Of a stretch of DNA of 64,000 nucleotides, positions 1 to 64,000 are shown in pieces. Source of the stretch: a virus (lineage: Duplodnaviria > Caudoviricetes); the IMG/VR virus record IMGVR_UViG_3300027486_000276, positions 25,790-89,789 of that record. The stretch is one strand, 5' to 3'. Position numbers and translations under genes: made by a program. The notes beneath the pieces are model-generated. The model was not told the DNA's origin. It searched no databases and saw nothing but the letters and a program-made list of their open reading frames with translations. Within the stretch, counting starts at the first letter, position 1, and the number at the start of each line of letters is the position of its first letter.

Positions 1-3000
1 TATGATCTTTTAAATGAATACCAAAAGAAAAATCGTCATATTCTTGAAGGTCTCTCTCTTAGAGATGCTCTAAAAATATCTTATCCTCAGTTAATGTATA
101 GAGAAAGAGGGACGAGTAAAGAGTCAAGTCTGAGCTTCATGAAAATATCTACTGAAAAAAGTCCATTTGAAAAGGAAACTCTTACTGGAAAAAAAATATT
201 TTCTTCAGTCTTAGATAAATTAACTGGCATATACGGATCTGATGTACCAGAATTCGTAAAAGATGTCGAAGCGCGTAAGATTTATATAAGTGAGTTATAT
301 GATACTTTCTCTAAAGGTCATGTTCCTAATTTTGCTTATAAATTAAAGAAAAGAAAGCAATATGAAAATGATAAAAAGAATAATTTTAGAACATTAACTG
401 ATCCTGAAACAGGAAGCCATTTGGATTACTATCCCGGAAATTTTGTCAATCCAAATACAGGTAGTTACGAAAAGGGTTTAAAAATCAGCTACATTGAATC
501 TAATCAAAAGGGTCAAGGTCAAGAGATGTTTGATCGATATTCAAAAACCGCCAAACGACTAGGAGTTAATTCTTACTCTTCTGTTATTGTAGCACAAGGC
601 GACAAATTAAAGAGAGTCATTCCTCAAAAACAATATGCTCTTTTAAGAGACAAAGATAAAGAAAAGCATTATGTTTTAGAAGAAACTTCAATAGAAGATA
701 TAGTTAAAATAGCTTATCCTCAATTGTCTTATAGACAAAAAGGGTTGTCTAAAAGCACAAATTTAAAATTTTCAAATCGTAACTATGTTGGGCGCATGGA
801 AGAAGAGGAGATTTTTGGTAAAAATATTTTATCTTTGGTTCAAGGCAAAATTAAAGATCTTTATAAAAATGATAAACAGTCTTTCATTGATGCCGTTATT
901 GACGGAGATCTCGCAATAGAGGCTTTAGTTGATACTTTTTCTAAAGGTCATATACCTAATTTTAATGCAGTCCAAGAAGCAATAGGAAGAGAGATGGCCG
1001 CTGGATACTCCTCTTCTCAAGTTAAAGTAGGCCAAAGCAGCAAACTAAAGACAAGCTTCAATCCAATGGGATTAGGAGTTTATAACTCCACAGAAGGTTC
1101 TCTTAATGGTGGAATTGGATTAGCAGAAAAAGCTGGAATAGACCCTAAGACAAAAGGAATGTCTTCAAAAGGACATATCCCTAATTTTGCTGACTTTGGA
1201 GGCGCAGATGCTTTTATATTGATTGCCGCTTTTGGAACTCTTAGTACTGCTTTAAAAGAAGTTTCAGGAAATTTCCAGAATCTAAAAACAACTTCAGATA
1301 ATTTAAAAAAATCATATGAATCTGCTGCTGCTAGTTTTGCAAGCGAAATGGGTAAGGCTAAACAATCACTTAATAGAACTTTATCATCTATTGAAAGCGA
1401 AGTAAAGAGTACTTTTACTAATATAGATCCAAAGACTTTAAAACAAAAAGGTTCTTCTGTTGCTCCTTTAGTTATGGGGCCTCGCGTTAGAGATGCTCTT
1501 GGAACATATACTAGTTCTCCTCAAGCCGCATCTTCAGAACAAGTAGCAAGATTGGAAGAGTTAAGAAATCAAACCGTTGAGGCTAGAAAACAAGAAGCTA
1601 AAAGAATTAGAGAAGCTAGGGCGGGATTAAGACAAATGCAGGGACAGATAGCCGAAACAGAAACTCCTTTCTTTTCAAGAGGCAGTTTTTCATCAGGAGG
1701 AAAAGCAGATAGATACGTTAGAGGAATGGGCACTCAAATTGGTTTAATCGGCAGTGTTATTTCAAATGTCGCTGGACAATTCATCTCTCCAGAAAACAAA
1801 ACAGCAAAAGCTGCAATGGCCGGTGTAGGAGAAATTAGTTCTTTTGCTGGTTTAGGAGCGCAATTTGGTGTTCCCGGTATGGTGCTAGGAGGAATTGCGG
1901 GACTTGGATCTGCTCTTTTAAAACTTAAAGATGCTAAAGCTGAAGAAGCTATCGATAAAATCAATAAATCTTTAGGAGAGACAAAAGAAAAATCTTCTGA
2001 ATTTTCTGGTGCCGCTCAAAATTACTCTACTTCTTTAGAAGGTTTACAAAACGCTTTAAATGATCCTAAGACGAAACCTGAAGCACTATTAAAGTTTCAA
2101 AATAATCTAACAGAAGCTTTAAATAGTATTCCTGAAGAGTTCAGAAGTAAAGTATTAGCCGCAGGTTCAGACATAACTAAAGTTAGTGAAGCTATTGGCA
2201 ATATAAATAAAGAAATGGCTAATACTCAAAAGAATTTGGAGCGTCAATTAGCTATTACAGAGTTTATTGAAAAGCAATCTTCTATTTTTGGCAGAGCCAG
2301 TTTAAAACCAAAAGATCAAGAGGTATTTAATAGACTATTTACTTCTTCTATTAAATCAGAAGAATTAGTTAAAAAATTTACTGGTAAAAATGCTAAAGAA
2401 GATTTTGGCAATTTTATTGATTCTTTAAAATCCGAAGCGATTTATGATAAAGATATTATCGGGCCTTATAATTCTCGTTTAGGGACTGAGACGCTTGTAA
2501 ATAAGGAAAGCGCAGAAAATATAAAAGCGCAGTTAAGGCAAAAAACAATTATCCCAGAAGAAATAATTAATCAGCTTGATAAAGCTTTCGCTGAACTTGA
2601 TGGTAAAGCATTAGGTTCTTTATTAGACTCTATCAAAAAAGCGGGTATAAGCGTTTTTGATTTTACTGAGAAAACAAAAATTCTTGGAGAAATAGCAGCA
2701 GAAAATGCAAAAAGAATCAAAGAAAATGAAGAATCTCTTAAAGCTTTAAATAATCAGTATAATAATATTAATCTTCAAATTTCTAATCAAATTGATATAG
2801 AAAAAAATCGCGCTCAAACCATTAGAGAAATAAATAAAATTCAAGCAGAAGGCGTGGTTTCAATCCAAAGAGCTAGAGTTAAAGGTCTTTTAGAATCAGC
2901 TACTCCATTTATTAGTGAGTCTTCAAAATCGGACATCCAAAATCAATTAGATCTAAATGAGATAACTTCTAGACAAAATTCTAAAATTCAAGAAGCTTCT

Positions 3001-6000
3001 AATAAACTTTTAGATTCTTTTTCAAATACAATAATTAAAAAATCAGAAGAAGCTAGATCAAAAGTTGTTCCTGCTATTGAAGGAGCCAAATCTGAAAACG
3101 CTATTCAACAAGAAAGATTTGTTTTCCAAAATCAAATTCAAAAACTAACTCCTTTAATTACTCAATCATTAAAAGAAATAACTTCTGGCGGAAACATAGG
3201 AGATATTCAAGCAAATTTAATTAAGAGTATAACAGGATTTTCTAAATTCAAGCCTGAAGAAAGAGATGTCCTTATACAGAGTCTTGAAGTGTCTTTTGCA
3301 GAATTTAAAAATACTCTTGCTGAAATAAAGGCTCAAGGTGATGTAGATATTCAGATTCAAGAAGCTCAAAGAGAATATCAAAAACAATCACTAGCCTTAA
3401 ATCAAAGACTTTCTTTTGCTGGTGGCGCACAAGCTTTAAGTTCAACTGGTAAAACAGGGGTTTCTGATCTTTTTGATAATATTTCTGAGTTAGTTTCTGA
3501 ATTAAGACAAACAAATACTATTGGAAATGCTGCTCAAAAAGGATCTAGTGCTTTTAAATTGCTTGATGTGTTAACAAATCAATTGCAGTTAAATAGAAAT
3601 ATTAATGCTCCAAATCTACCAAATAATTTTATTGGACCAAATATAAGTGGAGAGATGTTTAATAAACAAGTCTCATCTGATTTAACCCCTTTAGCAGCTA
3701 CAGCAATTGCTGGCAGAGTACAACAAATAAGAGATAGTTTAGATTTAGCTCGTAAAGTTACTGAAATACAAATAGGAAAAACAGCTCAAGGAACTGCTTT
3801 AGGTACTGCTTTCGATCAAGCAAAAGAAGGAGCAGTAAGAACTGCTTTAGATCAAATTGCTTCTCAGTTTAAGTTAGAGAATATGGGTAATTATCTTGAT
3901 GTATTACAACAAGAAGCTAGATTTTTAAATCAATTAACCCAAGATCAAAATTCTATTTTAGAAAGCACATTACCAAAAAGTATAAATGACAATTTTAATA
4001 CTGTTATTACCCGAGAAGTAGGTACAAAATTAACTACATTAACTACATCATTACAAAATGTTATTAATAAATTAGCTACCGATACAAAGAGAACAAATCT
4101 TTTAACTGAAAGATCTAATCTTTTGCCAGTTGCAAGCGTAGGTACTAGAAAAGCTATTTTTGATAGAATAGCTCAATCACAAGATTTAACAGATCTTCCT
4201 AAAGGAGTAAAATTTATAGATGATAAAGAAAGAATATCCTCTTTAAAAACAGAAATAAAAGATTTAGAAAGCTATTTAGAAAGTTTGAAGACAGTTGGAC
4301 AAGCGCAGATACAGCCAATTACTAAAGAATTGCAGAGATATCAACCACAAACAGATATGGATGAAATTTTATCTGGCTTGCAAAGATATCAAACAGAAGA
4401 ACAGGCAATGCAATCTACTATTCAAAGCGCGAAAATTTCTTCTGAAGCAGAAGCTAAATTAACAGAAGCTAAATCTACTCTACAAAAACTTAGTAAATAT
4501 GAAGGAAGTGATCCTAAAAAATTAGAATCACTTTTGGAAAGTTTAAAAAGTGAACTAATTAGATTGAACGAACCTACAAAACAAGATTATTTAAATACTA
4601 CTTATGAAGGACTTGCAAAACAAATTTTTAGAGATTTTAACCAGCAGATGTCTATTGAAGACATAAAATCTTTAAAAGAAAACGCTCGTAAAGAAAGAAA
4701 TTTAGCGACCGAAAAGCCTTTGATGGATGTAGATGCTAAAGTAGGTACTGGCTCAGGACAAGGTTCAAAAACTTCGACAGATGGTGGTGTAAAACGAGAT
4801 ATTCCTAGCCAATTAAGATTATTAAGAGAAAATTCAGATAGAATTACAAGTTTGCTTGCATTTAGATTACAAAATGACAAAGAACTTATTGACCTTAATG
4901 AAAAAGTAAATGCACTTTTAAAAGGTGATGCAGTTGACACAGCCAAAAGAGCAGAATTAATTAAGCTTCAAACTGAATTAAGAGCAAAAACTTTAGAACA
5001 AGAAGGTAAAGTCGCAGAAGAGTTATATAATTTATATTATAAAGAGTCATATGGAGAAACTTTCTTTAAGGATGAAAGAGCAGCTTTTGCTAACGCTAAA
5101 ATCGAAAATGAAGCTCGTCAAGGAAGAGTAGATATTGGAGCCATAACAGAAAAGAATACTACTTACAATAGAGCCGATTTTGCTAGAGACACTGGTCAAT
5201 TGATCGACACTTTCCAAACTGATTTCAAATCAGGTATTGCTAGTGCATTTGGTGAAGCTATCAAAGGAACTAAAACTCTTAAGGATGCATTTAGAGATAT
5301 GTTCCAAGGCATCTTAAATAGAATGCTTGATAAGTCTTTAGAGATGGGAGTTGATGCTTTATTTGCTTTTGGTAAAGCTGCAACTGGCAGAAAAGATGGT
5401 GGATTAATCAGAGGTTATAATTCTGGAGGTATGGTTGTTGGTGGCTCTGGAATGAAAGATGATGTACCCGCTATGATGAGTGGCGGCGAATACGTTATCA
5501 AGAAGTCTTCTGTTAAAAAATACGGTTCTGATTATTTAAGAGCTTTAAATGGAGGTATTGTTCCTAAATATGCAACTGGAGGATTCTCTATAGGCCCATT
5601 GCAGAATGAATTCTTATACAATGATCCTGATCGTCCAACTTCTGGAGAGTTTGCTATTGATTCTAGACTATCAGCCGCAGCTTTAACTGACGAGAATAAT
5701 CCTCAAAATAGATTAAGACAAGATCGTTATGAAAAGCTTGATCAATACTTACAAGACAGATCTCAATACGAGAAAGACAAACAGCAAGCTATTAAAAATT
5801 ACAAAAATCAAGTAAATAGCACTTTCTATTCAGGTTTAACTGCTGCTGCTGTTCAATTAGGTGCTGCTGGCCTTACGGTTGGAGCAGCTAATATGAGAAC
5901 TAATGCAGCAACATCTGCTGCAAGAGGTCTAGAACCCGGAGGCAACTTAACTCAAGCTCAATTAAACGCTCAATATGCAAGAAATCTTAGGTCAAATGGT

Positions 6001-6549
6001 GGTTATATAGCTAGATTTGCTGGCGGTGGATCAACAGGTAAAGATAATATTCCTGCCTTGTTAATGGGCGGCGAATATGTCATGAACAAGAAAGCCGTAG
6101 ATATGTACGGCAGAGACTTCATGAATCAATTAAATACTGGTACATTGCCTAAGTATGCCAGTGGCGGAATGGTTGGTACAAGCTATACAGCAGGTCAAAA
6201 TGTACCTGAATCTAGCGTGACCGAACTAGTCGCTGCTCTTAATACATTGAATGAAAACCTTTCCAAGGGCAATGACATCACCCAAGCTGAGTCAGGTAAA
6301 ATTTCTGCTGCTGGAGCAAATCAAGAATCTGGAATGTCTGTAGTTAATAACATTTCAATTAATGTTGCTCAAAGCGGCGAAGTCACTTCTGAAGCTAATG
6401 CTACCACTCAAAATGGCGGCTCCAATACCAACAAAGATCAAAACAGCATTCAAAACAATGCTAAACTTGCTGAACTACTCAGAAGCAAAGTCGTTGAAGT
6501 ATTGGTCGAGCAGAAGAGACCCGGAGGATTACTTTACGCCAGCAGATAA
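1..6549 (+). CDS. Giant tail tape-measure protein (5' partial), with N-terminal GNAT-like cassettes
   Basis: Frame is open from base 1 (YDLLNEYQKK...) through the listed ATG at 94, so the gene starts upstream of the window. Long Ala/Gln/Glu/Lys helical body, Gly/Ala hydrophobic stretch (GLGAQFGVPGMVLGGIAGLGSALL), duplicated C-terminal 'GG..G.KD.VPA..GGEYV..K..V..YG' motifs typical of TMPs; adjacent to tail-tip genes. Confidence 0.88.
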   Translation, partial: YDLLNEYQKKNRHILEGLSLRDALKISYPQLMYRERGTSKESSLSFMKISTEKSPFEKETLTGKKIFSSVLDKLTGIYGSDVPEFVKDVEARKIYISELYDTFSKGHVPNFAYKLKKRKQYENDKKNNFRTLTDPETGSHLDYYPGNFVNPNTGSYEKGLKISYIESNQKGQGQEMFDRYSKTAKRLGVNSYSSVIVAQGDKLKRVIPQKQYALLRDKDKEKHYVLEETSIEDIVKIAYPQLSYRQKGLSKSTNLKFSNRNYVGRMEEEEIFGKNILSLVQGKIKDLYKNDKQSFIDAVIDGDLAIEALVDTFSKGHIPNFNAVQEAIGREMAAGYSSSQVKVGQSSKLKTSFNPMGLGVYNSTEGSLNGGIGLAEKAGIDPKTKGMSSKGHIPNFADFGGADAFILIAAFGTLSTALKEVSGNFQNLKTTSDNLKKSYESAAASFASEMGKAKQSLNRTLSSIESEVKSTFTNIDPKTLKQKGSSVAPLVMGPRVRDALGTYTSSPQAASSEQVARLEELRNQTVEARKQEAKRIREARAGLRQMQGQIAETETPFFSRGSFSSGGKADRYVRGMGTQIGLIGSVISNVAGQFISPENKTAKAAMAGVGEISSFAGLGAQFGVPGMVLGGIAGLGSALLKLKDAKAEEAIDKINKSLGETKEKSSEFSGAAQNYSTSLEGLQNALNDPKTKPEALLKFQNNLTEALNSIPEEFRSKVLAAGSDITKVSEAIGNINKEMANTQKNLERQLAITEFIEKQSSIFGRASLKPKDQEVFNRLFTSSIKSEELVKKFTGKNAKEDFGNFIDSLKSEAIYDKDIIGPYNSRLGTETLVNKESAENIKAQLRQKTIIPEEIINQLDKAFAELDGKALGSLLDSIKKAGISVFDFTEKTKILGEIAAENAKRIKENEESLKALNNQYNNINLQISNQIDIEKNRAQTIREINKIQAEGVVSIQRARVKGLLESATPFISESSKSDIQNQLDLNEITSRQNSKIQEASNKLLDSFSNTIIKKSEEARSKVVPAIEGAKSENAIQQERFVFQNQIQKLTPLITQSLKEITSGGNIGDIQANLIKSITGFSKFKPEERDVLIQSLEVSFAEFKNTLAEIKAQGDVDIQIQEAQREYQKQSLALNQRLSFAGGAQALSSTGKTGVSDLFDNISELVSELRQTNTIGNAAQKGSSAFKLLDVLTNQLQLNRNINAPNLPNNFIGPNISGEMFNKQVSSDLTPLAATAIAGRVQQIRDSLDLARKVTEIQIGKTAQGTALGTAFDQAKEGAVRTALDQIASQFKLENMGNYLDVLQQEARFLNQLTQDQNSILESTLPKSINDNFNTVITREVGTKLTTLTTSLQNVINKLATDTKRTNLLTERSNLLPVASVGTRKAIFDRIAQSQDLTDLPKGVKFIDDKERISSLKTEIKDLESYLESLKTVGQAQIQPITKELQRYQPQTDMDEILSGLQRYQTEEQAMQSTIQSAKISSEAEAKLTEAKSTLQKLSKYEGSDPKKLESLLESLKSELIRLNEPTKQDYLNTTYEGLAKQIFRDFNQQMSIEDIKSLKENARKERNLATEKPLMDVDAKVGTGSGQGSKTSTDGGVKRDIPSQLRLLRENSDRITSLLAFRLQNDKELIDLNEKVNALLKGDAVDTAKRAELIKLQTELRAKTLEQEGKVAEELYNLYYKESYGETFFKDERAAFANAKIENEARQGRVDIGAITEKNTTYNRADFARDTGQLIDTFQTDFKSGIASAFGEAIKGTKTLKDAFRDMFQGILNRMLDKSLEMGVDALFAFGKAATGRKDGGLIRGYNSGGMVVGGSGMKDDVPAMMSGGEYVIKKSSVKKYGSDYLRALNGGIVPKYATGGFSIGPLQNEFLYNDPDRPTSGEFAIDSRLSAAALTDENNPQNRLRQDRYEKLDQYLQDRSQYEKDKQQAIKNYKNQVNSTFYSGLTAAAVQLGAAGLTVGAANMRTNAATSAARGLEPGGNLTQAQLNAQYARNLRSNGGYIARFAGGGSTGKDNIPALLMGGEYVMNKKAVDMYGRDFMNQLNTGTLPKYASGGMVGTSYTAGQNVPESSVTELVAALNTLNENLSKGNDITQAESGKISAAGANQESGMSVVNNISINVAQSGEVTSEANATTQNGGSNTNKDQNSIQNNAKLAELLRSKVVEVLVEQKRPGGLLYASR
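301..1188 (+). repeat. Three dispersed direct repeats encoding (DTF)SKGH(V/I)PNF
   Basis: 301-333 gatactttctctaaaggtcatgttcctaatttt vs 931-963 gatactttttctaaaggtcatatacctaatttt (30/33 identical); shorter third copy at 1162-1188. Confidence 0.9.
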
Positions 6550-7356
6550 TTCTTTAATCTTAGAATCTATAGTCAGTATAGCCTGATTATAGATTTGCTC
6601 TATATTATTATCTTTAGCTAGTGGCAGATTAAGAAAAGGGGTCTTCTCTACCTTTACAATGAATGCTTGATTCAAGTATTCTTTGCCTGTTGGTTTATTT
6701 AATGTAATGCGATATCGTTTTATATATACTTCACCTGTCAGGAAGTTGTCTTTAATCTTTTCGTTTAGAATTACAGTGATCGAAGCCTTCTCTCGCTTTA
6801 CGTCCAATACAGAAAAAAACTTGAGAGCCTTTTTATTGTCTTTGCCTAAAATCAAGCTTACTTTTGCGCCTTTACCAGATCCGCCTTCTAATTCTGCTTC
6901 ACTAAAATCTTGAGTGAATTTTCCATTGTTAATTAAATTAACTTCAGTAATGCCTCCATTACTATTAACAGCTTTAACTTGGAGAACAGCTTTTTGATTT
7001 TTGTCTATAGATGATTCAAAGTAAGAATTTTTACCAATGGTTACATATTCATTTACTTTGTATCCAGATCCAGATTCAGTAATATCATTAATTAATGCTG
7101 TATAGTAAGTAGTAAAATAGCAATCAATAGTATCTCCATCTAAGATCAGGTCTCTTACATTGTTGTCAAATTTAATTAATGAACTTGATTCTATAGTAAA
7201 AGACTTACTATAGTTAATAACATCAGTTCGAACAACGGAGAATTTATCTTCGTTGCCAATGATTTCTATTTGCTTGCTTGGTTCAATTGTAGACCAGTTT
7301 GCTAGATTATTAGAATATATGTATTGGTCGCCAAAAGAAAATAACACATCCGTCAT
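6529..7356 (-). CDS. Putative virion structural protein (G-x-G-Y beta-repeat)
   Basis: 275-aa ORF at end of the tail-tip operon; ITESGSGYKVNE ... NGGITEVNLINNG ... GGSGKGA motifs resemble repeats in large-phage baseplate/tail proteins. Confidence 0.55.
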   Translation of the reverse strand: MTDVLFSFGDQYIYSNNLANWSTIEPSKQIEIIGNEDKFSVVRTDVINYSKSFTIESSSLIKFDNNVRDLILDGDTIDCYFTTYYTALINDITESGSGYKVNEYVTIGKNSYFESSIDKNQKAVLQVKAVNSNGGITEVNLINNGKFTQDFSEAELEGGSGKGAKVSLILGKDNKKALKFFSVLDVKREKASITVILNEKIKDNFLTGEVYIKRYRITLNKPTGKEYLNQAFIVKVEKTPFLNLPLAKDNNIEQIYNQAILTIDSKIKELSAGVK

Positions 7357-7359
7357 ATA

Positions 7360-8058
7360 CTACATTATATTGTCAATTACTGCTTTTACAATAGGATGTT
7401 TTGCGCTTTCTGATTCATATCCGCTTATTTTGATCTGTGGATCTGAAATGTAACCGCAACCCAATTTCTCCATTGTTAAAGAAAGTAACTCTCCTTTTGA
7501 ACCTCTGATAGCGTGAGCAGAAGCAGTTAGACCATAGTTGAATTCAGTTTCTTCAGGAGGAGAGATGGTGACGCAAGGGACAGACTCTGAGCAACCATAA
7601 CCGGGGTCAATAATTTGTATATCTACTATGTTATAGAAAGCATTAAACTTATGAATCTTTTCGCAGTCATGAACATGGTGCATTTCTGTTCTGCAAGACA
7701 ACTCTCTTAGAAACTTTTTGTTGTTTTTAATAACTTCTGTTTGCCTATTATTAGGAGTCTCTAAAGAAATAATGAAGTCAATATCAAGCTTCTGTAATAA
7801 AGCATTTCTTTTTGCAGTCATTTCTTTGACTTTTTTATCAATAAGATTTTCTTTTTTCCATATGGAGTTTCCGTCAGGAAGAAATTTTCTATACTCTAGT
7901 ATGCTTTGATCAATATGCTTTTCTAAAGGAACAATGTAATCTACAACTTCATAGTTTATACCTACAAGTTCTAGGCGATCTAAATTTTCCATCAAGTCGA
8001 GAGAAGATTGCACATATTTATGACTGCCATTTATAAAATATACGATGTAGTGTTTCAT
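7360..8058 (-). CDS. Tail-fibre assembly chaperone-like protein with C-terminal G-x-G-Y repeat
   Basis: RNALLQKLDIDFIISLE...KKFLRELS resembles phage tail assembly chaperone motif; C-term IQIIDPGYG...PCVTISPP...GCGYISDPQIKI; directly downstream of gpJ-like gene. Confidence 0.5.
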   Translation of the reverse strand: MKHYIVYFINGSHKYVQSSLDLMENLDRLELVGINYEVVDYIVPLEKHIDQSILEYRKFLPDGNSIWKKENLIDKKVKEMTAKRNALLQKLDIDFIISLETPNNRQTEVIKNNKKFLRELSCRTEMHHVHDCEKIHKFNAFYNIVDIQIIDPGYGCSESVPCVTISPPEETEFNYGLTASAHAIRGSKGELLSLTMEKLGCGYISDPQIKISGYESESAKHPIVKAVIDNIM

Positions 8059-8059
8059 T

Positions 8060-11000
8060 TTAGTAAGTTATTACTATTGATAGTTCTAATGCTTGGATAT
8101 GGAAATTATATAAAGGAAATCTATTACCCGATCTTGCAGATAAATGTGCAAAAGCTAAGTTCTTAGCACTCTTAAATTTCCAGAAAGTTGGATTAGTTAT
8201 TGATGTATTATTACCATAAGAAACAGTATTGGTATAATAATTTGCATAAGGAATATTCTTTAACGTAACCTTAATTACATTATCATCTCCCGGTATTATT
8301 TGTGTTTTATCTACTTCACTAGCAACGAAATCTTCTCCAATGAAGCAATATACTTTTATAGCCTTTGTCTTATTAACACTTCCAATTGTAAAGAAAACAG
8401 ATAAAGATTCGCTTTCTAATACTGGAATTCCAGCATAAAAAGTAGAATTTGGTATGCCCAAACCAAATGAAGCTGCTGTTTGTTGGTTTATAGTATAAAC
8501 AGTAAAATTGTTTGGTTCTGCATTTATAAGCATCTGAACATTTTTAGTATTAACTCCAAGTTCAGAAAAGTTATTTTCAGGAGTGACATTTATTGTATTA
8601 AAAGATGAATTGAGCAATCCATCATTTAATAGAGTATCAAAAACAGTTTTTGCACTTGCTTCTGTATTTGAATTTTGAGCGTTTATAGGAACTGCATAAA
8701 AATTTGTATAATCAGGAATTAGACTCTTTATGTTTCCAGTAAACGTGCTGTTGATTAATCTCGTTATAGAGATGTCGAAAAATTCTTCGCTTCCTTCGCC
8801 AAAAGAGCTATTTGTTATTTTGCGATTAGCCCTAAAGGCATTAGATGCTACTGATTCTGATTCTACTCCTCTTAATAATTGAGGGGTAAGACTTGTGTTA
8901 GCAGCTAAAGCTCTTGTGAAAATCTTATTACCGTTTAGAACATAAGCTCTCTTGCCAGTGGGTATTTTTGGTGATAATGATGCATTTGGTATATTATCTC
9001 TATTTTGTAAAGAGAGTTTATAATAAGCCATAGTACCATCTGGATCTGAAGATAATACTCTGTCGTCTTTAGCTCCTATTGCTAGGTTTGCATTTGTAGT
9101 AGGCTTATAAATTACACTCCTTCTAGAAATTGCATAAGCTGGTGCAGCAAGCGTATTTACGCTAGTGTCAAATATATTTTCAGTTAGTATAGTCTTATTA
9201 ATTGTAAAATGAAGATATCTAGTATCAGCATCTTTCAATACAGACTCTAGAGAGAAAGATAATGGAATAGGTGATTCTTGTTTTATAATAATTGGATCAC
9301 TAATTTGTGCATAAACTTTTCCTACATTATTATCTTTATCAATAAAGCTAGAATAATAATCTAAGATATTTCTTGCTGTTGCTGCATTTGAATTAAATTG
9401 CCAAGCAAACATGAATGAATCTACAGCTATCAAATAAGCATTATATTGAGTAGAATCAAATCCTTTACCATTATCATCACTTAAATCATTGAAATTAAAT
9501 ATAGATTGGTTATTTGGTACTGTTATAAAGTGAGAGTCAGTAATTTCTTTTCCGCTAGTGTCATTGACAGAGAATGGACTTCCATCAGAATTATGATTTA
9601 TTGAATTTGTTCCAAATGCAAATTTGTTTTCGCTAGGCATTAATAGCAAATAAAAATAATTAACAAAAGAGCTTGCTGTGTCTTGCTGAATAGTGAATTT
9701 TAATCTATTTGATCCTTGGGTTGTAACAATAGAGTAATCTGCTCTTGTGTCGTTTAAAATTGCATCTAAAAATCCTTTTAAATTAGTATCTTGATTGTCA
9801 TAAGTCACTAGCAAAAATCCATTTACATTCTTAAAATCATTAGAAGTAGATCTCATTCCAGCTTCCGTGAATGTTCTCTTGTCTATCGCTAAAGAGAAGT
9901 CTCTATATTTAGCAAAAACATTTGAAGTCTTATAGTTGTATGTATTATCGTTAGTGTTATCTTCATCAAATGTTAAATAATCTTGCCAGTTTGAAACATT
10001 AAGATACTTGCTATAACTAGTGATAAAAGCTTCTTTTGTATTTACTTTTTCGGGTATTATTACTATTGAATAAGGATAATCAAGATTATTGAATTTGTTT
10101 GGATTTTTTATGAACTGCAAAGGTAGGTTAAATGATAAAGATTCTGAAGGTTTAATGGATTGAACTTGAGAAGGTATGGCTGGTTGAAAGTATTGTCCCT
10201 TTGTTAAATCAATTGGAGAAGTAAAAGCGTAAACTTTATTGTTTAAAGTGATTGATGAATTTGTGTTTACATCATCATAAGTAATTGGAACAACTGGAGA
10301 TACGAATAACTCGCTTGAATTTTGAGAGTTTAAAGCTTCAACATAAGTTAATGGAGAGCTATTGTTAATATTTGCGCCGTAGATTCTTATAGATCCTTTT
10401 ATATTACTCTTGTCCACAACAGTACTTATATAAGATTCATAAATATCAATTGGAACAAATTTAAAATCACTAGAGCTATTTGGATTAAATTCTGATCCAT
10501 AAAAGGCTTTATTAAATATCTTGAAGCCTATTGTAGTGTCTTTTATAGAAGAGTCGTAAAAGATTTCAATCAATACCTTGCTTTGATCTACTACTCCATT
10601 AGCCTCTGCAACGCCAAGAGTAAATAATGCTCTTGAAGGGGCGGAAGCTTCTGGTGCTGGTGGTTTTGCTGGCGTGATATTTAATCCAGATTCTATTTGA
10701 GCATACTTTAAGTGATACATCTGCGAGCCAATTACTGTATAATTACTTCCTTCTGTAGACTCTTGTATTCTAAATACTCTATAGAAATCATAATCACTAT
10801 CCGTAGATCCATTAAGATTTCCAGAGTTTTCTAAAGCCCAAGTTATTGACTTTGGAGACATTCCTGATGCTCCTGTAAAGTAAGACAAACCAGTTACATT
10901 TAACGTAGAAGCTATTACTGGGGCTAGTCCAGTAATTCTAATTGAATCATAATATTGACCAGTAATTAAGTTGCCGCTTCCTACTATGAATGAATTAGTA

Positions 11001-14000
11001 AGAGGCTTTCTATAATCATTATAATCAAGGTTACTGGTAACGATACTGTTTCCTGCTGCGTCTTTAAAACTAGGATCTAGATTATACTTGGGAGAAAGTA
11101 TGGTTAGCTTATAATTTTGATTTCCAGAAAAGTTAAAATCAAGTTTTCTATCTAGAGTTAGTATTCCAGTAGTTACATTTGTGTCTCCAGAGATGTTAAT
11201 ATTATTTAATCTTCCGCCTACTGTTTTATATTTTCTATTATAATCGTAGACTTTAATTACATCTCCGGGTTTTAAGTATACGCATTCTGGGCCAGCTTCA
11301 AAAGAAACTGTTTCTGTTTCATTGTATTCTGAAGCTAATAACCATCTGCCAAGTCTTTGAGCTTGGCCTCTGCTTGTGCATCCAAAGGCAGTTAATTCGG
11401 TTTCTTTAAAACCAAATTTTCTAACAGCCTCGATATTTTCTACATATTCTACTGCTGGTTTATAAAAATTATTCTTATCAATATATCTAATATAGACCAC
11501 AGAATTTCTGTCTTTTAATGATGTAGATTCGTAAGTAAAATTACCATCAGATACATTTGAATTAGTGAAAGAATAAATAGGGGTATCTTCTGGCATATCA
11601 TTTATGGCGTAAATGAATCCATTTGAATAATAGAACATTCCTCTAAATACAGAAGCCATATCAGACAATACTTTAAGAGCATCATCTTGCGTTTGTAAAT
11701 AAACGTTACATGTAAATCTTGGTTCTACTCCTCCAAATCCATCTGAGACAAGTTCATCGCAATATTTAGCTATTTGATAAAGAGACCATTTGTCTACGTC
11801 ATTTTCTGTAACATAGTTACCTACTCCATATCTCTTATTTGTTAAAAGATCATAGAAACACCAAGCTGGATTATCTGTCCATTCTTTTTCAGTTTTAAAT
11901 TCTCCATCCCAATAATCATTTGATGTAGAATAAGGCAATACTCCTGCTACGTCATAAACAGTAGTTTTTCTAGAAAGACCTTCTGAGAAAAGATTTCTCG
12001 CAAATGATTTAGCCAAAGAAAGCCTGTCGAAATCAATTTGATTTACTCTAATAGAATCAGCATAACCTTGTATTTTGCCACCGAAGCCAGCGGGTGATGT
12101 AAAGATTTCTATTTGATTATTATTAGTTATAAAATAAGAAGGAATGAAAGGACCAGTTTTTGTATTTACTGCGTCGTAAATTTGTCCAGCAGCAAGAGGG
12201 ATAAGCACTTTAACTTCACTCTGAGAAGAACTTAAGCTTACTGAAGTAGAAGATCCATCGAATGTTTTATGATATTCTAGTTTGTTATAAGCATTTAAGG
12301 CTGCTTGAGTAAGTGAAGCTACTTGCGCTCTTTGATTTATTTCATTTTGCCAATTAGCGTCTGTAGTAGGTCTGTATAAAGCTCCAACACAAAGAGTTTG
12401 ATAAGCATCATAATTTGAAATATTTATATTACATTGAATTTGCTTTTCTAGGTTAACTAGAACATCTATCTCTGCATTTAATATGTCTGGGAAGTATTCT
12501 TTAGTAAGCCTTCTTTCAATAGCGGGGGCATAAATTGGAGTTTTTCCTGCGACACCTGTAGTAACCTGACCTTGATTAAAATTACAGTATATATATTTAT
12601 AACAAGTTTCTGGTAAGTTGTTAATATCACTACTATAAGAAGTATCTTCTTTAAAACTTACTGCTTTTACTAAATAAAAATCTTTTAGTTCTTGTGCTAA
12701 CGCTCTTTCGTTTCCATCTGTTGTCGTCCTTCTAACCGTTATATAGTCATTAGTCCAAGTTTTATCTGATATATTTATGTTAGTTACTCTACTTGCGTTT
12801 GTGGTGTACGATATACTTGGTTTTACTACTTTTGGAAGTATATAGAAACTAATTCTTGTAAAATTCGCTTTAAGTTTAGTCGTAGAATATTTCGTTGACT
12901 CTAAGGCTTTTGTAATGGTATAATTTTTGCTTTCATTTGGAGAAATAACTGTAAGTATCAAGCTTACGTTTTCTCCAGATATCGTCATGGAAAGATTAAA
13001 CTGATTGCTTCTATGGATTAGAGTATAGTTTCCGTTTCCAATACTGCTTCCTAATTTAATAAAGAAGTCGCAATAAAAACTACAAAATCCTTGGTCTTTT
13101 AAAGAAAAATTATTCGGGCCATTTCCTTTCCAATATCTTTGTGGTATTAAATCCCATTCATAATAGTTGTTTTGAGCTAAATTTCCTCCTGTATAATTAT
13201 AAGCCTTTGTTCTTTGACCATTAGCGCATAAAGTTTTTAATGGCATTTTTATATAAGTGTCTGACTGCACGTTGAGAACGTTTGTACTATAAGAGCCTAC
13301 AATAGAACTAACGGTTGTTACGTTATTTCTGGTTACGTTCCATTTATTGTTAAGCCAGTTTCTTATTTTAATACCATCTGATTTTGATAGAGCTTTATTA
13401 TATACTAGTATTTCAAATACAGTACATTTGCTTGAAGTTGGTGTAGAATAATTAATAGCTAAACCTTTTGGAGCATCTACTCTATAATATGGTCTTACAA
13501 AGTAATTAGTATTTTGCCAAAATATATTTACATCTTTTAGATTGTTTACGCTTGCTCCTACTATATATGTATTTGTATCGTTAGAAGTATTCCAATAATT
13601 AGAACGATTATATGGATAAAAATTAGGATTCATGACTCCATATATTTGCGCTCCTATTATAAAAGTACTATTAAATTTAGCGTCAAATCCTAAAACAAAA
13701 GAATCTGCTGAAGTAGAAGAAGAAAGTATTCTATTTCTTTCTGTGTTAGTTGCGGTATCGTCCCATTTACAGACAGCAAATACAGTATAATTATTACTAG
13801 CATCAGCTAATGGAGTTGCTTCAACTTGATAAACAAATTTTGCTTTTTGAGTAGTTGTAAATGAAACACCATAGCTTCCATTTGGACTTTGTTCTGAATA
13901 TGATGACCCATATGTTGGCCTCTCAGCACTTCCATTTGGAGATGCATAAGTTCCGTTTCCTAAAACGCATTTTATAGTTGATCCAGCTACAGTATTGGGC

Positions 14001-15445
14001 CAATTAGTCACTGCTCCTGCTGAAGTAGTAGTTAAAGAAGGGTTGCTTGCATCAAATTGAGCAATTAATCCATCTGTAATTGGAGGATTAACATTGTCTG
14101 AATTTGTATATACATTGTTTTCTCCAACAAAGAAATCTGTTGTGATTACTTTATCAGTTTTAGCGAATGAATTAGTAGCTGTAATTGAAAGTGGAGTTGT
14201 ATTTCCATAGGTTTTTGTTATTGGATCATAATTAGCAGGAACCTTAACCTTTAATAATTTGACATCATAAGATCTTTCTGGAATCTTTGAGAAATACGCA
14301 GCGTTAAACTTAGAAGTTACAATAGCGGAATTTGTATATCTAAACGAAGAAGAATATATTTCAGTAATACTTTCTAAACTTATGAAAGAAGCTCTTGAAG
14401 AATAAGTGTCTTCTGGGGTGATCTTTAATACTGAAATATCCCAACCTAACCAATTTTCATTTTCATTCAATGAGAGAAAGTTGGAAGAGGTATCAAAAAT
14501 AATTTGTTTAGAATATCCTTGAGTAATTTTTCCTTTTGATTCTAGTTCAAATATTTGAGGGAAAGTGTCCACTGTGACAGCTAAGTCTTTAGAATCATCA
14601 ATTACTTTGGCTTTATCTGAAATTAGATCAAGTACTGCGGAGTTGCCATTGTAGCCTTCTTTGTAAATTGGCGAAATTCTTATTCTTATTTTAAAGTTGT
14701 GACGAATTACAGAACCCACACCAGCATCTAATGTTTGTCCATTCGTTAATTCAGTATCTCTACTTGTTGGATCTAATGTGAATGTAGCACTGCTTACGTT
14801 TGCGCTTGTTACTCCTTCTATTTTTAAACCTCTTTCTGATATTGCTTTTAAATCTTGATATTTTAAGCTGATATAAAGAGAAGAAACTCTAAAATTAAGA
14901 GAAATCTTTTTGCATTCTCTGTTTAAAATGCGATAAGTCCTCTGATAATCTAACACTTCGTCTTCGGTTGCGGCTAGTAGATTTGGTCCTCTGAGCCTCT
15001 CTCCTATTGAACGGATGTAAGAAACATTGTCGAACTCTCCTCCTGACGAACTTCCTTCTGGAGTTCCATTAGTTGTTTGGATGTTTATTTGTTGGAAATT
15101 ATATTTATCTTGGCTATCTAAAAGAGGGGTTTGATTCCATTGAACTGATCTTAAATATTTTGATTCTCCATCGCTGCCCACAACTGATGGGTATTCATTA
15201 TAAGTGACTTTTTTAAATCCTAGGTCTCCAACTTGCCCTGAAAAACTATATTGCCCCTCAAGAAGACCTCCAATTGGTCCTTCTGACAAAAGATCTTTTA
15301 CTTTGGCAAATTGATATACGTTATAAGTAAGTCCATCATATACAAATCCCTCGACATCTTCATATGCAGCAGTTGGCGTTGGAGCTACGCTTGCTCCACC
15401 TCCACCAAAACCTTTTATGTATTTAAAATCTTCAAGATTGTTCAT
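8060..15445 (-). CDS. Central tail fibre / host-specificity protein (lambda gpJ-like), 2461 aa
   Basis: DLLSEGPIGGL, KVKVPANYDP, WDGEFK..WTDNPAWCFYDLLTNKRYGVG, DKWSLYQIAKYCDELVSDGFGGVEPRFTCNVY, GCTSRGQAQRLGRWLL, LKPGDVIKVYD are canonical gpJ motifs. Confidence 0.93.
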   Translation of the reverse strand: MNNLEDFKYIKGFGGGGASVAPTPTAAYEDVEGFVYDGLTYNVYQFAKVKDLLSEGPIGGLLEGQYSFSGQVGDLGFKKVTYNEYPSVVGSDGESKYLRSVQWNQTPLLDSQDKYNFQQINIQTTNGTPEGSSSGGEFDNVSYIRSIGERLRGPNLLAATEDEVLDYQRTYRILNRECKKISLNFRVSSLYISLKYQDLKAISERGLKIEGVTSANVSSATFTLDPTSRDTELTNGQTLDAGVGSVIRHNFKIRIRISPIYKEGYNGNSAVLDLISDKAKVIDDSKDLAVTVDTFPQIFELESKGKITQGYSKQIIFDTSSNFLSLNENENWLGWDISVLKITPEDTYSSRASFISLESITEIYSSSFRYTNSAIVTSKFNAAYFSKIPERSYDVKLLKVKVPANYDPITKTYGNTTPLSITATNSFAKTDKVITTDFFVGENNVYTNSDNVNPPITDGLIAQFDASNPSLTTTSAGAVTNWPNTVAGSTIKCVLGNGTYASPNGSAERPTYGSSYSEQSPNGSYGVSFTTTQKAKFVYQVEATPLADASNNYTVFAVCKWDDTATNTERNRILSSSTSADSFVLGFDAKFNSTFIIGAQIYGVMNPNFYPYNRSNYWNTSNDTNTYIVGASVNNLKDVNIFWQNTNYFVRPYYRVDAPKGLAINYSTPTSSKCTVFEILVYNKALSKSDGIKIRNWLNNKWNVTRNNVTTVSSIVGSYSTNVLNVQSDTYIKMPLKTLCANGQRTKAYNYTGGNLAQNNYYEWDLIPQRYWKGNGPNNFSLKDQGFCSFYCDFFIKLGSSIGNGNYTLIHRSNQFNLSMTISGENVSLILTVISPNESKNYTITKALESTKYSTTKLKANFTRISFYILPKVVKPSISYTTNASRVTNINISDKTWTNDYITVRRTTTDGNERALAQELKDFYLVKAVSFKEDTSYSSDINNLPETCYKYIYCNFNQGQVTTGVAGKTPIYAPAIERRLTKEYFPDILNAEIDVLVNLEKQIQCNINISNYDAYQTLCVGALYRPTTDANWQNEINQRAQVASLTQAALNAYNKLEYHKTFDGSSTSVSLSSSQSEVKVLIPLAAGQIYDAVNTKTGPFIPSYFITNNNQIEIFTSPAGFGGKIQGYADSIRVNQIDFDRLSLAKSFARNLFSEGLSRKTTVYDVAGVLPYSTSNDYWDGEFKTEKEWTDNPAWCFYDLLTNKRYGVGNYVTENDVDKWSLYQIAKYCDELVSDGFGGVEPRFTCNVYLQTQDDALKVLSDMASVFRGMFYYSNGFIYAINDMPEDTPIYSFTNSNVSDGNFTYESTSLKDRNSVVYIRYIDKNNFYKPAVEYVENIEAVRKFGFKETELTAFGCTSRGQAQRLGRWLLASEYNETETVSFEAGPECVYLKPGDVIKVYDYNRKYKTVGGRLNNINISGDTNVTTGILTLDRKLDFNFSGNQNYKLTILSPKYNLDPSFKDAAGNSIVTSNLDYNDYRKPLTNSFIVGSGNLITGQYYDSIRITGLAPVIASTLNVTGLSYFTGASGMSPKSITWALENSGNLNGSTDSDYDFYRVFRIQESTEGSNYTVIGSQMYHLKYAQIESGLNITPAKPPAPEASAPSRALFTLGVAEANGVVDQSKVLIEIFYDSSIKDTTIGFKIFNKAFYGSEFNPNSSSDFKFVPIDIYESYISTVVDKSNIKGSIRIYGANINNSSPLTYVEALNSQNSSELFVSPVVPITYDDVNTNSSITLNNKVYAFTSPIDLTKGQYFQPAIPSQVQSIKPSESLSFNLPLQFIKNPNKFNNLDYPYSIVIIPEKVNTKEAFITSYSKYLNVSNWQDYLTFDEDNTNDNTYNYKTSNVFAKYRDFSLAIDKRTFTEAGMRSTSNDFKNVNGFLLVTYDNQDTNLKGFLDAILNDTRADYSIVTTQGSNRLKFTIQQDTASSFVNYFYLLLMPSENKFAFGTNSINHNSDGSPFSVNDTSGKEITDSHFITVPNNQSIFNFNDLSDDNGKGFDSTQYNAYLIAVDSFMFAWQFNSNAATARNILDYYSSFIDKDNNVGKVYAQISDPIIIKQESPIPLSFSLESVLKDADTRYLHFTINKTILTENIFDTSVNTLAAPAYAISRRSVIYKPTTNANLAIGAKDDRVLSSDPDGTMAYYKLSLQNRDNIPNASLSPKIPTGKRAYVLNGNKIFTRALAANTSLTPQLLRGVESESVASNAFRANRKITNSSFGEGSEEFFDISITRLINSTFTGNIKSLIPDYTNFYAVPINAQNSNTEASAKTVFDTLLNDGLLNSSFNTINVTPENNFSELGVNTKNVQMLINAEPNNFTVYTINQQTAASFGLGIPNSTFYAGIPVLESESLSVFFTIGSVNKTKAIKVYCFIGEDFVASEVDKTQIIPGDDNVIKVTLKNIPYANYYTNTVSYGNNTSITNPTFWKFKSAKNLAFAHLSARSGNRFPLYNFHIQALELSIVITY

Positions 15446-15446
15446 T

Positions 15447-16172
15447 TTATATATTATTTATTTGGTCTTTTACGTCTGCTGCTGTTGATTTATTATCTAG
15501 CTCAATATTATTGACAGATACCTCAACTGTCTGAGATCCTATTTTCATTCTACCATAACCAATTGGAACAGGACCACCTTCTCCAAGAATGTTAGAAGGT
15601 CCGTCAAATAAGTAGTTTGGCTTGCTGCCATCTTCTTGGATTTTTCTAAAATCATCAAATTTTGGAGGCGACATCATTAACAATGTAATACCTGTTACAG
15701 CTAATCCTATACCTGCTCCAATTAATGCTCCTGATAAAGTCGCACTTGCTGTAGCAGATAGCCCAAGCCCAAACCCAACTGGCGCAAAAACGCCTGTGGC
15801 TATTAGCAAAACGCCAAGAACTAAAGCTAAGACTCCTTTGGTCGTATTGTTTCCGCCTCCTCCACCAGCACCCCTAATAATTGGAACGATATCTAAGGTT
15901 TCTAGCTTTTCGTTAATCATTACTAATTCAGAATTGAGAATAGAATCTGGTTTTTCTAGAGAAATGCTTTCTGGATTCATTATTTCTCTCTTATTAACAA
16001 GCACTTTATACTCTACGCTTTTTTCTGCTGCTCCTATTAGATATTTTAGGAGTTTGCCTTTAGATAAGACTTGAATAGCTCGCAATGCTTCCTTTATGGA
16101 ATTTACTTTTAAATTCCAATTTTCTCTTCCCACTTGCTCTGCTATTTCTCCGTGTAAGGTAATGCTAGTCAT
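15447..16172 (-). CDS. Tail assembly protein (lambda gpI-like)
   Basis: ITLHGEIA...SIKEALRAI ubiquitin-like N-terminus, IVPIIRGAGGGG, hydrophobic Gly/Ala stretch, YLFDGPSNILGEGGPVPIGYGRMKIGSQ. Confidence 0.9.
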   Translation of the reverse strand: MTSITLHGEIAEQVGRENWNLKVNSIKEALRAIQVLSKGKLLKYLIGAAEKSVEYKVLVNKREIMNPESISLEKPDSILNSELVMINEKLETLDIVPIIRGAGGGGGNNTTKGVLALVLGVLLIATGVFAPVGFGLGLSATASATLSGALIGAGIGLAVTGITLLMMSPPKFDDFRKIQEDGSKPNYLFDGPSNILGEGGPVPIGYGRMKIGSQTVEVSVNNIELDNKSTAADVKDQINNI

Positions 16173-16911
16173 AAAGGTGATGTCTCATTATATAAATTAC
16201 CCATTTTTTGTATTGGTTAGAAAGCTTTTCGGTAAGAGAACGCTTATTTCCGGGGTGATGTAAAATAGTATCTTCTCCAAGATAAACAGCGCAATGGATA
16301 GGAAAATTATAACCTCTTGTTCTCATTATTAGAACATCGTTCTTTTTAAAATTAGAAACTTCTCTAAAACCGTTGTACTCAAAATATCTCTTTAAATAAT
16401 TATCTTTTTCCTTTAATGCGGCTTCTTCGTCTGTGAATCTTTTAGTTACTATATCATTATACTCTTGCTCAGATACAGATTCTTTTAGAACCTCTAACTC
16501 TGGGCATAAATGAATATTTAAATCATGACAGAAATAATCTTTTACTAACCAAAGGCAATCAGCAAAACCTAAAAGAAAAGGTCTGTCTGTATATTGAATT
16601 TTATATCCATTTGGATAATAGATGTGAAAAACTCCACTCTGTTTATTATAAACTATACATGGTAAGCCTAGCCTTTCAGAAACAATTTCGTCTGCATTTG
16701 AAATAGCATCAAAATCTATATGAGAATGATAATAAGCCGCAAAATTAGATTGGCTATAAATATCCATCGCAAATTCAGTAGCTGAATTAATGAGGTTATC
16801 TTTCTTTTGTACCTCTAGTCCATTATCTGTATGTACTAAAACGCCGCATACTTCATTATTAGAAGTATTAGCGTGTTCTATGATTTTATTTTTAAGCTCT
16901 TCTGTTAACAT
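16165..16911 (-). CDS. Tail assembly protein K-like (JAB/MPN + NlpC/P60), paralogue 2
   Basis: EVCGVL...YHSH...SNAD JAB motif; FLLGFADCLWLVKDY...HCAVYLGEDTILHH NlpC/P60 Cys-His. Confidence 0.88.
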   Translation of the reverse strand: MLTEELKNKIIEHANTSNNEVCGVLVHTDNGLEVQKKDNLINSATEFAMDIYSQSNFAAYYHSHIDFDAISNADEIVSERLGLPCIVYNKQSGVFHIYYPNGYKIQYTDRPFLLGFADCLWLVKDYFCHDLNIHLCPELEVLKESVSEQEYNDIVTKRFTDEEAALKEKDNYLKRYFEYNGFREVSNFKKNDVLIMRTRGYNFPIHCAVYLGEDTILHHPGNKRSLTEKLSNQYKKWVIYIMRHHLYD

Positions 16912-17663
16912 AATTGTTTACTCCTTGCAAAACAATAGATCCTTCTCTTCTCTGCGTCTGTTAGTTTTTCTATTATTGACTTTTTATTTCTTGGTTGGTG
17001 CAAAATATAACCTTGTTCAAGGTAAATGCCAAAATGAGAAGGATAGTTATCTAAATACTTGAACACAATAATATCATGTTTTTTAGCGTTTTCTATACCT
17101 TCTATTTTGATAAAGTTTTCTTTTTCAAAGAATTTGTCAAAGTTCTCTGAATCACAAAACTCTGTTAGTTTATTTTTAACAAAATCTGCGTAGTTTTTAT
17201 CCCAATCTACCCCTCTTTCGTAATGGAAAATCTTAATGCCAAATTCTTCATTATAATAATTCTCTACTATTGATAAACAGTCAGATTGATTAATAACAAA
17301 GTTTTTGTTTATGTATTTATTATAGTAATTTTCAGGAGAATACTCTTCAAAAGAATCTCTTTTTAGTATATAAACGATATTCTTTAGTTTTAAATTAGAA
17401 CTAATTTGCTTGTCTAGTTCAGAAAAAGAATTGTCTTGAATACAGTGAGAATGATAAATGCCAGCCACTTTGCCATTCATTGAGGCTTTGAGGTAGTCCA
17501 TTTGGCATACAACGAATTCATTTTCTTTATCTTGAGCAGCATTCCTGCATGGAAATGCTTCTAGGATATTTTTTCTATTTAGAACTAAAAGACCGCAGCA
17601 TTCTTCAGGATTTTCCTTTAGCGCGTGTTCTTTTATTTTTGCTTTTATTTCATCCGAAACCAT
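16905..17663 (-). CDS. Tail assembly protein K-like (JAB/MPN + NlpC/P60), paralogue 1
   Basis: PEECCGLL...YHSHCIQDNSFSELD (HxH-x7-SxxD); DCLSIVENYY...HFGIYLEQGYILHQP. Confidence 0.88.
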   Translation of the reverse strand: MVSDEIKAKIKEHALKENPEECCGLLVLNRKNILEAFPCRNAAQDKENEFVVCQMDYLKASMNGKVAGIYHSHCIQDNSFSELDKQISSNLKLKNIVYILKRDSFEEYSPENYYNKYINKNFVINQSDCLSIVENYYNEEFGIKIFHYERGVDWDKNYADFVKNKLTEFCDSENFDKFFEKENFIKIEGIENAKKHDIIVFKYLDNYPSHFGIYLEQGYILHQPRNKKSIIEKLTDAEKRRIYCFARSKQLC

Positions 17664-18784
17664 TACAATGCTCCTCTATTGTAATTAGATACTCCGTAGA
17701 ATCCACCAAAAGGTAAAGCGTTTTCTCCAAATCTTATTTTACAACCTTTTATACTCTTAGAGCATTGGTCAGCTATCCAATATTCTCCATTTGGAGGAGG
17801 GATATTCATGGGAACGTTTGTCTTGGCAACGAAATAGAAATTAATGTTTTTCTTATTAATAACTACTACATCGCCTTTGTTATAAGTTGTTGAGAGTTTC
17901 CAAGATTCTATTTTATTAGTTCCTACTGTTGTGCCAGAAAAGATTGGCATCTTTGAGATTATTTGATCATCTTCAGTGGCGCAAACAGGAGCTTTTTCTC
18001 CAGTAGAATCACTTTTATTTGGTATTGGGGTTATAGTGCCATGAGTATCTTCAGTTAGTTTTTCTTTATATTCATAGAGACAACCTTCTCCTCTATATTG
18101 CCAAGGACAAATATAACTTAATACTCTTCGTTTAGGGAGTTTAGCTCTGTCTAGATCTATAGCACTTGATAGTTCAAATTGAATACTATTTTTGTTTTCA
18201 GAAGATTTTCTGTCAAAATAATAAATATCTCTAGGAAACTCGCAATTAGGATCAGGGTCAAATCCTTCTGGTATTATAAGTTTATCTGGCGATAGAGGAG
18301 AGGTTCCATCATTTTGATAGAAATTTGATCTGTCAAGGAATTTAGCAAATGTTCTAATTCTGGTAAACTTAGCCCCAATTAAATCTCCGAAGTTAACAGT
18401 TCCTCTAAAGAGGCTAAACACATCAAGCATATCATCAGAAAAGCTAATCTGAATTTTAGGTTTAGGAAATACGCCTCTTGAAGCTATTTCAAAACCTTCT
18501 GTGGAAAGCGGAGCAGGTAGATACGCATTACCTTTCCAATAAATAATATTCCTTCCAAGTTTTAAATTGTTGTGGAGGCGAATTACCCTATAATTAAAAA
18601 CACCAGTTTCTGCTCCCGGCAATGATATTTGAAAATTCTTAATGTTAACTACGAACTGAGAAGAAGTATCAAATCCAATTTCAGTTAAGTCTACTTCAAA
18701 TAAAGAAATTATCGAAGAAGGCTCAAGAGAAAAGAACTCTCTATTTACTTTTAAAGATGAATCTTTATCTTGTTGAGTAGCCAT
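17663..18784 (-). CDS. Minor tail protein L-like (Fe-S)
   Basis: SLEPSSIISLFEVDL, TRIRTFAKFLD..NF, FELSSAIDL, CPWQYRGEGC and DQCSKSIKGCKIRFG..LPFGGF four-Cys gpL signature. Confidence 0.92.
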   Translation of the reverse strand: MATQQDKDSSLKVNREFFSLEPSSIISLFEVDLTEIGFDTSSQFVVNIKNFQISLPGAETGVFNYRVIRLHNNLKLGRNIIYWKGNAYLPAPLSTEGFEIASRGVFPKPKIQISFSDDMLDVFSLFRGTVNFGDLIGAKFTRIRTFAKFLDRSNFYQNDGTSPLSPDKLIIPEGFDPDPNCEFPRDIYYFDRKSSENKNSIQFELSSAIDLDRAKLPKRRVLSYICPWQYRGEGCLYEYKEKLTEDTHGTITPIPNKSDSTGEKAPVCATEDDQIISKMPIFSGTTVGTNKIESWKLSTTYNKGDVVVINKKNINFYFVAKTNVPMNIPPPNGEYWIADQCSKSIKGCKIRFGENALPFGGFYGVSNYNRGAL

Positions 18785-18788
18785 AATA

Positions 18789-19343
18789 TTATGCTGGTAC
18801 TTCTTCGAAAGTAGCCTTTATAGAGAAGTTATTAAAAAATGGGTTAGCTGAACTCCATCTTCTGCAAACAAACAACTTAGCATCTGTTGGAGCAACTGAA
18901 TAAGGTGCAGATGGGTAATAAATAAAAGCTGTTTTTGCAGATCTAGCACTTAAAAAGTGCAGTATCGCAGTACATTCATCCAGAGTTAATCCATCAAAAT
19001 TCAAATCAAAATTAAGAAGATTAAAGTTAATTTGATCGCTGACTCTTTTTTCATACCCATCTCCGTATTTTATTACGTTAACCTTGGGATCAAAATTCGC
19101 TTGAGTTTGATAAGAAGGCTTCCAAATAAATAAAGGGTAGTCTTTTTTAACAACTGGATGTTGAAAATATCCTCCCCAATAAGTATCCGCATTAGACACT
19201 ACGTTAGAATAGACTGGGGGATTATTTGCAAGTACGGCGGCTTTGGCATAATAGTATCGATTATCTGTATATACGATAATATCATGCTTATTATAAGCAA
19301 CAGAGTTGCTCCATGCACTAATGTTAAAAATTGAACTAGACAT
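18789..19343 (-). CDS. Minor tail protein M-like (distal tail)
   Basis: FIWKPSY...PKVNVIKYGDGYEKRVSDQIN, ILHFLSAR...AFIYYP, FVCRRWS, IKATFEEVP match gpM; first gene of the M-L-K-K-I-J block. Confidence 0.88.
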   Translation of the reverse strand: MSSSIFNISAWSNSVAYNKHDIIVYTDNRYYYAKAAVLANNPPVYSNVVSNADTYWGGYFQHPVVKKDYPLFIWKPSYQTQANFDPKVNVIKYGDGYEKRVSDQINFNLLNFDLNFDGLTLDECTAILHFLSARSAKTAFIYYPSAPYSVAPTDAKLFVCRRWSSANPFFNNFSIKATFEEVPA

Positions 19344-19362
19344 ACCTTTTACCTTTTACCAA

Positions 19363-19394
19363 CTTATTATTACACTTTTTTGTGTAAATAATAA
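19363..19394. promoter_or_regulatory. Inverted repeat with back-to-back GTGTAA motifs between divergent structural operons (putative late promoters)
   Basis: ttattattacac-tttttt-gtgtaaataataa; GTGTAA on - strand at 19370-19375 and on + strand at 19382-19387, each pointing at an operon start; similar motif upstream of other genes. Confidence 0.55.
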
Positions 19395-19400
19395 AATAAG

Positions 19401-20219
19401 ATGGCATTATCTCGACTAAATAAGCAGAACTTGGATTTTTACTTGAATCAAAGCCAAGTTCATGGCGTTCAGGACATTCAGGCTTCCTACCAAATGCCAG
19501 TTCAACATACCAAATACCTTGGTATGAATAGCAGCTTTTATGCTCCAGAAGGAGCAAAGACGGCTACTTTATCTGTAACTAGTTTGCTGACAACATCTAA
19601 TGACTTTTTTAGCTGCACGGGAGAAGCTGGAAATTATGGCTTCGTAACTAAAAAAGCTAACCCTAGTTCCAATATCTTATTTGGATTTCAAAGTGGATAT
19701 TTAACTTCTTATACTTGTGGTGCCCAAATCGGAGAAATACCTACTGTTAGGGCTGATTTTCAAATTTTTAACGATGCTGGTTCCATCTCTTCAGCGGGTT
19801 CTTTTAATCAAACTAGCTCAACAGCTTTGGTGAATTCTAATACTATTGATATAGGTATAAATGATTTTATAACAAATAGAGTCAACTCTTTCAACTTAAA
19901 TATTGCGGTCAATAGAAATCCCACATATTACCTAGGGTCTTCAACTCCTTTTTCTGTTAAAAGCATTTATCCTCTTGAAGTAAGTTGCGATTTTAATATA
20001 GCTCAAGACAGTTATGTTCTTCAAAAACTGTCTGATTTGTCTTTTAACTTGAAGAATATCGGTAATTTTTACATTAACACTAAAGATTTTAATGGAAATT
20101 CAGTAAATTTTAATTTTGGAAATTCGTTATGTTATTTCATTGACGTTTCCGAAGACTTCTCCGCTAGTGTAAATTCTCCTGTAGGAATAACGGTAAGGTA
20201 TAGGGGTTATCTGAAATAA
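19401..20219 (+). CDS. Putative tail-tube/baseplate tube-fold protein 1
   Basis: Beta-rich 272 aa; two internal repeats of a 'QASYQMP..YLG' / 'NIAVNRNPTYYLG' motif followed by a strand, as in tail-tube folds; structural context. Confidence 0.55.
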   Translation: MALSRLNKQNLDFYLNQSQVHGVQDIQASYQMPVQHTKYLGMNSSFYAPEGAKTATLSVTSLLTTSNDFFSCTGEAGNYGFVTKKANPSSNILFGFQSGYLTSYTCGAQIGEIPTVRADFQIFNDAGSISSAGSFNQTSSTALVNSNTIDIGINDFITNRVNSFNLNIAVNRNPTYYLGSSTPFSVKSIYPLEVSCDFNIAQDSYVLQKLSDLSFNLKNIGNFYINTKDFNGNSVNFNFGNSLCYFIDVSEDFSASVNSPVGITVRYRGYLK

Positions 20220-20228
20220 GGAAAAAGG

Positions 20229-21032
20229 ATGAAATATTTTAATGAGTGTGAGGTAGTATTTAATTCGCGCTTTGGGTCAGGAGTTGTTCTGGCTCAAAAT
20301 GCGTCTATTGGAGTTAATAGGAGTATAAATTCTACTTATGTAATCGGAAGACAGAACTCATCTCAAATGTTTAAAACTAAAGCAGATGAGACTAACATAG
20401 ACTTTACTTATTTTCCGAATATCTCAGATCCTATCTACAAAGCTTTTGATTATATAAAGACGGGCGTATTTTCAAATAGCTTTCCAGAAACAAATATTCC
20501 TGTTCAAGTAGTATTAGCAGGAGTAACTGGTTCTTTTTATCCATCTAGATATTCATTAACAGTAAATCCTAACTCAAGAATACAGGCTTCTGTTTCTTTG
20601 TCTAGTTTTTCTAATCTTTCTGGAAGTCTCAATGACAAAGCTTCCGTCAATAATTTAGCAAGTGGATCTGGAATAGCTCATTCGTGGAATGCTAAGGTTT
20701 CAGGGACAGCCGCCGCCTATAATGTTTTAGACTTCAACTACGGCATTTCCATCAACTGGAACCCAATCTATTCAGTTGGTCAGCAAAGGCCAAGACAAGT
20801 TGATTTATCTGCTGGAGAAGAGACCTTTGATTTTACTGTAGAAAATTTTAATTCAAACTTCTCTAACACAGACTTATCAACAGCAGAAAATGCAAAGATA
20901 AATATCACTACTTTTGGTAATCAGTCAATAATGATTATCAATACTTCAGGAAGTAAGATAGACTCTTCCAATATGTCAATTAATATTGACGATTTCGCTA
21001 AAAATAAAATATCATTAAAAAGGAGTTTCTAA
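20229..21032 (+). CDS. Putative tail-tube/baseplate tube-fold protein 2
   Basis: VNRSINSTYVIGRQ and ISINWNPIYSVGQQRP repeats; similar size and pattern to both neighbours. Confidence 0.55.
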   Translation: MKYFNECEVVFNSRFGSGVVLAQNASIGVNRSINSTYVIGRQNSSQMFKTKADETNIDFTYFPNISDPIYKAFDYIKTGVFSNSFPETNIPVQVVLAGVTGSFYPSRYSLTVNPNSRIQASVSLSSFSNLSGSLNDKASVNNLASGSGIAHSWNAKVSGTAAAYNVLDFNYGISINWNPIYSVGQQRPRQVDLSAGEETFDFTVENFNSNFSNTDLSTAENAKINITTFGNQSIMIINTSGSKIDSSNMSINIDDFAKNKISLKRSF

Positions 21033-22112
21033 ATGTTTTTCAACTATAAAAATTGTACATTTAAGCTAAGTGGCGTAGACATTCTAGCCACTAATGTGAA
21101 TATGTCTCTTGATTCAAGCAATACTCCTGTTTATAATGAAGAATTTAAAAAGAACTCTTATAGTTACGCTCCAGAAGATACAGTAGATACAAGTTTTTCT
21201 ATTTCTTATTACTTAACAGGAAAAGACTTTGTTAAGGAATATCTTTTAGGAGCAAATTCTGAGCAAGGCGTATCTGGTAATTTTTGTGGCTTATATTTTC
21301 AAAATGGTTATGTTACAAACTATTCAATAAAAGGATCTCCAGATTCTTTAGCTAAAGTAGATCTTGAGCTTAAAGTTTTTGAGACATTAAAGGGTTCTTT
21401 TTCTCCAACTACTCCATCTAATTTACCAGAAATTACACCTTTAAATTTCTCGAATTTTTATTTATCTGGGAATCTAGATGGTGCTGCTTTTGATTCTAAT
21501 ACATATAACTTTACAAATTTTAGTTATCAATATCAAAGAGAAGTTCAGAAATACAATAAAGAAGGAGCTTTAACTTTTGATCAAAGCGGCAGAGCTTATC
21601 TAGGAAAAAGATCTCAATCAGTTTCTTTTGAAATAGATAACTTTAATGTTTCTCTACCGTATTCAGGAGTTCCTTGTGATTTTTATATTTCACTACAAAC
21701 AGGAGCGGCTCCCCTTGATACGTTATCTTTTGCAGGAATAATTTCTTCTAAGAGATCTTCTGTTGAATCTCAAGGCTACATAAGATCTGAGTTTTCATTA
21801 AAGCAAGACTTTTCTCATTTTAGACCAGCGATAACTGACTTTACTCCAAGAGTTATTTTGCCCGGAGCCACTGTTACTATAAATGGTAGTAACTTTATAA
21901 ATGTTAAAAGAATTCTTTTTGGTAACACAGAAGCTTCTTCATTTACGCCAGTTTCTAATTCTTTATTGACGGCAATTGCGCCAACAACACTAAAAGGTGC
22001 TGCTGCCATTTTCATAGAAACAGAGGAGACGACTTCTTCTTCTATTTTTAACTTTAAAACAAGTGTATCTGTTAATGATATAAGACTATCTACTGAGTTC
22101 CAAGGATTATAA
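21033..22112 (+). CDS. Putative tube-fold protein 3 with C-terminal IPT/TIG domain
   Basis: Same N-terminal pattern as neighbours; C-term PAITDFTPRVILPGATVTINGSNF..VKRILFG is an IPT/TIG Ig-like domain. Confidence 0.6.
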   Translation: MFFNYKNCTFKLSGVDILATNVNMSLDSSNTPVYNEEFKKNSYSYAPEDTVDTSFSISYYLTGKDFVKEYLLGANSEQGVSGNFCGLYFQNGYVTNYSIKGSPDSLAKVDLELKVFETLKGSFSPTTPSNLPEITPLNFSNFYLSGNLDGAAFDSNTYNFTNFSYQYQREVQKYNKEGALTFDQSGRAYLGKRSQSVSFEIDNFNVSLPYSGVPCDFYISLQTGAAPLDTLSFAGIISSKRSSVESQGYIRSEFSLKQDFSHFRPAITDFTPRVILPGATVTINGSNFINVKRILFGNTEASSFTPVSNSLLTAIAPTTLKGAAAIFIETEETTSSSIFNFKTSVSVNDIRLSTEFQGL

Positions 22113-22113
22113 T

Positions 22114-25100
22114 ATGCCAAGCTACAATACAGGTTTAATCAATCAAAAGATGCGCGTCACGGGCGCGGGTCTTTATGCGGTAAGCGGCTTGCAGCTTCCC
22201 GGTGCTGGTTTTATTGATTTTTCTTATTACGATGCTTCTCCAGAGTATATAGAGTTTAACGTTCCAGAGAATATAGTATTAGGAAAAGCTAATTTTTACT
22301 TTATTACTGGAAGAGAATTATCTTCTCCAATGTATGTTAGTGGAGTTGATTTTTATCCAATTCCAAGATTAGACGCTGTAATTCCACAAACTCAAGAGGT
22401 AGGAGAGTTTGTAGCAGTTAGCGGAAAATCTTTAAGCGGAGTCCAATATGTATCATTCAACAACATTACTGGAACAAACGTCTCTTACCAAGCGGATAGC
22501 GGAGTACTATTAGTTAAAGTTCCAAGTGGATACACAACGGGTCCAATTAGAATTAGCGGATATAACGATACAGGAATACTTTCTGTAAGTAGTGACTTTA
22601 ACTTTTTTGGAAGAATTCTAATAAGTGGATTTAGCGATAATATTCCATACGAAGGAGATTTGTTAAAGATTTCGGGCAAGAACTTTAACTTATCTTATGT
22701 AAATGAAAGCTATTTCCCTGTTAATTTTACAACATCTGTAGACAACCAATTAACTGGATTTGTCACTGCGAGATTCACTGGCCTTGGCGATATAATTTCA
22801 GGCATAGTTCCTCAAAATGCAAATCAAGGATTTGTAACAATAAATTCTAAAGACAATACTTCTTTTGCTTCTAAAACACAAATTACAGTATTAAGGTCTC
22901 CTCAAGTATTTAATGCTTTGAATTTTTACTTAAATTCTGGAGAATCTAATATTGCTATTGGTAGAAATTTTAATTATGCGACTGGTATTGTTTTAAGTGG
23001 ATTAAATTATAGACAACCAAAATCAATATTAAACAGCGGAGTCAGAAGTTCTAATATAGGTCTATTTGGTAATTCTTTATTATTCAGCGGCAGTTCTTAT
23101 TTGAAAATCCCATCTCCTTCTGGTGGAGATTTCCAATTTGGAGTTGATCCTTTTACTATTGAATTTTCAGTTAATCCATTGCCATACACCTCAACTCCCA
23201 GAATTGATATGTTCCAAGATCAGGGCTGGGATGGAAATGGATTTTATTTTTACAAAGCCGCTGGAAGCACTAATTGGACTTTTTACGCTAGTAATGTTGC
23301 TAAAGCAAATATTGCGACCTCTTTGATTCCAGCAAATCAATGGACAAAAGTAATTATTTCTAGAACCTCTGCAAATGGAGATACTTTTGTAGCAATAAGT
23401 GGAACCGCTAGACAATCTTATTCTACTGTTTCCGTTGGAACTCCTTATCCAATAACAGCAGGAAGTGGTTTATTTATTGGAACTCATAATACTGGATCTT
23501 ACGGACTTTATGGAGTTAATCCATTTTCTGGATATATTGAAGATTTTAGAATTGTTAAGGGCGCGGGATTATACAGCAGTATTAATCAATTAGTAACTGG
23601 ATCTGGATTATTTGATGTTCCTAATACAGTTTTGTTGCTACAAGGGAATTATTCAGATTATGATTATAGAGCAGATAGGACACAAGTATCAAAGATAAGA
23701 GATATTTCTGGTTATGTAGAAGATTACAACTATGGCGTTTACAACAAGATAGTACCAATATCTTCCTTTGTAAAAAACTCTGCTAACACAAGCTTAACCT
23801 TTACTGGAACAAATGCTGATGCTGGTTGTTATGATATTACTATAAAAAATTCTGGAGGAAGAGACTTCTTGTTTAAGAATTTTGAAGTTATCAAAGGCCC
23901 TCCAGTAATTAAAAATATATCTACTTTTGAAAATTATATTGGCGGATTTCTTGAGGTCTTGGGTCATAACATTTATCCAGATTCTCAATTCTTATTTCAA
24001 GATACTGGTAACGCTGATTCAATTGTTGAAGCAACAGAAAATGCAAACAGCTATTCTTATCAATCCACCTTTAGAACTCAAAAGAATATTTCTTTCTCAA
24101 GTTCAGTACAAATAAGCAACAACACTTCTAAATATGATGACAGGAGCTTGCTATTTTCTGGAAGCCCCGGTCCTTATATTAATTTTTCGATTACTGGCCG
24201 TTCACCAAACGTGCCTTTAAGTTATGGAAATAGTTTCGCTTTTGAATTAGATTTCAAGCCATTGACGAGCTTCTCTGCTTCTGATAAAAAATTCTTAATC
24301 GGTAGCCAAGCTGGGTTGAATGTATTCGTTACTTCAAATTATCTAGTTGTTTCTGGTATTGACTGGAATGGTTTTAACTCTGTTTTCTCTGGACAAATAA
24401 ATAGCAATCAGTGGAATCATTTATCAATCAGCAAGAGTTATAAAAATTCTAACACAATAACTGGCAAAATACTATTAAATGGATCTCCAATAAGTTTAGC
24501 TGGAACAAATTATACTTTAGACTTTGCAACTTCAAATTTAGATTTCAGTTTAAATTCTGATAAGAGTTTACTTAATCCAACTTTTAATATTTACATAGGA
24601 AGAGATTACGCCAATACTTCTTCTAGTTATTGGAGTGGATATATAGACGAGGTAAGAATAGTTAGAGAAAATCCTTATGAGTATTCTAATTATACTCCAA
24701 TTAGAAGGGCAAGGAATAATGCAAACACAGAGATATTAATTCATGCTAATGCTGGTCTTATAGATGATAATATTAGATCTTTCGGCTATCTAAGCCTTAA
24801 TACTCCTAACCTTACAGACATCAGAAAATCAAACATTGTATTAGACAATACAAATTCAAGACTAGTTGAAACATTTGATAAAACTTTTACTTTCTTAAAG
24901 ACTCCAACTATTACAGGTATTTATCCAGATCTATTAGTTCAAGGCGGACAAGGAACTGGTTATGGAAGTGATTTATACTATGTAGGATCTATTGATATTG
25001 GAGGATACAATGTTAATAATTATAATATAACTCAAAATGGTTCTGAATTTGATCAGAAATTAGTGTTTACAGTTCCTGATTTTGCTCAAAGCGGAGACGC

Positions 25101-27621
25101 TTTAAATATTAATTCAAACTATTACAAATACACTTATCCAAGCGGGTTGTCTATAAAGAGCGGAACTCTCGTAGTTGATGGATTTTCTCCAACCACTGGA
25201 GCTACCAATACGCTAATTACTCTATCTGGTAAATTCCTAAATACCGTTACTTCTATAGAATTAGGAAGACAAGATGGAGCTTATAAAGTAATTACAGCTT
25301 TTAGAAGACAAAGCATTAGCGGATTAAGTTTCTATATACCTCAAGTATATGATATAGCTGATGGTCCAATTGTTGTGAACGGAAGCTCAAGGGTTACAAC
25401 TACAGATTCATTAATTTTCGTTAATCCCATTATTTCTAAAATTATTCCAAACTCTGCTTACTTTAATGATTCTATAACTTTATCTGGAAGTAATTTAAAT
25501 GCTCTTGATTTCTATGGTATTGGATTTAATAATGAAATAATAAAATACCCTCATGTTATACCTCCTACTTCTACTGGAGCCTTAGTAAGAGTACCAAGAG
25601 AAGTAAAGAAGGGTAGTTTTAGGTTTTTTAATTCTGGCACCACTGCTGAAATCAAAGGCTTCTCTCCTTCGTTTAATCCAAGTACAACAATTTCTGGATC
25701 AAATGCAGAGATTTATAGAACAAGAGATGGCATACGAATTACAGGAATCAATGCTCACAATTTCCAAACAAGAGATTTATACATTAGTGGATTCAATAAC
25801 TTAACTAATAAAACAGGCCAATATTTAATTTCTCAAGCAATGTCGGTTGTTGATATTTCAACTGTCTCTGGAATGGCGCAGCCATATACGGGATATGTTG
25901 TTCTATCTGGAAATTTAAACATCATATCGGACGTTTCTTCTCAAATAACAGATTTAGATTTATTAATCAGCGGTTCAGATGCGGTTGGTATTGGAACTAC
26001 TGCGGGTTCAAATAGTTATATTACTTTGGATGGATTTATTGGAAGTGGTCAAATTTTCTTCCAAAGAAATAGCTTCGATGCAGATAATCTATATAAAACA
26101 ATTACAATAAAACCTCCAGTTATTTCCGCTTCTCCTTTAAATGTCTTAACTGGAACATATAGATCTCTAATAACTTTAACTGGTGAAAATCTTAACTATG
26201 TAACAGGAATTAGATTTGATGGAGCCAGTACTCTCATAAGAAGTGCTTCTGGTGCAATTCCTACATCATTTGATTATTTAAAGGCAAACTTTTCATCTGG
26301 AATATCGGTAGTAACTGATGCAAGGGATTTAAATAGTAGTGTTATTTATAAAGATTATAATAAGTTAAGATTTTATCCTCCATCAATGGCAGGAAGAGGC
26401 TTGCACGGTAAAGATGTGGAAGATGTAAGGCCAATTTCTGGAGTATTTTATCTACAAACTTATTTAGCAGAAGAGTATCGTGTAACTGGTAATTTTAATT
26501 ATATTCCTTTTATATCAATCAATGATGCTTACTTAAACAATAATTTATCTTATAGATTAGATGGCACTACTCAAGTTAGTGGTTGGGATGGATCTGTTAT
26601 TTCATTCAATGGAGAAGGAATTAGATATCTAACAGGAGTAGACTTCTTTAGTAAGGCAAATGGACAAATAGTAGAGAGCCTCTCTTCTTCGTTCCAATTT
26701 AATAAAAAGAGAGCAAGAATAGATTTTTATAATGCTCCCGGCGGAAGTATTACAGGATATTCTATTATTAGTGGAGGCGCAGGATATACAATTTCTTCTG
26801 TGGGAATGAGTCTCGCTACTAGTGCAGGTGGAACCCCAACTATAAATGCCATAGTTTCTTTTATGCCTCCTTATGTAGGTCAAGTTACAGGAGTTTCAAT
26901 AGTATCTAACGCAACTGCCCCAACTCAAGATTTTTGGATTGGAAGTAATGCCACTGTTCCTTTGCCAAGTTCTGGGTTTATACCAAGAAATCCTAACTTG
27001 CTTCTTTTTTCTGGAGATAATTTTGCTACACAAAGTGGAGATGGATCTAAATACTATGCATATTTTACTAATTCAACAACATTCCCATTAGACAATGGGT
27101 TCGTAGTTGGTGAAAAATTAGATATGAAGCTTTATAATTATGGAGCCATATTTGAAACAACAGAACAGCCATTTTTAACAATACAAAATCCAAATAACTT
27201 TGCAAGAATAGCAGACATTATCTTAACTGGAAATCAATACGTTGGAGAAAATAACTTAACAGTTAGATATGATCAAATTTATTCTAATGATGATGCTGAC
27301 TTCAGTAGTTTAGATGTACAACTAAAAACCTCAATCCTTTATCCCACTGGGTATAACGGAAAGAGGTTTATGCTTACTACAACTAAGCCTTCCAAAAATG
27401 GAAGATATTTGAGAGTAGATTTTTCTACAAAAATCCCAGAAACAGGAGATTATGTAAACATAAATGATCCAATTGATTCTAGATATTTGAAACTAAGAAT
27501 TGAAACTATTAATTCTGAAGCTTCATTATTTAAAGGATTGGGAACTTCCAGTTCTTTAAATAAAGTGTTTGCTGGATCTGTTGGAGCAGGTTCTAGCTCA
27601 CCCGGAATAGGTACATCCTGA
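22114..27621 (+). CDS. Large virion adhesin/fibre-like protein with multiple IPT/TIG and two LamG (concanavalin A-like) domains
   Basis: About 8 repeats of 'P.I....P.....G..IT+SG.N+'; two LamG segments (SLLFSG...FTIEF...FSGYIEDFRIVKG; ...QWNHLSI...WSGYIDEVRIVR). Confidence 0.78.
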   Translation: MPSYNTGLINQKMRVTGAGLYAVSGLQLPGAGFIDFSYYDASPEYIEFNVPENIVLGKANFYFITGRELSSPMYVSGVDFYPIPRLDAVIPQTQEVGEFVAVSGKSLSGVQYVSFNNITGTNVSYQADSGVLLVKVPSGYTTGPIRISGYNDTGILSVSSDFNFFGRILISGFSDNIPYEGDLLKISGKNFNLSYVNESYFPVNFTTSVDNQLTGFVTARFTGLGDIISGIVPQNANQGFVTINSKDNTSFASKTQITVLRSPQVFNALNFYLNSGESNIAIGRNFNYATGIVLSGLNYRQPKSILNSGVRSSNIGLFGNSLLFSGSSYLKIPSPSGGDFQFGVDPFTIEFSVNPLPYTSTPRIDMFQDQGWDGNGFYFYKAAGSTNWTFYASNVAKANIATSLIPANQWTKVIISRTSANGDTFVAISGTARQSYSTVSVGTPYPITAGSGLFIGTHNTGSYGLYGVNPFSGYIEDFRIVKGAGLYSSINQLVTGSGLFDVPNTVLLLQGNYSDYDYRADRTQVSKIRDISGYVEDYNYGVYNKIVPISSFVKNSANTSLTFTGTNADAGCYDITIKNSGGRDFLFKNFEVIKGPPVIKNISTFENYIGGFLEVLGHNIYPDSQFLFQDTGNADSIVEATENANSYSYQSTFRTQKNISFSSSVQISNNTSKYDDRSLLFSGSPGPYINFSITGRSPNVPLSYGNSFAFELDFKPLTSFSASDKKFLIGSQAGLNVFVTSNYLVVSGIDWNGFNSVFSGQINSNQWNHLSISKSYKNSNTITGKILLNGSPISLAGTNYTLDFATSNLDFSLNSDKSLLNPTFNIYIGRDYANTSSSYWSGYIDEVRIVRENPYEYSNYTPIRRARNNANTEILIHANAGLIDDNIRSFGYLSLNTPNLTDIRKSNIVLDNTNSRLVETFDKTFTFLKTPTITGIYPDLLVQGGQGTGYGSDLYYVGSIDIGGYNVNNYNITQNGSEFDQKLVFTVPDFAQSGDALNINSNYYKYTYPSGLSIKSGTLVVDGFSPTTGATNTLITLSGKFLNTVTSIELGRQDGAYKVITAFRRQSISGLSFYIPQVYDIADGPIVVNGSSRVTTTDSLIFVNPIISKIIPNSAYFNDSITLSGSNLNALDFYGIGFNNEIIKYPHVIPPTSTGALVRVPREVKKGSFRFFNSGTTAEIKGFSPSFNPSTTISGSNAEIYRTRDGIRITGINAHNFQTRDLYISGFNNLTNKTGQYLISQAMSVVDISTVSGMAQPYTGYVVLSGNLNIISDVSSQITDLDLLISGSDAVGIGTTAGSNSYITLDGFIGSGQIFFQRNSFDADNLYKTITIKPPVISASPLNVLTGTYRSLITLTGENLNYVTGIRFDGASTLIRSASGAIPTSFDYLKANFSSGISVVTDARDLNSSVIYKDYNKLRFYPPSMAGRGLHGKDVEDVRPISGVFYLQTYLAEEYRVTGNFNYIPFISINDAYLNNNLSYRLDGTTQVSGWDGSVISFNGEGIRYLTGVDFFSKANGQIVESLSSSFQFNKKRARIDFYNAPGGSITGYSIISGGAGYTISSVGMSLATSAGGTPTINAIVSFMPPYVGQVTGVSIVSNATAPTQDFWIGSNATVPLPSSGFIPRNPNLLLFSGDNFATQSGDGSKYYAYFTNSTTFPLDNGFVVGEKLDMKLYNYGAIFETTEQPFLTIQNPNNFARIADIILTGNQYVGENNLTVRYDQIYSNDDADFSSLDVQLKTSILYPTGYNGKRFMLTTTKPSKNGRYLRVDFSTKIPETGDYVNINDPIDSRYLKLRIETINSEASLFKGLGTSSSLNKVFAGSVGAGSSSPGIGTS

Positions 27622-28320
27622 TCATTTAGCTTTTTGAATTCTTTCGATTAATTCAAAAATTTTAATCTTTGGAATGTCAGCTATTGACATAAGAGAATCA
27701 GCGTTAGTATAGTTTTCCTTAATCAGCTTTTCTTTAAGCTTTGCAAAAGTAACGCTTTTCTCTTTCATTACTTTTTCAAGGATAGCATGAGGCTCAAAGA
27801 TTGCTGAAGACTCGGCGGAATCATCAACGACATTATTCTTCGACTTGCCAATTTCATCTTGACCAACGATGTTGATCTTTAAGAAATTTCTGACGCAACG
27901 GATAAATGCCCTGTTCTCGGCAATTGGCCCCAAGAAGTGACGAGCAAAATCCTTGGTATTACCGGGAGAAGCGTCTCCAATAGAAGAGAATGAAATACAA
28001 TTTCCTTCTGTTTCGTAGTTTGAAATCCAGTCTATTTTACAAACCGCTACTACATAGTCTGGACTTGGACAGGTTACAGTATACTCAACAGAGTAAAATC
28101 CTCTAAGTTGCGCTACATATTTAATTCCAGCTAGAAGAATGAGTAGATCTTTATCTTCTAGCTTGGTTACATCAGTTTCATTAGTCCTGTCCCTGTTTGG
28201 GACAAGGAACTCTGGCTTGATCATTTTTCGCCAGTTAATAGAACCGTCTTCATTAAAGTGGTATTCTACGCCTTCAATGAGACCATCAGAGGAACGAACA
28301 AGTTTCTTTACAGTATTCAC
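27622..28320 (-). CDS. Rad52/Sak-like single-strand annealing protein
   Basis: ILLAGIKYVAQLRG, FSSIGDA..N, PIAENRAFIRCVRNFLKINIVGQDEI resembles the AExRA.xRa+R Rad52-family motif. Confidence 0.6.
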   Translation of the reverse strand: MNTVKKLVRSSDGLIEGVEYHFNEDGSINWRKMIKPEFLVPNRDRTNETDVTKLEDKDLLILLAGIKYVAQLRGFYSVEYTVTCPSPDYVVAVCKIDWISNYETEGNCISFSSIGDASPGNTKDFARHFLGPIAENRAFIRCVRNFLKINIVGQDEIGKSKNNVVDDSAESSAIFEPHAILEKVMKEKSVTFAKLKEKLIKENYTNADSLMSIADIPKIKIFELIERIQKAK

Positions 28321-28326
28321 ATAGGT

Positions 28327-28355
28327 ATACTATGCGGCAACTGGAGACTTATCAA
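28327..28355 (-). promoter_or_regulatory. Sigma70-like promoter for the Rad52-like gene
   Basis: - strand TTGATA (28355-28350) -17 nt- TAGTAT (28332-28327), 7 nt upstream of GTG start. Confidence 0.65.
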
Positions 28356-29502
28356 CTCTAAAAATCCAAAAATTTTCAACCTCTTTCCAAAACTCTGGGC
28401 AGTCAATCACTGGTTCCGCAATTTGTTTGGCTTCAATTCCGTTCTTCAAAGAAGACTCGCTTAAATAAACTTTTCCGTTACTAATTAATCGTTTGTTCGA
28501 TTTATAGAAAGCATTTGAAGTGTACTCAATGCCGGTTTTCTTTTTCAAGTTAGTTGGCATTTGAGTAATATGTTCTTGATCAAGATACTTAAGTTTAATT
28601 TCTTCTAGCTTTTTACCTTCTAAATAAGTAAATAGCTGATAAGAAATATTACTATAAGCTAAGAAATCTGCAAATGCTATGTTATCATTTTCTTTGATTT
28701 CGTAAAAGATTCTTCCGACATTCTTTCTATTGTTAACAATGATGTTTGGGTCAATTGGTTTATCTGTGATTATAAAACATTGACAGACTTGCAGTTGTTC
28801 ATTTAAGAATTTTTCATTGTGTTCCAAGTCCATTCTAACAACAATATTATTAGAATTAAATTGCTTTGGATTTACAATTTGATTGGGAACCATTTCCAAT
28901 CTCATGTTATTATATTCAGCACCAAAGTAAAGGGTTTGAATAGAATTTACATGAGGAATCCCTAAGAGATTTAAAATATTGTTCGCAATTTCTTCTGGCT
29001 TTATTGAATTAATTGTCTTAGGATTTTCTTCAAAAGAGAATGTTGGCTTGTTCGTTCTCTTTGGTTCAAGTAAAACATGATCTTTAGGATCGCCAAAGAA
29101 TGGTTTTACACAATTGACATAGTTGTTAGAGTATAAAGCAACAATTTTTTTACCATATCCAGAAGCGATATGAGTTGGAAAGCTATCTGCTCCAAAATGA
29201 AGAAGAGAATCTCTTAAAATAAATGCGGTCTGATTAATGTTTGTAAGACCAACGAAGCTTAAAACATTACTGTAAACCTTTTCTTTTTCTTGTCCAAGCT
29301 GAATAATCTTTATGCCTTTTTCATTTAAAATAGGAGAAATAAGATTAATTACTTCCTGCCAATAATCATAAGTCTTTGAAGGCTTAGAGCTTGGGTGAAA
29401 AGTAACATATTTGTCAGCAGTAACAGGAAAAAATTTTTCGTAGATATAAGGCTTCTTAATTTTAACTCCAGAAGCTAGAGAATATTGCTCTAAAAGGTGC
29501 AT
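28330..29502 (-). CDS. GT9 (heptosyltransferase-like) C-terminal-half protein plus unknown C-terminal domain
   Basis: HLLEQY, YVTFHPSSK...TYDYWQEVI, KIIQLG, TNINQTAFILRDSLLHFGADSFPTHIASGYGKKIVALY = second Rossmann domain of GT9. Confidence 0.78.
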   Translation of the reverse strand: MHLLEQYSLASGVKIKKPYIYEKFFPVTADKYVTFHPSSKPSKTYDYWQEVINLISPILNEKGIKIIQLGQEKEKVYSNVLSFVGLTNINQTAFILRDSLLHFGADSFPTHIASGYGKKIVALYSNNYVNCVKPFFGDPKDHVLLEPKRTNKPTFSFEENPKTINSIKPEEIANNILNLLGIPHVNSIQTLYFGAEYNNMRLEMVPNQIVNPKQFNSNNIVVRMDLEHNEKFLNEQLQVCQCFIITDKPIDPNIIVNNRKNVGRIFYEIKENDNIAFADFLAYSNISYQLFTYLEGKKLEEIKLKYLDQEHITQMPTNLKKKTGIEYTSNAFYKSNKRLISNGKVYLSESSLKNGIEAKQIAEPVIDCPEFWKEVENFWIFRVDKSPVAA

Positions 29503-29503
29503 A

Positions 29504-31411
29504 TTATTTAATATCGAATGCGATCTTATCTTTTCCGTTATGAAGATAGTTTAGCATTTTTTGAGTTCCTATATGAGGCAAGAAAGCTATCTCAAAATAA
29601 CCTTGATGGTCGCCATGTCCCTCTAGCCATAGTAGACTATCCATTTGAGGAATGTATTCTAGAATTCTATGTATATAAGGATTACCTTCAACTACTGAGA
29701 AGTATTCTTTTTTAGTTGCAAAATATAAATTGTAATTGGGGTATGTTTCTTTTATCGATTCTAGAAGAGAAGTGCAAAGATAAATATCTCCAATGCTTTC
29801 TGGCATGACAAAAAGAATTCTCTTTCCTTTATCAGCAGGATCTAGAATATCTTCGAAATCAATTTTTCTATTTTTTTGATTTTCTTGTGCAGCTACTTGG
29901 CGAAAATAGTTTTCAATATTCTGTCGGCTTTCTCCTTCAGAAAGTTTCTTCATCCAATGCTTGTATCCGTCATCATTCTGATCGACCTGCTTCATCTTCA
30001 GAATGTTATGATACATGAAGATTAGCCATTCTCCATTTTCAGTGATATTTGGAACGCTGGCATTAGGATCTTTTTCTTCTTCCTTTAAGGAGAAGTCATA
30101 AGATGTAAAAGGAATAGAATCAATGTATTGTTCGAATAACTTTCCAATAACAGGAACAGAGTAATTATCTATAGCCCATTTTCTAGCCTTTTGACCCATC
30201 TGCCGTCTTTCAGACTCTGGCATCTTATAGGCGCGATACAATTGATTTGATATAGAATGGGGATAAGTAGACGCTTTTCTAAACTGAGTACCATGCTCTC
30301 TATACTCTGACCATTCAAGAGGAATAGAAGCAGCGTCAGGGTGACACATATCTTCTCCGCAACTGTAGTTAGTTACTAAAGTTACTAGTTCGCAATATTT
30401 AGCTTCTTGAATTGGAATTTCTTGTCCACCGCTAGTAAATGGGTGGCAATACACATCCATCAAATTATAAATCTCACACAACTGCTCTTCGCTTACGCCA
30501 AATCCAGTATTTGTGGTAGAGCAGCTTTTATCAGAATTACAAGCTGGACACTTTAACTCTTGACCTTGGAATGGAGTTACAAAGTAATTTTTACATTTAT
30601 TACAAACATAAGTTGTATGGATATCTTTTTTATCTATTTGATATTCGTCTGCAAGCTTATGAATGTCCCAACCTTCACCCCAATGAGTATGGAGTAAGAG
30701 CTTTGCGTTTTTTACATCAGGATGATTTTTAACAAAGTCTCTAAATCCTTCTAAGAGATTAGGTACAGATTTGCGAAGTTGATTTCTAAATACGAAACCT
30801 ACAACATAAGAATCACTGAGACCAAAACGAGCCTTAAGTTGTTTCTTTTTCTCTTCTCCTAAATAGCTGAACTTAGAATGATTTACAGGGCCATGCATTG
30901 TTCTGGCATTATTGATGCCAATTTTATGCATTTCTTTTGTAGCAAATTCACTCCAAATCCAATATTGAGAAGACTTCTTTGCTTGATTTATAGCTTCATC
31001 ATAGATTGGAAGAGAATCAAGAGTAACCCAAAGAAGAGAAGTGATATTCTTGTACCAGTGTTTATTATAGTACTGAGTAAAAGCCCAAGGATCTTGCGCT
31101 CCAATCCAAATATCAGGCTTCTCTTCCTTGATTACTTGATCAATGTAATAAGAACCATAGGATACATCTCTAGCGAGGGCGGGATCGGCATTAATCCTAT
31201 TGATCTCATTGGGATCGGTAGGGACACTTCCAAGACTCTTCCAAGGAGTCTTAGATAAAGCGGGAGAACCCACTTGGGTTCCCCCGCAGTAATGGATAAT
31301 ATCATACTTACCTGTGTTGTACAGATAAGAGACCAGTTCCTTCGCCGCCCTACCGAATCCAGTTTTAGCGAGGCACCAATCCGTTTGAATTACTATCTTT
31401 TTCTTTCGCAT
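29504..31411 (-). CDS. GT4 glycosyltransferase with Zn-ribbon insert, DUF4214-like module and C-terminal GT9 N-domain
   Basis: TGFGRAAKEL, VFRNQLRKSVPNLLEGF, YNLMDVYCHPFTSGGQEIPIQEAKYC (GT4); CNKC-x14-CPAC; MYHNIL...DDGYKHWMKKL..GESRQNI; RILFVMPESIGDIYLCTSLLESIKETYP. Confidence 0.85.
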   Translation of the reverse strand: MRKKKIVIQTDWCLAKTGFGRAAKELVSYLYNTGKYDIIHYCGGTQVGSPALSKTPWKSLGSVPTDPNEINRINADPALARDVSYGSYYIDQVIKEEKPDIWIGAQDPWAFTQYYNKHWYKNITSLLWVTLDSLPIYDEAINQAKKSSQYWIWSEFATKEMHKIGINNARTMHGPVNHSKFSYLGEEKKKQLKARFGLSDSYVVGFVFRNQLRKSVPNLLEGFRDFVKNHPDVKNAKLLLHTHWGEGWDIHKLADEYQIDKKDIHTTYVCNKCKNYFVTPFQGQELKCPACNSDKSCSTTNTGFGVSEEQLCEIYNLMDVYCHPFTSGGQEIPIQEAKYCELVTLVTNYSCGEDMCHPDAASIPLEWSEYREHGTQFRKASTYPHSISNQLYRAYKMPESERRQMGQKARKWAIDNYSVPVIGKLFEQYIDSIPFTSYDFSLKEEEKDPNASVPNITENGEWLIFMYHNILKMKQVDQNDDGYKHWMKKLSEGESRQNIENYFRQVAAQENQKNRKIDFEDILDPADKGKRILFVMPESIGDIYLCTSLLESIKETYPNYNLYFATKKEYFSVVEGNPYIHRILEYIPQMDSLLWLEGHGDHQGYFEIAFLPHIGTQKMLNYLHNGKDKIAFDIK

Positions 31412-31995
31412 TAGAATACGAGTTCTTCTGCTTGAGCCTCTGCTTCCGCTTGTGCAGCAGTTTGATTTAGTTGGATTTTATTATAAGCTGGCTTCTTTGG
31501 AGCTTCCTCCTCTTGAGCCTCCTTTGGGGCTGAAGCAGCTTTGTCTTGAGCATAAAAAGAGTTTCTAATAAACTCTTGCAAGAACTCCTTAACAAGAATT
31601 GCCTCTGCAAAAGTAAAGCCAATCAAAAAGCTTACTTTATTAACTGAATCTCCCTTTTGCTCCTTTGAAGCATTAAAGGAAAATCCAATCTGATTGTTAT
31701 CTCTGAGATAAGGGCAAAACTTGCCCATTGCGTTTGAGTTAGGAGCAGTATGGTAGAACTTATATTCTGCATTTCTGTTGATTGCGTCTACAATACCTGC
31801 TGCTTCGACTGCATTAAACTTTAATACAGTAGTCTTTTCTGGGTTCTTTGCGTTCTCACGAAAAGATCCAAGCTTCTTAGCTTCGTTCCAAGAGTGCTGC
31901 TTGATAAAATTAACAAACAAGGACGTATCCTTTGTTTGAAAAGAACAAGCGGTTCCAGTTACTTTTGCATTTCCCTTATAAAATTGTAGGTTCAT
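31411..31995 (-). CDS. Putative Whirly/PC4-fold ssDNA-binding protein
   Basis: Two beta-run+helix repeats ending VLKFNAVEAAGIVDAI and FLIGFTFAEAILVKEFL; low-complexity acidic tail ending EELVF; directly downstream of dnaE. Confidence 0.45.
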   Translation of the reverse strand: MNLQFYKGNAKVTGTACSFQTKDTSLFVNFIKQHSWNEAKKLGSFRENAKNPEKTTVLKFNAVEAAGIVDAINRNAEYKFYHTAPNSNAMGKFCPYLRDNNQIGFSFNASKEQKGDSVNKVSFLIGFTFAEAILVKEFLQEFIRNSFYAQDKAASAPKEAQEEEAPKKPAYNKIQLNQTAAQAEAEAQAEELVF

Positions 31996-32004
31996 TCAGA
32001 CATT

Positions 32005-32033
32005 ATTTTGCCTGAAAAAATGCGATTTATCAA
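32005..32033 (-). promoter_or_regulatory. Weak sigma70-like promoter for the 31411-31995 gene
   Basis: TTGATA (32033-32028) -17 nt- CAAAAT (32010-32005). Confidence 0.4.
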
Positions 32034-34588
32034 TTATTTTTTTCGGCTTTTAATTGAGAAAGTTTAGTGTAAACTGTATGGGTCTGAATAGCGACAAGTC
32101 TGGCAAACACAGAGTCTCCAAACTTCTGCCCAGTAACGATAACGATATCTTCTTCTTTTGGCATCCTATTATTTAGGCTTTGCATATCGTCAATTTTATC
32201 TGAGAAGATCATGACATTAACCGAAGCGGTTTCGTCTGAGATTTGCATCTTGAAGTACCTAGTCTTCTTCTCTCTTGAAACTCCTGACTTGCACTCTTGA
32301 ATGACTCCAATAAATGAAACCTCGTCTTTCTCAGCGAAATCCGCAATGTCTTTAATGTAGACCAGATCATCCTTCTTTGAAATGAAGACTTCTCTTAATT
32401 TATTTCTGACGCTATATCCGATAATAGAATTCTCATAAAACCAATTAGCAAAACTTTCCGACTTGCTATTAATTTCATAGATCTTTTTATAGGGATCTGC
32501 TTTCGTTCGTAAGGTTTGAAGTCTTGATTCTTTAATATAAGGTTTGCCTTGGATATCTTTATTATCCTTCATGTGAAGAAGAATTTTAACTAAGTCATAA
32601 TCAAAATTCTCACCAAAAAGTTTGGCATTAATCTTTTCCTTATTAGTTAAGACGTTCCAAAGTTGAGCTTCATATACTATTTTACTTCTTGATTGTTTGA
32701 AGTCACCATCTAAAGCACCAGCTTGAATCAAGGCGCAAAGCACTCCGATGTTCAGGTTAGCCTGAGATGCAGTTTCAAAGATATCAAACTTGTTTTGAAA
32801 TTCTTTCCTAAATTCATTGACAGCTTTGACAGTTTTTTCGCTAATTCCTTTTACTGACAATAATCCAAATCGAATATCATCACCTTCAATGCAAAACTCT
32901 TCCTTTGATTTTATTAGATGAGGAGGGAGTAATTTAATATTAAAATAAACAAGTTCCTTTTCAATCTTGGAGATTTCTCCGATTGGATCTGGTTCATGCT
33001 TGCTCATCTTTAGGAGAGACAAGAAGAACTGCTGGGGGTATTTGAATTTTAGATAGATTGAGATTGCGGCAAGAGCGGCATAGGCTACAGAATGGGATTT
33101 ATTGAATTGGTAATTAGCAGAGTCGTTAGCAATTCTCCAGAGAACTTCGCCAATCTTGGGATCAAGCTTTTGTTCAGAGATCTTATCTTTAATCTTCTGC
33201 TCCCATTCTTTCATCTCTTCGACCTTCTTTTTGCCTACGCAGCGTCGAACGATTTCTGCTTCATCAAGAGAAAAGCCAACTTTGCTCACCATTTTCATCA
33301 ACTGCTCTTGATACAAGCAAACGCCTCCAGTCACGCCCAAGATGTCATCAAAGAAAGGATGAATGCTTTCATAATGATCATTATTGGTATAGTTGGCGTA
33401 CTTATCAATGAACTGAAGTGCGCCGGGACGAGCAAGAGCCAATACGCCGCTTAATTGCTCAAGGTTCTTTGGCTTTACCTTTTGGCAGACTTTGAAGTTT
33501 GTTTCTGCCTCAATTTGGAATAATCCATGAGGTAATTTGAAATCTTGTAGTTGCTGATATATAAAAACATCATTTACATCAATGTCCTCATATCTAATAC
33601 CAAGAGATTTGCAAACGTCATCTACAACAGAAACACCTCTCAAACCTAGAAGATCAAGTTTAATATTATATGCTGTAACATTATTCATGTCATAGCTGGA
33701 GACAATCTGCTTATCAGAAGAAAGCTCTACCGGACAAGACTCTTCAAGAGGAGAGTGGGCCAGCAAAAGACCAGAAGGATGAACGCCTTTATTCTTATTA
33801 AGATTTTGAAGTTTTAGGGCAATCTTATAAACTTCTTCATTATTTCCTGCCCATTCTGCGAACTTTTCGCTCTCTGTAATTGCATCCTCAAGACTCTTGA
33901 CTTGTCCGAATAGTTTTGGAATATAAGATGAAACATCGTTCATCTCGCTTTCCTGCTTTTCTGCCACTACTTTTCCTGACTCCTTGATGCAGAGTTTAGA
34001 GCTTAGGGTGTTAAGGGTTAGGATTTTAGAAGTCTTGCCTTTGAACTTTTCTTCAAGATAACTGATAACTTTGTGACGATTATAATAACAGATATCTAGG
34101 TCAACGTCAGGGAATAAAGATCCATCAAAATAAGTAACTCCATCTATTACTGTTTTCTTTGCTCTAGCTTTAGAGATGAAACGCTCAAAGAACAGTTCGT
34201 ACTTAATGGGGTCAATTTTGGTTACGTCAATGAGAAATAAGAGAAGTGAACCAGCGCAAGATCCTCTTCCCGGTCCAGTAGGAATATTATTTTCTCTGCA
34301 ATAATTAATTACATCCCAAATAAGGATAATATAATCAATGAACTCAAGCTCTTGTAGAATCTGTAATTCATAATTAACGCGATCAACATATCTCTTATAA
34401 AGCTCACTACCTTTTTCAAGATTAAGCTTATAAAATCCTTCTCTAGCTAGGCTCCTTAAGAAGTCGTAATTAGAAGTAGCGGCGACTAGATTAAGTCTAG
34501 CTTTATGTCTTTGATCAATTTCAAAGACAGGCATTCTAAGACCATGCAAACCAAGGTCGTATTTTTGAAAGTCTTTAGTAAAATTCAT
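32030..34588 (-). CDS. dnaE: DNA polymerase III alpha catalytic core, lacking the PHP domain
   Basis: GPGRGSCAGSL, LFFERFIS, PDVDLD, GVHPSG, KLDLLGL, YQEQLM, FNKSHSVAYA, OB domain at C-term. Likely start is ATG 34588 (ATGA overlap with upstream stop) rather than 34618. Confidence 0.96.
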   Translation of the reverse strand: MNFTKDFQKYDLGLHGLRMPVFEIDQRHKARLNLVAATSNYDFLRSLAREGFYKLNLEKGSELYKRYVDRVNYELQILQELEFIDYIILIWDVINYCRENNIPTGPGRGSCAGSLLLFLIDVTKIDPIKYELFFERFISKARAKKTVIDGVTYFDGSLFPDVDLDICYYNRHKVISYLEEKFKGKTSKILTLNTLSSKLCIKESGKVVAEKQESEMNDVSSYIPKLFGQVKSLEDAITESEKFAEWAGNNEEVYKIALKLQNLNKNKGVHPSGLLLAHSPLEESCPVELSSDKQIVSSYDMNNVTAYNIKLDLLGLRGVSVVDDVCKSLGIRYEDIDVNDVFIYQQLQDFKLPHGLFQIEAETNFKVCQKVKPKNLEQLSGVLALARPGALQFIDKYANYTNNDHYESIHPFFDDILGVTGGVCLYQEQLMKMVSKVGFSLDEAEIVRRCVGKKKVEEMKEWEQKIKDKISEQKLDPKIGEVLWRIANDSANYQFNKSHSVAYAALAAISIYLKFKYPQQFFLSLLKMSKHEPDPIGEISKIEKELVYFNIKLLPPHLIKSKEEFCIEGDDIRFGLLSVKGISEKTVKAVNEFRKEFQNKFDIFETASQANLNIGVLCALIQAGALDGDFKQSRSKIVYEAQLWNVLTNKEKINAKLFGENFDYDLVKILLHMKDNKDIQGKPYIKESRLQTLRTKADPYKKIYEINSKSESFANWFYENSIIGYSVRNKLREVFISKKDDLVYIKDIADFAEKDEVSFIGVIQECKSGVSREKKTRYFKMQISDETASVNVMIFSDKIDDMQSLNNRMPKEEDIVIVTGQKFGDSVFARLVAIQTHTVYTKLSQLKAEKNN

Positions 34589-35223
34589 ATTGCGATCTGG
34601 AATTTGAGCTTGTTCCATACTTTGATGTTTAAATGTAAGTCGTTAAGTGCGTCGTGTAAGGTTTCGTAATCGTGGTCAATATCGTATTCTTTGCCAAGTG
34701 CAGTTAAATTGGTTTTTACTCCTTTGCGTCTTTCATTCAGTATTCTGTACTGATATTCAATCAAGCTAATATCTTTAGAATAAGGGATCTCATATTTGAT
34801 GCCTTTGGCTAGGCAGTTTGTGTCGATAACCTTATTAACCAAATGCTTCCATTCTTTTCCGTGCATCTCGTAATAGTCTTTTATCAAGTAAATATCAAAA
34901 TTAAGAACATTGTGACCTACGATATAATCGCACTTTTCTAGCCACTGATCAATTGTTTTAATTGCTTCGCTTGAGTGTACTGCAATTTTATTATATTTGT
35001 ACTGATCAAAGCGAGTTATTACTGCCGCTTCTTTGCTAACATTAATTGGTTTATCCCATTTGATATGTATGTCAGAGGTTTCTAAAATCTCATTACCCTT
35101 AACTCTAATCATACCACACTGCCAAGGGCGATTATTAATGAAACTTAGACAAAGATTCTCGGTTTCTAAGTCTATAAAAGTGTAAACTTTATCCTTATCG
35201 TAACGAAGTAGATTTTCCATCAT
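34585..35223 (-). CDS. dnaQ: DEDDh 3'-5' exonuclease (Pol III epsilon-like)
   Basis: FIDLETE (ExoI), VGHNVLNFD (ExoII), LHDALND (ExoIII); between PHP and dnaE genes. Confidence 0.88.
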   Translation of the reverse strand: MMENLLRYDKDKVYTFIDLETENLCLSFINNRPWQCGMIRVKGNEILETSDIHIKWDKPINVSKEAAVITRFDQYKYNKIAVHSSEAIKTIDQWLEKCDYIVGHNVLNFDIYLIKDYYEMHGKEWKHLVNKVIDTNCLAKGIKYEIPYSKDISLIEYQYRILNERRKGVKTNLTALGKEYDIDHDYETLHDALNDLHLNIKVWNKLKFQIAI

Positions 35224-35972
35224 ACAGCGTTCGCCTCCTTCCAGCTTTCAAAGCTAAATTCTGCGCTACACATATGTTCTAAATTTGGCTTATTAAGAGT
35301 CGTTCTGTTGTTAATGCATCTAAATGTCAAGTAGGATTTAAAATCTTCTCTCGTATTGTAGTAAAGACTTTTTGCAGGAACTATTTCATATTCGTCTTTG
35401 CAAAAGTTAATTACTTTTTGTTTTACAATATGATCAAAAGGCAGATTGTTATCCTCTACTAGAAACGTAGGTTTAGTAAATTTTAATTCTGGGCAGCACA
35501 AAGAATAACTCATTGTGTTATTGAACAAGAACGAATCATAAAAAGGCACACACAGCTTTAGGCTAGACTCGTCCCATTCTTGAGTCAAGGTTTTTTCATC
35601 TATTCTTGGAACATAATAGAAGCCATCTGTGGCGGCAATACTAAATATCTTGATTAGTTTCTTATAGCCGCTTCCATTTTTTGCGAAGACTATAATTTTA
35701 CTAGACTTTTTAAGAGACTCTTCTGTCTTGTCGTTGATATCAGGGCATAATTCAAGCCTCAAACCATAATAGAATGGAATCTTAAAGTTCTTAAAAGCGT
35801 CAAGAAAAGAACTCATATTCTCTTCTACTAAGAATATTTGTTCCAGTTTATTGTCTTTAGCTATGTCTACGATTGAAGAAGATCCTTCTTTGGATGAAGT
35901 ACCTGCTTTGTCTAGAGTTAAGATTGACTTACCTATGCTGTAATGGCTTTTAAAAAGCGGTAGTATTTTCAT
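35220..35972 (-). CDS. Stand-alone PHP domain of Pol III alpha
   Basis: FKSHYSIGKSILT, IVFAKNGSGYKKLIKIFS.A..DGFYYVPRID match the DnaE N-terminal PHP domain; canonical HxH metal ligands degenerate. Confidence 0.88.
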   Translation of the reverse strand: MKILPLFKSHYSIGKSILTLDKAGTSSKEGSSSIVDIAKDNKLEQIFLVEENMSSFLDAFKNFKIPFYYGLRLELCPDINDKTEESLKKSSKIIVFAKNGSGYKKLIKIFSIAATDGFYYVPRIDEKTLTQEWDESSLKLCVPFYDSFLFNNTMSYSLCCPELKFTKPTFLVEDNNLPFDHIVKQKVINFCKDEYEIVPAKSLYYNTREDFKSYLTFRCINNRTTLNKPNLEHMCSAEFSFESWKEANAV

Positions 35973-35981
35973 GATTAAGAG

Positions 35982-36908
35982 TTATTTCCATCTAGGGCAA
36001 CCTTCGTATTTAAACTTTTTAATGACTTGAGTGTCATCTTTTTTAGCTGCTTTAGCTTCTTCTGCGGTAAAGTAGCTCTTTACAAAATTATCGTCCTTAT
36101 CGTAAATAGAATAAAACCACATCTCATTCTTAAACGGGCAAACCCAAGTAGCTCCTGCTTGGCAAAGCCATTTGCTCTTTACGTCATCTGCGGCAAAATT
36201 CTGCTTTGCATCTTGCTCAGTGAAATTAGTTACCTTCTCATAAACGTATTTAAGATATGTCTCAAATCCACGCAATTCATCATCAGTAAATTTTACCGGC
36301 TGAACTGGCTCTTTAGGAAATCTGAGAAATACAAATTCTACCTCTGGATCATAGTCAGGCCAATAAATCTTAGAGGCGATAGAGTATAGCATGGCTTGTA
36401 CATTAGCTGTCAACTCTTCACCTTTGAATTTTGCCTTGCTAGACTTGTAATCTCTAATTTTACTCTTCTTTTCTTTCTTATAAAGAATAGGAAGGTCAAT
36501 AAAGCCTCTAGCCTTATATCCTTCTCTTTCTATTTTAAACTCAAACTCTGGGTTTTGAATATTGCCGCCCTTTGGAAAGAAGTCGCTTTTAAGACCGACA
36601 AGAATCATTTTATTGATTAAAGCCATGTCTTCAGGATTATTGATGCCTTCCTTTGTAGCGTGTTTCTTTACAAGTCTACTTATTGGAACGCAAGAAAGAG
36701 GGTCAGCAGAGGCAATAATTTTCTTATAAAGATTCTTATGACGAGGATTAAGAAGCAGTTCAAATATTAAATGACAAATTGTACCACGCTTTGCTCCTGA
36801 ATTAGACTTCTCAGGAATATTCAAATGATACTTACAATAGTAAGACCATGAACAAGTCTCAAGAGCCTTGATGCGCGAGGCAGATAGGTAGACTTCTTTT
36901 TTATCCAT
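35982..36908 (-). CDS. PD-(D/E)xK exonuclease (RecB/Cas4-like)
   Basis: LSASRIKALETC..SYY, RGTICH, GFID...IRDYKSSK, QAMLY; extra Cys at C-term (WLC, WVCPF, GCP). Confidence 0.88.
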   Translation of the reverse strand: MDKKEVYLSASRIKALETCSWSYYCKYHLNIPEKSNSGAKRGTICHLIFELLLNPRHKNLYKKIIASADPLSCVPISRLVKKHATKEGINNPEDMALINKMILVGLKSDFFPKGGNIQNPEFEFKIEREGYKARGFIDLPILYKKEKKSKIRDYKSSKAKFKGEELTANVQAMLYSIASKIYWPDYDPEVEFVFLRFPKEPVQPVKFTDDELRGFETYLKYVYEKVTNFTEQDAKQNFAADDVKSKWLCQAGATWVCPFKNEMWFYSIYDKDDNFVKSYFTAEEAKAAKKDDTQVIKKFKYEGCPRWK

Positions 36909-37818
36909 TGAATTCCTTCATATATAAGTCTATCTCATTTTTACTCATTAATCCAAAATCTTTTTTGGGAGGCAGCTTTATCTTAACTTGATTCTCGTCA
37001 AAGAACATCAAGAGTTTAGATTTTGCTTTTTTCGCCGCTTCATTACCAGCAGAATTATTAAAAAAATCATTATTGAATGCAATAACTACTTCTTGAACAG
37101 ACTTCTCTAATAAAAATTTTGTTATTCTAGGAGATATTGCTAATCCAAAAGTGATGATTACGTTCTTATAGCCAGCTTGCCATAAAGCTAACATATCTCC
37201 AATGCTTTCAATCAGGAAAACTCTACCTCTTTCAGATATAGTATCTTTGCTAAAGAACGCTGGGTAAACCCATTCTTTCTTTGTGCCAAGGTGCTTCCAT
37301 TTGATAAAGTCTGGACGTTTAGAATCAACTAATGCTCTGCCGCTAAATCCTACAATTTTACCAGATGGATTGTAAATAGGAAAAACATAACGATTAATCA
37401 TGTTTCCTTTTTTAGCTATTCCACCTTTAAACTCTGCTACGATCTCTTCTTTGACTCCTCTATTAAGCCAGTATCCATGATTCTTTTCAAGACTGACGAG
37501 CATTGATTCATCGTAAATCTTTACTTGATTGATGGTATTTTTTTCTTGGTTTACGACAATTCCCGTGAAGTTAAACTTCTCGGCGAGCATCTTATCTGCA
37601 TAATCTAGATCATTTAGATTAAGTGTGATTTGAACTAATTCACTTAACTTACCACCTCGACATAGTTTATAGTCATACCAATAACCAGTATTTTTATTGA
37701 TTGCTAGAACTGTATCATTATCTGAACTCCTATAGATCGGCCTAGTTCTGTACCAGCCGCCGAAGTCTTTAAGATTTTGATACCCGATATTTTGAAGTAT
37801 TTCTTTTATGTCACTCAT
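36901..37818 (-). CDS. dnaG: DnaG-like primase (Toprim)
   Basis: RYVFPIYNPSGKIVGFSGR, KWKH, VFLIESIGDMLALWQAG, AFNND...GNEAAKK; adjacent to DnaB. Confidence 0.9.
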   Translation of the reverse strand: MSDIKEILQNIGYQNLKDFGGWYRTRPIYRSSDNDTVLAINKNTGYWYDYKLCRGGKLSELVQITLNLNDLDYADKMLAEKFNFTGIVVNQEKNTINQVKIYDESMLVSLEKNHGYWLNRGVKEEIVAEFKGGIAKKGNMINRYVFPIYNPSGKIVGFSGRALVDSKRPDFIKWKHLGTKKEWVYPAFFSKDTISERGRVFLIESIGDMLALWQAGYKNVIITFGLAISPRITKFLLEKSVQEVVIAFNNDFFNNSAGNEAAKKAKSKLLMFFDENQVKIKLPPKKDFGLMSKNEIDLYMKEFNG

Positions 37819-39299
37819 AACAAAGCACCATCATTGGGATTGGCATCATTCAATGAGAATGTTTGACGCTCTCTCTCAATAATGTTAGTCAAGGAGCCTC
37901 TCTCTTCTACGCTAAAATTATTAATCTGAAAGTTGATAAAGTTTTGAACATAACGCTCATCGCCATGTTCGTTTCTTCTTCTAAGAAGATCTTGATGCCC
38001 AGCGGCATCTTTACCTTGGAAACGGCTTTTTAAGGTTATCAGCTTGTGTGTGCCGAAGTCTGGGGTGTCGCGCTCTATTTCGTCAAGAGTTTTTCTTCGG
38101 AAAATTCCGACAAAGCTTGAAAACCATTGCAGTCGATCAGATAGAGCAATCGCAGAGCTATCATCAGTTACATCTCCAGCGTTTCTATTAAAGTTTTCGC
38201 CAGCCCTATTCATTTGCATGGCAGTGAATAGCGGGGCATTAATTTCTTCTGAAATCTTTTTAAGTTTATCGATCTTTTCACCGATGGCTTGATGTTCTGC
38301 CCAGTTTTGACCTACCTTTTCTCCGGTAAGTTTAACGTAATCATAGCAAATAAGAGCAGGGTTTCCTCTTCCAACTTTGCTATAATACCATCTACGAATG
38401 AAAGATATAATCTCATCAATACTTTTATTACCGACACAATGATGAGTATAATTATATTTACTGAATTCTTTTAAGAAGCCTCTAACCTTAGTGACCATTT
38501 CAGCATTCTTACGCCAGTTTCCTGTATCAATATACCAGAAAGGCACCCCTGTCTTTGCTGCTGCAATACGAAGCTTAACGTCTTCTGAGAACATTTCAGT
38601 ATCAAGATAAAGAACACTGACTTTTTTGTTCTTTAAATAAGCTCCCAGAGACATCTCAACTAAGAAGGAGCTTTTGCCTTGACCGGGGCGGCTTACAATG
38701 GCATAGACATTTCCATTTCTTAAACCACCATAGAGTCTTGCAAACTCTGGATAATGCAATTCTATACCTGCTTCATCTTGAGGATTATTACCTTTTTCTT
38801 CTATGAAAGCTTCTATGTCTTCAAAGATATTCCTAATCTCTTCAGTAGCATCAAAAGAATTAATCTTTTCGCCATATATAGAATCTACTTCAGCTATTAT
38901 TTGATTGGCATTTTTCTCAGGATTGGTAGAAACAGTTTCTATTATTCTTTGAGCCATGCCTTTTATGTCTCGCCGAATAGAAAACTGCTTTAACTCCTTA
39001 GCGTATTTAAGAGCAGATTCTTTATTTGAAACCGCTAAAGAAAGGCAATCAATATAATCATATATATCAAGATCTTCTTGAAATGAGATTCCAAGATTTT
39101 GAATCTTTTGAGCTAATATTACTTTGTCAATTTTCTCTTTAGCATTGCAAAGTTGCCTAATAACTGAATAAACTGTTCCATTTACATCATTAGTAAAATC
39201 AATTTCTGATATAAAGTGATCTATATCATAAAAAGATTCTGAGTTTTTAATGAGCGCACCAAGCAAGGATTGCTCTACTTTAATAGAGGAAAGCTTCAT
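37815..39299 (-). CDS. dnaB: Replicative DNA helicase DnaB-like
   Basis: N-term VEQSLLGALI, Walker A SRPGQGKS, LDTEM, CYDYVK, AMQMNR, K-SRF finger. Confidence 0.93.
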   Translation of the reverse strand: MKLSSIKVEQSLLGALIKNSESFYDIDHFISEIDFTNDVNGTVYSVIRQLCNAKEKIDKVILAQKIQNLGISFQEDLDIYDYIDCLSLAVSNKESALKYAKELKQFSIRRDIKGMAQRIIETVSTNPEKNANQIIAEVDSIYGEKINSFDATEEIRNIFEDIEAFIEEKGNNPQDEAGIELHYPEFARLYGGLRNGNVYAIVSRPGQGKSSFLVEMSLGAYLKNKKVSVLYLDTEMFSEDVKLRIAAAKTGVPFWYIDTGNWRKNAEMVTKVRGFLKEFSKYNYTHHCVGNKSIDEIISFIRRWYYSKVGRGNPALICYDYVKLTGEKVGQNWAEHQAIGEKIDKLKKISEEINAPLFTAMQMNRAGENFNRNAGDVTDDSSAIALSDRLQWFSSFVGIFRRKTLDEIERDTPDFGTHKLITLKSRFQGKDAAGHQDLLRRRNEHGDERYVQNFINFQINNFSVEERGSLTNIIERERQTFSLNDANPNDGALL

Positions 39300-39315
39300 T
39301 TAAACAAAAAAAGAG

Positions 39316-39591
39316 TTATTTTTGAGCAGAACCATCTTCGTCTTCACCGTCTTCTTCATCAGAGGCAATAATGTTGTGAATAGTATTTTCTAAATTAATC
39401 TGATCAACAGCACTAAGCCAATTATTAATATAATAATGCATCGCCATTGCGTTCTGTGCATTATCGAATTTAGACCTTACTTCTGGCATTCCCTTTTTGT
39501 CAAAGGTAAACAGCAAGAACCCTCCCTGCGAGCATTCATCTATCTGTGATAGAATACTTTCTGGGAAATGAAATTCTTTATTTTTAGCCAC
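39316..39591 (-). CDS. Hypothetical protein (acidic C-terminus)
   Basis: 91-aa ORF in operon orientation, GTG start, preceded by GTGTAATATAAG motif. Confidence 0.6.
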   Translation of the reverse strand: MAKNKEFHFPESILSQIDECSQGGFLLFTFDKKGMPEVRSKFDNAQNAMAMHYYINNWLSAVDQINLENTIHNIIASDEEDGEDEDGSAQK

Positions 39592-39599
39592 AGCTTATA

Positions 39600-40019
39600 T
39601 TACACTAACGATATATTAAATGTATGATTTATGTAATCATAACTTAATTTATTTAGGTCGCTAGTCTCTAATTCTATTAATTGAAAACCATTTTTCTCTA
39701 ACCACACAGCTTTTTTGTAGTCTCTCTTAATAGAATTAAGGTAATTTAATCTTGAGTTATTATGGAAGAATTTATTGAAAGAAGAGTGCTGGTCGCCATT
39801 AACTTCTACCGCTATTTTGCGAGAGATATTAATGAAGTCAACCTTCATTCTACTTCCAAATACCGGGAACTCTTCGTAACAAACATGAGTCTTCCAAAAT
39901 GGTTTCAAGAATTGCTTTACTTGAAATTGAATTTTAGAACGAGACTCTTTTTCCCAATCTATTAAAAATTGGGAAACATTTTTGTTAATTATTCTGCCGG
40001 TTACAGAATAAAGCTTCAT
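39600..40019 (-). CDS. Vsr/DUF559-like endonuclease
   Basis: YEEFPV...KVDF...IAVEVNGDQH...RDYKKAVW..NGFQLIEL. Confidence 0.8.
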   Translation of the reverse strand: MKLYSVTGRIINKNVSQFLIDWEKESRSKIQFQVKQFLKPFWKTHVCYEEFPVFGSRMKVDFINISRKIAVEVNGDQHSSFNKFFHNNSRLNYLNSIKRDYKKAVWLEKNGFQLIELETSDLNKLSYDYINHTFNISLV

Positions 40020-41167
40020 TTTGATTGAACGGCTTTGAGCTTATTGAACAAATGCTTCGTAGCGTCAGTATTTTCTTCAAGCCACTTCCTGAAGTTTTCT
40101 CTTCCCTGATGTTGCTTTGGCATATCAATTCCAACCGTCTTCAACTCTTCAATTAGAGAATCATCGACAGTGATCCACGCGCCTTTTGCAACGACAAGAT
40201 CCCACATCAACAAGCAATCAAGAATTTCATACTCTACCCAAATGCCAGAAGGCTTTTTGCCAAACTTAATTGGATACTGAATAATATTCTTGCGAGTAGC
40301 TTCACTGGTAGACTTTTGAATCATCACTTTGGAATATTTTCCAATTGATTTAGTCTTACCATCATTCATTTTGCCAGATGGGTTGTCAAGAATATAATCT
40401 CCCATTGCAGTTGGACTATACTCTAGGATGAAGTCTGCCCAATGCAAGAGAGCATTTCCGCCGCTAAACATTCCTCCTCTTGGGGCGTTCTTAGCATAAG
40501 GATCAATCTTAATTTCAGAAGTAATCTGACTAATAGCAATCATCAAGTGACCATGCTTGAACATTCCAATACTTAGTGACTGCAAAAGCTTTTTACTGAT
40601 GACTTGAGTTCCCGCGACCTTGCTCGCGTCTGCTGGGCTAGTGTCTTTGTCTCTCTTCAAGATAAGACCATCCATCGAATCAATTACAAAACAATAACGA
40701 TGATCTTCTGCATTATTAAGAACGAGATCTTTAATAACGTCAATTACTAAATCATAAACATTAGACTCAAGAATAAAAACTGAACCATCAGTCCATTCAG
40801 AAGCGTCGGTGACAAACTTCATGCCGCAACGCTCTCTGTTCTCTTTAGATAAACGGCCCTCTGCCAACACCCAAACCACTCTGCTCTTAGGAATCTCTGC
40901 AAGGAAATTTCTGCAAATCTCTAAAGCTTGTGGAGTTTTGCCTTCGTTATTTGGTCCGCAAAGACGAATTAGAGAAGGGGTAATGCCTCCACCTACTGCT
41001 GCGTCTAATAGAAGACTGCCAGTTGAGATCTTCCAAGTAACTGCTTCTTCGAAATTAAAATGATCATCCTTATGATCTTTGTTATTTAAAATTGCTTGGA
41101 GTCTGCTTGAAGCTCCAACGGTTGATACTTTTTCTTCAGGTTGCTGTTGTTTCGGAGGTCTCGCCAT
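40016..41167 (-). CDS. recA: RecA/UvsX-like recombinase
   Basis: ISTGSLLLDAAVGGG, Walker A GPNNEGKT, FVIDS, ISQITSEI, GGNALLHWA. Confidence 0.9.
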   Translation of the reverse strand: MARPPKQQQPEEKVSTVGASSRLQAILNNKDHKDDHFNFEEAVTWKISTGSLLLDAAVGGGITPSLIRLCGPNNEGKTPQALEICRNFLAEIPKSRVVWVLAEGRLSKENRERCGMKFVTDASEWTDGSVFILESNVYDLVIDVIKDLVLNNAEDHRYCFVIDSMDGLILKRDKDTSPADASKVAGTQVISKKLLQSLSIGMFKHGHLMIAISQITSEIKIDPYAKNAPRGGMFSGGNALLHWADFILEYSPTAMGDYILDNPSGKMNDGKTKSIGKYSKVMIQKSTSEATRKNIIQYPIKFGKKPSGIWVEYEILDCLLMWDLVVAKGAWITVDDSLIEELKTVGIDMPKQHQGRENFRKWLEENTDATKHLFNKLKAVQSK

Positions 41168-41528
41168 AATTCAGGAATTCTTTTAAAGTTTTGGGCTTTT
41201 TTACAATGGGGATGTCTTCGCCCACCTTGCCGTTTAGTTCATTATAGCTGACCGCAAGCTTTGAGTCAAAGCTTTCTTTGAGCTTTTCTTTGGAGTCTTT
41301 GAGGTCTTTTTGCTGAAGAAATAGCTGATATCTATTAATTAGTATTTCTAAATTTTTTTCAGATTGCAAAAACGCAAGATTGCTGACTGTTGGGTATGGC
41401 TCAACCCAATCCCAAAAGTCTCTATCTGGAAATTTTTTTAAGAGCCTTGAGGCAGTTTTCATGTCTCTGGCCCAGTTTATGTCTTTTTCTCTTACAAATT
41501 TTTCAACAATAGTTTGATGAGTTGACAT
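41136..41528 (-). CDS. Hypothetical protein
   Basis: 130-aa ORF overlapping neighbours in operon orientation; no recognised motif. Confidence 0.6.
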   Translation of the reverse strand: MSTHQTIVEKFVREKDINWARDMKTASRLLKKFPDRDFWDWVEPYPTVSNLAFLQSEKNLEILINRYQLFLQQKDLKDSKEKLKESFDSKLAVSYNELNGKVGEDIPIVKKPKTLKEFLNYGETSETTAT

Positions 41529-42580
41529 TATGATTCTTTAATATCCGCAGCTACCATGTCTTTTACTAACTGATGGAAAGACCATTTCGGATTCCAACCT
41601 AGTTCTTGTCTGGCCCTGTTTGAGTCTCCAAGGAGCAAATCAACCTCTGCGGGGCGGAAGAATTTTGGATCGATTTTGACCAGTACAGATGAGTTGACTT
41701 CATTCTTGATGGCGTATTCAGTCGAAATAGAGTACTCTTCATTCGTTCCTTGCCCATGCCAAAATCCTTCTATTCCTGCTTCTTTAAAAGCGAGTTCAAT
41801 AAATTCTCTAATTGTATGAGTTTCATTACTAGAGAGAACATACTCATTTGGCTTTTCTTGGTTCAACATCTTCCACACGCCGTCCACAAAGTCAAAAGCA
41901 TGGCTCCAGTCTCTCTTCGCGTCAACATTTCCAAGACGAATTGGCTCAAAAGATTCTCCTTTTTGAATAGCTTTATTAATTCTAGCAATTCCTTTAGTTA
42001 CTTTTCTAGTAACAAACTCTTCTCCTCTTCTTGGAGATTCATGATTAAAAAGATAACCTTGAATTGCAAAAAGATTATAAGACTCACGATATACTTTAAC
42101 TATATGTCTTGCAGCGCATTTCGCGGCTCCATAAGGAGACCTTGGAGAAAGAGGATGCTTCTCGTCTTGAGGAGCGTACTTTACATCTCCAAACTCTTCA
42201 GAACTTCCAGCATTATAAAATTTACAATGAGGAGCGTGTTTGTGGACTGCCTCAAGACATCTTATAACACCCATCGCACCTGCGTCAAATGTTTGTTCTG
42301 GAATCTGCCAGCTTGATCCAACGAAAGATTGAGCAGCAAAATTAATAAAATAATCAGGCTTAACTTCTCTTACCGCATTATCAACTGATTGAGAATCTGA
42401 AAGATCAAGAGTGATTAGATTAAACCTTTTGTTATCAAGATGTTGTTCAAAATTAGAATAGTTAGGTTTAGAAATCCTTCTTACTGCTCCAAAGATATTA
42501 AAATTAGTATTCTCAATAAGATAGTCCACCATGTAAGACCCATCTTGTCCTGAGATTCCGGTAATAATTACATTTTTCAT
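41528..42580 (-). CDS. gmd: GDP-mannose 4,6-dehydratase
   Basis: ITGISGQDGSY, NFAAQSFV, YNAGSSEEFG, SPYGAAK, FNHESPRRG..FVTRK, GNVDAKRDW, FRPAEVDLLLGD. Confidence 0.97.
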   Translation of the reverse strand: MKNVIITGISGQDGSYMVDYLIENTNFNIFGAVRRISKPNYSNFEQHLDNKRFNLITLDLSDSQSVDNAVREVKPDYFINFAAQSFVGSSWQIPEQTFDAGAMGVIRCLEAVHKHAPHCKFYNAGSSEEFGDVKYAPQDEKHPLSPRSPYGAAKCAARHIVKVYRESYNLFAIQGYLFNHESPRRGEEFVTRKVTKGIARINKAIQKGESFEPIRLGNVDAKRDWSHAFDFVDGVWKMLNQEKPNEYVLSSNETHTIREFIELAFKEAGIEGFWHGQGTNEEYSISTEYAIKNEVNSSVLVKIDPKFFRPAEVDLLLGDSNRARQELGWNPKWSFHQLVKDMVAADIKES

Positions 42581-42915
42581 GTTTTTTGTTCTGTTAGATT
42601 AGTGAGAAAAAATCTTTTTTGTAATGCTATTTTCGCGTAATGCCGTTCCATATTTGCGCTATCGACTTCTTTTGCTGAGATATTACCATATCTAGCAAGC
42701 TCAACAGCATCAAAAGTTTTCTTATTAACTGATACCATATTTTCATATTCTTGGGAGTTAATAATTTGAATAAATAAATCTTTAGGTAATTGAGCTTTTA
42801 TATAATTATAGCAATTTTGCCAAGTCTCTTTCGCTTGATCTGAGCGGTCGCTCTTTATCTGTAATATGCTTAAGAAATCAAAAGCATAAGCCTCGTCTGT
42901 GCAAATATTAATCAT
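42577..42915 (-). CDS. DUF6165/DUF4254-like helical protein
   Basis: AFDFLSILQIK...VNKKTFDAVELAR...ANMERHYAK resembles the D+tILxIK...N..LW...AR...N..R..K pattern seen in glycan loci. Confidence 0.45.
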   Translation of the reverse strand: MINICTDEAYAFDFLSILQIKSDRSDQAKETWQNCYNYIKAQLPKDLFIQIINSQEYENMVSVNKKTFDAVELARYGNISAKEVDSANMERHYAKIALQKRFFLTNLTEQKT

Positions 42916-42916
42916 T

Positions 42917-44089
42917 TTATAAAAGATTGATTAGTTTATCTATGTCTTCGCGTTTTACGTCTTTATTTAAACCAACATAGAATCCGTTTCTATTTAAGAA
43001 TTCGCTATTAGGGAAAACTTCTCCTTTTGCAAACTCTTTGAACGCTGGATTGATTGGAAGGTAACAAATTACTGGTCGAGTCTCCCAGCCGTTTAAGTTT
43101 AATATCTTCTTTATGTGTTTAATTGATTTACTCTCTGTTATTAGCGGAAGACAGAATGGAACGATATCTGGATTAAGCTTCTTGTATTCAACTGGGAGCT
43201 TGGATACAAAATATTGCCAAATTTCTTTTCTTTGATTTATATAGTCATAATATCTTTCAGTATCCATCAAGGCAAAAAAAGCGTTTAGATCTGTTGTTCT
43301 ATAATTTGTTCCAACTTTATAAAACAGAAATTCAGGATCGACTTCTGGATTGTCTTTTTCTATTTCTTGTCTGACTACATTGTTTTTTGGTAGAACTCTA
43401 GTTAATCCGTGGCTTCGGATCATTTGAGCATTTATATAGAACTCGCTGTTCTTAATAAAATCTTCTTGCATGAACAGCATACCCATTTCAATACCGCAGA
43501 TTTGATGCGCCCAAAAGAAAGAAGTCGTTGTCATGTCAAAACAACGAAGAATATTCTTATCAAGATATTCTCCCATTGTTGTTTCGCAGAGATCAGCAAA
43601 TAGATAAGCGTTATACTTTTCTTTTAATTCGGTTAGCTTTTTAATGTCAGGAATAAAACCAATTAAAGCAGTAGGCCAGATTACCTTAACTTTTTTAGAA
43701 TTCTTTGTGCTTTCTAGTTTCTTTTCTAACTGCTGATAATCAAAACTAAAATCATTTAGATTAATGTCTACAAAAACTACTTTACATCCTCTCATTATCC
43801 AAGGACTTATAGATGATGCCCATGTTGTTGAAGGGACAAAAACAGTAATATCCTTTGGGTCAAGATTGAGACTCTGGATGAAAGTCTCTACTAAAAGATG
43901 ATTGGCGGTTGAACCAGAAGAAACAGCTACACATTTAGTATTCGGTCCTGCGATCTGTTCCCACTTTTTCTCTAGTTCAATAACTTTAGGCCCAGTAGTG
44001 AGACGATTCTTCTTATTAACAACAAATAAAGCTGCCTTAATTCTATCTAGTAGAGAAAAGTTGTCTGTTTGTAAAGGATATTGATACAT
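42917..44089 (-). CDS. DegT-family PLP enzyme, ColD-like GDP-4-keto-6-deoxymannose 3-dehydratase
   Basis: VSSGSTANHL, ADLCETTMG, TSFFWAHQICGIEMG with His at the usual Schiff-base Lys position; adjacent to gmd. Confidence 0.78.
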   Translation of the reverse strand: MYQYPLQTDNFSLLDRIKAALFVVNKKNRLTTGPKVIELEKKWEQIAGPNTKCVAVSSGSTANHLLVETFIQSLNLDPKDITVFVPSTTWASSISPWIMRGCKVVFVDINLNDFSFDYQQLEKKLESTKNSKKVKVIWPTALIGFIPDIKKLTELKEKYNAYLFADLCETTMGEYLDKNILRCFDMTTTSFFWAHQICGIEMGMLFMQEDFIKNSEFYINAQMIRSHGLTRVLPKNNVVRQEIEKDNPEVDPEFLFYKVGTNYRTTDLNAFFALMDTERYYDYINQRKEIWQYFVSKLPVEYKKLNPDIVPFCLPLITESKSIKHIKKILNLNGWETRPVICYLPINPAFKEFAKGEVFPNSEFLNRNGFYVGLNKDVKREDIDKLINLL

Positions 44090-44095
44090 AGACTA

Positions 44096-44977
44096 TTATA
44101 GTAAATTTTTAATATTTTCTAAAACTTTATCTTTAGATATTCCAGAGCATCCGCCTTTTATAAATTCATTAAATAGGCTTATGTTGTTTTTGTTAATTGG
44201 CTGCAAACAAGTTGGATTTTGAAAATGGTTTACGTTCCAATTTGTAAGCAATGTTATTTGAGGGTGAGAATATGCTCCCATGACTAAAGAAAATCCAGAA
44301 TCTGTGCCTATATACATATCACATCCTAAAGCTATTTGGATCTGCTCAAGAAAAGATAAGTGACGCAAATCATTACATTTTGTAAGTTCTGGTTCTTTTG
44401 GATGTCCTAATCTAATAACTTTAAACCCTTGTTTAGTTAATGATTCTATTAATTCAGCCCACCATTCTTTGTTTGGGCTTCTGTGGTTATCTCTTCCATA
44501 TCCAGCGAAGCAATGGACTGCTATTGTGTTTGATTCTCTGTTGGTATTAAACCATTTTGTAAGAGATGGAGTTTTTTCTTCTTCTGTTAGAGCTTCAAAT
44601 TCTTTTAAATCAATACCTGCCATTACCCAAGTTTCTTGAAGCATATTCCTATGATCATGCCAGCACTCTCCAAATGGGTGTTGTGGAGTTGTATTAAATA
44701 CAAAATCGCATTGCTTGGCTAGTTCTATATCTTTAGGGCCAAAGCCTTCTTCGCAATCAGTAATTACTATTTTATCAATTAAAGGATGATTATAAAATAA
44801 AGGAGCAGACTGAGAACACTTTTTAGCAACGTGCCAGTATTTATAACTGTTTGGTCTACGCTTTTCGACAAATTGCAAAACTGGTAAACTCATTATGCAG
44901 TCTCCAATTAGAGACTGTCTGACTCCTAATACTTTGAAATTTTTGCCTTCTTTCATTAGTTTATTACTTTTTTCCAA
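44096..44977 (-). CDS. GT9-like glycosyltransferase
   Basis: RQSLIGDCIMSLPVL, IAVHCFAG...RSPNKEWW, LSFLEQIQIALGCDMYIGTDSGFS. Confidence 0.82.
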   Translation of the reverse strand: MEKSNKLMKEGKNFKVLGVRQSLIGDCIMSLPVLQFVEKRRPNSYKYWHVAKKCSQSAPLFYNHPLIDKIVITDCEEGFGPKDIELAKQCDFVFNTTPQHPFGECWHDHRNMLQETWVMAGIDLKEFEALTEEEKTPSLTKWFNTNRESNTIAVHCFAGYGRDNHRSPNKEWWAELIESLTKQGFKVIRLGHPKEPELTKCNDLRHLSFLEQIQIALGCDMYIGTDSGFSLVMGAYSHPQITLLTNWNVNHFQNPTCLQPINKNNISLFNEFIKGGCSGISKDKVLENIKNLL

Positions 44978-45756
44978 TCAACAAGAGGGGCTAGGAATGG
45001 GTTAATGCAATGAGTTGAAACGCTTGGCATAGGAGTCCAAAAGTTTGTTTTGTGTTTAGTCAGTAATTGATATCCAATTTCGCAGTCCGAATATCCTTTA
45101 ATCCAAACCTCTTGGTCTCTTAAAAACAGAGATTTTGACATGATCATTGATAGCCCACAGTTTGGTAAATTTCTCCAATGTCTAGCGTTTGAAACAATAA
45201 TTTCAGACTTCAAGTCTCTATACATTCCCCAATGCTTCTCTAAATTATAATTATTAATTGTAGACTCTGTTTGTCTGAAAATATACTTGTCATTATGATC
45301 GTATAAACAAACGTAATCATTATTTGAAATAAAATTATTAAAAAGATCTAATGTTATCTGCGGCCAGTATGGCAGGTGCAAATAGTCTTCTTCTAAAATA
45401 TAAATCAAACAATCATCTGCAATAACACCATTTTGTATATCTTGAAGAATTACTTCAGATGTTGCAGCTACAGAATGACTCCAAGATTCTTCAGAAAATG
45501 TTTCTCTGGTCTTATTTTTCGTGCTTATAAAAACTAGTTTAAAAGTGTTTCCATTTTTGTTATAGTATTTTGAAATAAAATGACTATTAAAATCCTCCTC
45601 TCTTTCAAAACAAACAGTTAAAGAGCAACTTTGATTTATTGTATTTAGTAAATTGACGAAGACTTTTTCTGTATTAAACCAATCAGGTCTGTCTGGGTTG
45701 TTCCTAAGACCAGAAAATTGGCGAAGATAGATTTGGATTTTATTATATTTATTCAT
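44956..45756 (-). CDS. Putative GT-A fold glycosyltransferase
   Basis: IYILEEDYLH acidic motif, YVCLYDHNDKY, WTPMPSVSTH; glycan-island context. Confidence 0.55.
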   Translation of the reverse strand: MNKYNKIQIYLRQFSGLRNNPDRPDWFNTEKVFVNLLNTINQSCSLTVCFEREEDFNSHFISKYYNKNGNTFKLVFISTKNKTRETFSEESWSHSVAATSEVILQDIQNGVIADDCLIYILEEDYLHLPYWPQITLDLFNNFISNNDYVCLYDHNDKYIFRQTESTINNYNLEKHWGMYRDLKSEIIVSNARHWRNLPNCGLSMIMSKSLFLRDQEVWIKGYSDCEIGYQLLTKHKTNFWTPMPSVSTHCINPFLAPLVDWKKVIN

Positions 45757-45761
45757 TTAAC

Positions 45762-46247
45762 TCAGTGAGATTCTCTTTTTATTCCCATGAAGGCTGGTTT
45801 CGAATTAAACAAGTATTCTTTAAAGCTGTTCTTTAGTTCTTCTTTATCGTTTGGGATAAAGTTTTGAATATTTGGAAATAGATTTAGTATATCTTTGTAA
45901 TCATTAGAATGATGAGTAAATCCTAAGTTTCCATAATCTTCATTTAAACCTCCTCCTAACAGTTTAACGGGAATTTGTTCATGGTTTACATAGTTCCTAA
46001 TCCATTCAAATGGGCGACAGAGCAGAAAAGAAGTTACAGAATAACAAACTGGAATTTTATTTTCCAAAGCAAGACCCACTCCTGCGCCTATTAGTAATTG
46101 TTCTGCCGCTCCAACGTTATAGAATCTGTCAGGATAATCATCTCTAATTTTATCCCACATACCAAACCCTAAATCGGCAGTAAGAAGATAAATATCTTTA
46201 TTTACCTTCATTTCTTCATGTAGTAATTGAGCAAATAGTCTTCTCAT
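45762..46247 (-). CDS. Transketolase-like pyrimidine-binding subunit (lacks C-terminal domain)
   Basis: LLTADLGFG, RFYNVGAAEQLLIGAGVGLA, FLLCRPFEWIR, GFTHH. Confidence 0.9.
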   Translation of the reverse strand: MRRLFAQLLHEEMKVNKDIYLLTADLGFGMWDKIRDDYPDRFYNVGAAEQLLIGAGVGLALENKIPVCYSVTSFLLCRPFEWIRNYVNHEQIPVKLLGGGLNEDYGNLGFTHHSNDYKDILNLFPNIQNFIPNDKEELKNSFKEYLFNSKPAFMGIKRESH

Positions 46248-46901
46248 TTATAGCCTTTTTAAAACTATTAGATAGCTTGATTCTGCTTCGATTACAGTCT
46301 TCCATTTGCCTTCATTTAGTATTTCTTGATATAGCTCGTACAAGCCTTCGATATGACCGTTTGGAATTACATCGTGCAAACAAAGAAATCCTCCTTGGAC
46401 AATTTTATCTTTTACAATTTCATATCCAATTCTCATGCTCTTTATTAAATCCATATCTAATAAAGCATAATGCAAATAAGGTATATCTTTTAAAGAATCT
46501 TCTCCGATTAAACCTTTATGCAAAATTACATTACTTAATCCTTGATCGTCTAATACTTTTCTTTGGTATTCATAAGAAAGCATTTCTTCTGTAAGATGGG
46601 GGATTCTTTCGTTTCCTGCATATCTATTATCATACCACCTGTCCATGCATCTAGCTTCAAAAGAATTCGGATCATCTGATAACTGTGCTGGATGGCCTTC
46701 AAAGGTATCGAAAGCGTGGACTTGCCCAATTCCTTTCCATAGTTTACCAACTGCTTCTGGTCCACCGCCATATGCAGTTCCCATTTCCGCTCCAATTAGA
46801 TCTTTTTTAAATTTCTTTCTCAGCATGGCGGCAACGCCAAGCATCAAATAGTCGGCACCATTAACATTATTAATCCAGTATAGCTTGTTATTATATATCA
46901 T
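46248..46901 (-). CDS. TylF/MycF-like O-methyltransferase
   Basis: AEMGTAYGGG, AFDTFEGHP, LHKGLIGE, LLDMDL..S, GGFLCLHD. Confidence 0.82.
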   Translation of the reverse strand: MIYNNKLYWINNVNGADYLMLGVAAMLRKKFKKDLIGAEMGTAYGGGPEAVGKLWKGIGQVHAFDTFEGHPAQLSDDPNSFEARCMDRWYDNRYAGNERIPHLTEEMLSYEYQRKVLDDQGLSNVILHKGLIGEDSLKDIPYLHYALLDMDLIKSMRIGYEIVKDKIVQGGFLCLHDVIPNGHIEGLYELYQEILNEGKWKTVIEAESSYLIVLKRL

Positions 46902-47532
46902 ACGCTTTAATTTGTTCCCAGTCCTCTTGTGTTAACGTTTTGTAGTGTGCAGAAAGACCATTTAGAAAAGGCATATCTCTAAAATCTGTTTCTACTACTT
47001 TAACTTTATTATCTGTCTGAATATCAAAACTCGCAATTTTTCTTTTTAACTCTCCTACATCTACCGATTTATACGCAGCAAAGCCGTTTGCGTTTACATA
47101 TAAAAACAAATTGTCTATCTTGTTTTCAGAAATAAAGTTTAAGCTTTCCCAAAAACTGCCCTCGTAGGATTCGCCGTCTGAAGATAGTACATATACTTTT
47201 TTATTTTTATTTGCTATTGCTGATCCAACCCCTATTGTTATTCCTGTTCCAAGGCTTCCAGTTGAGCAATAAATTTTATCAGCTAGGTCTCTATGAGGAT
47301 GAAGACCGTGTTTAAGATAAAGTCCTTCAGCATTTAATCCAAGATACTTTTCTAAAACTACATAAAGAGCCAAACCTGCGTGTCCAGAAGATAGAATAAA
47401 AATATCATCTTCTGTTTTCTTGGAAAAAATTTCGTCAATAATATCTACAGCAGAAACAAAACTTCCAATGTGAGAGATCTTGTATTTATAGCATATTTCT
47501 AATATGCGCTTTTTTAAAGGATTAATTTTCAT
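46891..47532 (-). CDS. Transketolase-like ThDP-binding N-terminal subunit
   Basis: SHIGSFVSAVD, FILSSGHAGLALY, STGSLGTG, SDGESYEGSFWE...N ThDP motif. Confidence 0.92.
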   Translation of the reverse strand: MKINPLKKRILEICYKYKISHIGSFVSAVDIIDEIFSKKTEDDIFILSSGHAGLALYVVLEKYLGLNAEGLYLKHGLHPHRDLADKIYCSTGSLGTGITIGVGSAIANKNKKVYVLSSDGESYEGSFWESLNFISENKIDNLFLYVNANGFAAYKSVDVGELKRKIASFDIQTDNKVKVVETDFRDMPFLNGLSAHYKTLTQEDWEQIKAYDI

Positions 47533-48346
47533 ATTTTGTTACTAGTCGTATATGCTTCCTAAACTCTTCATTAAATAAATTAAAGTTTAGCTTCTGATCC
47601 CAAGTTCCTCCACCTTGATGTAAAATCTTTATTTGTCTATCTCCAGTTCCTCTACCTCCATCTGGCATTATACTTTTTTGTCCATTAAAATAAATCTCTT
47701 TCCAGTTATCCCAGTTTGAAATGCTGTAACTCCAGTTTCCGCTAGAGCCATATATTTTATCTGAACCTTTTGGATCAAGAATTAAAGTATTATACCCATA
47801 ATTTCTAAAAACTACGTTTAAAGATGACATATCATCTCCAGCGTAAATCTTGCCATATTTATTTAATGCTACTCTCCTACCTTCTTTATAGTCATCAGTT
47901 AATAGTAGCCAATCTCTTAAAAAGGCAAAATTCTTAATACAAACGAAATCGGCATTAACCCATTCATGATTAGGAATATCTCTTATTATATCTGGTCGAT
48001 TATGTTTTTCGTATCTGTCTCCAACTTGATCTGGGTCATTTCTAGCAGAAGCTGCATCATAATTTAGATTTAGAATTTCTTCTATATTATCTAGTACAAT
48101 ACAATCGGCTCCTAGTTTAATTAAAATATCTGGTTTATCATTTTTTTCTATGTAATCGTAACAAAAGAAAGGAGCAGAAAACCAAAGATTGTCAGGTATT
48201 CTGTGCTTTTGTTTTACTCTTTGTATTTCTTTTGTGTTATATAGCGCAACTTCTATATTTGGGTTGAAGTGTTTTAAAGAGTTAATTGTTTTGTAGCCGC
48301 CAGAATATAAATGGTCATCACAAACTATTAGAGCTACTATTTTCAT
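47522..48346 (-). CDS. GT8-like glycosyltransferase
   Basis: ILIKLGADCIVLDNIEEIL, WVNADFVCI, GDDMSSLNVV, ILHQGGG. Confidence 0.6.
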   Translation of the reverse strand: MKIVALIVCDDHLYSGGYKTINSLKHFNPNIEVALYNTKEIQRVKQKHRIPDNLWFSAPFFCYDYIEKNDKPDILIKLGADCIVLDNIEEILNLNYDAASARNDPDQVGDRYEKHNRPDIIRDIPNHEWVNADFVCIKNFAFLRDWLLLTDDYKEGRRVALNKYGKIYAGDDMSSLNVVFRNYGYNTLILDPKGSDKIYGSSGNWSYSISNWDNWKEIYFNGQKSIMPDGGRGTGDRQIKILHQGGGTWDQKLNFNLFNEEFRKHIRLVTKYEN

Positions 48347-49338
48347 ACGTTTAATAATTTTCTAAAATTTTGATAAAAACTATTGACCATTTCTTTTTCT
48401 GAAAATTTTAAAGCTTTTTTGTAGCAATCTTGTTGCTTAATCTTCTTGCTTTTCTCCCATATTTCAAAGAAAGAGTCTTCGTTATCATTATAGTAAAATC
48501 CATCTACGCCGTCTTCTATTAATTCATTAAAGAATCCACGCTTATAACAAACTAAAGGAGTGTTGTATGCTAAAGATTGATGGCAGCTTAAATTCCATAT
48601 TGTATCCCAATCTTGGATTCCACCAAAGAGCCTAGCTCCTTTGAGCATTTTAATTTTTTCTTGTTCAGTCAAGACTCCCATATAAAAAGTATTTTCATTA
48701 TCTATATGCTGCAATAGTGGGTAGTTATTTAGAATTGGACCCGCAAAATATCCTTTTATCTTAAATTTATTACAAAGTTTAACTGTTTTAATAGGATTCA
48801 TTGTAGAATCCATTCTTGTTACTTGGAACAAATAGTCTTCTTTTGCGTATTCTTGAAATGACTCGGGTACAAAAGTTCCTATCTGAACTTTCATTAATTT
48901 AGTTCTATTAGGATCAAGAATTGGATTTTGATTATAAGAATACACAAATCCAGCATCATTTAAGGGCCAGATAGTTTGGTTTACAAAAGCAAGCCAGCAT
49001 ACCTGTTTGCATTTTAACCCTTGTGTATTAAACGCAAAAGACTCTTGATTGTGAACGATAATATCCCATCGGTCAGCGTTAGGAATTATTCTAGCTACTG
49101 GATAGCCTTGTTTAAGAAGTTTTACTTGTTCGTTAGTTAATTCAATGCAATTTGACTTGCCCTCTTCTTCAGTAACGTTTTCAAAGTTTTTAGGTCTACC
49201 ATAGATATAGAATTTGGTTTCTTGATTATTTAATAATGGCAAAGCATATTTGCCAAAAACAGATCCGCCTCCGTATCTTTTAGAATGAAATGGAGAATAG
49301 TCTTCGTTTTCAGAAAGCTCTATGTTTGCTATTATCAT
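48343..49338 (-). CDS. GT4-like glycosyltransferase
   Basis: YGGGSVF, LFQVTRM...NP, FAGP, GVLTEQEKIKML, SLAYNTPLV..KRG..NELIEDGVDGF. Confidence 0.8.
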   Translation of the reverse strand: MIIANIELSENEDYSPFHSKRYGGGSVFGKYALPLLNNQETKFYIYGRPKNFENVTEEEGKSNCIELTNEQVKLLKQGYPVARIIPNADRWDIIVHNQESFAFNTQGLKCKQVCWLAFVNQTIWPLNDAGFVYSYNQNPILDPNRTKLMKVQIGTFVPESFQEYAKEDYLFQVTRMDSTMNPIKTVKLCNKFKIKGYFAGPILNNYPLLQHIDNENTFYMGVLTEQEKIKMLKGARLFGGIQDWDTIWNLSCHQSLAYNTPLVCYKRGFFNELIEDGVDGFYYNDNEDSFFEIWEKSKKIKQQDCYKKALKFSEKEMVNSFYQNFRKLLNV

Positions 49339-49345
49339 TTAATAA

Positions 49346-51328
49346 TTAGATTTTGTTGTAGATTGCCATTTCGTGTATTTCGTTTACTTTAATTAACTTA
49401 AAGTCCTTATATTTTTCTCTTACAACTGTTCCTTTTACATGGAAGTCATCACATAGAATTATAGTTTTTGTTCTGTCGATTTTTTCAAACTGCTCCAACA
49501 TCTGATACGGGCAATCAGATCCGTCTAAGAAAATTAAATCATAAGTATTATCTATATACTTAATTCCATCTTCACAGAAGAAATTTACATTTATTGAACT
49601 ATGATAATTTTCAGTCAGCAGCTTGCTTACGTTTATTGCTGCTTGATCAACATCACAAACATTCAGTTCGCCGCCATACTGAGCCACATATTCGCACCAA
49701 AACAAAGTTGACCAACCGTCACCAGCTTTGCCGTTTAGACTTCTTGATGTTCCTATCTCTAGGATCTTGGCTGGCTTTTTATTCAGCTTATCCAAGCACA
49801 TTCTAAAGACGAAATCTCTATGATTGATTGAGTTTTTGAAATATTTATAGTATTGATTATACTTTTGTTCTGGCTTGTTCTTATGATTATAAATATCAGG
49901 ATAGTCTTTAAAGAACTCGTCATCATTTACATTTGGAAAATCTTTAAACTCTAATCCTTTCAAAGAGGCTAGTTTTGAATTTAGTTTTAGATTATTGAAT
50001 ACTCCGGGTGGCCCTAGATGTATTACATCAAAAAACATTCTTGGAACCTTTGGAGAGGGAGGTGGATAAAAATTATACAAAAATTCAATGTCTACCTGTT
50101 CTGCCGTGTTACTATCTGAGTATAATTTATTTTTAGGAAGATGTTTTATTTTATTAGATTTAAAGTTAAACGCTTGGAAATACCCAACTCCAATACCATC
50201 TAAAGTTAAAAGTTCCTCGTCTAGAAAAACATTGTCTTCTAGTTTTTTATACTGTTCGTAATTCCAAACAAACTTTCTTGGCGCACCGTATAGTTCGTTT
50301 TCATCTAAATCATGCGCCATGAACGAATGTCTAAAATTGTCAGGAAGGATGATATCTGCGTCCAAATTTATACACCAATCAAAATATCTTAAATTGGCAT
50401 AAGCTAAATTTATAGCTCCTCCTTTATTAAATATAGTTCCTTTAGAATAAAAGATATCGCTTTGAATACAGTTTACGCCGTTTCTGTCACAAACATCTTT
50501 TGTTCTAGAATCTTTTAGATCTGTAACTACAATTAGGTTATCAAAGTGTTTTTTATTTTTAGGCAGCGTAAGTTCTAAGATGTCTCCATATCCAACGCAG
50601 GTAATAACTCCCTCTAAACATTTTTTGCCTTTACTAAGAACTTCTTTACATTTATTAATAAAGACCTGTTTGCTTCTTGGTAATCCTTGCATTCCTGCAT
50701 GGAAAAAAGTATCGCCGTATGTAGTTCCAAGACCATAATATAAAGTATCTGTGAGTCTCCATCTCTTTGGATTTCCGCTTGAACTACATTCTTCGTCCGT
50801 TAGTTCATTATAATGAGATGGATAAACCATGCAAACGGTATAACCGTTTTCTTGGCATAGCCAAGTAGCCTCTTCGCAAGTATCAGATCTTTTTATGTAA
50901 TCCCCTAAATGAGGATTTCCAAGAGTTTCATAAAGCTTGGTCGAGATACAGAATGAACTAGGTTGTACAAATGGGTGAGTTGGATTTATATGGATGTGAT
51001 TAGAATTTTGGCATCCACCAAAGATTGTTTTCTTATCTTTTAGTTTTTCATATATTTCTTGTGGCACCTCTTTTCTAAGAAGCAAGCAGTCGTTATCTAT
51101 AAAACAAAAATAATCAACTTGATTTTTAAACAGAGCAATAGACTTTTCCATTGCTCCTCCGTGATTAATAAGTCTGTAGTCTATTTGAAAATAATTAATT
51201 GGAATGCCAAGAAAAGAATGAACTTTATGGTGCCAATTAGTTACCTCCATGTCTCTATTGCTTGGATCAATGAAAGTAAATAAGGCTAACTTTTCTCCAT
51301 TGAAATTTAAAGTTTTAATGTTACTCAT
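49346..51328 (-). CDS. Fusion: two GT2-like domains + class I SAM methyltransferase (Methyltransf_24-like)
   Basis: N-term FCFIDNDCLLL; middle VITCVGYGDIL...NKGGAIN...NLDADIIL; C-term ILEIGTSR...DLIFLDGSD...ILCDD. Confidence 0.8.
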   Translation of the reverse strand: MSNIKTLNFNGEKLALFTFIDPSNRDMEVTNWHHKVHSFLGIPINYFQIDYRLINHGGAMEKSIALFKNQVDYFCFIDNDCLLLRKEVPQEIYEKLKDKKTIFGGCQNSNHIHINPTHPFVQPSSFCISTKLYETLGNPHLGDYIKRSDTCEEATWLCQENGYTVCMVYPSHYNELTDEECSSSGNPKRWRLTDTLYYGLGTTYGDTFFHAGMQGLPRSKQVFINKCKEVLSKGKKCLEGVITCVGYGDILELTLPKNKKHFDNLIVVTDLKDSRTKDVCDRNGVNCIQSDIFYSKGTIFNKGGAINLAYANLRYFDWCINLDADIILPDNFRHSFMAHDLDENELYGAPRKFVWNYEQYKKLEDNVFLDEELLTLDGIGVGYFQAFNFKSNKIKHLPKNKLYSDSNTAEQVDIEFLYNFYPPPSPKVPRMFFDVIHLGPPGVFNNLKLNSKLASLKGLEFKDFPNVNDDEFFKDYPDIYNHKNKPEQKYNQYYKYFKNSINHRDFVFRMCLDKLNKKPAKILEIGTSRSLNGKAGDGWSTLFWCEYVAQYGGELNVCDVDQAAINVSKLLTENYHSSINVNFFCEDGIKYIDNTYDLIFLDGSDCPYQMLEQFEKIDRTKTIILCDDFHVKGTVVREKYKDFKLIKVNEIHEMAIYNKI

Positions 51329-51849
51329 AGTTTTGATAATTTAATTCCTGTGTGTAAATCTTTTTGAGATATTATTGGATTGCTAATAGGCCATTTAATA
51401 TTTAAAAGAGGGTCATTCCACATAATCGTGCATTCATGTTCTTTTGAATGAACGTTTGTAGCCTTATAAATAATAGTTGAATCGTCTTGTAGGCTTTGAA
51501 ATCCATGAGCGAAATCGTCTGGAATAAAAATCTGCATTCCTCTTGTTAGAAAAAATGCTTCATGTTTTCCAAAGTTCTGAGAATTTTTATTGATATTTAC
51601 GGCAACATCAAATATTTCTCCTTTGAGGACTTGGATTAACTTTCCTTGAGCTTTGGGCTTTTTTTGAAAATGTAAGCCCCTCGTTACGCCATATTTAGAA
51701 ACAGATATACTGTCTTGTAAAAATTTATGATTAAAACCAAGCTCTTTGTACCTTTTATCGTTAAAGATTTCGGCAAAGAAGCCTCTTTCATCAAAGAAAC
51801 AGTCTGTTTTTATTATAAGGATTCCTAGATCTGTTCTTGTAATTTCCAT
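51325..51849 (-). CDS. rmlC: dTDP-4-dehydrorhamnose 3,5-epimerase
   Basis: FDERGFFAE, QDSISVS..GVTRGLHFQ, QGKLI, DVAV, FAHGFQSL, IKWP. Confidence 0.93.
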   Translation of the reverse strand: MEITRTDLGILIIKTDCFFDERGFFAEIFNDKRYKELGFNHKFLQDSISVSKYGVTRGLHFQKKPKAQGKLIQVLKGEIFDVAVNINKNSQNFGKHEAFFLTRGMQIFIPDDFAHGFQSLQDDSTIIYKATNVHSKEHECTIMWNDPLLNIKWPISNPIISQKDLHTGIKLSKL

Positions 51850-53141
51850 GCTTGAAGAACTTTCTCTATATAGTTTACGTTTGATTCTGAAATAGTAGGG
51901 GCGCAGCCTACAAAGAATACTAGATCTAAGACTTTATTGCTTTCTGGATAGTCTAAAAAGTTATCAAGATGTCTGTATCCGGGGTGCATCAATAGATTTC
52001 CAGCAAAGTAATTTCTAGTTTGAACACCATTCTTTTCTAAGAAAGAAACTAGTTTTACTTTTTGGTCTTTGTTTGAACAGATCAAAGGCACCCCAAATGG
52101 AACCCAAGATGTATCACCAAGCACGTTAGGGCATCTTAGATCATTAACATAAGTTTTAAATAATGAAGAAATAGTTTTTTGATTTTGCAAACGAGTTGAG
52201 CAAATATAGTCTAGTTTTTTAAGTTGCTCTATGCCAATGGCTCCTTGCAAGTCTAAAGGCTTCAAATTATATCCAATTCTATTAAATACATATTTGTGGT
52301 CAATGATAGTGTCTGGAAAATCAGTTAGCCAACTAGAGAATCTCTTGCCGCACGAACCATTTGGAAGGAGATTACAGGTTCCTACGCACCAGCAGTCTCT
52401 GCCCCATGTGCCATAACTTCTGGCAAGCTGAACAATATCTTCAATGTTTGAAGACACCATACCTCCTTCAAGAGTGGTTATTTCATGCGCTGGATAAAAT
52501 GAGCATGATGAAGCTACGGCGTACTCATTGAGAAATTTGTTATTCCATTTAGTACCTAGAGAATCGCAGTTGTCCAATAGCAGTTTGACGTTATGCTTAT
52601 CGCATATAAAATTTAAAGCGTCTATGTTTGGCGGATTTCCAAGTACAGGAGACAAGAAGATAGCTTTAGTTTTAGAATTAATCTTTGAAGAAATTAGATT
52701 AAGATCAAAATTTAAAGTGTCCCATTCTATATCAATAAAAATAGGCTTCAACCCATTCTGAATAATTGAAGAAACCGTTGTTGGGAATCCTACTGCTGAG
52801 ACAATTATTTCGTCTCCATCTTGCCACTTAAAGTACTCTTTACAGGCAGCGATCAATAGAAGGTTCGCTGAAGAACCGGAGTTCGTAAAGAATGAATGTT
52901 TTTGATTAATGTACTTACTAAACTGCACTTCGAATTGAGCGCATACTTCTCCGCTTGATGACCATTTGCCAAAAAGTAGTGTATCTATTGCGGCGACTAA
53001 TTCATTTTCATCAAAGTAGGCTCCAGAATAATATACCTTGTTCTCTGCTCCATTGAGATTGTGGCAGAATTTTGGAAGTCTACCTGACTTCTCTTGTAAC
53101 GATAGAATAAAACTGCGGATGTCTTCTTTAAATTGACTCAT
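51825..53141 (-). CDS. rfbH: CDP-4-keto-6-deoxyglucose 3-dehydrase (E1) / LPS biosynthesis protein RfbH
   Basis: NSGSSANL, LDNCDSLG, SFYPAHEITTLEGG (His), WGRDCWC..C....SCGKRF Fe-S motif, HKYVF..IGYNLKP, FAGNLLMHP. Confidence 0.9.
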   Translation of the reverse strand: MSQFKEDIRSFILSLQEKSGRLPKFCHNLNGAENKVYYSGAYFDENELVAAIDTLLFGKWSSSGEVCAQFEVQFSKYINQKHSFFTNSGSSANLLLIAACKEYFKWQDGDEIIVSAVGFPTTVSSIIQNGLKPIFIDIEWDTLNFDLNLISSKINSKTKAIFLSPVLGNPPNIDALNFICDKHNVKLLLDNCDSLGTKWNNKFLNEYAVASSCSFYPAHEITTLEGGMVSSNIEDIVQLARSYGTWGRDCWCVGTCNLLPNGSCGKRFSSWLTDFPDTIIDHKYVFNRIGYNLKPLDLQGAIGIEQLKKLDYICSTRLQNQKTISSLFKTYVNDLRCPNVLGDTSWVPFGVPLICSNKDQKVKLVSFLEKNGVQTRNYFAGNLLMHPGYRHLDNFLDYPESNKVLDLVFFVGCAPTISESNVNYIEKVLQAWKLQEQI

Positions 53142-53976
53142 TTTTTAATACGTTAAAAGTTTTAATTATTCCCTGATGTAAGCCTTCGAAATTTAAATTC
53201 AAAGAGTTTAATTTTTTACCATTGCCAGTATAATGTTTATTCTCTCCTTGCTTGATAATTATTTCAACCTTGTGATTGGAAAGAGAATTTATTATGTTAG
53301 CGATATCAGAAAGTTTATATTTCTCATCGTATACTAAATTTAGTTCACAATAAGACTTGCTTGGATTTTGAATAAAGTACTCTATTACTTTGCAAATATC
53401 ATTAGCGTAAAAAAAGTCGAAGAAAGCGTCTCCCCAGATTTCAATAGGTTGTTTTTTTAGATATTTGAAAATATTATTTTTAATGAATCTGTTATCTTTT
53501 TCAAAATGCGTAAAAGCATTAAAGATTCTTAAATTTATAACCTTATCGTTTCCAATTGCCCTTTTAGCATTGACGTATTTAGCAAGAGAATAGAAGTTAC
53601 TTGTTGGCTCATTGAACTCGCCTTCTTCTAGATCTATGACATTTATTTTTCTAGAGTTCTGCGCCCCAGAACTAAATATGATCAAATTAGAATAATGATT
53701 CTCAAGAAAAAATAAGTTCTCTTGCATTATGATATTTTCATAGAAGTTTTGAGCAGAGTCTTCTGCATAAAATCTTCCTGTACCAGACATAGCGCAATGA
53801 ATTACTAAATCATAATACTTGTCTTTGAACTTGTCTTTAAGGCTGGATAAATTAGTAACATCTAAATCTTTGCGATAAAAGATTTCTAGATCATGTCCTT
53901 TGCCATTCAATTCCTCTAAGATGCCTTTAGCAACAGAAGACCCCGCACCTAGGATTGCTATTTTCTTAGAAGACAT
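53128..53976 (-). CDS. NAD-dependent epimerase/dehydratase (SDR), possible 4-keto reductase
   Basis: Degenerate Rossmann ILGAGSSVA, VIHCA, FSSGA, YSLAK (YxxxK), NLRIFN, DFFYANDI. Confidence 0.82.
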   Translation of the reverse strand: MSSKKIAILGAGSSVAKGILEELNGKGHDLEIFYRKDLDVTNLSSLKDKFKDKYYDLVIHCAMSGTGRFYAEDSAQNFYENIIMQENLFFLENHYSNLIIFSSGAQNSRKINVIDLEEGEFNEPTSNFYSLAKYVNAKRAIGNDKVINLRIFNAFTHFEKDNRFIKNNIFKYLKKQPIEIWGDAFFDFFYANDICKVIEYFIQNPSKSYCELNLVYDEKYKLSDIANIINSLSNHKVEIIIKQGENKHYTGNGKKLNSLNLNFEGLHQGIIKTFNVLKNESI

Positions 53977-53977
53977 A

Positions 53978-54820
53978 TTAGAGGTTTAAAAAATAATCTC
54001 TGTAGTTTTGAAATTCGTTAATTTTTTTGGGGTGATGAAATCCAAAACTCGCTTTTTTATTATACTCTTGTAGAGTTAAAGGATCAAGAGAAAATTTCAT
54101 GCAGTCTTTTAATCCTGCAACTCTGCTATTTTTAACCGTTCCATTAATAAGATGAGAATAGAATAAATCTTCTGGAGGCGGTCTATTGTCTGTCCTTCCG
54201 TACTCTCTCATGGTAAAATGAGAAAAGTTTTTACTTATTTCTTCACACGCTAATCTATTCCTAAAACTAAACCCGCCATTGCCACATTGTATAGCAGGAA
54301 GATTTATTAACTTCCATTGTCCTTCATGAAGAATTTCTATTCTTGGGGTGTGACACCAAGCACTGCCAATGTAATCTATTTGACCATCTAAAACAAACTG
54401 CTCCCAGCCTTCTTTTATCAGAAATCCGTCTGGGTGAAAAAATAATATTTTATGAAACTCTTCAGGTATATAATCCCAAAGATGTTTTATCATAAATTGA
54501 GAATACGAATCGTGAGAGTTTAACTCTGGTATTTTAATATGGTAGGCTCTACTTTTTTTATATTCTGGATTATTATTAAATAGATTTTCTCCATTTGGGC
54601 TTAGGACAAAGTAAGGGTAGTTATTTTGAGAAAATATTTTAAAACTTCGAAATGCAGCTTCATCTTCTATGGTGTTTATTTCCCTGTTTCTGCCTTCTAT
54701 ATAAACCCCGCAGAATAAATTAGAATTAGTCTTTTCGATTACATCTATGCAAAGAGTATCAATGCATATCTTTCTTAGAAGCAAAGTGTCTGCTGGATCT
54801 CTATCAACAAGAAATTTCAT
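53978..54820 (-). CDS. DUF5672-like putative glycosyltransferase
   Basis: FHPDGFLI..GW...DYIGSAW...GNGGFSFR...EDLFYS...FGFH. Confidence 0.75.
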   Translation of the reverse strand: MKFLVDRDPADTLLLRKICIDTLCIDVIEKTNSNLFCGVYIEGRNREINTIEDEAAFRSFKIFSQNNYPYFVLSPNGENLFNNNPEYKKSRAYHIKIPELNSHDSYSQFMIKHLWDYIPEEFHKILFFHPDGFLIKEGWEQFVLDGQIDYIGSAWCHTPRIEILHEGQWKLINLPAIQCGNGGFSFRNRLACEEISKNFSHFTMREYGRTDNRPPPEDLFYSHLINGTVKNSRVAGLKDCMKFSLDPLTLQEYNKKASFGFHHPKKINEFQNYRDYFLNL

Positions 54821-55758
54821 AGAGAAAGATACTTCTTATTATATTTTAAAATTGTCCCTTCGTATGATGGGTCGCTAAATCCATCACCAGTTTTTAAGAA
54901 ACCCGAGAAAGACCATTTGTATCTTCTTGAAGCTATTTCTTTCATGAAGTCCATGCCAAGAATAACTCTTTGATAAAATTCAGAAAGGCAAAACTCAAAC
55001 TCAATCATATTCTTATCAAACTCTGTAAATTCTCCTTTTTGGAAAAATTCTGTTATTCCTTTTATGCTTGGATCAAACCCTCTTTTTATTAAATTCTTTC
55101 TGAATTCTCTACGCAATACTTCGTGATGTTTAACTATTTCTTGACCGTACTTGCTATAAAATGCCTCTATTTGATTATTCCTTCCATAAAGATAATATTT
55201 AGTATCGTGTTCTTGATAATGTTTGGCAGGATTTAGGTCTCTTTTGTTTATTATAAAGTTTTTCTTCTTGTCTTCTGGAATGGTCGCTGCTTTGCCGTTT
55301 AATCCTTGTAGAGACCAATGTGGAGTTAAAAAGAAAAATAGATAAGGATTCCATTTAAATAAAAATGGTCTACCAGAACAGTAAACTGCTTCGATGCCGT
55401 CTTTTTCAAAGCCAAGAATCATTGACTTCATGTTCTTGCACCACTCTTCAGTTGGCTTCTCACTTGAGTCAGCAATGAAGCACCAGTCTCCTTCTTCAAA
55501 GATTCCAGAATAGAGCCATTCATTTGCTTGCCAGTCATGAGCATTAACCCAAGGATGTCTGACGATTTTTCCTTTACCTTTATTAGAGTCAAGAAGATTA
55601 TAAGTAGAATCGCTATTTGAATTAGAATCTACGCACCAGACATATCCATCAAAAAACGCTTTTGTTGAATCTATTAGGTCTGATATTTTTTCTTCCTCGT
55701 TTGAGGTTATCCCGCACAGGTACAAATTTTTCATATTTTTAAATAACTCATTGAACAT
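54817..55758 (-). CDS. GT2-like glycosyltransferase
   Basis: LCGITSNEEEKI..LI, VDSNS.SDST..LL, WCFIADSSE. Confidence 0.65.
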   Translation of the reverse strand: MFNELFKNMKNLYLCGITSNEEEKISDLIDSTKAFFDGYVWCVDSNSNSDSTYNLLDSNKGKGKIVRHPWVNAHDWQANEWLYSGIFEEGDWCFIADSSEKPTEEWCKNMKSMILGFEKDGIEAVYCSGRPFLFKWNPYLFFFLTPHWSLQGLNGKAATIPEDKKKNFIINKRDLNPAKHYQEHDTKYYLYGRNNQIEAFYSKYGQEIVKHHEVLRREFRKNLIKRGFDPSIKGITEFFQKGEFTEFDKNMIEFEFCLSEFYQRVILGMDFMKEIASRRYKWSFSGFLKTGDGFSDPSYEGTILKYNKKYLSL

Positions 55759-56504
55759 CCTACATCGTAATCAAAAGGATTATAAGTTTCAATATTAAAA
55801 TCCCACCAAGGAGCATCACCATATAATGGGCTTAACTTTTCAAACTGATCCTCGGTAAAGTAATTAATAATTAATTTCTTTCTAACTTTTGGGTAGCAGT
55901 TTGCAACATGATAACCTGCTCCGCTGTCTACTCCTATAAAAATTGCTGCTTCTGCTATTTCTTTAGCAGTGTCTAGCATACTCAGTCCAGTCTTGTCTTC
56001 TGCTGATTTAACTTTTCTATCTGCTTTGCCTCCTGTTTGAACCAAGTGATAGTCTTTATAGTTATTTTCTATACGTTCAATAATCTCTTCAGATAGAGTT
56101 CCAGAAGACTTGCCGCTGGTATGTACGCAAACCTTATTCTGAACAGTTTTTAAATCTTCATGGATATACAATCTTGAATGTCTTAAATAACATTTTGGCA
56201 AAGAAAAGAATTGGCAATGCTCGTAAGGGATGGAAGGGTGAGGATGAATTTTTTTAAGAGTTCTTACAAAGTAAGAGGTTTCATCGCAGATCTGCTGATG
56301 AGTAAACCATGCGTCAGGAGTTGGGCCAGAATCGACATAAGGATTATTTTGAAAAATAGGATTACTCTTATCTCCGATTAGTTTCTTTCCAGTGTTTCTA
56401 AAATAGTTTTCTGGCAAAGAAGACAAAATCAAATTATCCCCTAATCCGGGTCCGCTTAGATGAATTCCTATTGTTAAACTGCAAGCTTCTTGAAAAGTTA
56501 GCAT
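55731..56504 (-). CDS. GT9-like glycosyltransferase
   Basis: GLGDNLILSSLP, NPIFQNNPYV, VQTGG..D, SMLDTAKEIAEAAIFIGVDSG..YHVA. Confidence 0.8.
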   Translation of the reverse strand: MLTFQEACSLTIGIHLSGPGLGDNLILSSLPENYFRNTGKKLIGDKSNPIFQNNPYVDSGPTPDAWFTHQQICDETSYFVRTLKKIHPHPSIPYEHCQFFSLPKCYLRHSRLYIHEDLKTVQNKVCVHTSGKSSGTLSEEIIERIENNYKDYHLVQTGGKADRKVKSAEDKTGLSMLDTAKEIAEAAIFIGVDSGAGYHVANCYPKVRKKLIINYFTEDQFEKLSPLYGDAPWWDFNIETYNPFDYDVGCSMSYLKI

Positions 56505-57337
56505 AGTAAGTTTTTGAAAATTTCTTGATTGTCGATTATGTATTTTGGTAGTAAACTATCATCTAGCTTTAATAAAGGAATATCTCTTTTATTTGGCATA
56601 TCGCAATAAAAGAAATGATCATCCTCATAAAGACATTTATTAAATTGCTTGTTTAAAAGCTCTTTGTCTTTAAGGCATGATTTATCATGAGGTTCAATAT
56701 TGTTGATCCATTTAGAATATAAAGAATCAAAACCATTAACAAGAATATTACTAAAGTGCCACCCTTCACCAGAATTGCCAGTATGGGGAAGTTTGTCTTT
56801 AATATTTCTTATGTATTGAACTTCGTATTGGGTTAAATACTTTAGTTTGAGCAACACAGAACCATACCAACCCCAAGGGTCTCTGAATTTAGAATAAAGA
56901 TTAAAATAGTAAGTATTAAAGTAATGATTGATAGAAATATACTCTGTGTTCTTTGCTGTAAGCTCTTTTATTACTTCTGCTCTTGGGATTTCGTCACAAT
57001 CGCTAACTATGATATAGTCTTCGTTAGAAAGAGCTTTGATTTGATTTATTTTAACTAATCCTTCTGATACAATAGCTTGTCTTACACGAAACTCTTGCGA
57101 CCAATCAGCTTCTTCGACTTTATTTAAATAAGAATGATCTAGTTTAATATAAACAATCTTGTCTAAAAATTTTTCAAATTTTGCCTGTGATTGTTCGAAA
57201 TAATATGGTTTTGGTAAACCCGTTTGAGTTCTATTAGACTCTACAATTAAAAAATAATCAACAACTGGTGCTAATTCATTTAATCTTATTGTTAATACTA
57301 ACTCTTCATTAGCGTATGGAAATGCATCAATGATCAT
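56498..57337 (-). CDS. GT17 (beta-1,4-GlcNAc-transferase III-like) glycosyltransferase
   Basis: IIDAFPYANEELVLTIRLNELAPVVDYFLIVESN.TQTGLPK, IIVSDCDEIP, GWHFS. Confidence 0.87.
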   Translation of the reverse strand: MIIDAFPYANEELVLTIRLNELAPVVDYFLIVESNRTQTGLPKPYYFEQSQAKFEKFLDKIVYIKLDHSYLNKVEEADWSQEFRVRQAIVSEGLVKINQIKALSNEDYIIVSDCDEIPRAEVIKELTAKNTEYISINHYFNTYYFNLYSKFRDPWGWYGSVLLKLKYLTQYEVQYIRNIKDKLPHTGNSGEGWHFSNILVNGFDSLYSKWINNIEPHDKSCLKDKELLNKQFNKCLYEDDHFFYCDMPNKRDIPLLKLDDSLLPKYIIDNQEIFKNLLC

Positions 57338-58277
57338 TGTTGATAATACTTTTTTCTGAGTTTACTTTATATGTTCTCCTAACTGCTTGAGAATCAAAGT
57401 CTTGTAGGTATGGAACCAAAGAGTATCCTTTGTTCTGCAAAATTTTGCCAGCTAATCTAGAAATATAATTAAAGTCAAAAGACAGCGGGAAAGTTAGTTC
57501 TGGGAAAATAAGCCACCTTATGTAATGACTTGGCAATACTTGATGAGCAGACTGAGACTGCTTTGAGAATGTAATGACTGGAACGGAGCATCCGTAAGCA
57601 ACGTATCTAAATCCGCTATCAGTGCCAATAAAAAGTTTTGCATTATAAATAATGTCACAAACTTCTTTAATTGGTTTATTTACTATTTCTATCTGAGGGT
57701 CAGAGTTAAAAAGATCGTAGTTATTATTTATTTCAGGAGTAGAGATAATAATTATTTTCTTATTTAACTCTTTTAGCTTACTGATGAGACTTGAAATATA
57801 CCATTTAGACATCATATGTTCTTTAGATGTCGTTGAAACAAGATGGCAAACTATATAATCTCCAGAATCATTAACTGGCTTAATGTCTGGACTTGGAAAA
57901 AATCTAAAGTACTTGTACCAATCAAAGTCATAATTGATCCAATTCAAAGAATCAATATGCCCATCGTACCATAGATCATGAGCTTCAATTTCCTGTTTTA
58001 TATCATCAGGAACATTTTCAATAAAGCCAATTTGATTTTCTGTTCCAAACTGAGAATCAATAAAAAATGGCTTATATTTCTTTCTGGGGATTACCTTAAT
58101 TTCCTTATAGAATGAAGGATATAAATATTCAACAACTTCTTTTTGGAAAGTTTTTCCTTCGCTGTCTATATAAAGAGATATTTCCGAATTAGGATACTTC
58201 TCTTTAATGGCTGGGACAAATCTATTGAATAATAAAACGTCCCCTAAACCACCTTCTGCACGAATTGCTATTCTCAT
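57327..58277 (-). CDS. GT9-like glycosyltransferase
   Basis: EGGLGDVLL...AIKEKYPNSEI, PIKEVCDIIYNAKLFIGTDSGFRYVAYG..VPVI. Confidence 0.82.
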   Translation of the reverse strand: MRIAIRAEGGLGDVLLFNRFVPAIKEKYPNSEISLYIDSEGKTFQKEVVEYLYPSFYKEIKVIPRKKYKPFFIDSQFGTENQIGFIENVPDDIKQEIEAHDLWYDGHIDSLNWINYDFDWYKYFRFFPSPDIKPVNDSGDYIVCHLVSTTSKEHMMSKWYISSLISKLKELNKKIIIISTPEINNNYDLFNSDPQIEIVNKPIKEVCDIIYNAKLFIGTDSGFRYVAYGCSVPVITFSKQSQSAHQVLPSHYIRWLIFPELTFPLSFDFNYISRLAGKILQNKGYSLVPYLQDFDSQAVRRTYKVNSEKSIINNDH

Positions 58278-58287
58278 TCATTAAACG

Positions 58288-58569
58288 CTACTTTGAGCGT
58301 TCAATGATATTATCTAACTTTGCTTCTATTTTATCAAATCTAGCGTTAATATGTTCTGAGAATTTATTGAGATCTTCTTTGTTAACGTATTCTTTTGGAA
58401 GAGATATTTCAATAGTGTGAAGTTTATTTGAAAGTTCTTCTGTCTTCTGCTCTTGTTTGTCAATTAAATGGAAAGTCCTTTTAAAAATCCAGCCAGCCAG
58501 AAAACCGGCGATCATGAAAGCAATATTAAATAAAGTTTGCCAATCGATGGATGCTGCTGGTGTATTCAT
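58288..58569 (-). CDS. Small membrane protein (one TM + coiled coil; holin/XhlA-like?)
   Basis: WQTLFNIAFMIAGFLAGWIF hydrophobic helix followed by heptad-rich region. Confidence 0.45.
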   Translation of the reverse strand: MNTPAASIDWQTLFNIAFMIAGFLAGWIFKRTFHLIDKQEQKTEELSNKLHTIEISLPKEYVNKEDLNKFSEHINARFDKIEAKLDNIIERSK

Positions 58570-58654
58570 ATTTTTACTTATTTAAAGCCCACATGATGTG
58601 CATATAGTATTCTACACTCTGTAAAATACTATAGCACAAAAAAGTCTAAAAATT

Positions 58655-60622
58655 TTATAGACTTACTGGCTCACATTTTCCGCCAGCGCAAGCAGCTTCC
58701 TGAGTATGACTAGTCTCATCCTCGTCTTCAATAAGCTTAGTAAAGTCAACCTTTGACCACTCTTCTTGAAGTTTATTAAATTTAACTTCGTCTTCAGGTG
58801 TTACAATTGCTTCCATTGGGGCCTGTTGATAGATCTTGTCTCCAGAATAAGGAAGCAAAGAAACAGCAGTAAAGTACTCTTGATTGTTATAGAGATACTC
58901 TGTAACGGTCTTCCACTCGTCATCTTTAACAATAACGGTGCAGCTAACTGAATGATTTAGAGGCTTCTTGTTTGAAGCAGTTGTGCCACAATTTACCCAG
59001 TTAGTTTGTGTCAATTTGATAAGCTCCAAATGCTCAATTGCATTTAGTTCAGATTTAATCTTGACATTCTCACCTACTTCAATAGGGAATGTAATAACGT
59101 CATCAACCTTATTTGCGCTCCAAACGCTCTCTTCGCAAGCGTGTTCATTGAACATCTTAAAGAACTTGTAGACATTATCTTCCTTGTTGACCTGAATACG
59201 GCGGAAGTACTTACGAGCGTGATGGGGATGAATTCCAGAAGCGGCAGACAATACAATAGAATTAGTTCCTTCTGGCTTGATACAAGTGACTCTAGAGGCT
59301 TGATTAATTCCTATCTTCTTAGCCCATTCGATATTAGTATTTACTGAAACTTTCGCAGCTTCTCTTTGATACTCTGGATTAAAAAGAATGTCTGGATTAT
59401 CCATCATTCCAGTAATAGAGACTCCAAGCAAAGCCTCCTCTTCAGTCAACTCTTCAGAAGTGTGACCAAGATAAGGGAATGTCGTATAGGCAGCTTGCAG
59501 CGTACCGATCAAAGAAGCAGCCCAAGAAGCATTTTTAAAATCTTCTAGAGACTCAACTTTAGCTCCATTAATAGAAGTAAGGTTACAGAATTGGAATCCG
59601 CAACGCCCATCTTTAGTAATAGGAATAAAAGAAATCTCAAAGCAAGGATTCAAAAGCTGATTCTCATCAACAACATATAGGAATCCCGGCTCACCAAACT
59701 CTTTAGTCTTATTAATTAAGGTCTCAAACTCCTCGTAAGAAGTCTTACCACGAATAATAATTGCTGAATTGTTTGATCTAGCTCTCTGAGGATTGTCAAG
59801 GAACCAATTTCCAGTCTTGGCGTTCATCATGTCCTTGTCTTGAGCGTCAAAGATAACACTGCAAGCAGAACGGCGAATGCCACCTGACAACACTGCATCG
59901 GCGCAATGCATCAAAATATCATAAGCATTAACGGTCTTAAGGCGAGTTTGATTGCTGTCTTCAATGATGGTATCAAGCAAGAGCTTAACCTTGAAATGGC
60001 AGTTCTTAAGCCCCTTGTAACCGGGAGCCTTGCCACCACCAGTCTTAAGCTTCGCACCCTTTGGGCGAATTTTGCTATAATCAAATACGATCTTACGTCC
60101 AGAGTAAGCAGTATTCTTAAAATAACAATTCAACAAAGCCTCAATTGAGTCACCCCATCCTTCAATGCTATCATTAACTGTATAGGTAATTACCGTTCCC
60201 GTCTTATCTTTAGCGTTAACGAGATCAGGTAAGCGATTGAGGAACTTATCAGTGATACCAAATCCAACGCCAGTACCACAAAGCAAAGTATAAAAAGATT
60301 CAGCAAAAGAACGAATAGAGTCAATATGACGTACAGCACAATTAAAGATTCTTCCATTATGTGCTTCAACCGCTTTACCGCCGAATTGCATGCTCCGCAT
60401 TGAAGGAGTAACTTTCCTTTCTCTAACCAAGTCGAAAGCTTTTGAGATTTCATATTTGTCTTCTTTTGGTAGGTGCTTGAATTTCTTCAAGTGCATGGTC
60501 TCGACTCTTGTAACAGTCTCGTCCCATGTTTCTCTACGCTTCTTCTTTTCATCATATTTTGCGTATTTTGTTACGAACGTAAAGTTCGCCATTTCATCTA
60601 GGAAGTTAATAGCCTTGCTCAT
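58655..60622 (-). CDS. nrdJ: Class II (B12-dependent) ribonucleotide reductase, monomeric RTPR-type
   Basis: TPSMRSM, IFNCA, LLCGTGVGF, GGIRRSA, NPCFEI, FCNL, TCIKPEGT, C-terminal ACAGGKCE; no small subunit gene nearby. Confidence 0.93.
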   Translation of the reverse strand: MSKAINFLDEMANFTFVTKYAKYDEKKKRRETWDETVTRVETMHLKKFKHLPKEDKYEISKAFDLVRERKVTPSMRSMQFGGKAVEAHNGRIFNCAVRHIDSIRSFAESFYTLLCGTGVGFGITDKFLNRLPDLVNAKDKTGTVITYTVNDSIEGWGDSIEALLNCYFKNTAYSGRKIVFDYSKIRPKGAKLKTGGGKAPGYKGLKNCHFKVKLLLDTIIEDSNQTRLKTVNAYDILMHCADAVLSGGIRRSACSVIFDAQDKDMMNAKTGNWFLDNPQRARSNNSAIIIRGKTSYEEFETLINKTKEFGEPGFLYVVDENQLLNPCFEISFIPITKDGRCGFQFCNLTSINGAKVESLEDFKNASWAASLIGTLQAAYTTFPYLGHTSEELTEEEALLGVSITGMMDNPDILFNPEYQREAAKVSVNTNIEWAKKIGINQASRVTCIKPEGTNSIVLSAASGIHPHHARKYFRRIQVNKEDNVYKFFKMFNEHACEESVWSANKVDDVITFPIEVGENVKIKSELNAIEHLELIKLTQTNWVNCGTTASNKKPLNHSVSCTVIVKDDEWKTVTEYLYNNQEYFTAVSLLPYSGDKIYQQAPMEAIVTPEDEVKFNKLQEEWSKVDFTKLIEDEDETSHTQEAACAGGKCEPVSL

Positions 60623-60636
60623 ATAGGGATAATAAA

Positions 60637-60642
60637 TTACAC
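60637..60642 (-). promoter_or_regulatory. GTGTAA motif upstream of nrdJ (same motif at 39600-39605; variant GTGTAG at 58612-58617)
   Basis: - strand GTGTAATTTATTATCCCTAT-ATG; GTGTAATATAAGCT-GTG at 39605; GTGTAGAATACT upstream of 58569. Confidence 0.45.
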
Positions 60643-60672
60643 CGAAGAAAAACCGTTTTGAGAAATCAAAAA

Positions 60673-61017
60673 TTAAAGAACTACTTTGTTCGTATGCTTT
60701 GCGCCACGACGTTTTTTAGAGTAGTCTTTTTCTGCCTTCTCTTTAATGGGGTCTACTCCTCTTTCTTTTTCTCTTTTTTCAGAAAGCTCTTTAGAAGAAT
60801 CCCACATTTCACCAAGATTATAATTCTTTCTCTTAGTTTTTTCAACAAAATCTCGCTCAGAGTTCGCATCTATCTCTGTATCTACACTTACATTAGGAGA
60901 GATGAAAATCCTTTGCCATTTCACTCCGTCCTCAGAATACACTTTCTCTGCATCAATTGAAAGAAAAACTTCTTTGTATTCTTTATTCTTAGGATTTTGA
61001 AAAATGTAAACTGGCAT
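60673..61017 (-). CDS. FmdB-like regulatory protein (Cys-less ribbon)
   Basis: MPVYIFQ.....EYKEVF...KWQRIFISP matches the FmdB MPxYxY...RxxS pattern but Cys absent. Confidence 0.55.
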   Translation of the reverse strand: MPVYIFQNPKNKEYKEVFLSIDAEKVYSEDGVKWQRIFISPNVSVDTEIDANSERDFVEKTKRKNYNLGEMWDSSKELSEKREKERGVDPIKEKAEKDYSKKRRGAKHTNKVVL

Positions 61018-61018
61018 A

Positions 61019-62098
61019 TTAGAAAAGAGAAAGAATTTGTTCTGTCGTTTTTCTGACGGTGAACTGGTCTTGAAGCTTCAAGCCTTCTTGATTTATTTTG
61101 TTCTGCTTGACTCTTGCGATTGCTTTTTCGCAGCCTTCAATAAATTGATCTTCTGACCATTCAAAGATATTTCCTTGATTAAATTCCTGACCTTGATGAA
61201 AAAACATTCCATCATAAGCAGGAGTTTTCCCACAAGGATTTACTAAAACAGAGTTCTTCTCATTTGCCCAAGCAGAGTAAGCATGAGCATTAACAATCAC
61301 AGAGTGCTTGCCGATTGCAACCGATTGAAATTCTGGCAATGCCCAACCTTCGCCACCTGAAGCCCCAAGAATAATATCTGCTGAATTTAGAAATTCATTA
61401 TAAAGATTAACTTGAGCCATATGCCCAAAGAAGCTGACGTTGAAGAACTTCTTTCCTTCAACCGCCATGTTAATCAATTTAGTATTATCTTCTTGAGATA
61501 GAAAATTGTTATAAAGAGCGCACTGCAAGGAATAATTATTATTATTAGCGTACTTATTGATCCATGCGCGAATAGCTTTTACATGGTGTTTACGCTTTTC
61601 AAACTTGCCACAGAGATTAAAAGTAATTCTGCCGTCATTAAAGTAAGTCTTGTTTGTGGCTTTGAAATTCTTTGAATCAAAGAACAGGGGCAAATAACTT
61701 ACATTACTTACCCCATGTTCATTGAATACCTTCGCTGAGTAAGGGGAAGAGACTAATACCTTATCGTTATTCTTTAAGATATTAACCTCAGTCTGAGTGA
61801 GGGCATCAAGTTCATGGAAAGTAAGTAAAAACTGCCGATCACTATAAGACTCAAGTGAGCCATTAATGTGCCACAGTTTAAAAACTGGATCTTTTCTTGA
61901 ATGAGATCGAAGACCTTTCTTCAAACAAGAATTAAACCAATTCTTAAAATCTTCCGTAGTCTCTTCCTGACCGAAATCAGGATTGCCAATCATAAACAGA
62001 GATGGCTCCAACTTCAAAGAATAAATCTCTTTGAGAAGCTGAATTGAGACCTGACCAAAACTGGTCGTATTAATCGGAAGATGCAGGGCAAATTTCAT
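61019..62098 (-). CDS. GT4 glycosyltransferase
   Basis: TTSFGQVS, FNLCGKFEKRKHH, SADIILGASGGEGWALPEFQSVAIGK. Confidence 0.87.
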   Translation of the reverse strand: MKFALHLPINTTSFGQVSIQLLKEIYSLKLEPSLFMIGNPDFGQEETTEDFKNWFNSCLKKGLRSHSRKDPVFKLWHINGSLESYSDRQFLLTFHELDALTQTEVNILKNNDKVLVSSPYSAKVFNEHGVSNVSYLPLFFDSKNFKATNKTYFNDGRITFNLCGKFEKRKHHVKAIRAWINKYANNNNYSLQCALYNNFLSQEDNTKLINMAVEGKKFFNVSFFGHMAQVNLYNEFLNSADIILGASGGEGWALPEFQSVAIGKHSVIVNAHAYSAWANEKNSVLVNPCGKTPAYDGMFFHQGQEFNQGNIFEWSEDQFIEGCEKAIARVKQNKINQEGLKLQDQFTVRKTTEQILSLF

Positions 62099-62099
62099 G

Positions 62100-62453
62100 T
62101 TAGATCAAATCATCGTCTGAATTGACTTGACTGACAGCCGCCTTCGCTGGCTTTGCGGTAGGCTTTGGTGATGCTAGACGGGTCGTGCTGTTGCTTGTTG
62201 GAACTGAAGTTCCGGTCAAGGTCTCGTACTGAGCCTTTTCCATGAAGATCTGAAAATCGGGAGACCCATCATTCTTCTTCTTGTTATTTGGGAACACAAT
62301 GATCTTAACTTCATCAAAGTTATCCTTGATGTCCTTAAGTCGAAACTTACCAGTTAGATACTCAGAACCACTAGAGCCTTTGCGGCTCCAAAGTGCGCCA
62401 AGTTCGCGTCGAATTGAATTACTGTCAGTATTGTTAGTATTAGGAGTAGGCAT
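62100..62453 (-). CDS. DUF736-like ssDNA-binding protein
   Basis: ELGALWSRKG..GSEYLTGK, IIVFPN.KK...SPDFQI; low-complexity tail ending SDDDLI. Confidence 0.65.
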   Translation of the reverse strand: MPTPNTNNTDSNSIRRELGALWSRKGSSGSEYLTGKFRLKDIKDNFDEVKIIVFPNNKKKNDGSPDFQIFMEKAQYETLTGTSVPTSNSTTRLASPKPTAKPAKAAVSQVNSDDDLI

Positions 62454-62468
62454 AAGATATGCAAATAA

Positions 62469-62497
62469 ATACTACCTGCACCAACAAAAAAAGTAAA
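62469..62497 (-). promoter_or_regulatory. Sigma70-like promoter for DUF736-like gene
   Basis: TTTACT (62497-62492) -17 nt- TAGTAT (62474-62469). Confidence 0.6.
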
Positions 62498-62503
62498 GAG
62501 TTT

Positions 62504-63091
62504 TTACACGAAATCTTGCATTTCTTTACTCTCTATTTTTGTTTTCAAGAACTCAAGGGCTTTTTTGTGTAAAGTGATTGCCGTCTGGTAAGTTACGCCT
62601 AGTTCTTTTGAAATATTCTTCCACTTACGAGAAGGTTTGTCTCCATAGTATCTCAACATAATAATCTTCTCCAGTCGTTTATCTTTCATTTGAGAAAGGA
62701 GATTAAATATATATTCCTTCTTCTCTTCAAAATCATTTGAGTCTTGACTGAGATTTGCTACAAGATTCTTTTGATTTTCATCGTCTATAGAAAGAGTCCA
62801 CTTGTGTTTAGTAATGTTTGTTAAGCATTTGTATTTAACATGGTTGGCAAGCCAAGTTGAGAATTTGCTATTTTGAGTTTCGTCAAAGTTAAGAGTACAT
62901 TTGTAAATTATGTAATCTTTTTCATTCGCAAGATCTTCTGGGCTTACGCCTCTTTCTTGAAGAATCTTATTATATTTTTTAAAGATATCAAAACAGAGAG
63001 GAGAGTGCCTGTCTATCAGAGTCTTTAATGATTGGTTGCATTGATGAAGTTTTACCTTCGCTACAAGTTCGTTATCAGTTGAGTCTATCAT
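62504..63091 (-). CDS. Phage sigma70-family RNA polymerase sigma factor
   Basis: Region 2 LKTLIDRH.PL...FDETQNSKFSTWLANHV; region 4 HTH IIMLRY...WKNISKELGVTYQTAITLHKKAL. Confidence 0.87.
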   Translation of the reverse strand: MIDSTDNELVAKVKLHQCNQSLKTLIDRHSPLCFDIFKKYNKILQERGVSPEDLANEKDYIIYKCTLNFDETQNSKFSTWLANHVKYKCLTNITKHKWTLSIDDENQKNLVANLSQDSNDFEEKKEYIFNLLSQMKDKRLEKIIMLRYYGDKPSRKWKNISKELGVTYQTAITLHKKALEFLKTKIESKEMQDFV

Positions 63092-63707
63092 GTGTGTAAA
63101 GCTTACCTTGTTTTATCAAGTTGTCAATACTTTTTTTGACGGAAATTTTTAAAATCTCTTCGTCAGATCCGTGCATCCAACGAAGCAGATAATCGCAATG
63201 TTCTCTAAGAGCGGGATCATTTCTGCTTTCGTCAGCGTTCGCAGGATTGCAAATTGAACCGTCTGAAAAATATTTTTCAACATAAATTAAAACTCCTTTA
63301 TTTTCTTCCTTTAGCCAGACAACTTCGTCTTTTAAATATTCGAAGTGTCTAATATCTGTTACACAAAAAATATCTGAAGGTTTAAAATTTTCAGATTTCT
63401 TATAGTCTTCAATTTCAGACTGAAGCTTATCTATCCAATATCTTCCTTTAGTATTTTGACGCATTACTCTAGCGTGACTTACTAACAGATGTCTTACTTT
63501 ATTCTTATCTTCAGTAGAACAATTAAAAATGTCAACTCCGTATTTATATAAGATCAAAGAATATAAATCATTCTTTAATGAATCAGCCAGAGCAAATCTT
63601 ATTACATTAACTCCAAACTCTTCTGAGCAAATCTGTTTTAGTAATCTATAGTAAGTATCCTTACCTACAGTTGCAGCACCAGCAATTCCTAGGAATAAGT
63701 TAGACAT
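63075..63707 (-). CDS. Deoxynucleoside monophosphate kinase (T4 gp1-like)
   Basis: GIAGAATVGKDT P-loop, RFALADSLK, RYWIDKL, VTDIRH..E. Confidence 0.85.
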   Translation of the reverse strand: MSNLFLGIAGAATVGKDTYYRLLKQICSEEFGVNVIRFALADSLKNDLYSLILYKYGVDIFNCSTEDKNKVRHLLVSHARVMRQNTKGRYWIDKLQSEIEDYKKSENFKPSDIFCVTDIRHFEYLKDEVVWLKEENKGVLIYVEKYFSDGSICNPANADESRNDPALREHCDYLLRWMHGSDEEILKISVKKSIDNLIKQGKLYTHDRLN

Positions 63708-63715
63708 AATAAAAC

Positions 63716-63744
63716 ATAGTATCTAGAAGAAATGTGTTTGTAAA
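63716..63744 (-). promoter_or_regulatory. Sigma70-like promoter for dNMP kinase/sigma operon
   Basis: TTTACA (63744-63739) -17 nt- TACTAT (63721-63716), 8 nt upstream of ATG. Confidence 0.7.
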
Positions 63745-63746
63745 GA

Positions 63747-63972
63747 GAACTGCCAGCTTTATGATTTTTCTTTGAGTTAAAATAGGAAAAGGCTGTCATC
63801 TCTAAAAATAATTATAGAGTTTTAAAATAATCAAGAGTTACCCATTTCAATCCTTCGCAACCTGTTTCTCAGGCTTTCGGCCCTCTCAAGAGAGCCTAGC
63901 TAATGACTAACTCTTTGTTTAAGTTCTTTGTCTTCACGGGTGGGATTTCTCTTAGGACGAACTGCCAGCTTT
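63747..63972. repeat. 14-bp direct repeat GAACTGCCAGCTTT flanking a hairpin-rich segment
   Basis: Exact copies at 63747-63760 and 63959-63972, both followed by a T-rich ..tttc(t)tttgag tail. Confidence 0.8.
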
Positions 63973-64000
63973 TTCTTTTGAGAAAAATGAGGTTTCAGCT

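Follow-up and report, generated by a model that had tools for sequence, protein, structure and literature searches.

A giant tape measure gene at the edge of the window

The window, a 64,000-nucleotide stretch of viral DNA, opens within a large reading frame that is open at the 5' edge, so that the window edge cuts both the gene and one of the cassettes described below. We recovered the full gene from near-identical contigs and found that the window protein (P0001) is contained exactly in a 3570-amino acid protein, P0024, of which it represents residues 1389-3570. Given that the reading frame is cut at the window edge and that residue 1 of the window is residue 1389 of P0024, the beginning of the window is internal to the protein and is not the N-terminus of a tape measure protein (TMP), as the sequence-only reading had assumed. 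P0024 consists, in order, of a TMP core (633 amino acids), six cassettes (A, B, three GNAT-like copies, and E), hydrophobic segments, and a 1786-amino acid C-terminal part. All six cassettes end in the motif G[FYH][IV]PNF, which we refer to as the linker. The features of the window, and one cassette that is found in relatives, are as follows.

1..333, + strand: GNAT-like cassette copy 2, C-terminal 111 amino acids (residues 1389-1499 of P0024); positions 98-208 of the cassette HMM match here
316..333, + strand: linker 1, GHVPNF, by motif match
334..963, + strand: GNAT-like cassette copy 3, complete, 210 amino acids, by AF2 model and structure matches
946..963, + strand: linker 2, GHIPNF, by motif match; residues 205-210 of the cassette
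964..1188, + strand: cassette E, 75 amino acids, the last of the array; conserved, present in 58 of 68 segmented giant TMPs
1171..1188, + strand: linker 3, GHIPNF, by motif match; coincides with a sharp mosaic breakpoint
1186..1254, + strand: hydrophobic, transmembrane-like segment (amino acids 396-418) directly after the array, by Kyte-Doolittle scan
1189..6549, + strand: C-terminal part of the TMP, 1786 amino acids, which we read as the length-determining ruler of the tail from PHROG matches of the homologous part in L001
1864..1926, + strand: second hydrophobic segment, glycine-zipper-like (amino acids 622-642), by Kyte-Doolittle scan
L001:8354-9031: cassette D, 226 amino acids, with an ADP-ribosyltransferase (ART)-like R/STS/ExE motif set; absent from the genome of the window

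The N-terminal core, which lies upstream of the window, matches PF10145 (PhageMin_Tail) with an E value of 7e-31 in the near-identical full-length protein of L001, and the same domain is precomputed for P0024 and for 50 of its 52 relatives. Annotated phage TMPs, from Bacillus phages and others, match this core as well, and its identity to the homologous YomI and Bacillus phage TMPs is 25-28%. The C-terminal part of the L001 protein matches the PHROG tape measure families phrog_3547 (E 1.5e-15) and phrog_934, and in the window this part carries two copies of the motif D-[DN]-[VI]-P-A-x-x-x-G-G-E-Y-V (nt 5458-5526 and 6043-6111). The adjacent tail-tip genes are of the lambda type (homologues of gpM, gpL, gpK, and gpJ, the products of M, L, K, and J), and their operon holds two NlpC/P60-type peptidase genes. 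The stretch is present in at least 20 riverine or freshwater runs. Searches of it by megablast and tblastn against 50,697 deposited phage genomes gave no match, and among phages the N-terminal core of the TMP alone matches. The protein is best explained as a giant TP901-type tail TMP of a siphovirus that is uncultured and known from freshwater and river metagenomes, and nt 1-1190 of the window are the distal end of a cassette array placed in the middle of the TMP.

Three G-H-[VI]-P-N-F motifs occur in the window, all in frame 1, and the earlier description of this stretch as divided by three SKGH(V/I)PNF linkers is borne out. Linkers 1 and 2 sit in a repeat with a spacing of 630 nt, in which 34 of 39 nt are identical (30 of 33 when nt 301-333 are compared to nt 931-963). 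Strict matches to the linker number 355 in 68 related giant TMPs, as compared to 0.05 expected from shuffled sequences, and no reading frame other than that of the TMP contains the linker in the window or in eight related loci. The residue that follows P-N-F is small (A, N, or S in 81%), and is usually alanine.

The GNAT-like cassettes

The repeated unit of the array is a cassette of 199-210 amino acids, present in three copies in the full protein with 41-52% mutual identity. The blocks that the sequence-only reading had called paralogous, nt 1-333 and 634-963, truly are so, but they do not constitute a separate unit: a single GNAT-like domain spans all 210 amino acids, and what was called the paralogous block is the C-terminal half of it. 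Catalysis by itself hardly accounts for an enzyme being present three times in tandem.

An AF2 model of cassette copy 3 (pLDDT 84.4, pTM 0.78) has the mixed beta-sheet and the beta4-alpha3-beta5 core of a GNAT fold. When this model is compared to the PDB with Foldseek, the matches are mostly GNATs (TacT, AtaT, GmvT, KacT, and AACs) with probabilities of 0.93-1.0, and the other rows are low-probability ribosomal or polymerase chains. The VIA-align matches are GNATs as well, and the BFVD matches include viral acetyltransferases. Thus, the module models as the GNAT fold that had been proposed for it, and not as a helical repeat. The model departs from the usual arrangement in that the alpha1-alpha2 segment is absent from its usual place and approximately 100 extra residues follow beta5.

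The peptide LKISYIESNQKGQGQEMFDRYSKTAKRLG, which had been singled out earlier, was located correctly, at nt 478-564. It includes the beta4-loop-alpha3 'motif A', S-x3-G-x-G, the putative pyrophosphate-binding signature, at nt 499-519, with helix alpha3 at approximately nt 514-558. In cassette numbering, the G-x-G of motif A lies at the junction between the strand at residues 45-55 and the helix at residues 61-75 of the AF2 model. Among 26 unique copies, S56 is conserved in 96%, G60 in 100%, and G62 in 92%. While the usual GNAT motif, Q/R-x-x-G-x-G/A, begins with Q or R, the first position here is K, N, or Y. The polar residues S28, Y32, Q88, Q130, R134, and K140 are kept across copies that are just 30-50% identical, and the retention of these residues and of motif A across divergent copies suggests a ligand site. 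GNAT sequence profiles from Pfam and NCBIfam do not match the cassette even at E = 1, and a profile of the cassette searched against PDB sequences finds no GNAT, its one match being a chance match to S16 (E 1.1). On the strength of the model, the cassette very likely has a GNAT fold, and the odds that it is an active acetyltransferase appear to be about even.

Cassette content and exchange among related phages

For comparison, we assembled 68 related giant TMPs of 1.9-5.6 thousand amino acids, all of them metagenomic; a metagenome scan for relatives added 5 loci. These 68 TMPs contain 338 internal cassettes, 2-21 per TMP, which fall into 130 sequence clusters with 92 singletons. The GNAT-like cassette is present in 1 to 3 copies, and enzyme-like motif sets are found in two other cassettes. 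Pfam recognised none of the cassettes of the 130 clusters, and Pfam, PHROGs, and NCBIfam returned nothing meaningful for any single cassette. Enzyme family profiles matched no cassette in 15 full-length proteins, and none of the 130 clusters was recognised as a peptidoglycan hydrolase. Searches with individual sequences were likewise negative: ESM Atlas look-ups with cassettes D and A gave nothing informative, phmmer of P0054 against the PDB gave no match, and a scan of viral contigs with P0003 gave no match. When cassette E is compared by hhalign to the short first cassettes, the linker end alone aligns, and we claim no homology between them.

Cassette D contains the R-S-E motifs of C3/ExoS/ModA-type ARTs (aromatic-R-G, S-T-S followed by A-x-x-F-A, and E-x-E), all present and in order. 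In an alignment of seven D cassettes from 6 proteins, L-x-R-[GS] and S-[TA]-S...A..[FH]A are found in all seven and E-x-E in five, with the second E invariant; an alignment with full-length P0003 and P0008 was discarded, the query being scattered over these long proteins. Pfam, PHROG, and NCBIfam do not match cassette D, word-based searches at near and longer lengths found no homologues of it, and tblastn against phages produced chance matches only. With phmmer, ExoT is matched at the STS region with an E value of only 0.88. An hhalign comparison to T4 ModA/ModB gave a probability of 1.4%, which is not significant, with the L-x-R-G-V motif alone aligned, and a single-sequence AF2 model has a pLDDT of 34.6. 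It is thus the motifs that would make D an ADP-ribosyltransferase.

Close relatives differ from one another by whole cassettes, with the junctions at linkers, in agreement with the earlier expectation that related phages would carry different content between conserved linkers. Nucleotide identity to L009 and L010 is 97-100% upstream of linker 3 and approximately 50% directly downstream of it, and in several pairs identity changes by 20-50 points at a linker. Three phages share array segments B, G1-G3, and E at 95-100% identity, whereas their TMP rulers are only 60-69% identical. Cassette D is present in L001, L002, and L010 and exactly absent from L003, L009, and the window's own protein; this indel keeps the reading frame, with an identical 17-nt direct repeat on either side. 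In the close clade, the C-terminal part is near-constant at 1617-1793 amino acids, and the array ranges from approximately 390 to 1380 amino acids. Several samples and collections yielded these architectures in independent assemblies. Related phages have evidently acquired, dropped, duplicated, and substituted cassettes with junctions at the linker codons, which by these comparisons act as short direct repeats for recombination. We are highly confident of a cassette array with exchange at the level of the linker. At the protein level, the cassettes are domains that fold independently and are strung together in series, and after each of them comes an exposed six-residue G[FYH][IV]PNF. In the AF2 model of cassette copy 3, the residues of linker 2 have pLDDT values below 50, so the linker reads as an exposed tail. 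It would most likely also be a linear processing or docking motif; that it is specifically a cleavage site seems to us somewhat unlikely.

Possible roles of the array and comparison with known systems

Our main reading is that the giant TMP carries, in its middle, an array of exchangeable cassettes that would be enzymes or effectors travelling with the TMP, and to this statement as a whole, including the effector role, we assign a probability of roughly 0.6. The TMP would exit the tail ahead of the DNA, and its hydrophobic glycine-zipper segments may insert into the host membrane, in which case the cassettes would be delivered where the DNA enters. In a T6SS toxin, translocation of the effector depends on a TMP-type glycine zipper (PMC10240207). 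Once inside, the GNAT-like copies could acetylate a host or defence target, and among the other cassettes of the relatives there may be an ADP-ribosyltransferase and a PD-(D/E)xK nuclease. The enzymatic activity, the ejection into the host, and the anti-defence role that the sequence-only reading had put forward are, like this scheme, inferences, and we regard the chances that the cassettes are injected effectors as evenly balanced. More tentatively, and with the odds somewhat against it, giant TMPs could be programmable multi-effector injection strings in which G[FYH][IV]PNF doubles as a recombination handle and as a signal for processing or docking; at DNA entry, this signal would free or place in the host as many as approximately 20 different enzymes, with acetyltransferases, ADP-ribosyltransferases, nucleases, and many unknown folds among them. 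The lumen of a siphovirus tail tube is approximately 4 nm wide. A folded 210-amino acid domain from each of three TMP chains is too big for such a lumen, so the cassettes would be unfolded or located elsewhere, which raises the structural question of how globular domains are stored in or beside a 4-nm tube.

The cassettes could instead be non-catalytic tail modules that provide extra ruler length, a plug, or an assembly scaffold, with a degenerate GNAT-like fold and a linker that docks onto a tail assembly chaperone or the tube lumen. The absence of enzyme family profile matches in the 15 full-length proteins would be in line with this, as would the confinement of the linker to TMPs, where it recurs at regular domain ends like a repeated docking site, and the three copies of one domain, which fit a structural role. 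In addition, TMP length, embedded motifs included, reportedly sets tail length in phage TM4. However, motif A and the polar residues are kept in a pattern suggesting a ligand site, and two other cassettes have enzyme-like motif sets. Furthermore, the array varies 3.5-fold in length among close relatives while the C-terminal part stays constant, which one would not expect of an array that measured the tail, and cassette families as extremely diverse as these are typically conflict effectors rather than structural parts. We consider a purely structural array unlikely.

A role in the producing cell, with the array cleaved from the TMP at G[FYH][IV]PNF during assembly to release late enzymes, much as a viral polyprotein is processed, is in our judgement quite improbable. 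Lambda gpH and other TMPs are proteolytically processed, the linker resembles a cleavage site (an invariant P-N-F and then a small residue, disordered in the model), and the two NlpC/P60-type genes of the tail-tip operon encode peptidases. Yet late expression before lysis is poor timing for host-modifying enzymes, and if the array were merely discarded, its position between the TMP core and the membrane segments would serve no purpose. It is very improbable that the repeats merely record ancient internal duplications in a protein that evolves fast, with linkers that have no role in recombination and swaps that are artefacts of alignment or assembly. All of the data come from metagenome assemblies, in which repeats can be mis-assembled, but the same architectures come from independent assemblies, samples, and collections, the D indel is in frame between identical repeats, and the identity steps fall at linkers in several pairs. 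We rejected assembly artefact because independent assemblies, and at least 20 runs, show the same forms.

TMPs are commonly viewed as rulers and channel formers, at most with a cell-wall hydrolase. Here, the middle third of the TMP is a recombining array of cytoplasm-type domains, each ending in a fixed linker. The PNF linker would be a handle with which to mine hundreds of uncharacterised candidate effector domains from metagenomes, and the array would suggest a natural modular chassis for protein delivery into bacteria. If the multi-effector string is true, it would be an unrecognised route for, and reservoir of, phage counter-defence and host-takeover functions.

Among known systems, the conflict-system GNATs (the tRNA-acetylating toxins TacT, AtaT, and KacT, as well as AcrVA5 and phage Rac) are the best structural matches of the repeated cassette and have a strand-loop-helix motif for the CoA pyrophosphate that motif A of the cassette resembles. 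They differ from the cassette, which has no detectable sequence homology to them, is present threefold inside a structural protein, lacks alpha1-alpha2 at its usual place, and has the extra residues after beta5. Polymorphic toxins (Rhs with DPxGL, CdiA with VENN) resemble the array in that a short conserved motif borders a constant carrier and variable domains and serves as a recombination handle at the DNA level. The boundary motif of Rhs is also an autoproteolysis site. Whereas polymorphic toxins have one variable C-terminal toxin and an adjacent immunity gene, the array consists of serial cassettes in a virion protein, and we saw no immunity genes. The Sle1-type effectors of actinobacterial CIS (Nagakubo et al. 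2024, PMC11126660; 2026, PMC13277306) likewise combine a TMP-derived platform in a tail-like tube with an exchangeable functional domain, which those authors swapped experimentally. In contrast to the giant TMP, they are small CIS cargo with a single C-terminal functional domain, are neither phage rulers nor arrays, and have no PNF linker.

The array relates most directly to two known kinds of protein, the enzyme-bearing TMPs and the injected polyvalent proteins. The former (the transglycosylase/peptidase YomI of SPbeta, the TMP of mycobacteriophage TM4 with its Rpf-like motif, and Pb2 of T5) are also siphovirus TMPs with catalytic modules beside the ruler, but they carry one or two cell-wall hydrolases, as compared to 2-21 cassettes with cytoplasm-type folds (GNAT) and a dedicated linker. 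Polyvalent proteins are, like the giant TMP, very large multidomain phage proteins that combine several unrelated effector-type domains (Iyer et al. 2017, PMC5512222). They are believed to accompany the DNA into the host and to be split there or beforehand into separate units (PMC5512222), and both ART and GNAT domains are reported for them (PMC5512222, as quoted in PMC7824862). Their domains are borne on MuF/portal-associated or DarB-like head proteins, usually with a zincin-like MPTase, whereas the carrier here is a TMP in which every cassette ends in a fixed six-residue motif; Pfam detects no MuF, MPTase, or other listed polyvalent domain in the 15 full-length proteins. TMPs go unmentioned in the polyvalent-protein paper, in which the word 'tape' has 0 occurrences (PMC5512222). 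The giant TMP would thus resemble a polyvalent protein in the way it works, although its architecture places it outside that group, and if our reading is true, the idea of injected polyvalent proteins extends to the lumen of the siphovirus tail.

A tape measure protein with an internal cassette array

The frame-1 ORF at window nt 1-6549 has no start within the window and is open at its 5' edge. An exact 50-nt search with the window sequence matched three IMG/VR contigs, on one of which (112.8 kb) the gene is complete and encodes a product of 3800 aa. A protein search returned P0024 (3570 aa), whose sequence from residue 1389 to the end is identical to the 2182-aa translation of the window ORF. 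The cassette stretch, which the sequence-only reading had placed at an N-terminus, is therefore internal and comprises residues 1389-1785 of P0024. The ORF product is a tail tape measure protein (TMP): its N-terminal 635 aa match PF10145 (PhageMin_Tail) with an E-value of 7e-31, its residues 28-401 are 25-28% identical by tblastn to annotated TMPs of Bacillus, Lactococcus, Listeria and other phages, PHROG tape-measure families match its C-terminal part, and homologues of lambda gpM, gpL, gpK and gpJ adjoin the gene on the opposite strand. The motif D-[DN]-[VI]-P-A-x-x-x-G-G-E-Y-V-x-x-K occurs twice near the C-terminus (window 5458-5526 and 6043-6111, plus), in a region matching PHROG families of other TMPs. 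Riverine and freshwater metagenome runs, at least 20 of them, contain window nt 1-1400, and no cultured phage in a 50,697-record collection matched the cassette region.

The array in P0024 consists of cassettes that each terminate in a linker, with the layout core 633 aa, A 341, B 116, three GNAT-like (GCN5-related N-acetyltransferase-like) cassettes of 210, 199 and 210, E 75, and then 1786 aa. The window starts within copy 2 of the GNAT-like unit and holds the following features.

nt 316-333, plus: linker 1, GHVPNF
nt 334-963, plus: GNAT-like cassette copy 3, complete
nt 946-963, plus: linker 2, GHIPNF
nt 964-1188, plus: cassette E, 75 aa
nt 1171-1188, plus: linker 3, GHIPNF

The three linkers are confirmed, the first two lying in a 39-nt repeat (87% identical) with a spacing of 630 nt. 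The paralogy of the blocks is also borne out and is larger than had been noted, since the full TMP holds three copies of a 199-210-aa unit that are 41-52% identical pairwise.

The TMP gene and the tail-tip operon converge: the final 21 nt of the gene (window 6529-6549) overlap the 3' end of an opposite-strand ORF at 6529-7356, so the gene does not lie directly upstream of gpM; in lambda, the TMP gene does. Two adjoining gpK-like genes (16165-17663, minus) carry Prok-JAB plus NlpC/P60 and NlpC/P60 plus a weak DUF4329 match, respectively; a lambda-type tail tip usually has one such gene. Giant structural genes encode a 2461-aa gpJ-like protein (Phage-tail_3; 8060-15445, minus) and a protein of 1835 aa with Laminin_G_3 domains (22114-27621, plus), the latter downstream of a tube-like gene ending in an IPT/TIG domain. 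Between the structural and replication modules lie glycosyltransferase genes (28330-31411, minus) of GT9-like and GT1-like type, the latter with a weak Aspzincin_M35 match. The replicative polymerase is divided among three genes (32030-35972, minus).

35220-35972, minus: PHP domain
34585-35223, minus: RNase T-type exonuclease
32030-34618, minus: Pol III alpha core
35982-36908: PD-(D/E)XK nuclease gene, next to the polymerase genes

Exchange of cassettes at the linkers

Inside the TMP, folded domains stand in series with an exposed linear motif between them, and recombination at this motif exchanges the domains. Searching 1.84 billion representative proteins with a cassette profile gave only 20 matches, all giant TMP-like proteins except three short fragments. 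A search with cassette E added 52 proteins of 2.1-5.6 kaa, on contigs of up to 194 kb, annotated solely as PF10145 or "TP901 family phage tail tape measure protein". Among proteins of more than 1800 aa, of which there are 68, strict matches to G[FYH][IVL]PN[FY] total 355, compared with 0.05 in shuffles, at 2-21 linkers per protein. The 338 internal segments form 130 sequence clusters, 92 of them singletons; the GNAT-like cassette is found in 24 of the proteins, and E is last in the array in nearly all. The linker motif is absent from all other ORFs of the window and of eight related loci. The largest members include P0042 (5251 aa, 20 cassettes) and P0063 (5603 aa), so TMPs of more than 5000 aa exist, and P0062 comes from a marine sample (TARA).

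Several independent observations, drawn from sequence comparison, indicate that the linkers serve as exchange points, as the sequence-only reading had proposed. Between conserved linkers, the content of related TMPs differs. Cassette D separates GNAT copies 1 and 2 in the related loci L001, L002 and L010; it is missing from L003, L009 and the window's own protein, which read ...SKGYVPNF|SYAV... at the junction.

L001:8354-9031, minus: cassette D, 226 aa, absent from the window genome

In L001, D is bounded on both sides by the identical 17-nt string GGATATGTCCCTAATTT, whose codon choice is unique among the linkers of that gene; judged by its sequence, the allele without D is precisely what recombination of one repeat copy with the other produces. 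The GNAT copies number one or two in other close relatives, or give way to a cassette of 281, 318 or 576 aa. Over window nt 1-1150, identity to L009 and L010 is 97-100%; in the 100 nt that follow the third linker, it drops to approximately 50%. Between L010 and L009, nucleotide identity is 94% in the core, 80% in A, 99.7% in B and 99.7% in GNAT1, then, after D (absent from L009), 97.5%, 99.2% and 97.8% (E), and 75% downstream, with every change located at a linker. Among the full proteins P0023, P0024 and P0025, identity is 95-100% in B, GNAT1-3 and E, 82-93% in the core and just 60-69% in the C-terminal part; the array has therefore passed between diverged backbones not long ago. Within the close clade, the C-terminal part spans 1617-1793 aa while the array ranges from approximately 390 to 1380 aa, which speaks against the array as the part that measures length.

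Predicted folds of the cassettes

We modeled nt 334-963 with AlphaFold2 from an alignment of 10 cassette copies from five contigs (mean pLDDT 84.4, pTM 0.78). The model runs through four strands, a long helix (61-75), a strand, a helical insert, and then strand-strand-helix-helix-strand. A Foldseek search of the PDB gave no match with E < 1e-3; its list consists mostly of GNATs at probabilities of 0.93-1.0 (the toxins TacT, AtaT, GmvT and KacT, aminoglycoside and polyamine acetyltransferases, and GCN5), with low-probability ribosomal and polymerase chains in between. The BFVD search returned viral acetyltransferases, in agreement with the PDB search. The GNAT resemblance proposed earlier holds for the modeled fold. 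Speaking against membership of the GNAT superfamily, no GNAT profile matches the cassette and the first residue of its motif A, the CoA-pyrophosphate-binding signature, is not Q or R. We put the probability that the cassette has a GNAT fold at roughly 0.85; whether such a fold would be catalytically competent is an even call.

On the cassettes of 15 full-length members, a single DUF7178 was all that Pfam recognised. Of the 68 giant TMPs, 7 have cassette D (8 copies, or 7 homologues in 6 proteins once the duplicate P0023 is dropped). All seven homologues keep L-x-R-[GS] and S-[TA]-S-x4-[VIS]-A-x-x-[FH]-A, and five keep E-x-E, its second E being invariant; we take these to match, in order and form, the R-S-E motifs of ADP-ribosyltransferases such as C3, ExoS and ModA. 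The sole PDB match by HMMER joins the STS segment to ExoT (E = 0.88), hhalign against T4 ModA/ModB aligned the LxRGV motif alone, profile libraries gave no match to D, and the single-sequence AlphaFold2 model has a pLDDT of 34.6. On its motifs, D is somewhat favored to be an ADP-ribosyltransferase. Cassette A is present in 25 proteins, and its 22 unique homologues share FEA...GGDFD...GDYKL, a PD-(D/E)xK nuclease-like set that we treat as a lead only.

L001:10010-11032, minus: cassette A, first of the array, 314-343 aa; in the window genome it lies upstream of the window

Possible delivery and known systems

The linker may serve for processing, for docking to a chaperone or the tube, or as a recombination handle and nothing more. 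The small residue after PNF (Ala directly follows the linker in 58% of cases across the 68 proteins) and the disorder of the linker, which forms the last six residues of the cassette model at pLDDT < 50, are consistent with processing.

For delivery, the TMP would fill the tail tube and be expelled before the DNA, and its hydrophobic segments at window aa 396-418 (at most 8 residues past the last linker) and aa 622-642 would insert into the membrane, so that the cassettes would arrive at the cell where and when the DNA enters it and could act there on host or defence proteins. The main difficulty of delivery lies in the space available: a siphovirus lumen is too narrow for folded domains of 210 aa, three at each level, so that their storage has to be in unfolded form or away from the tube interior. 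One T6SS DNase requires, for its translocation, a glycine zipper homologous to that of TMPs (PMC10240207). Parallels to the proposed delivery are T4 Alt, the P1 Dar proteins and polyvalent proteins with ADP-ribosyltransferase and GNAT domains (PMC5512222, PMC7824862).

The linker peptide strings were not found in such a context in the papers searched. None of the four closest concepts describes cassettes arrayed in series with a dedicated linker within a phage TMP. The four are polyvalent proteins, whose paper nowhere speaks of tape measure proteins (PMC5512222), TMPs with peptidoglycan hydrolase modules, Sle1-type CIS effectors, which are TMP-derived and have one swappable domain (PMC13277306), and polymorphic toxins, which have boundary motifs.
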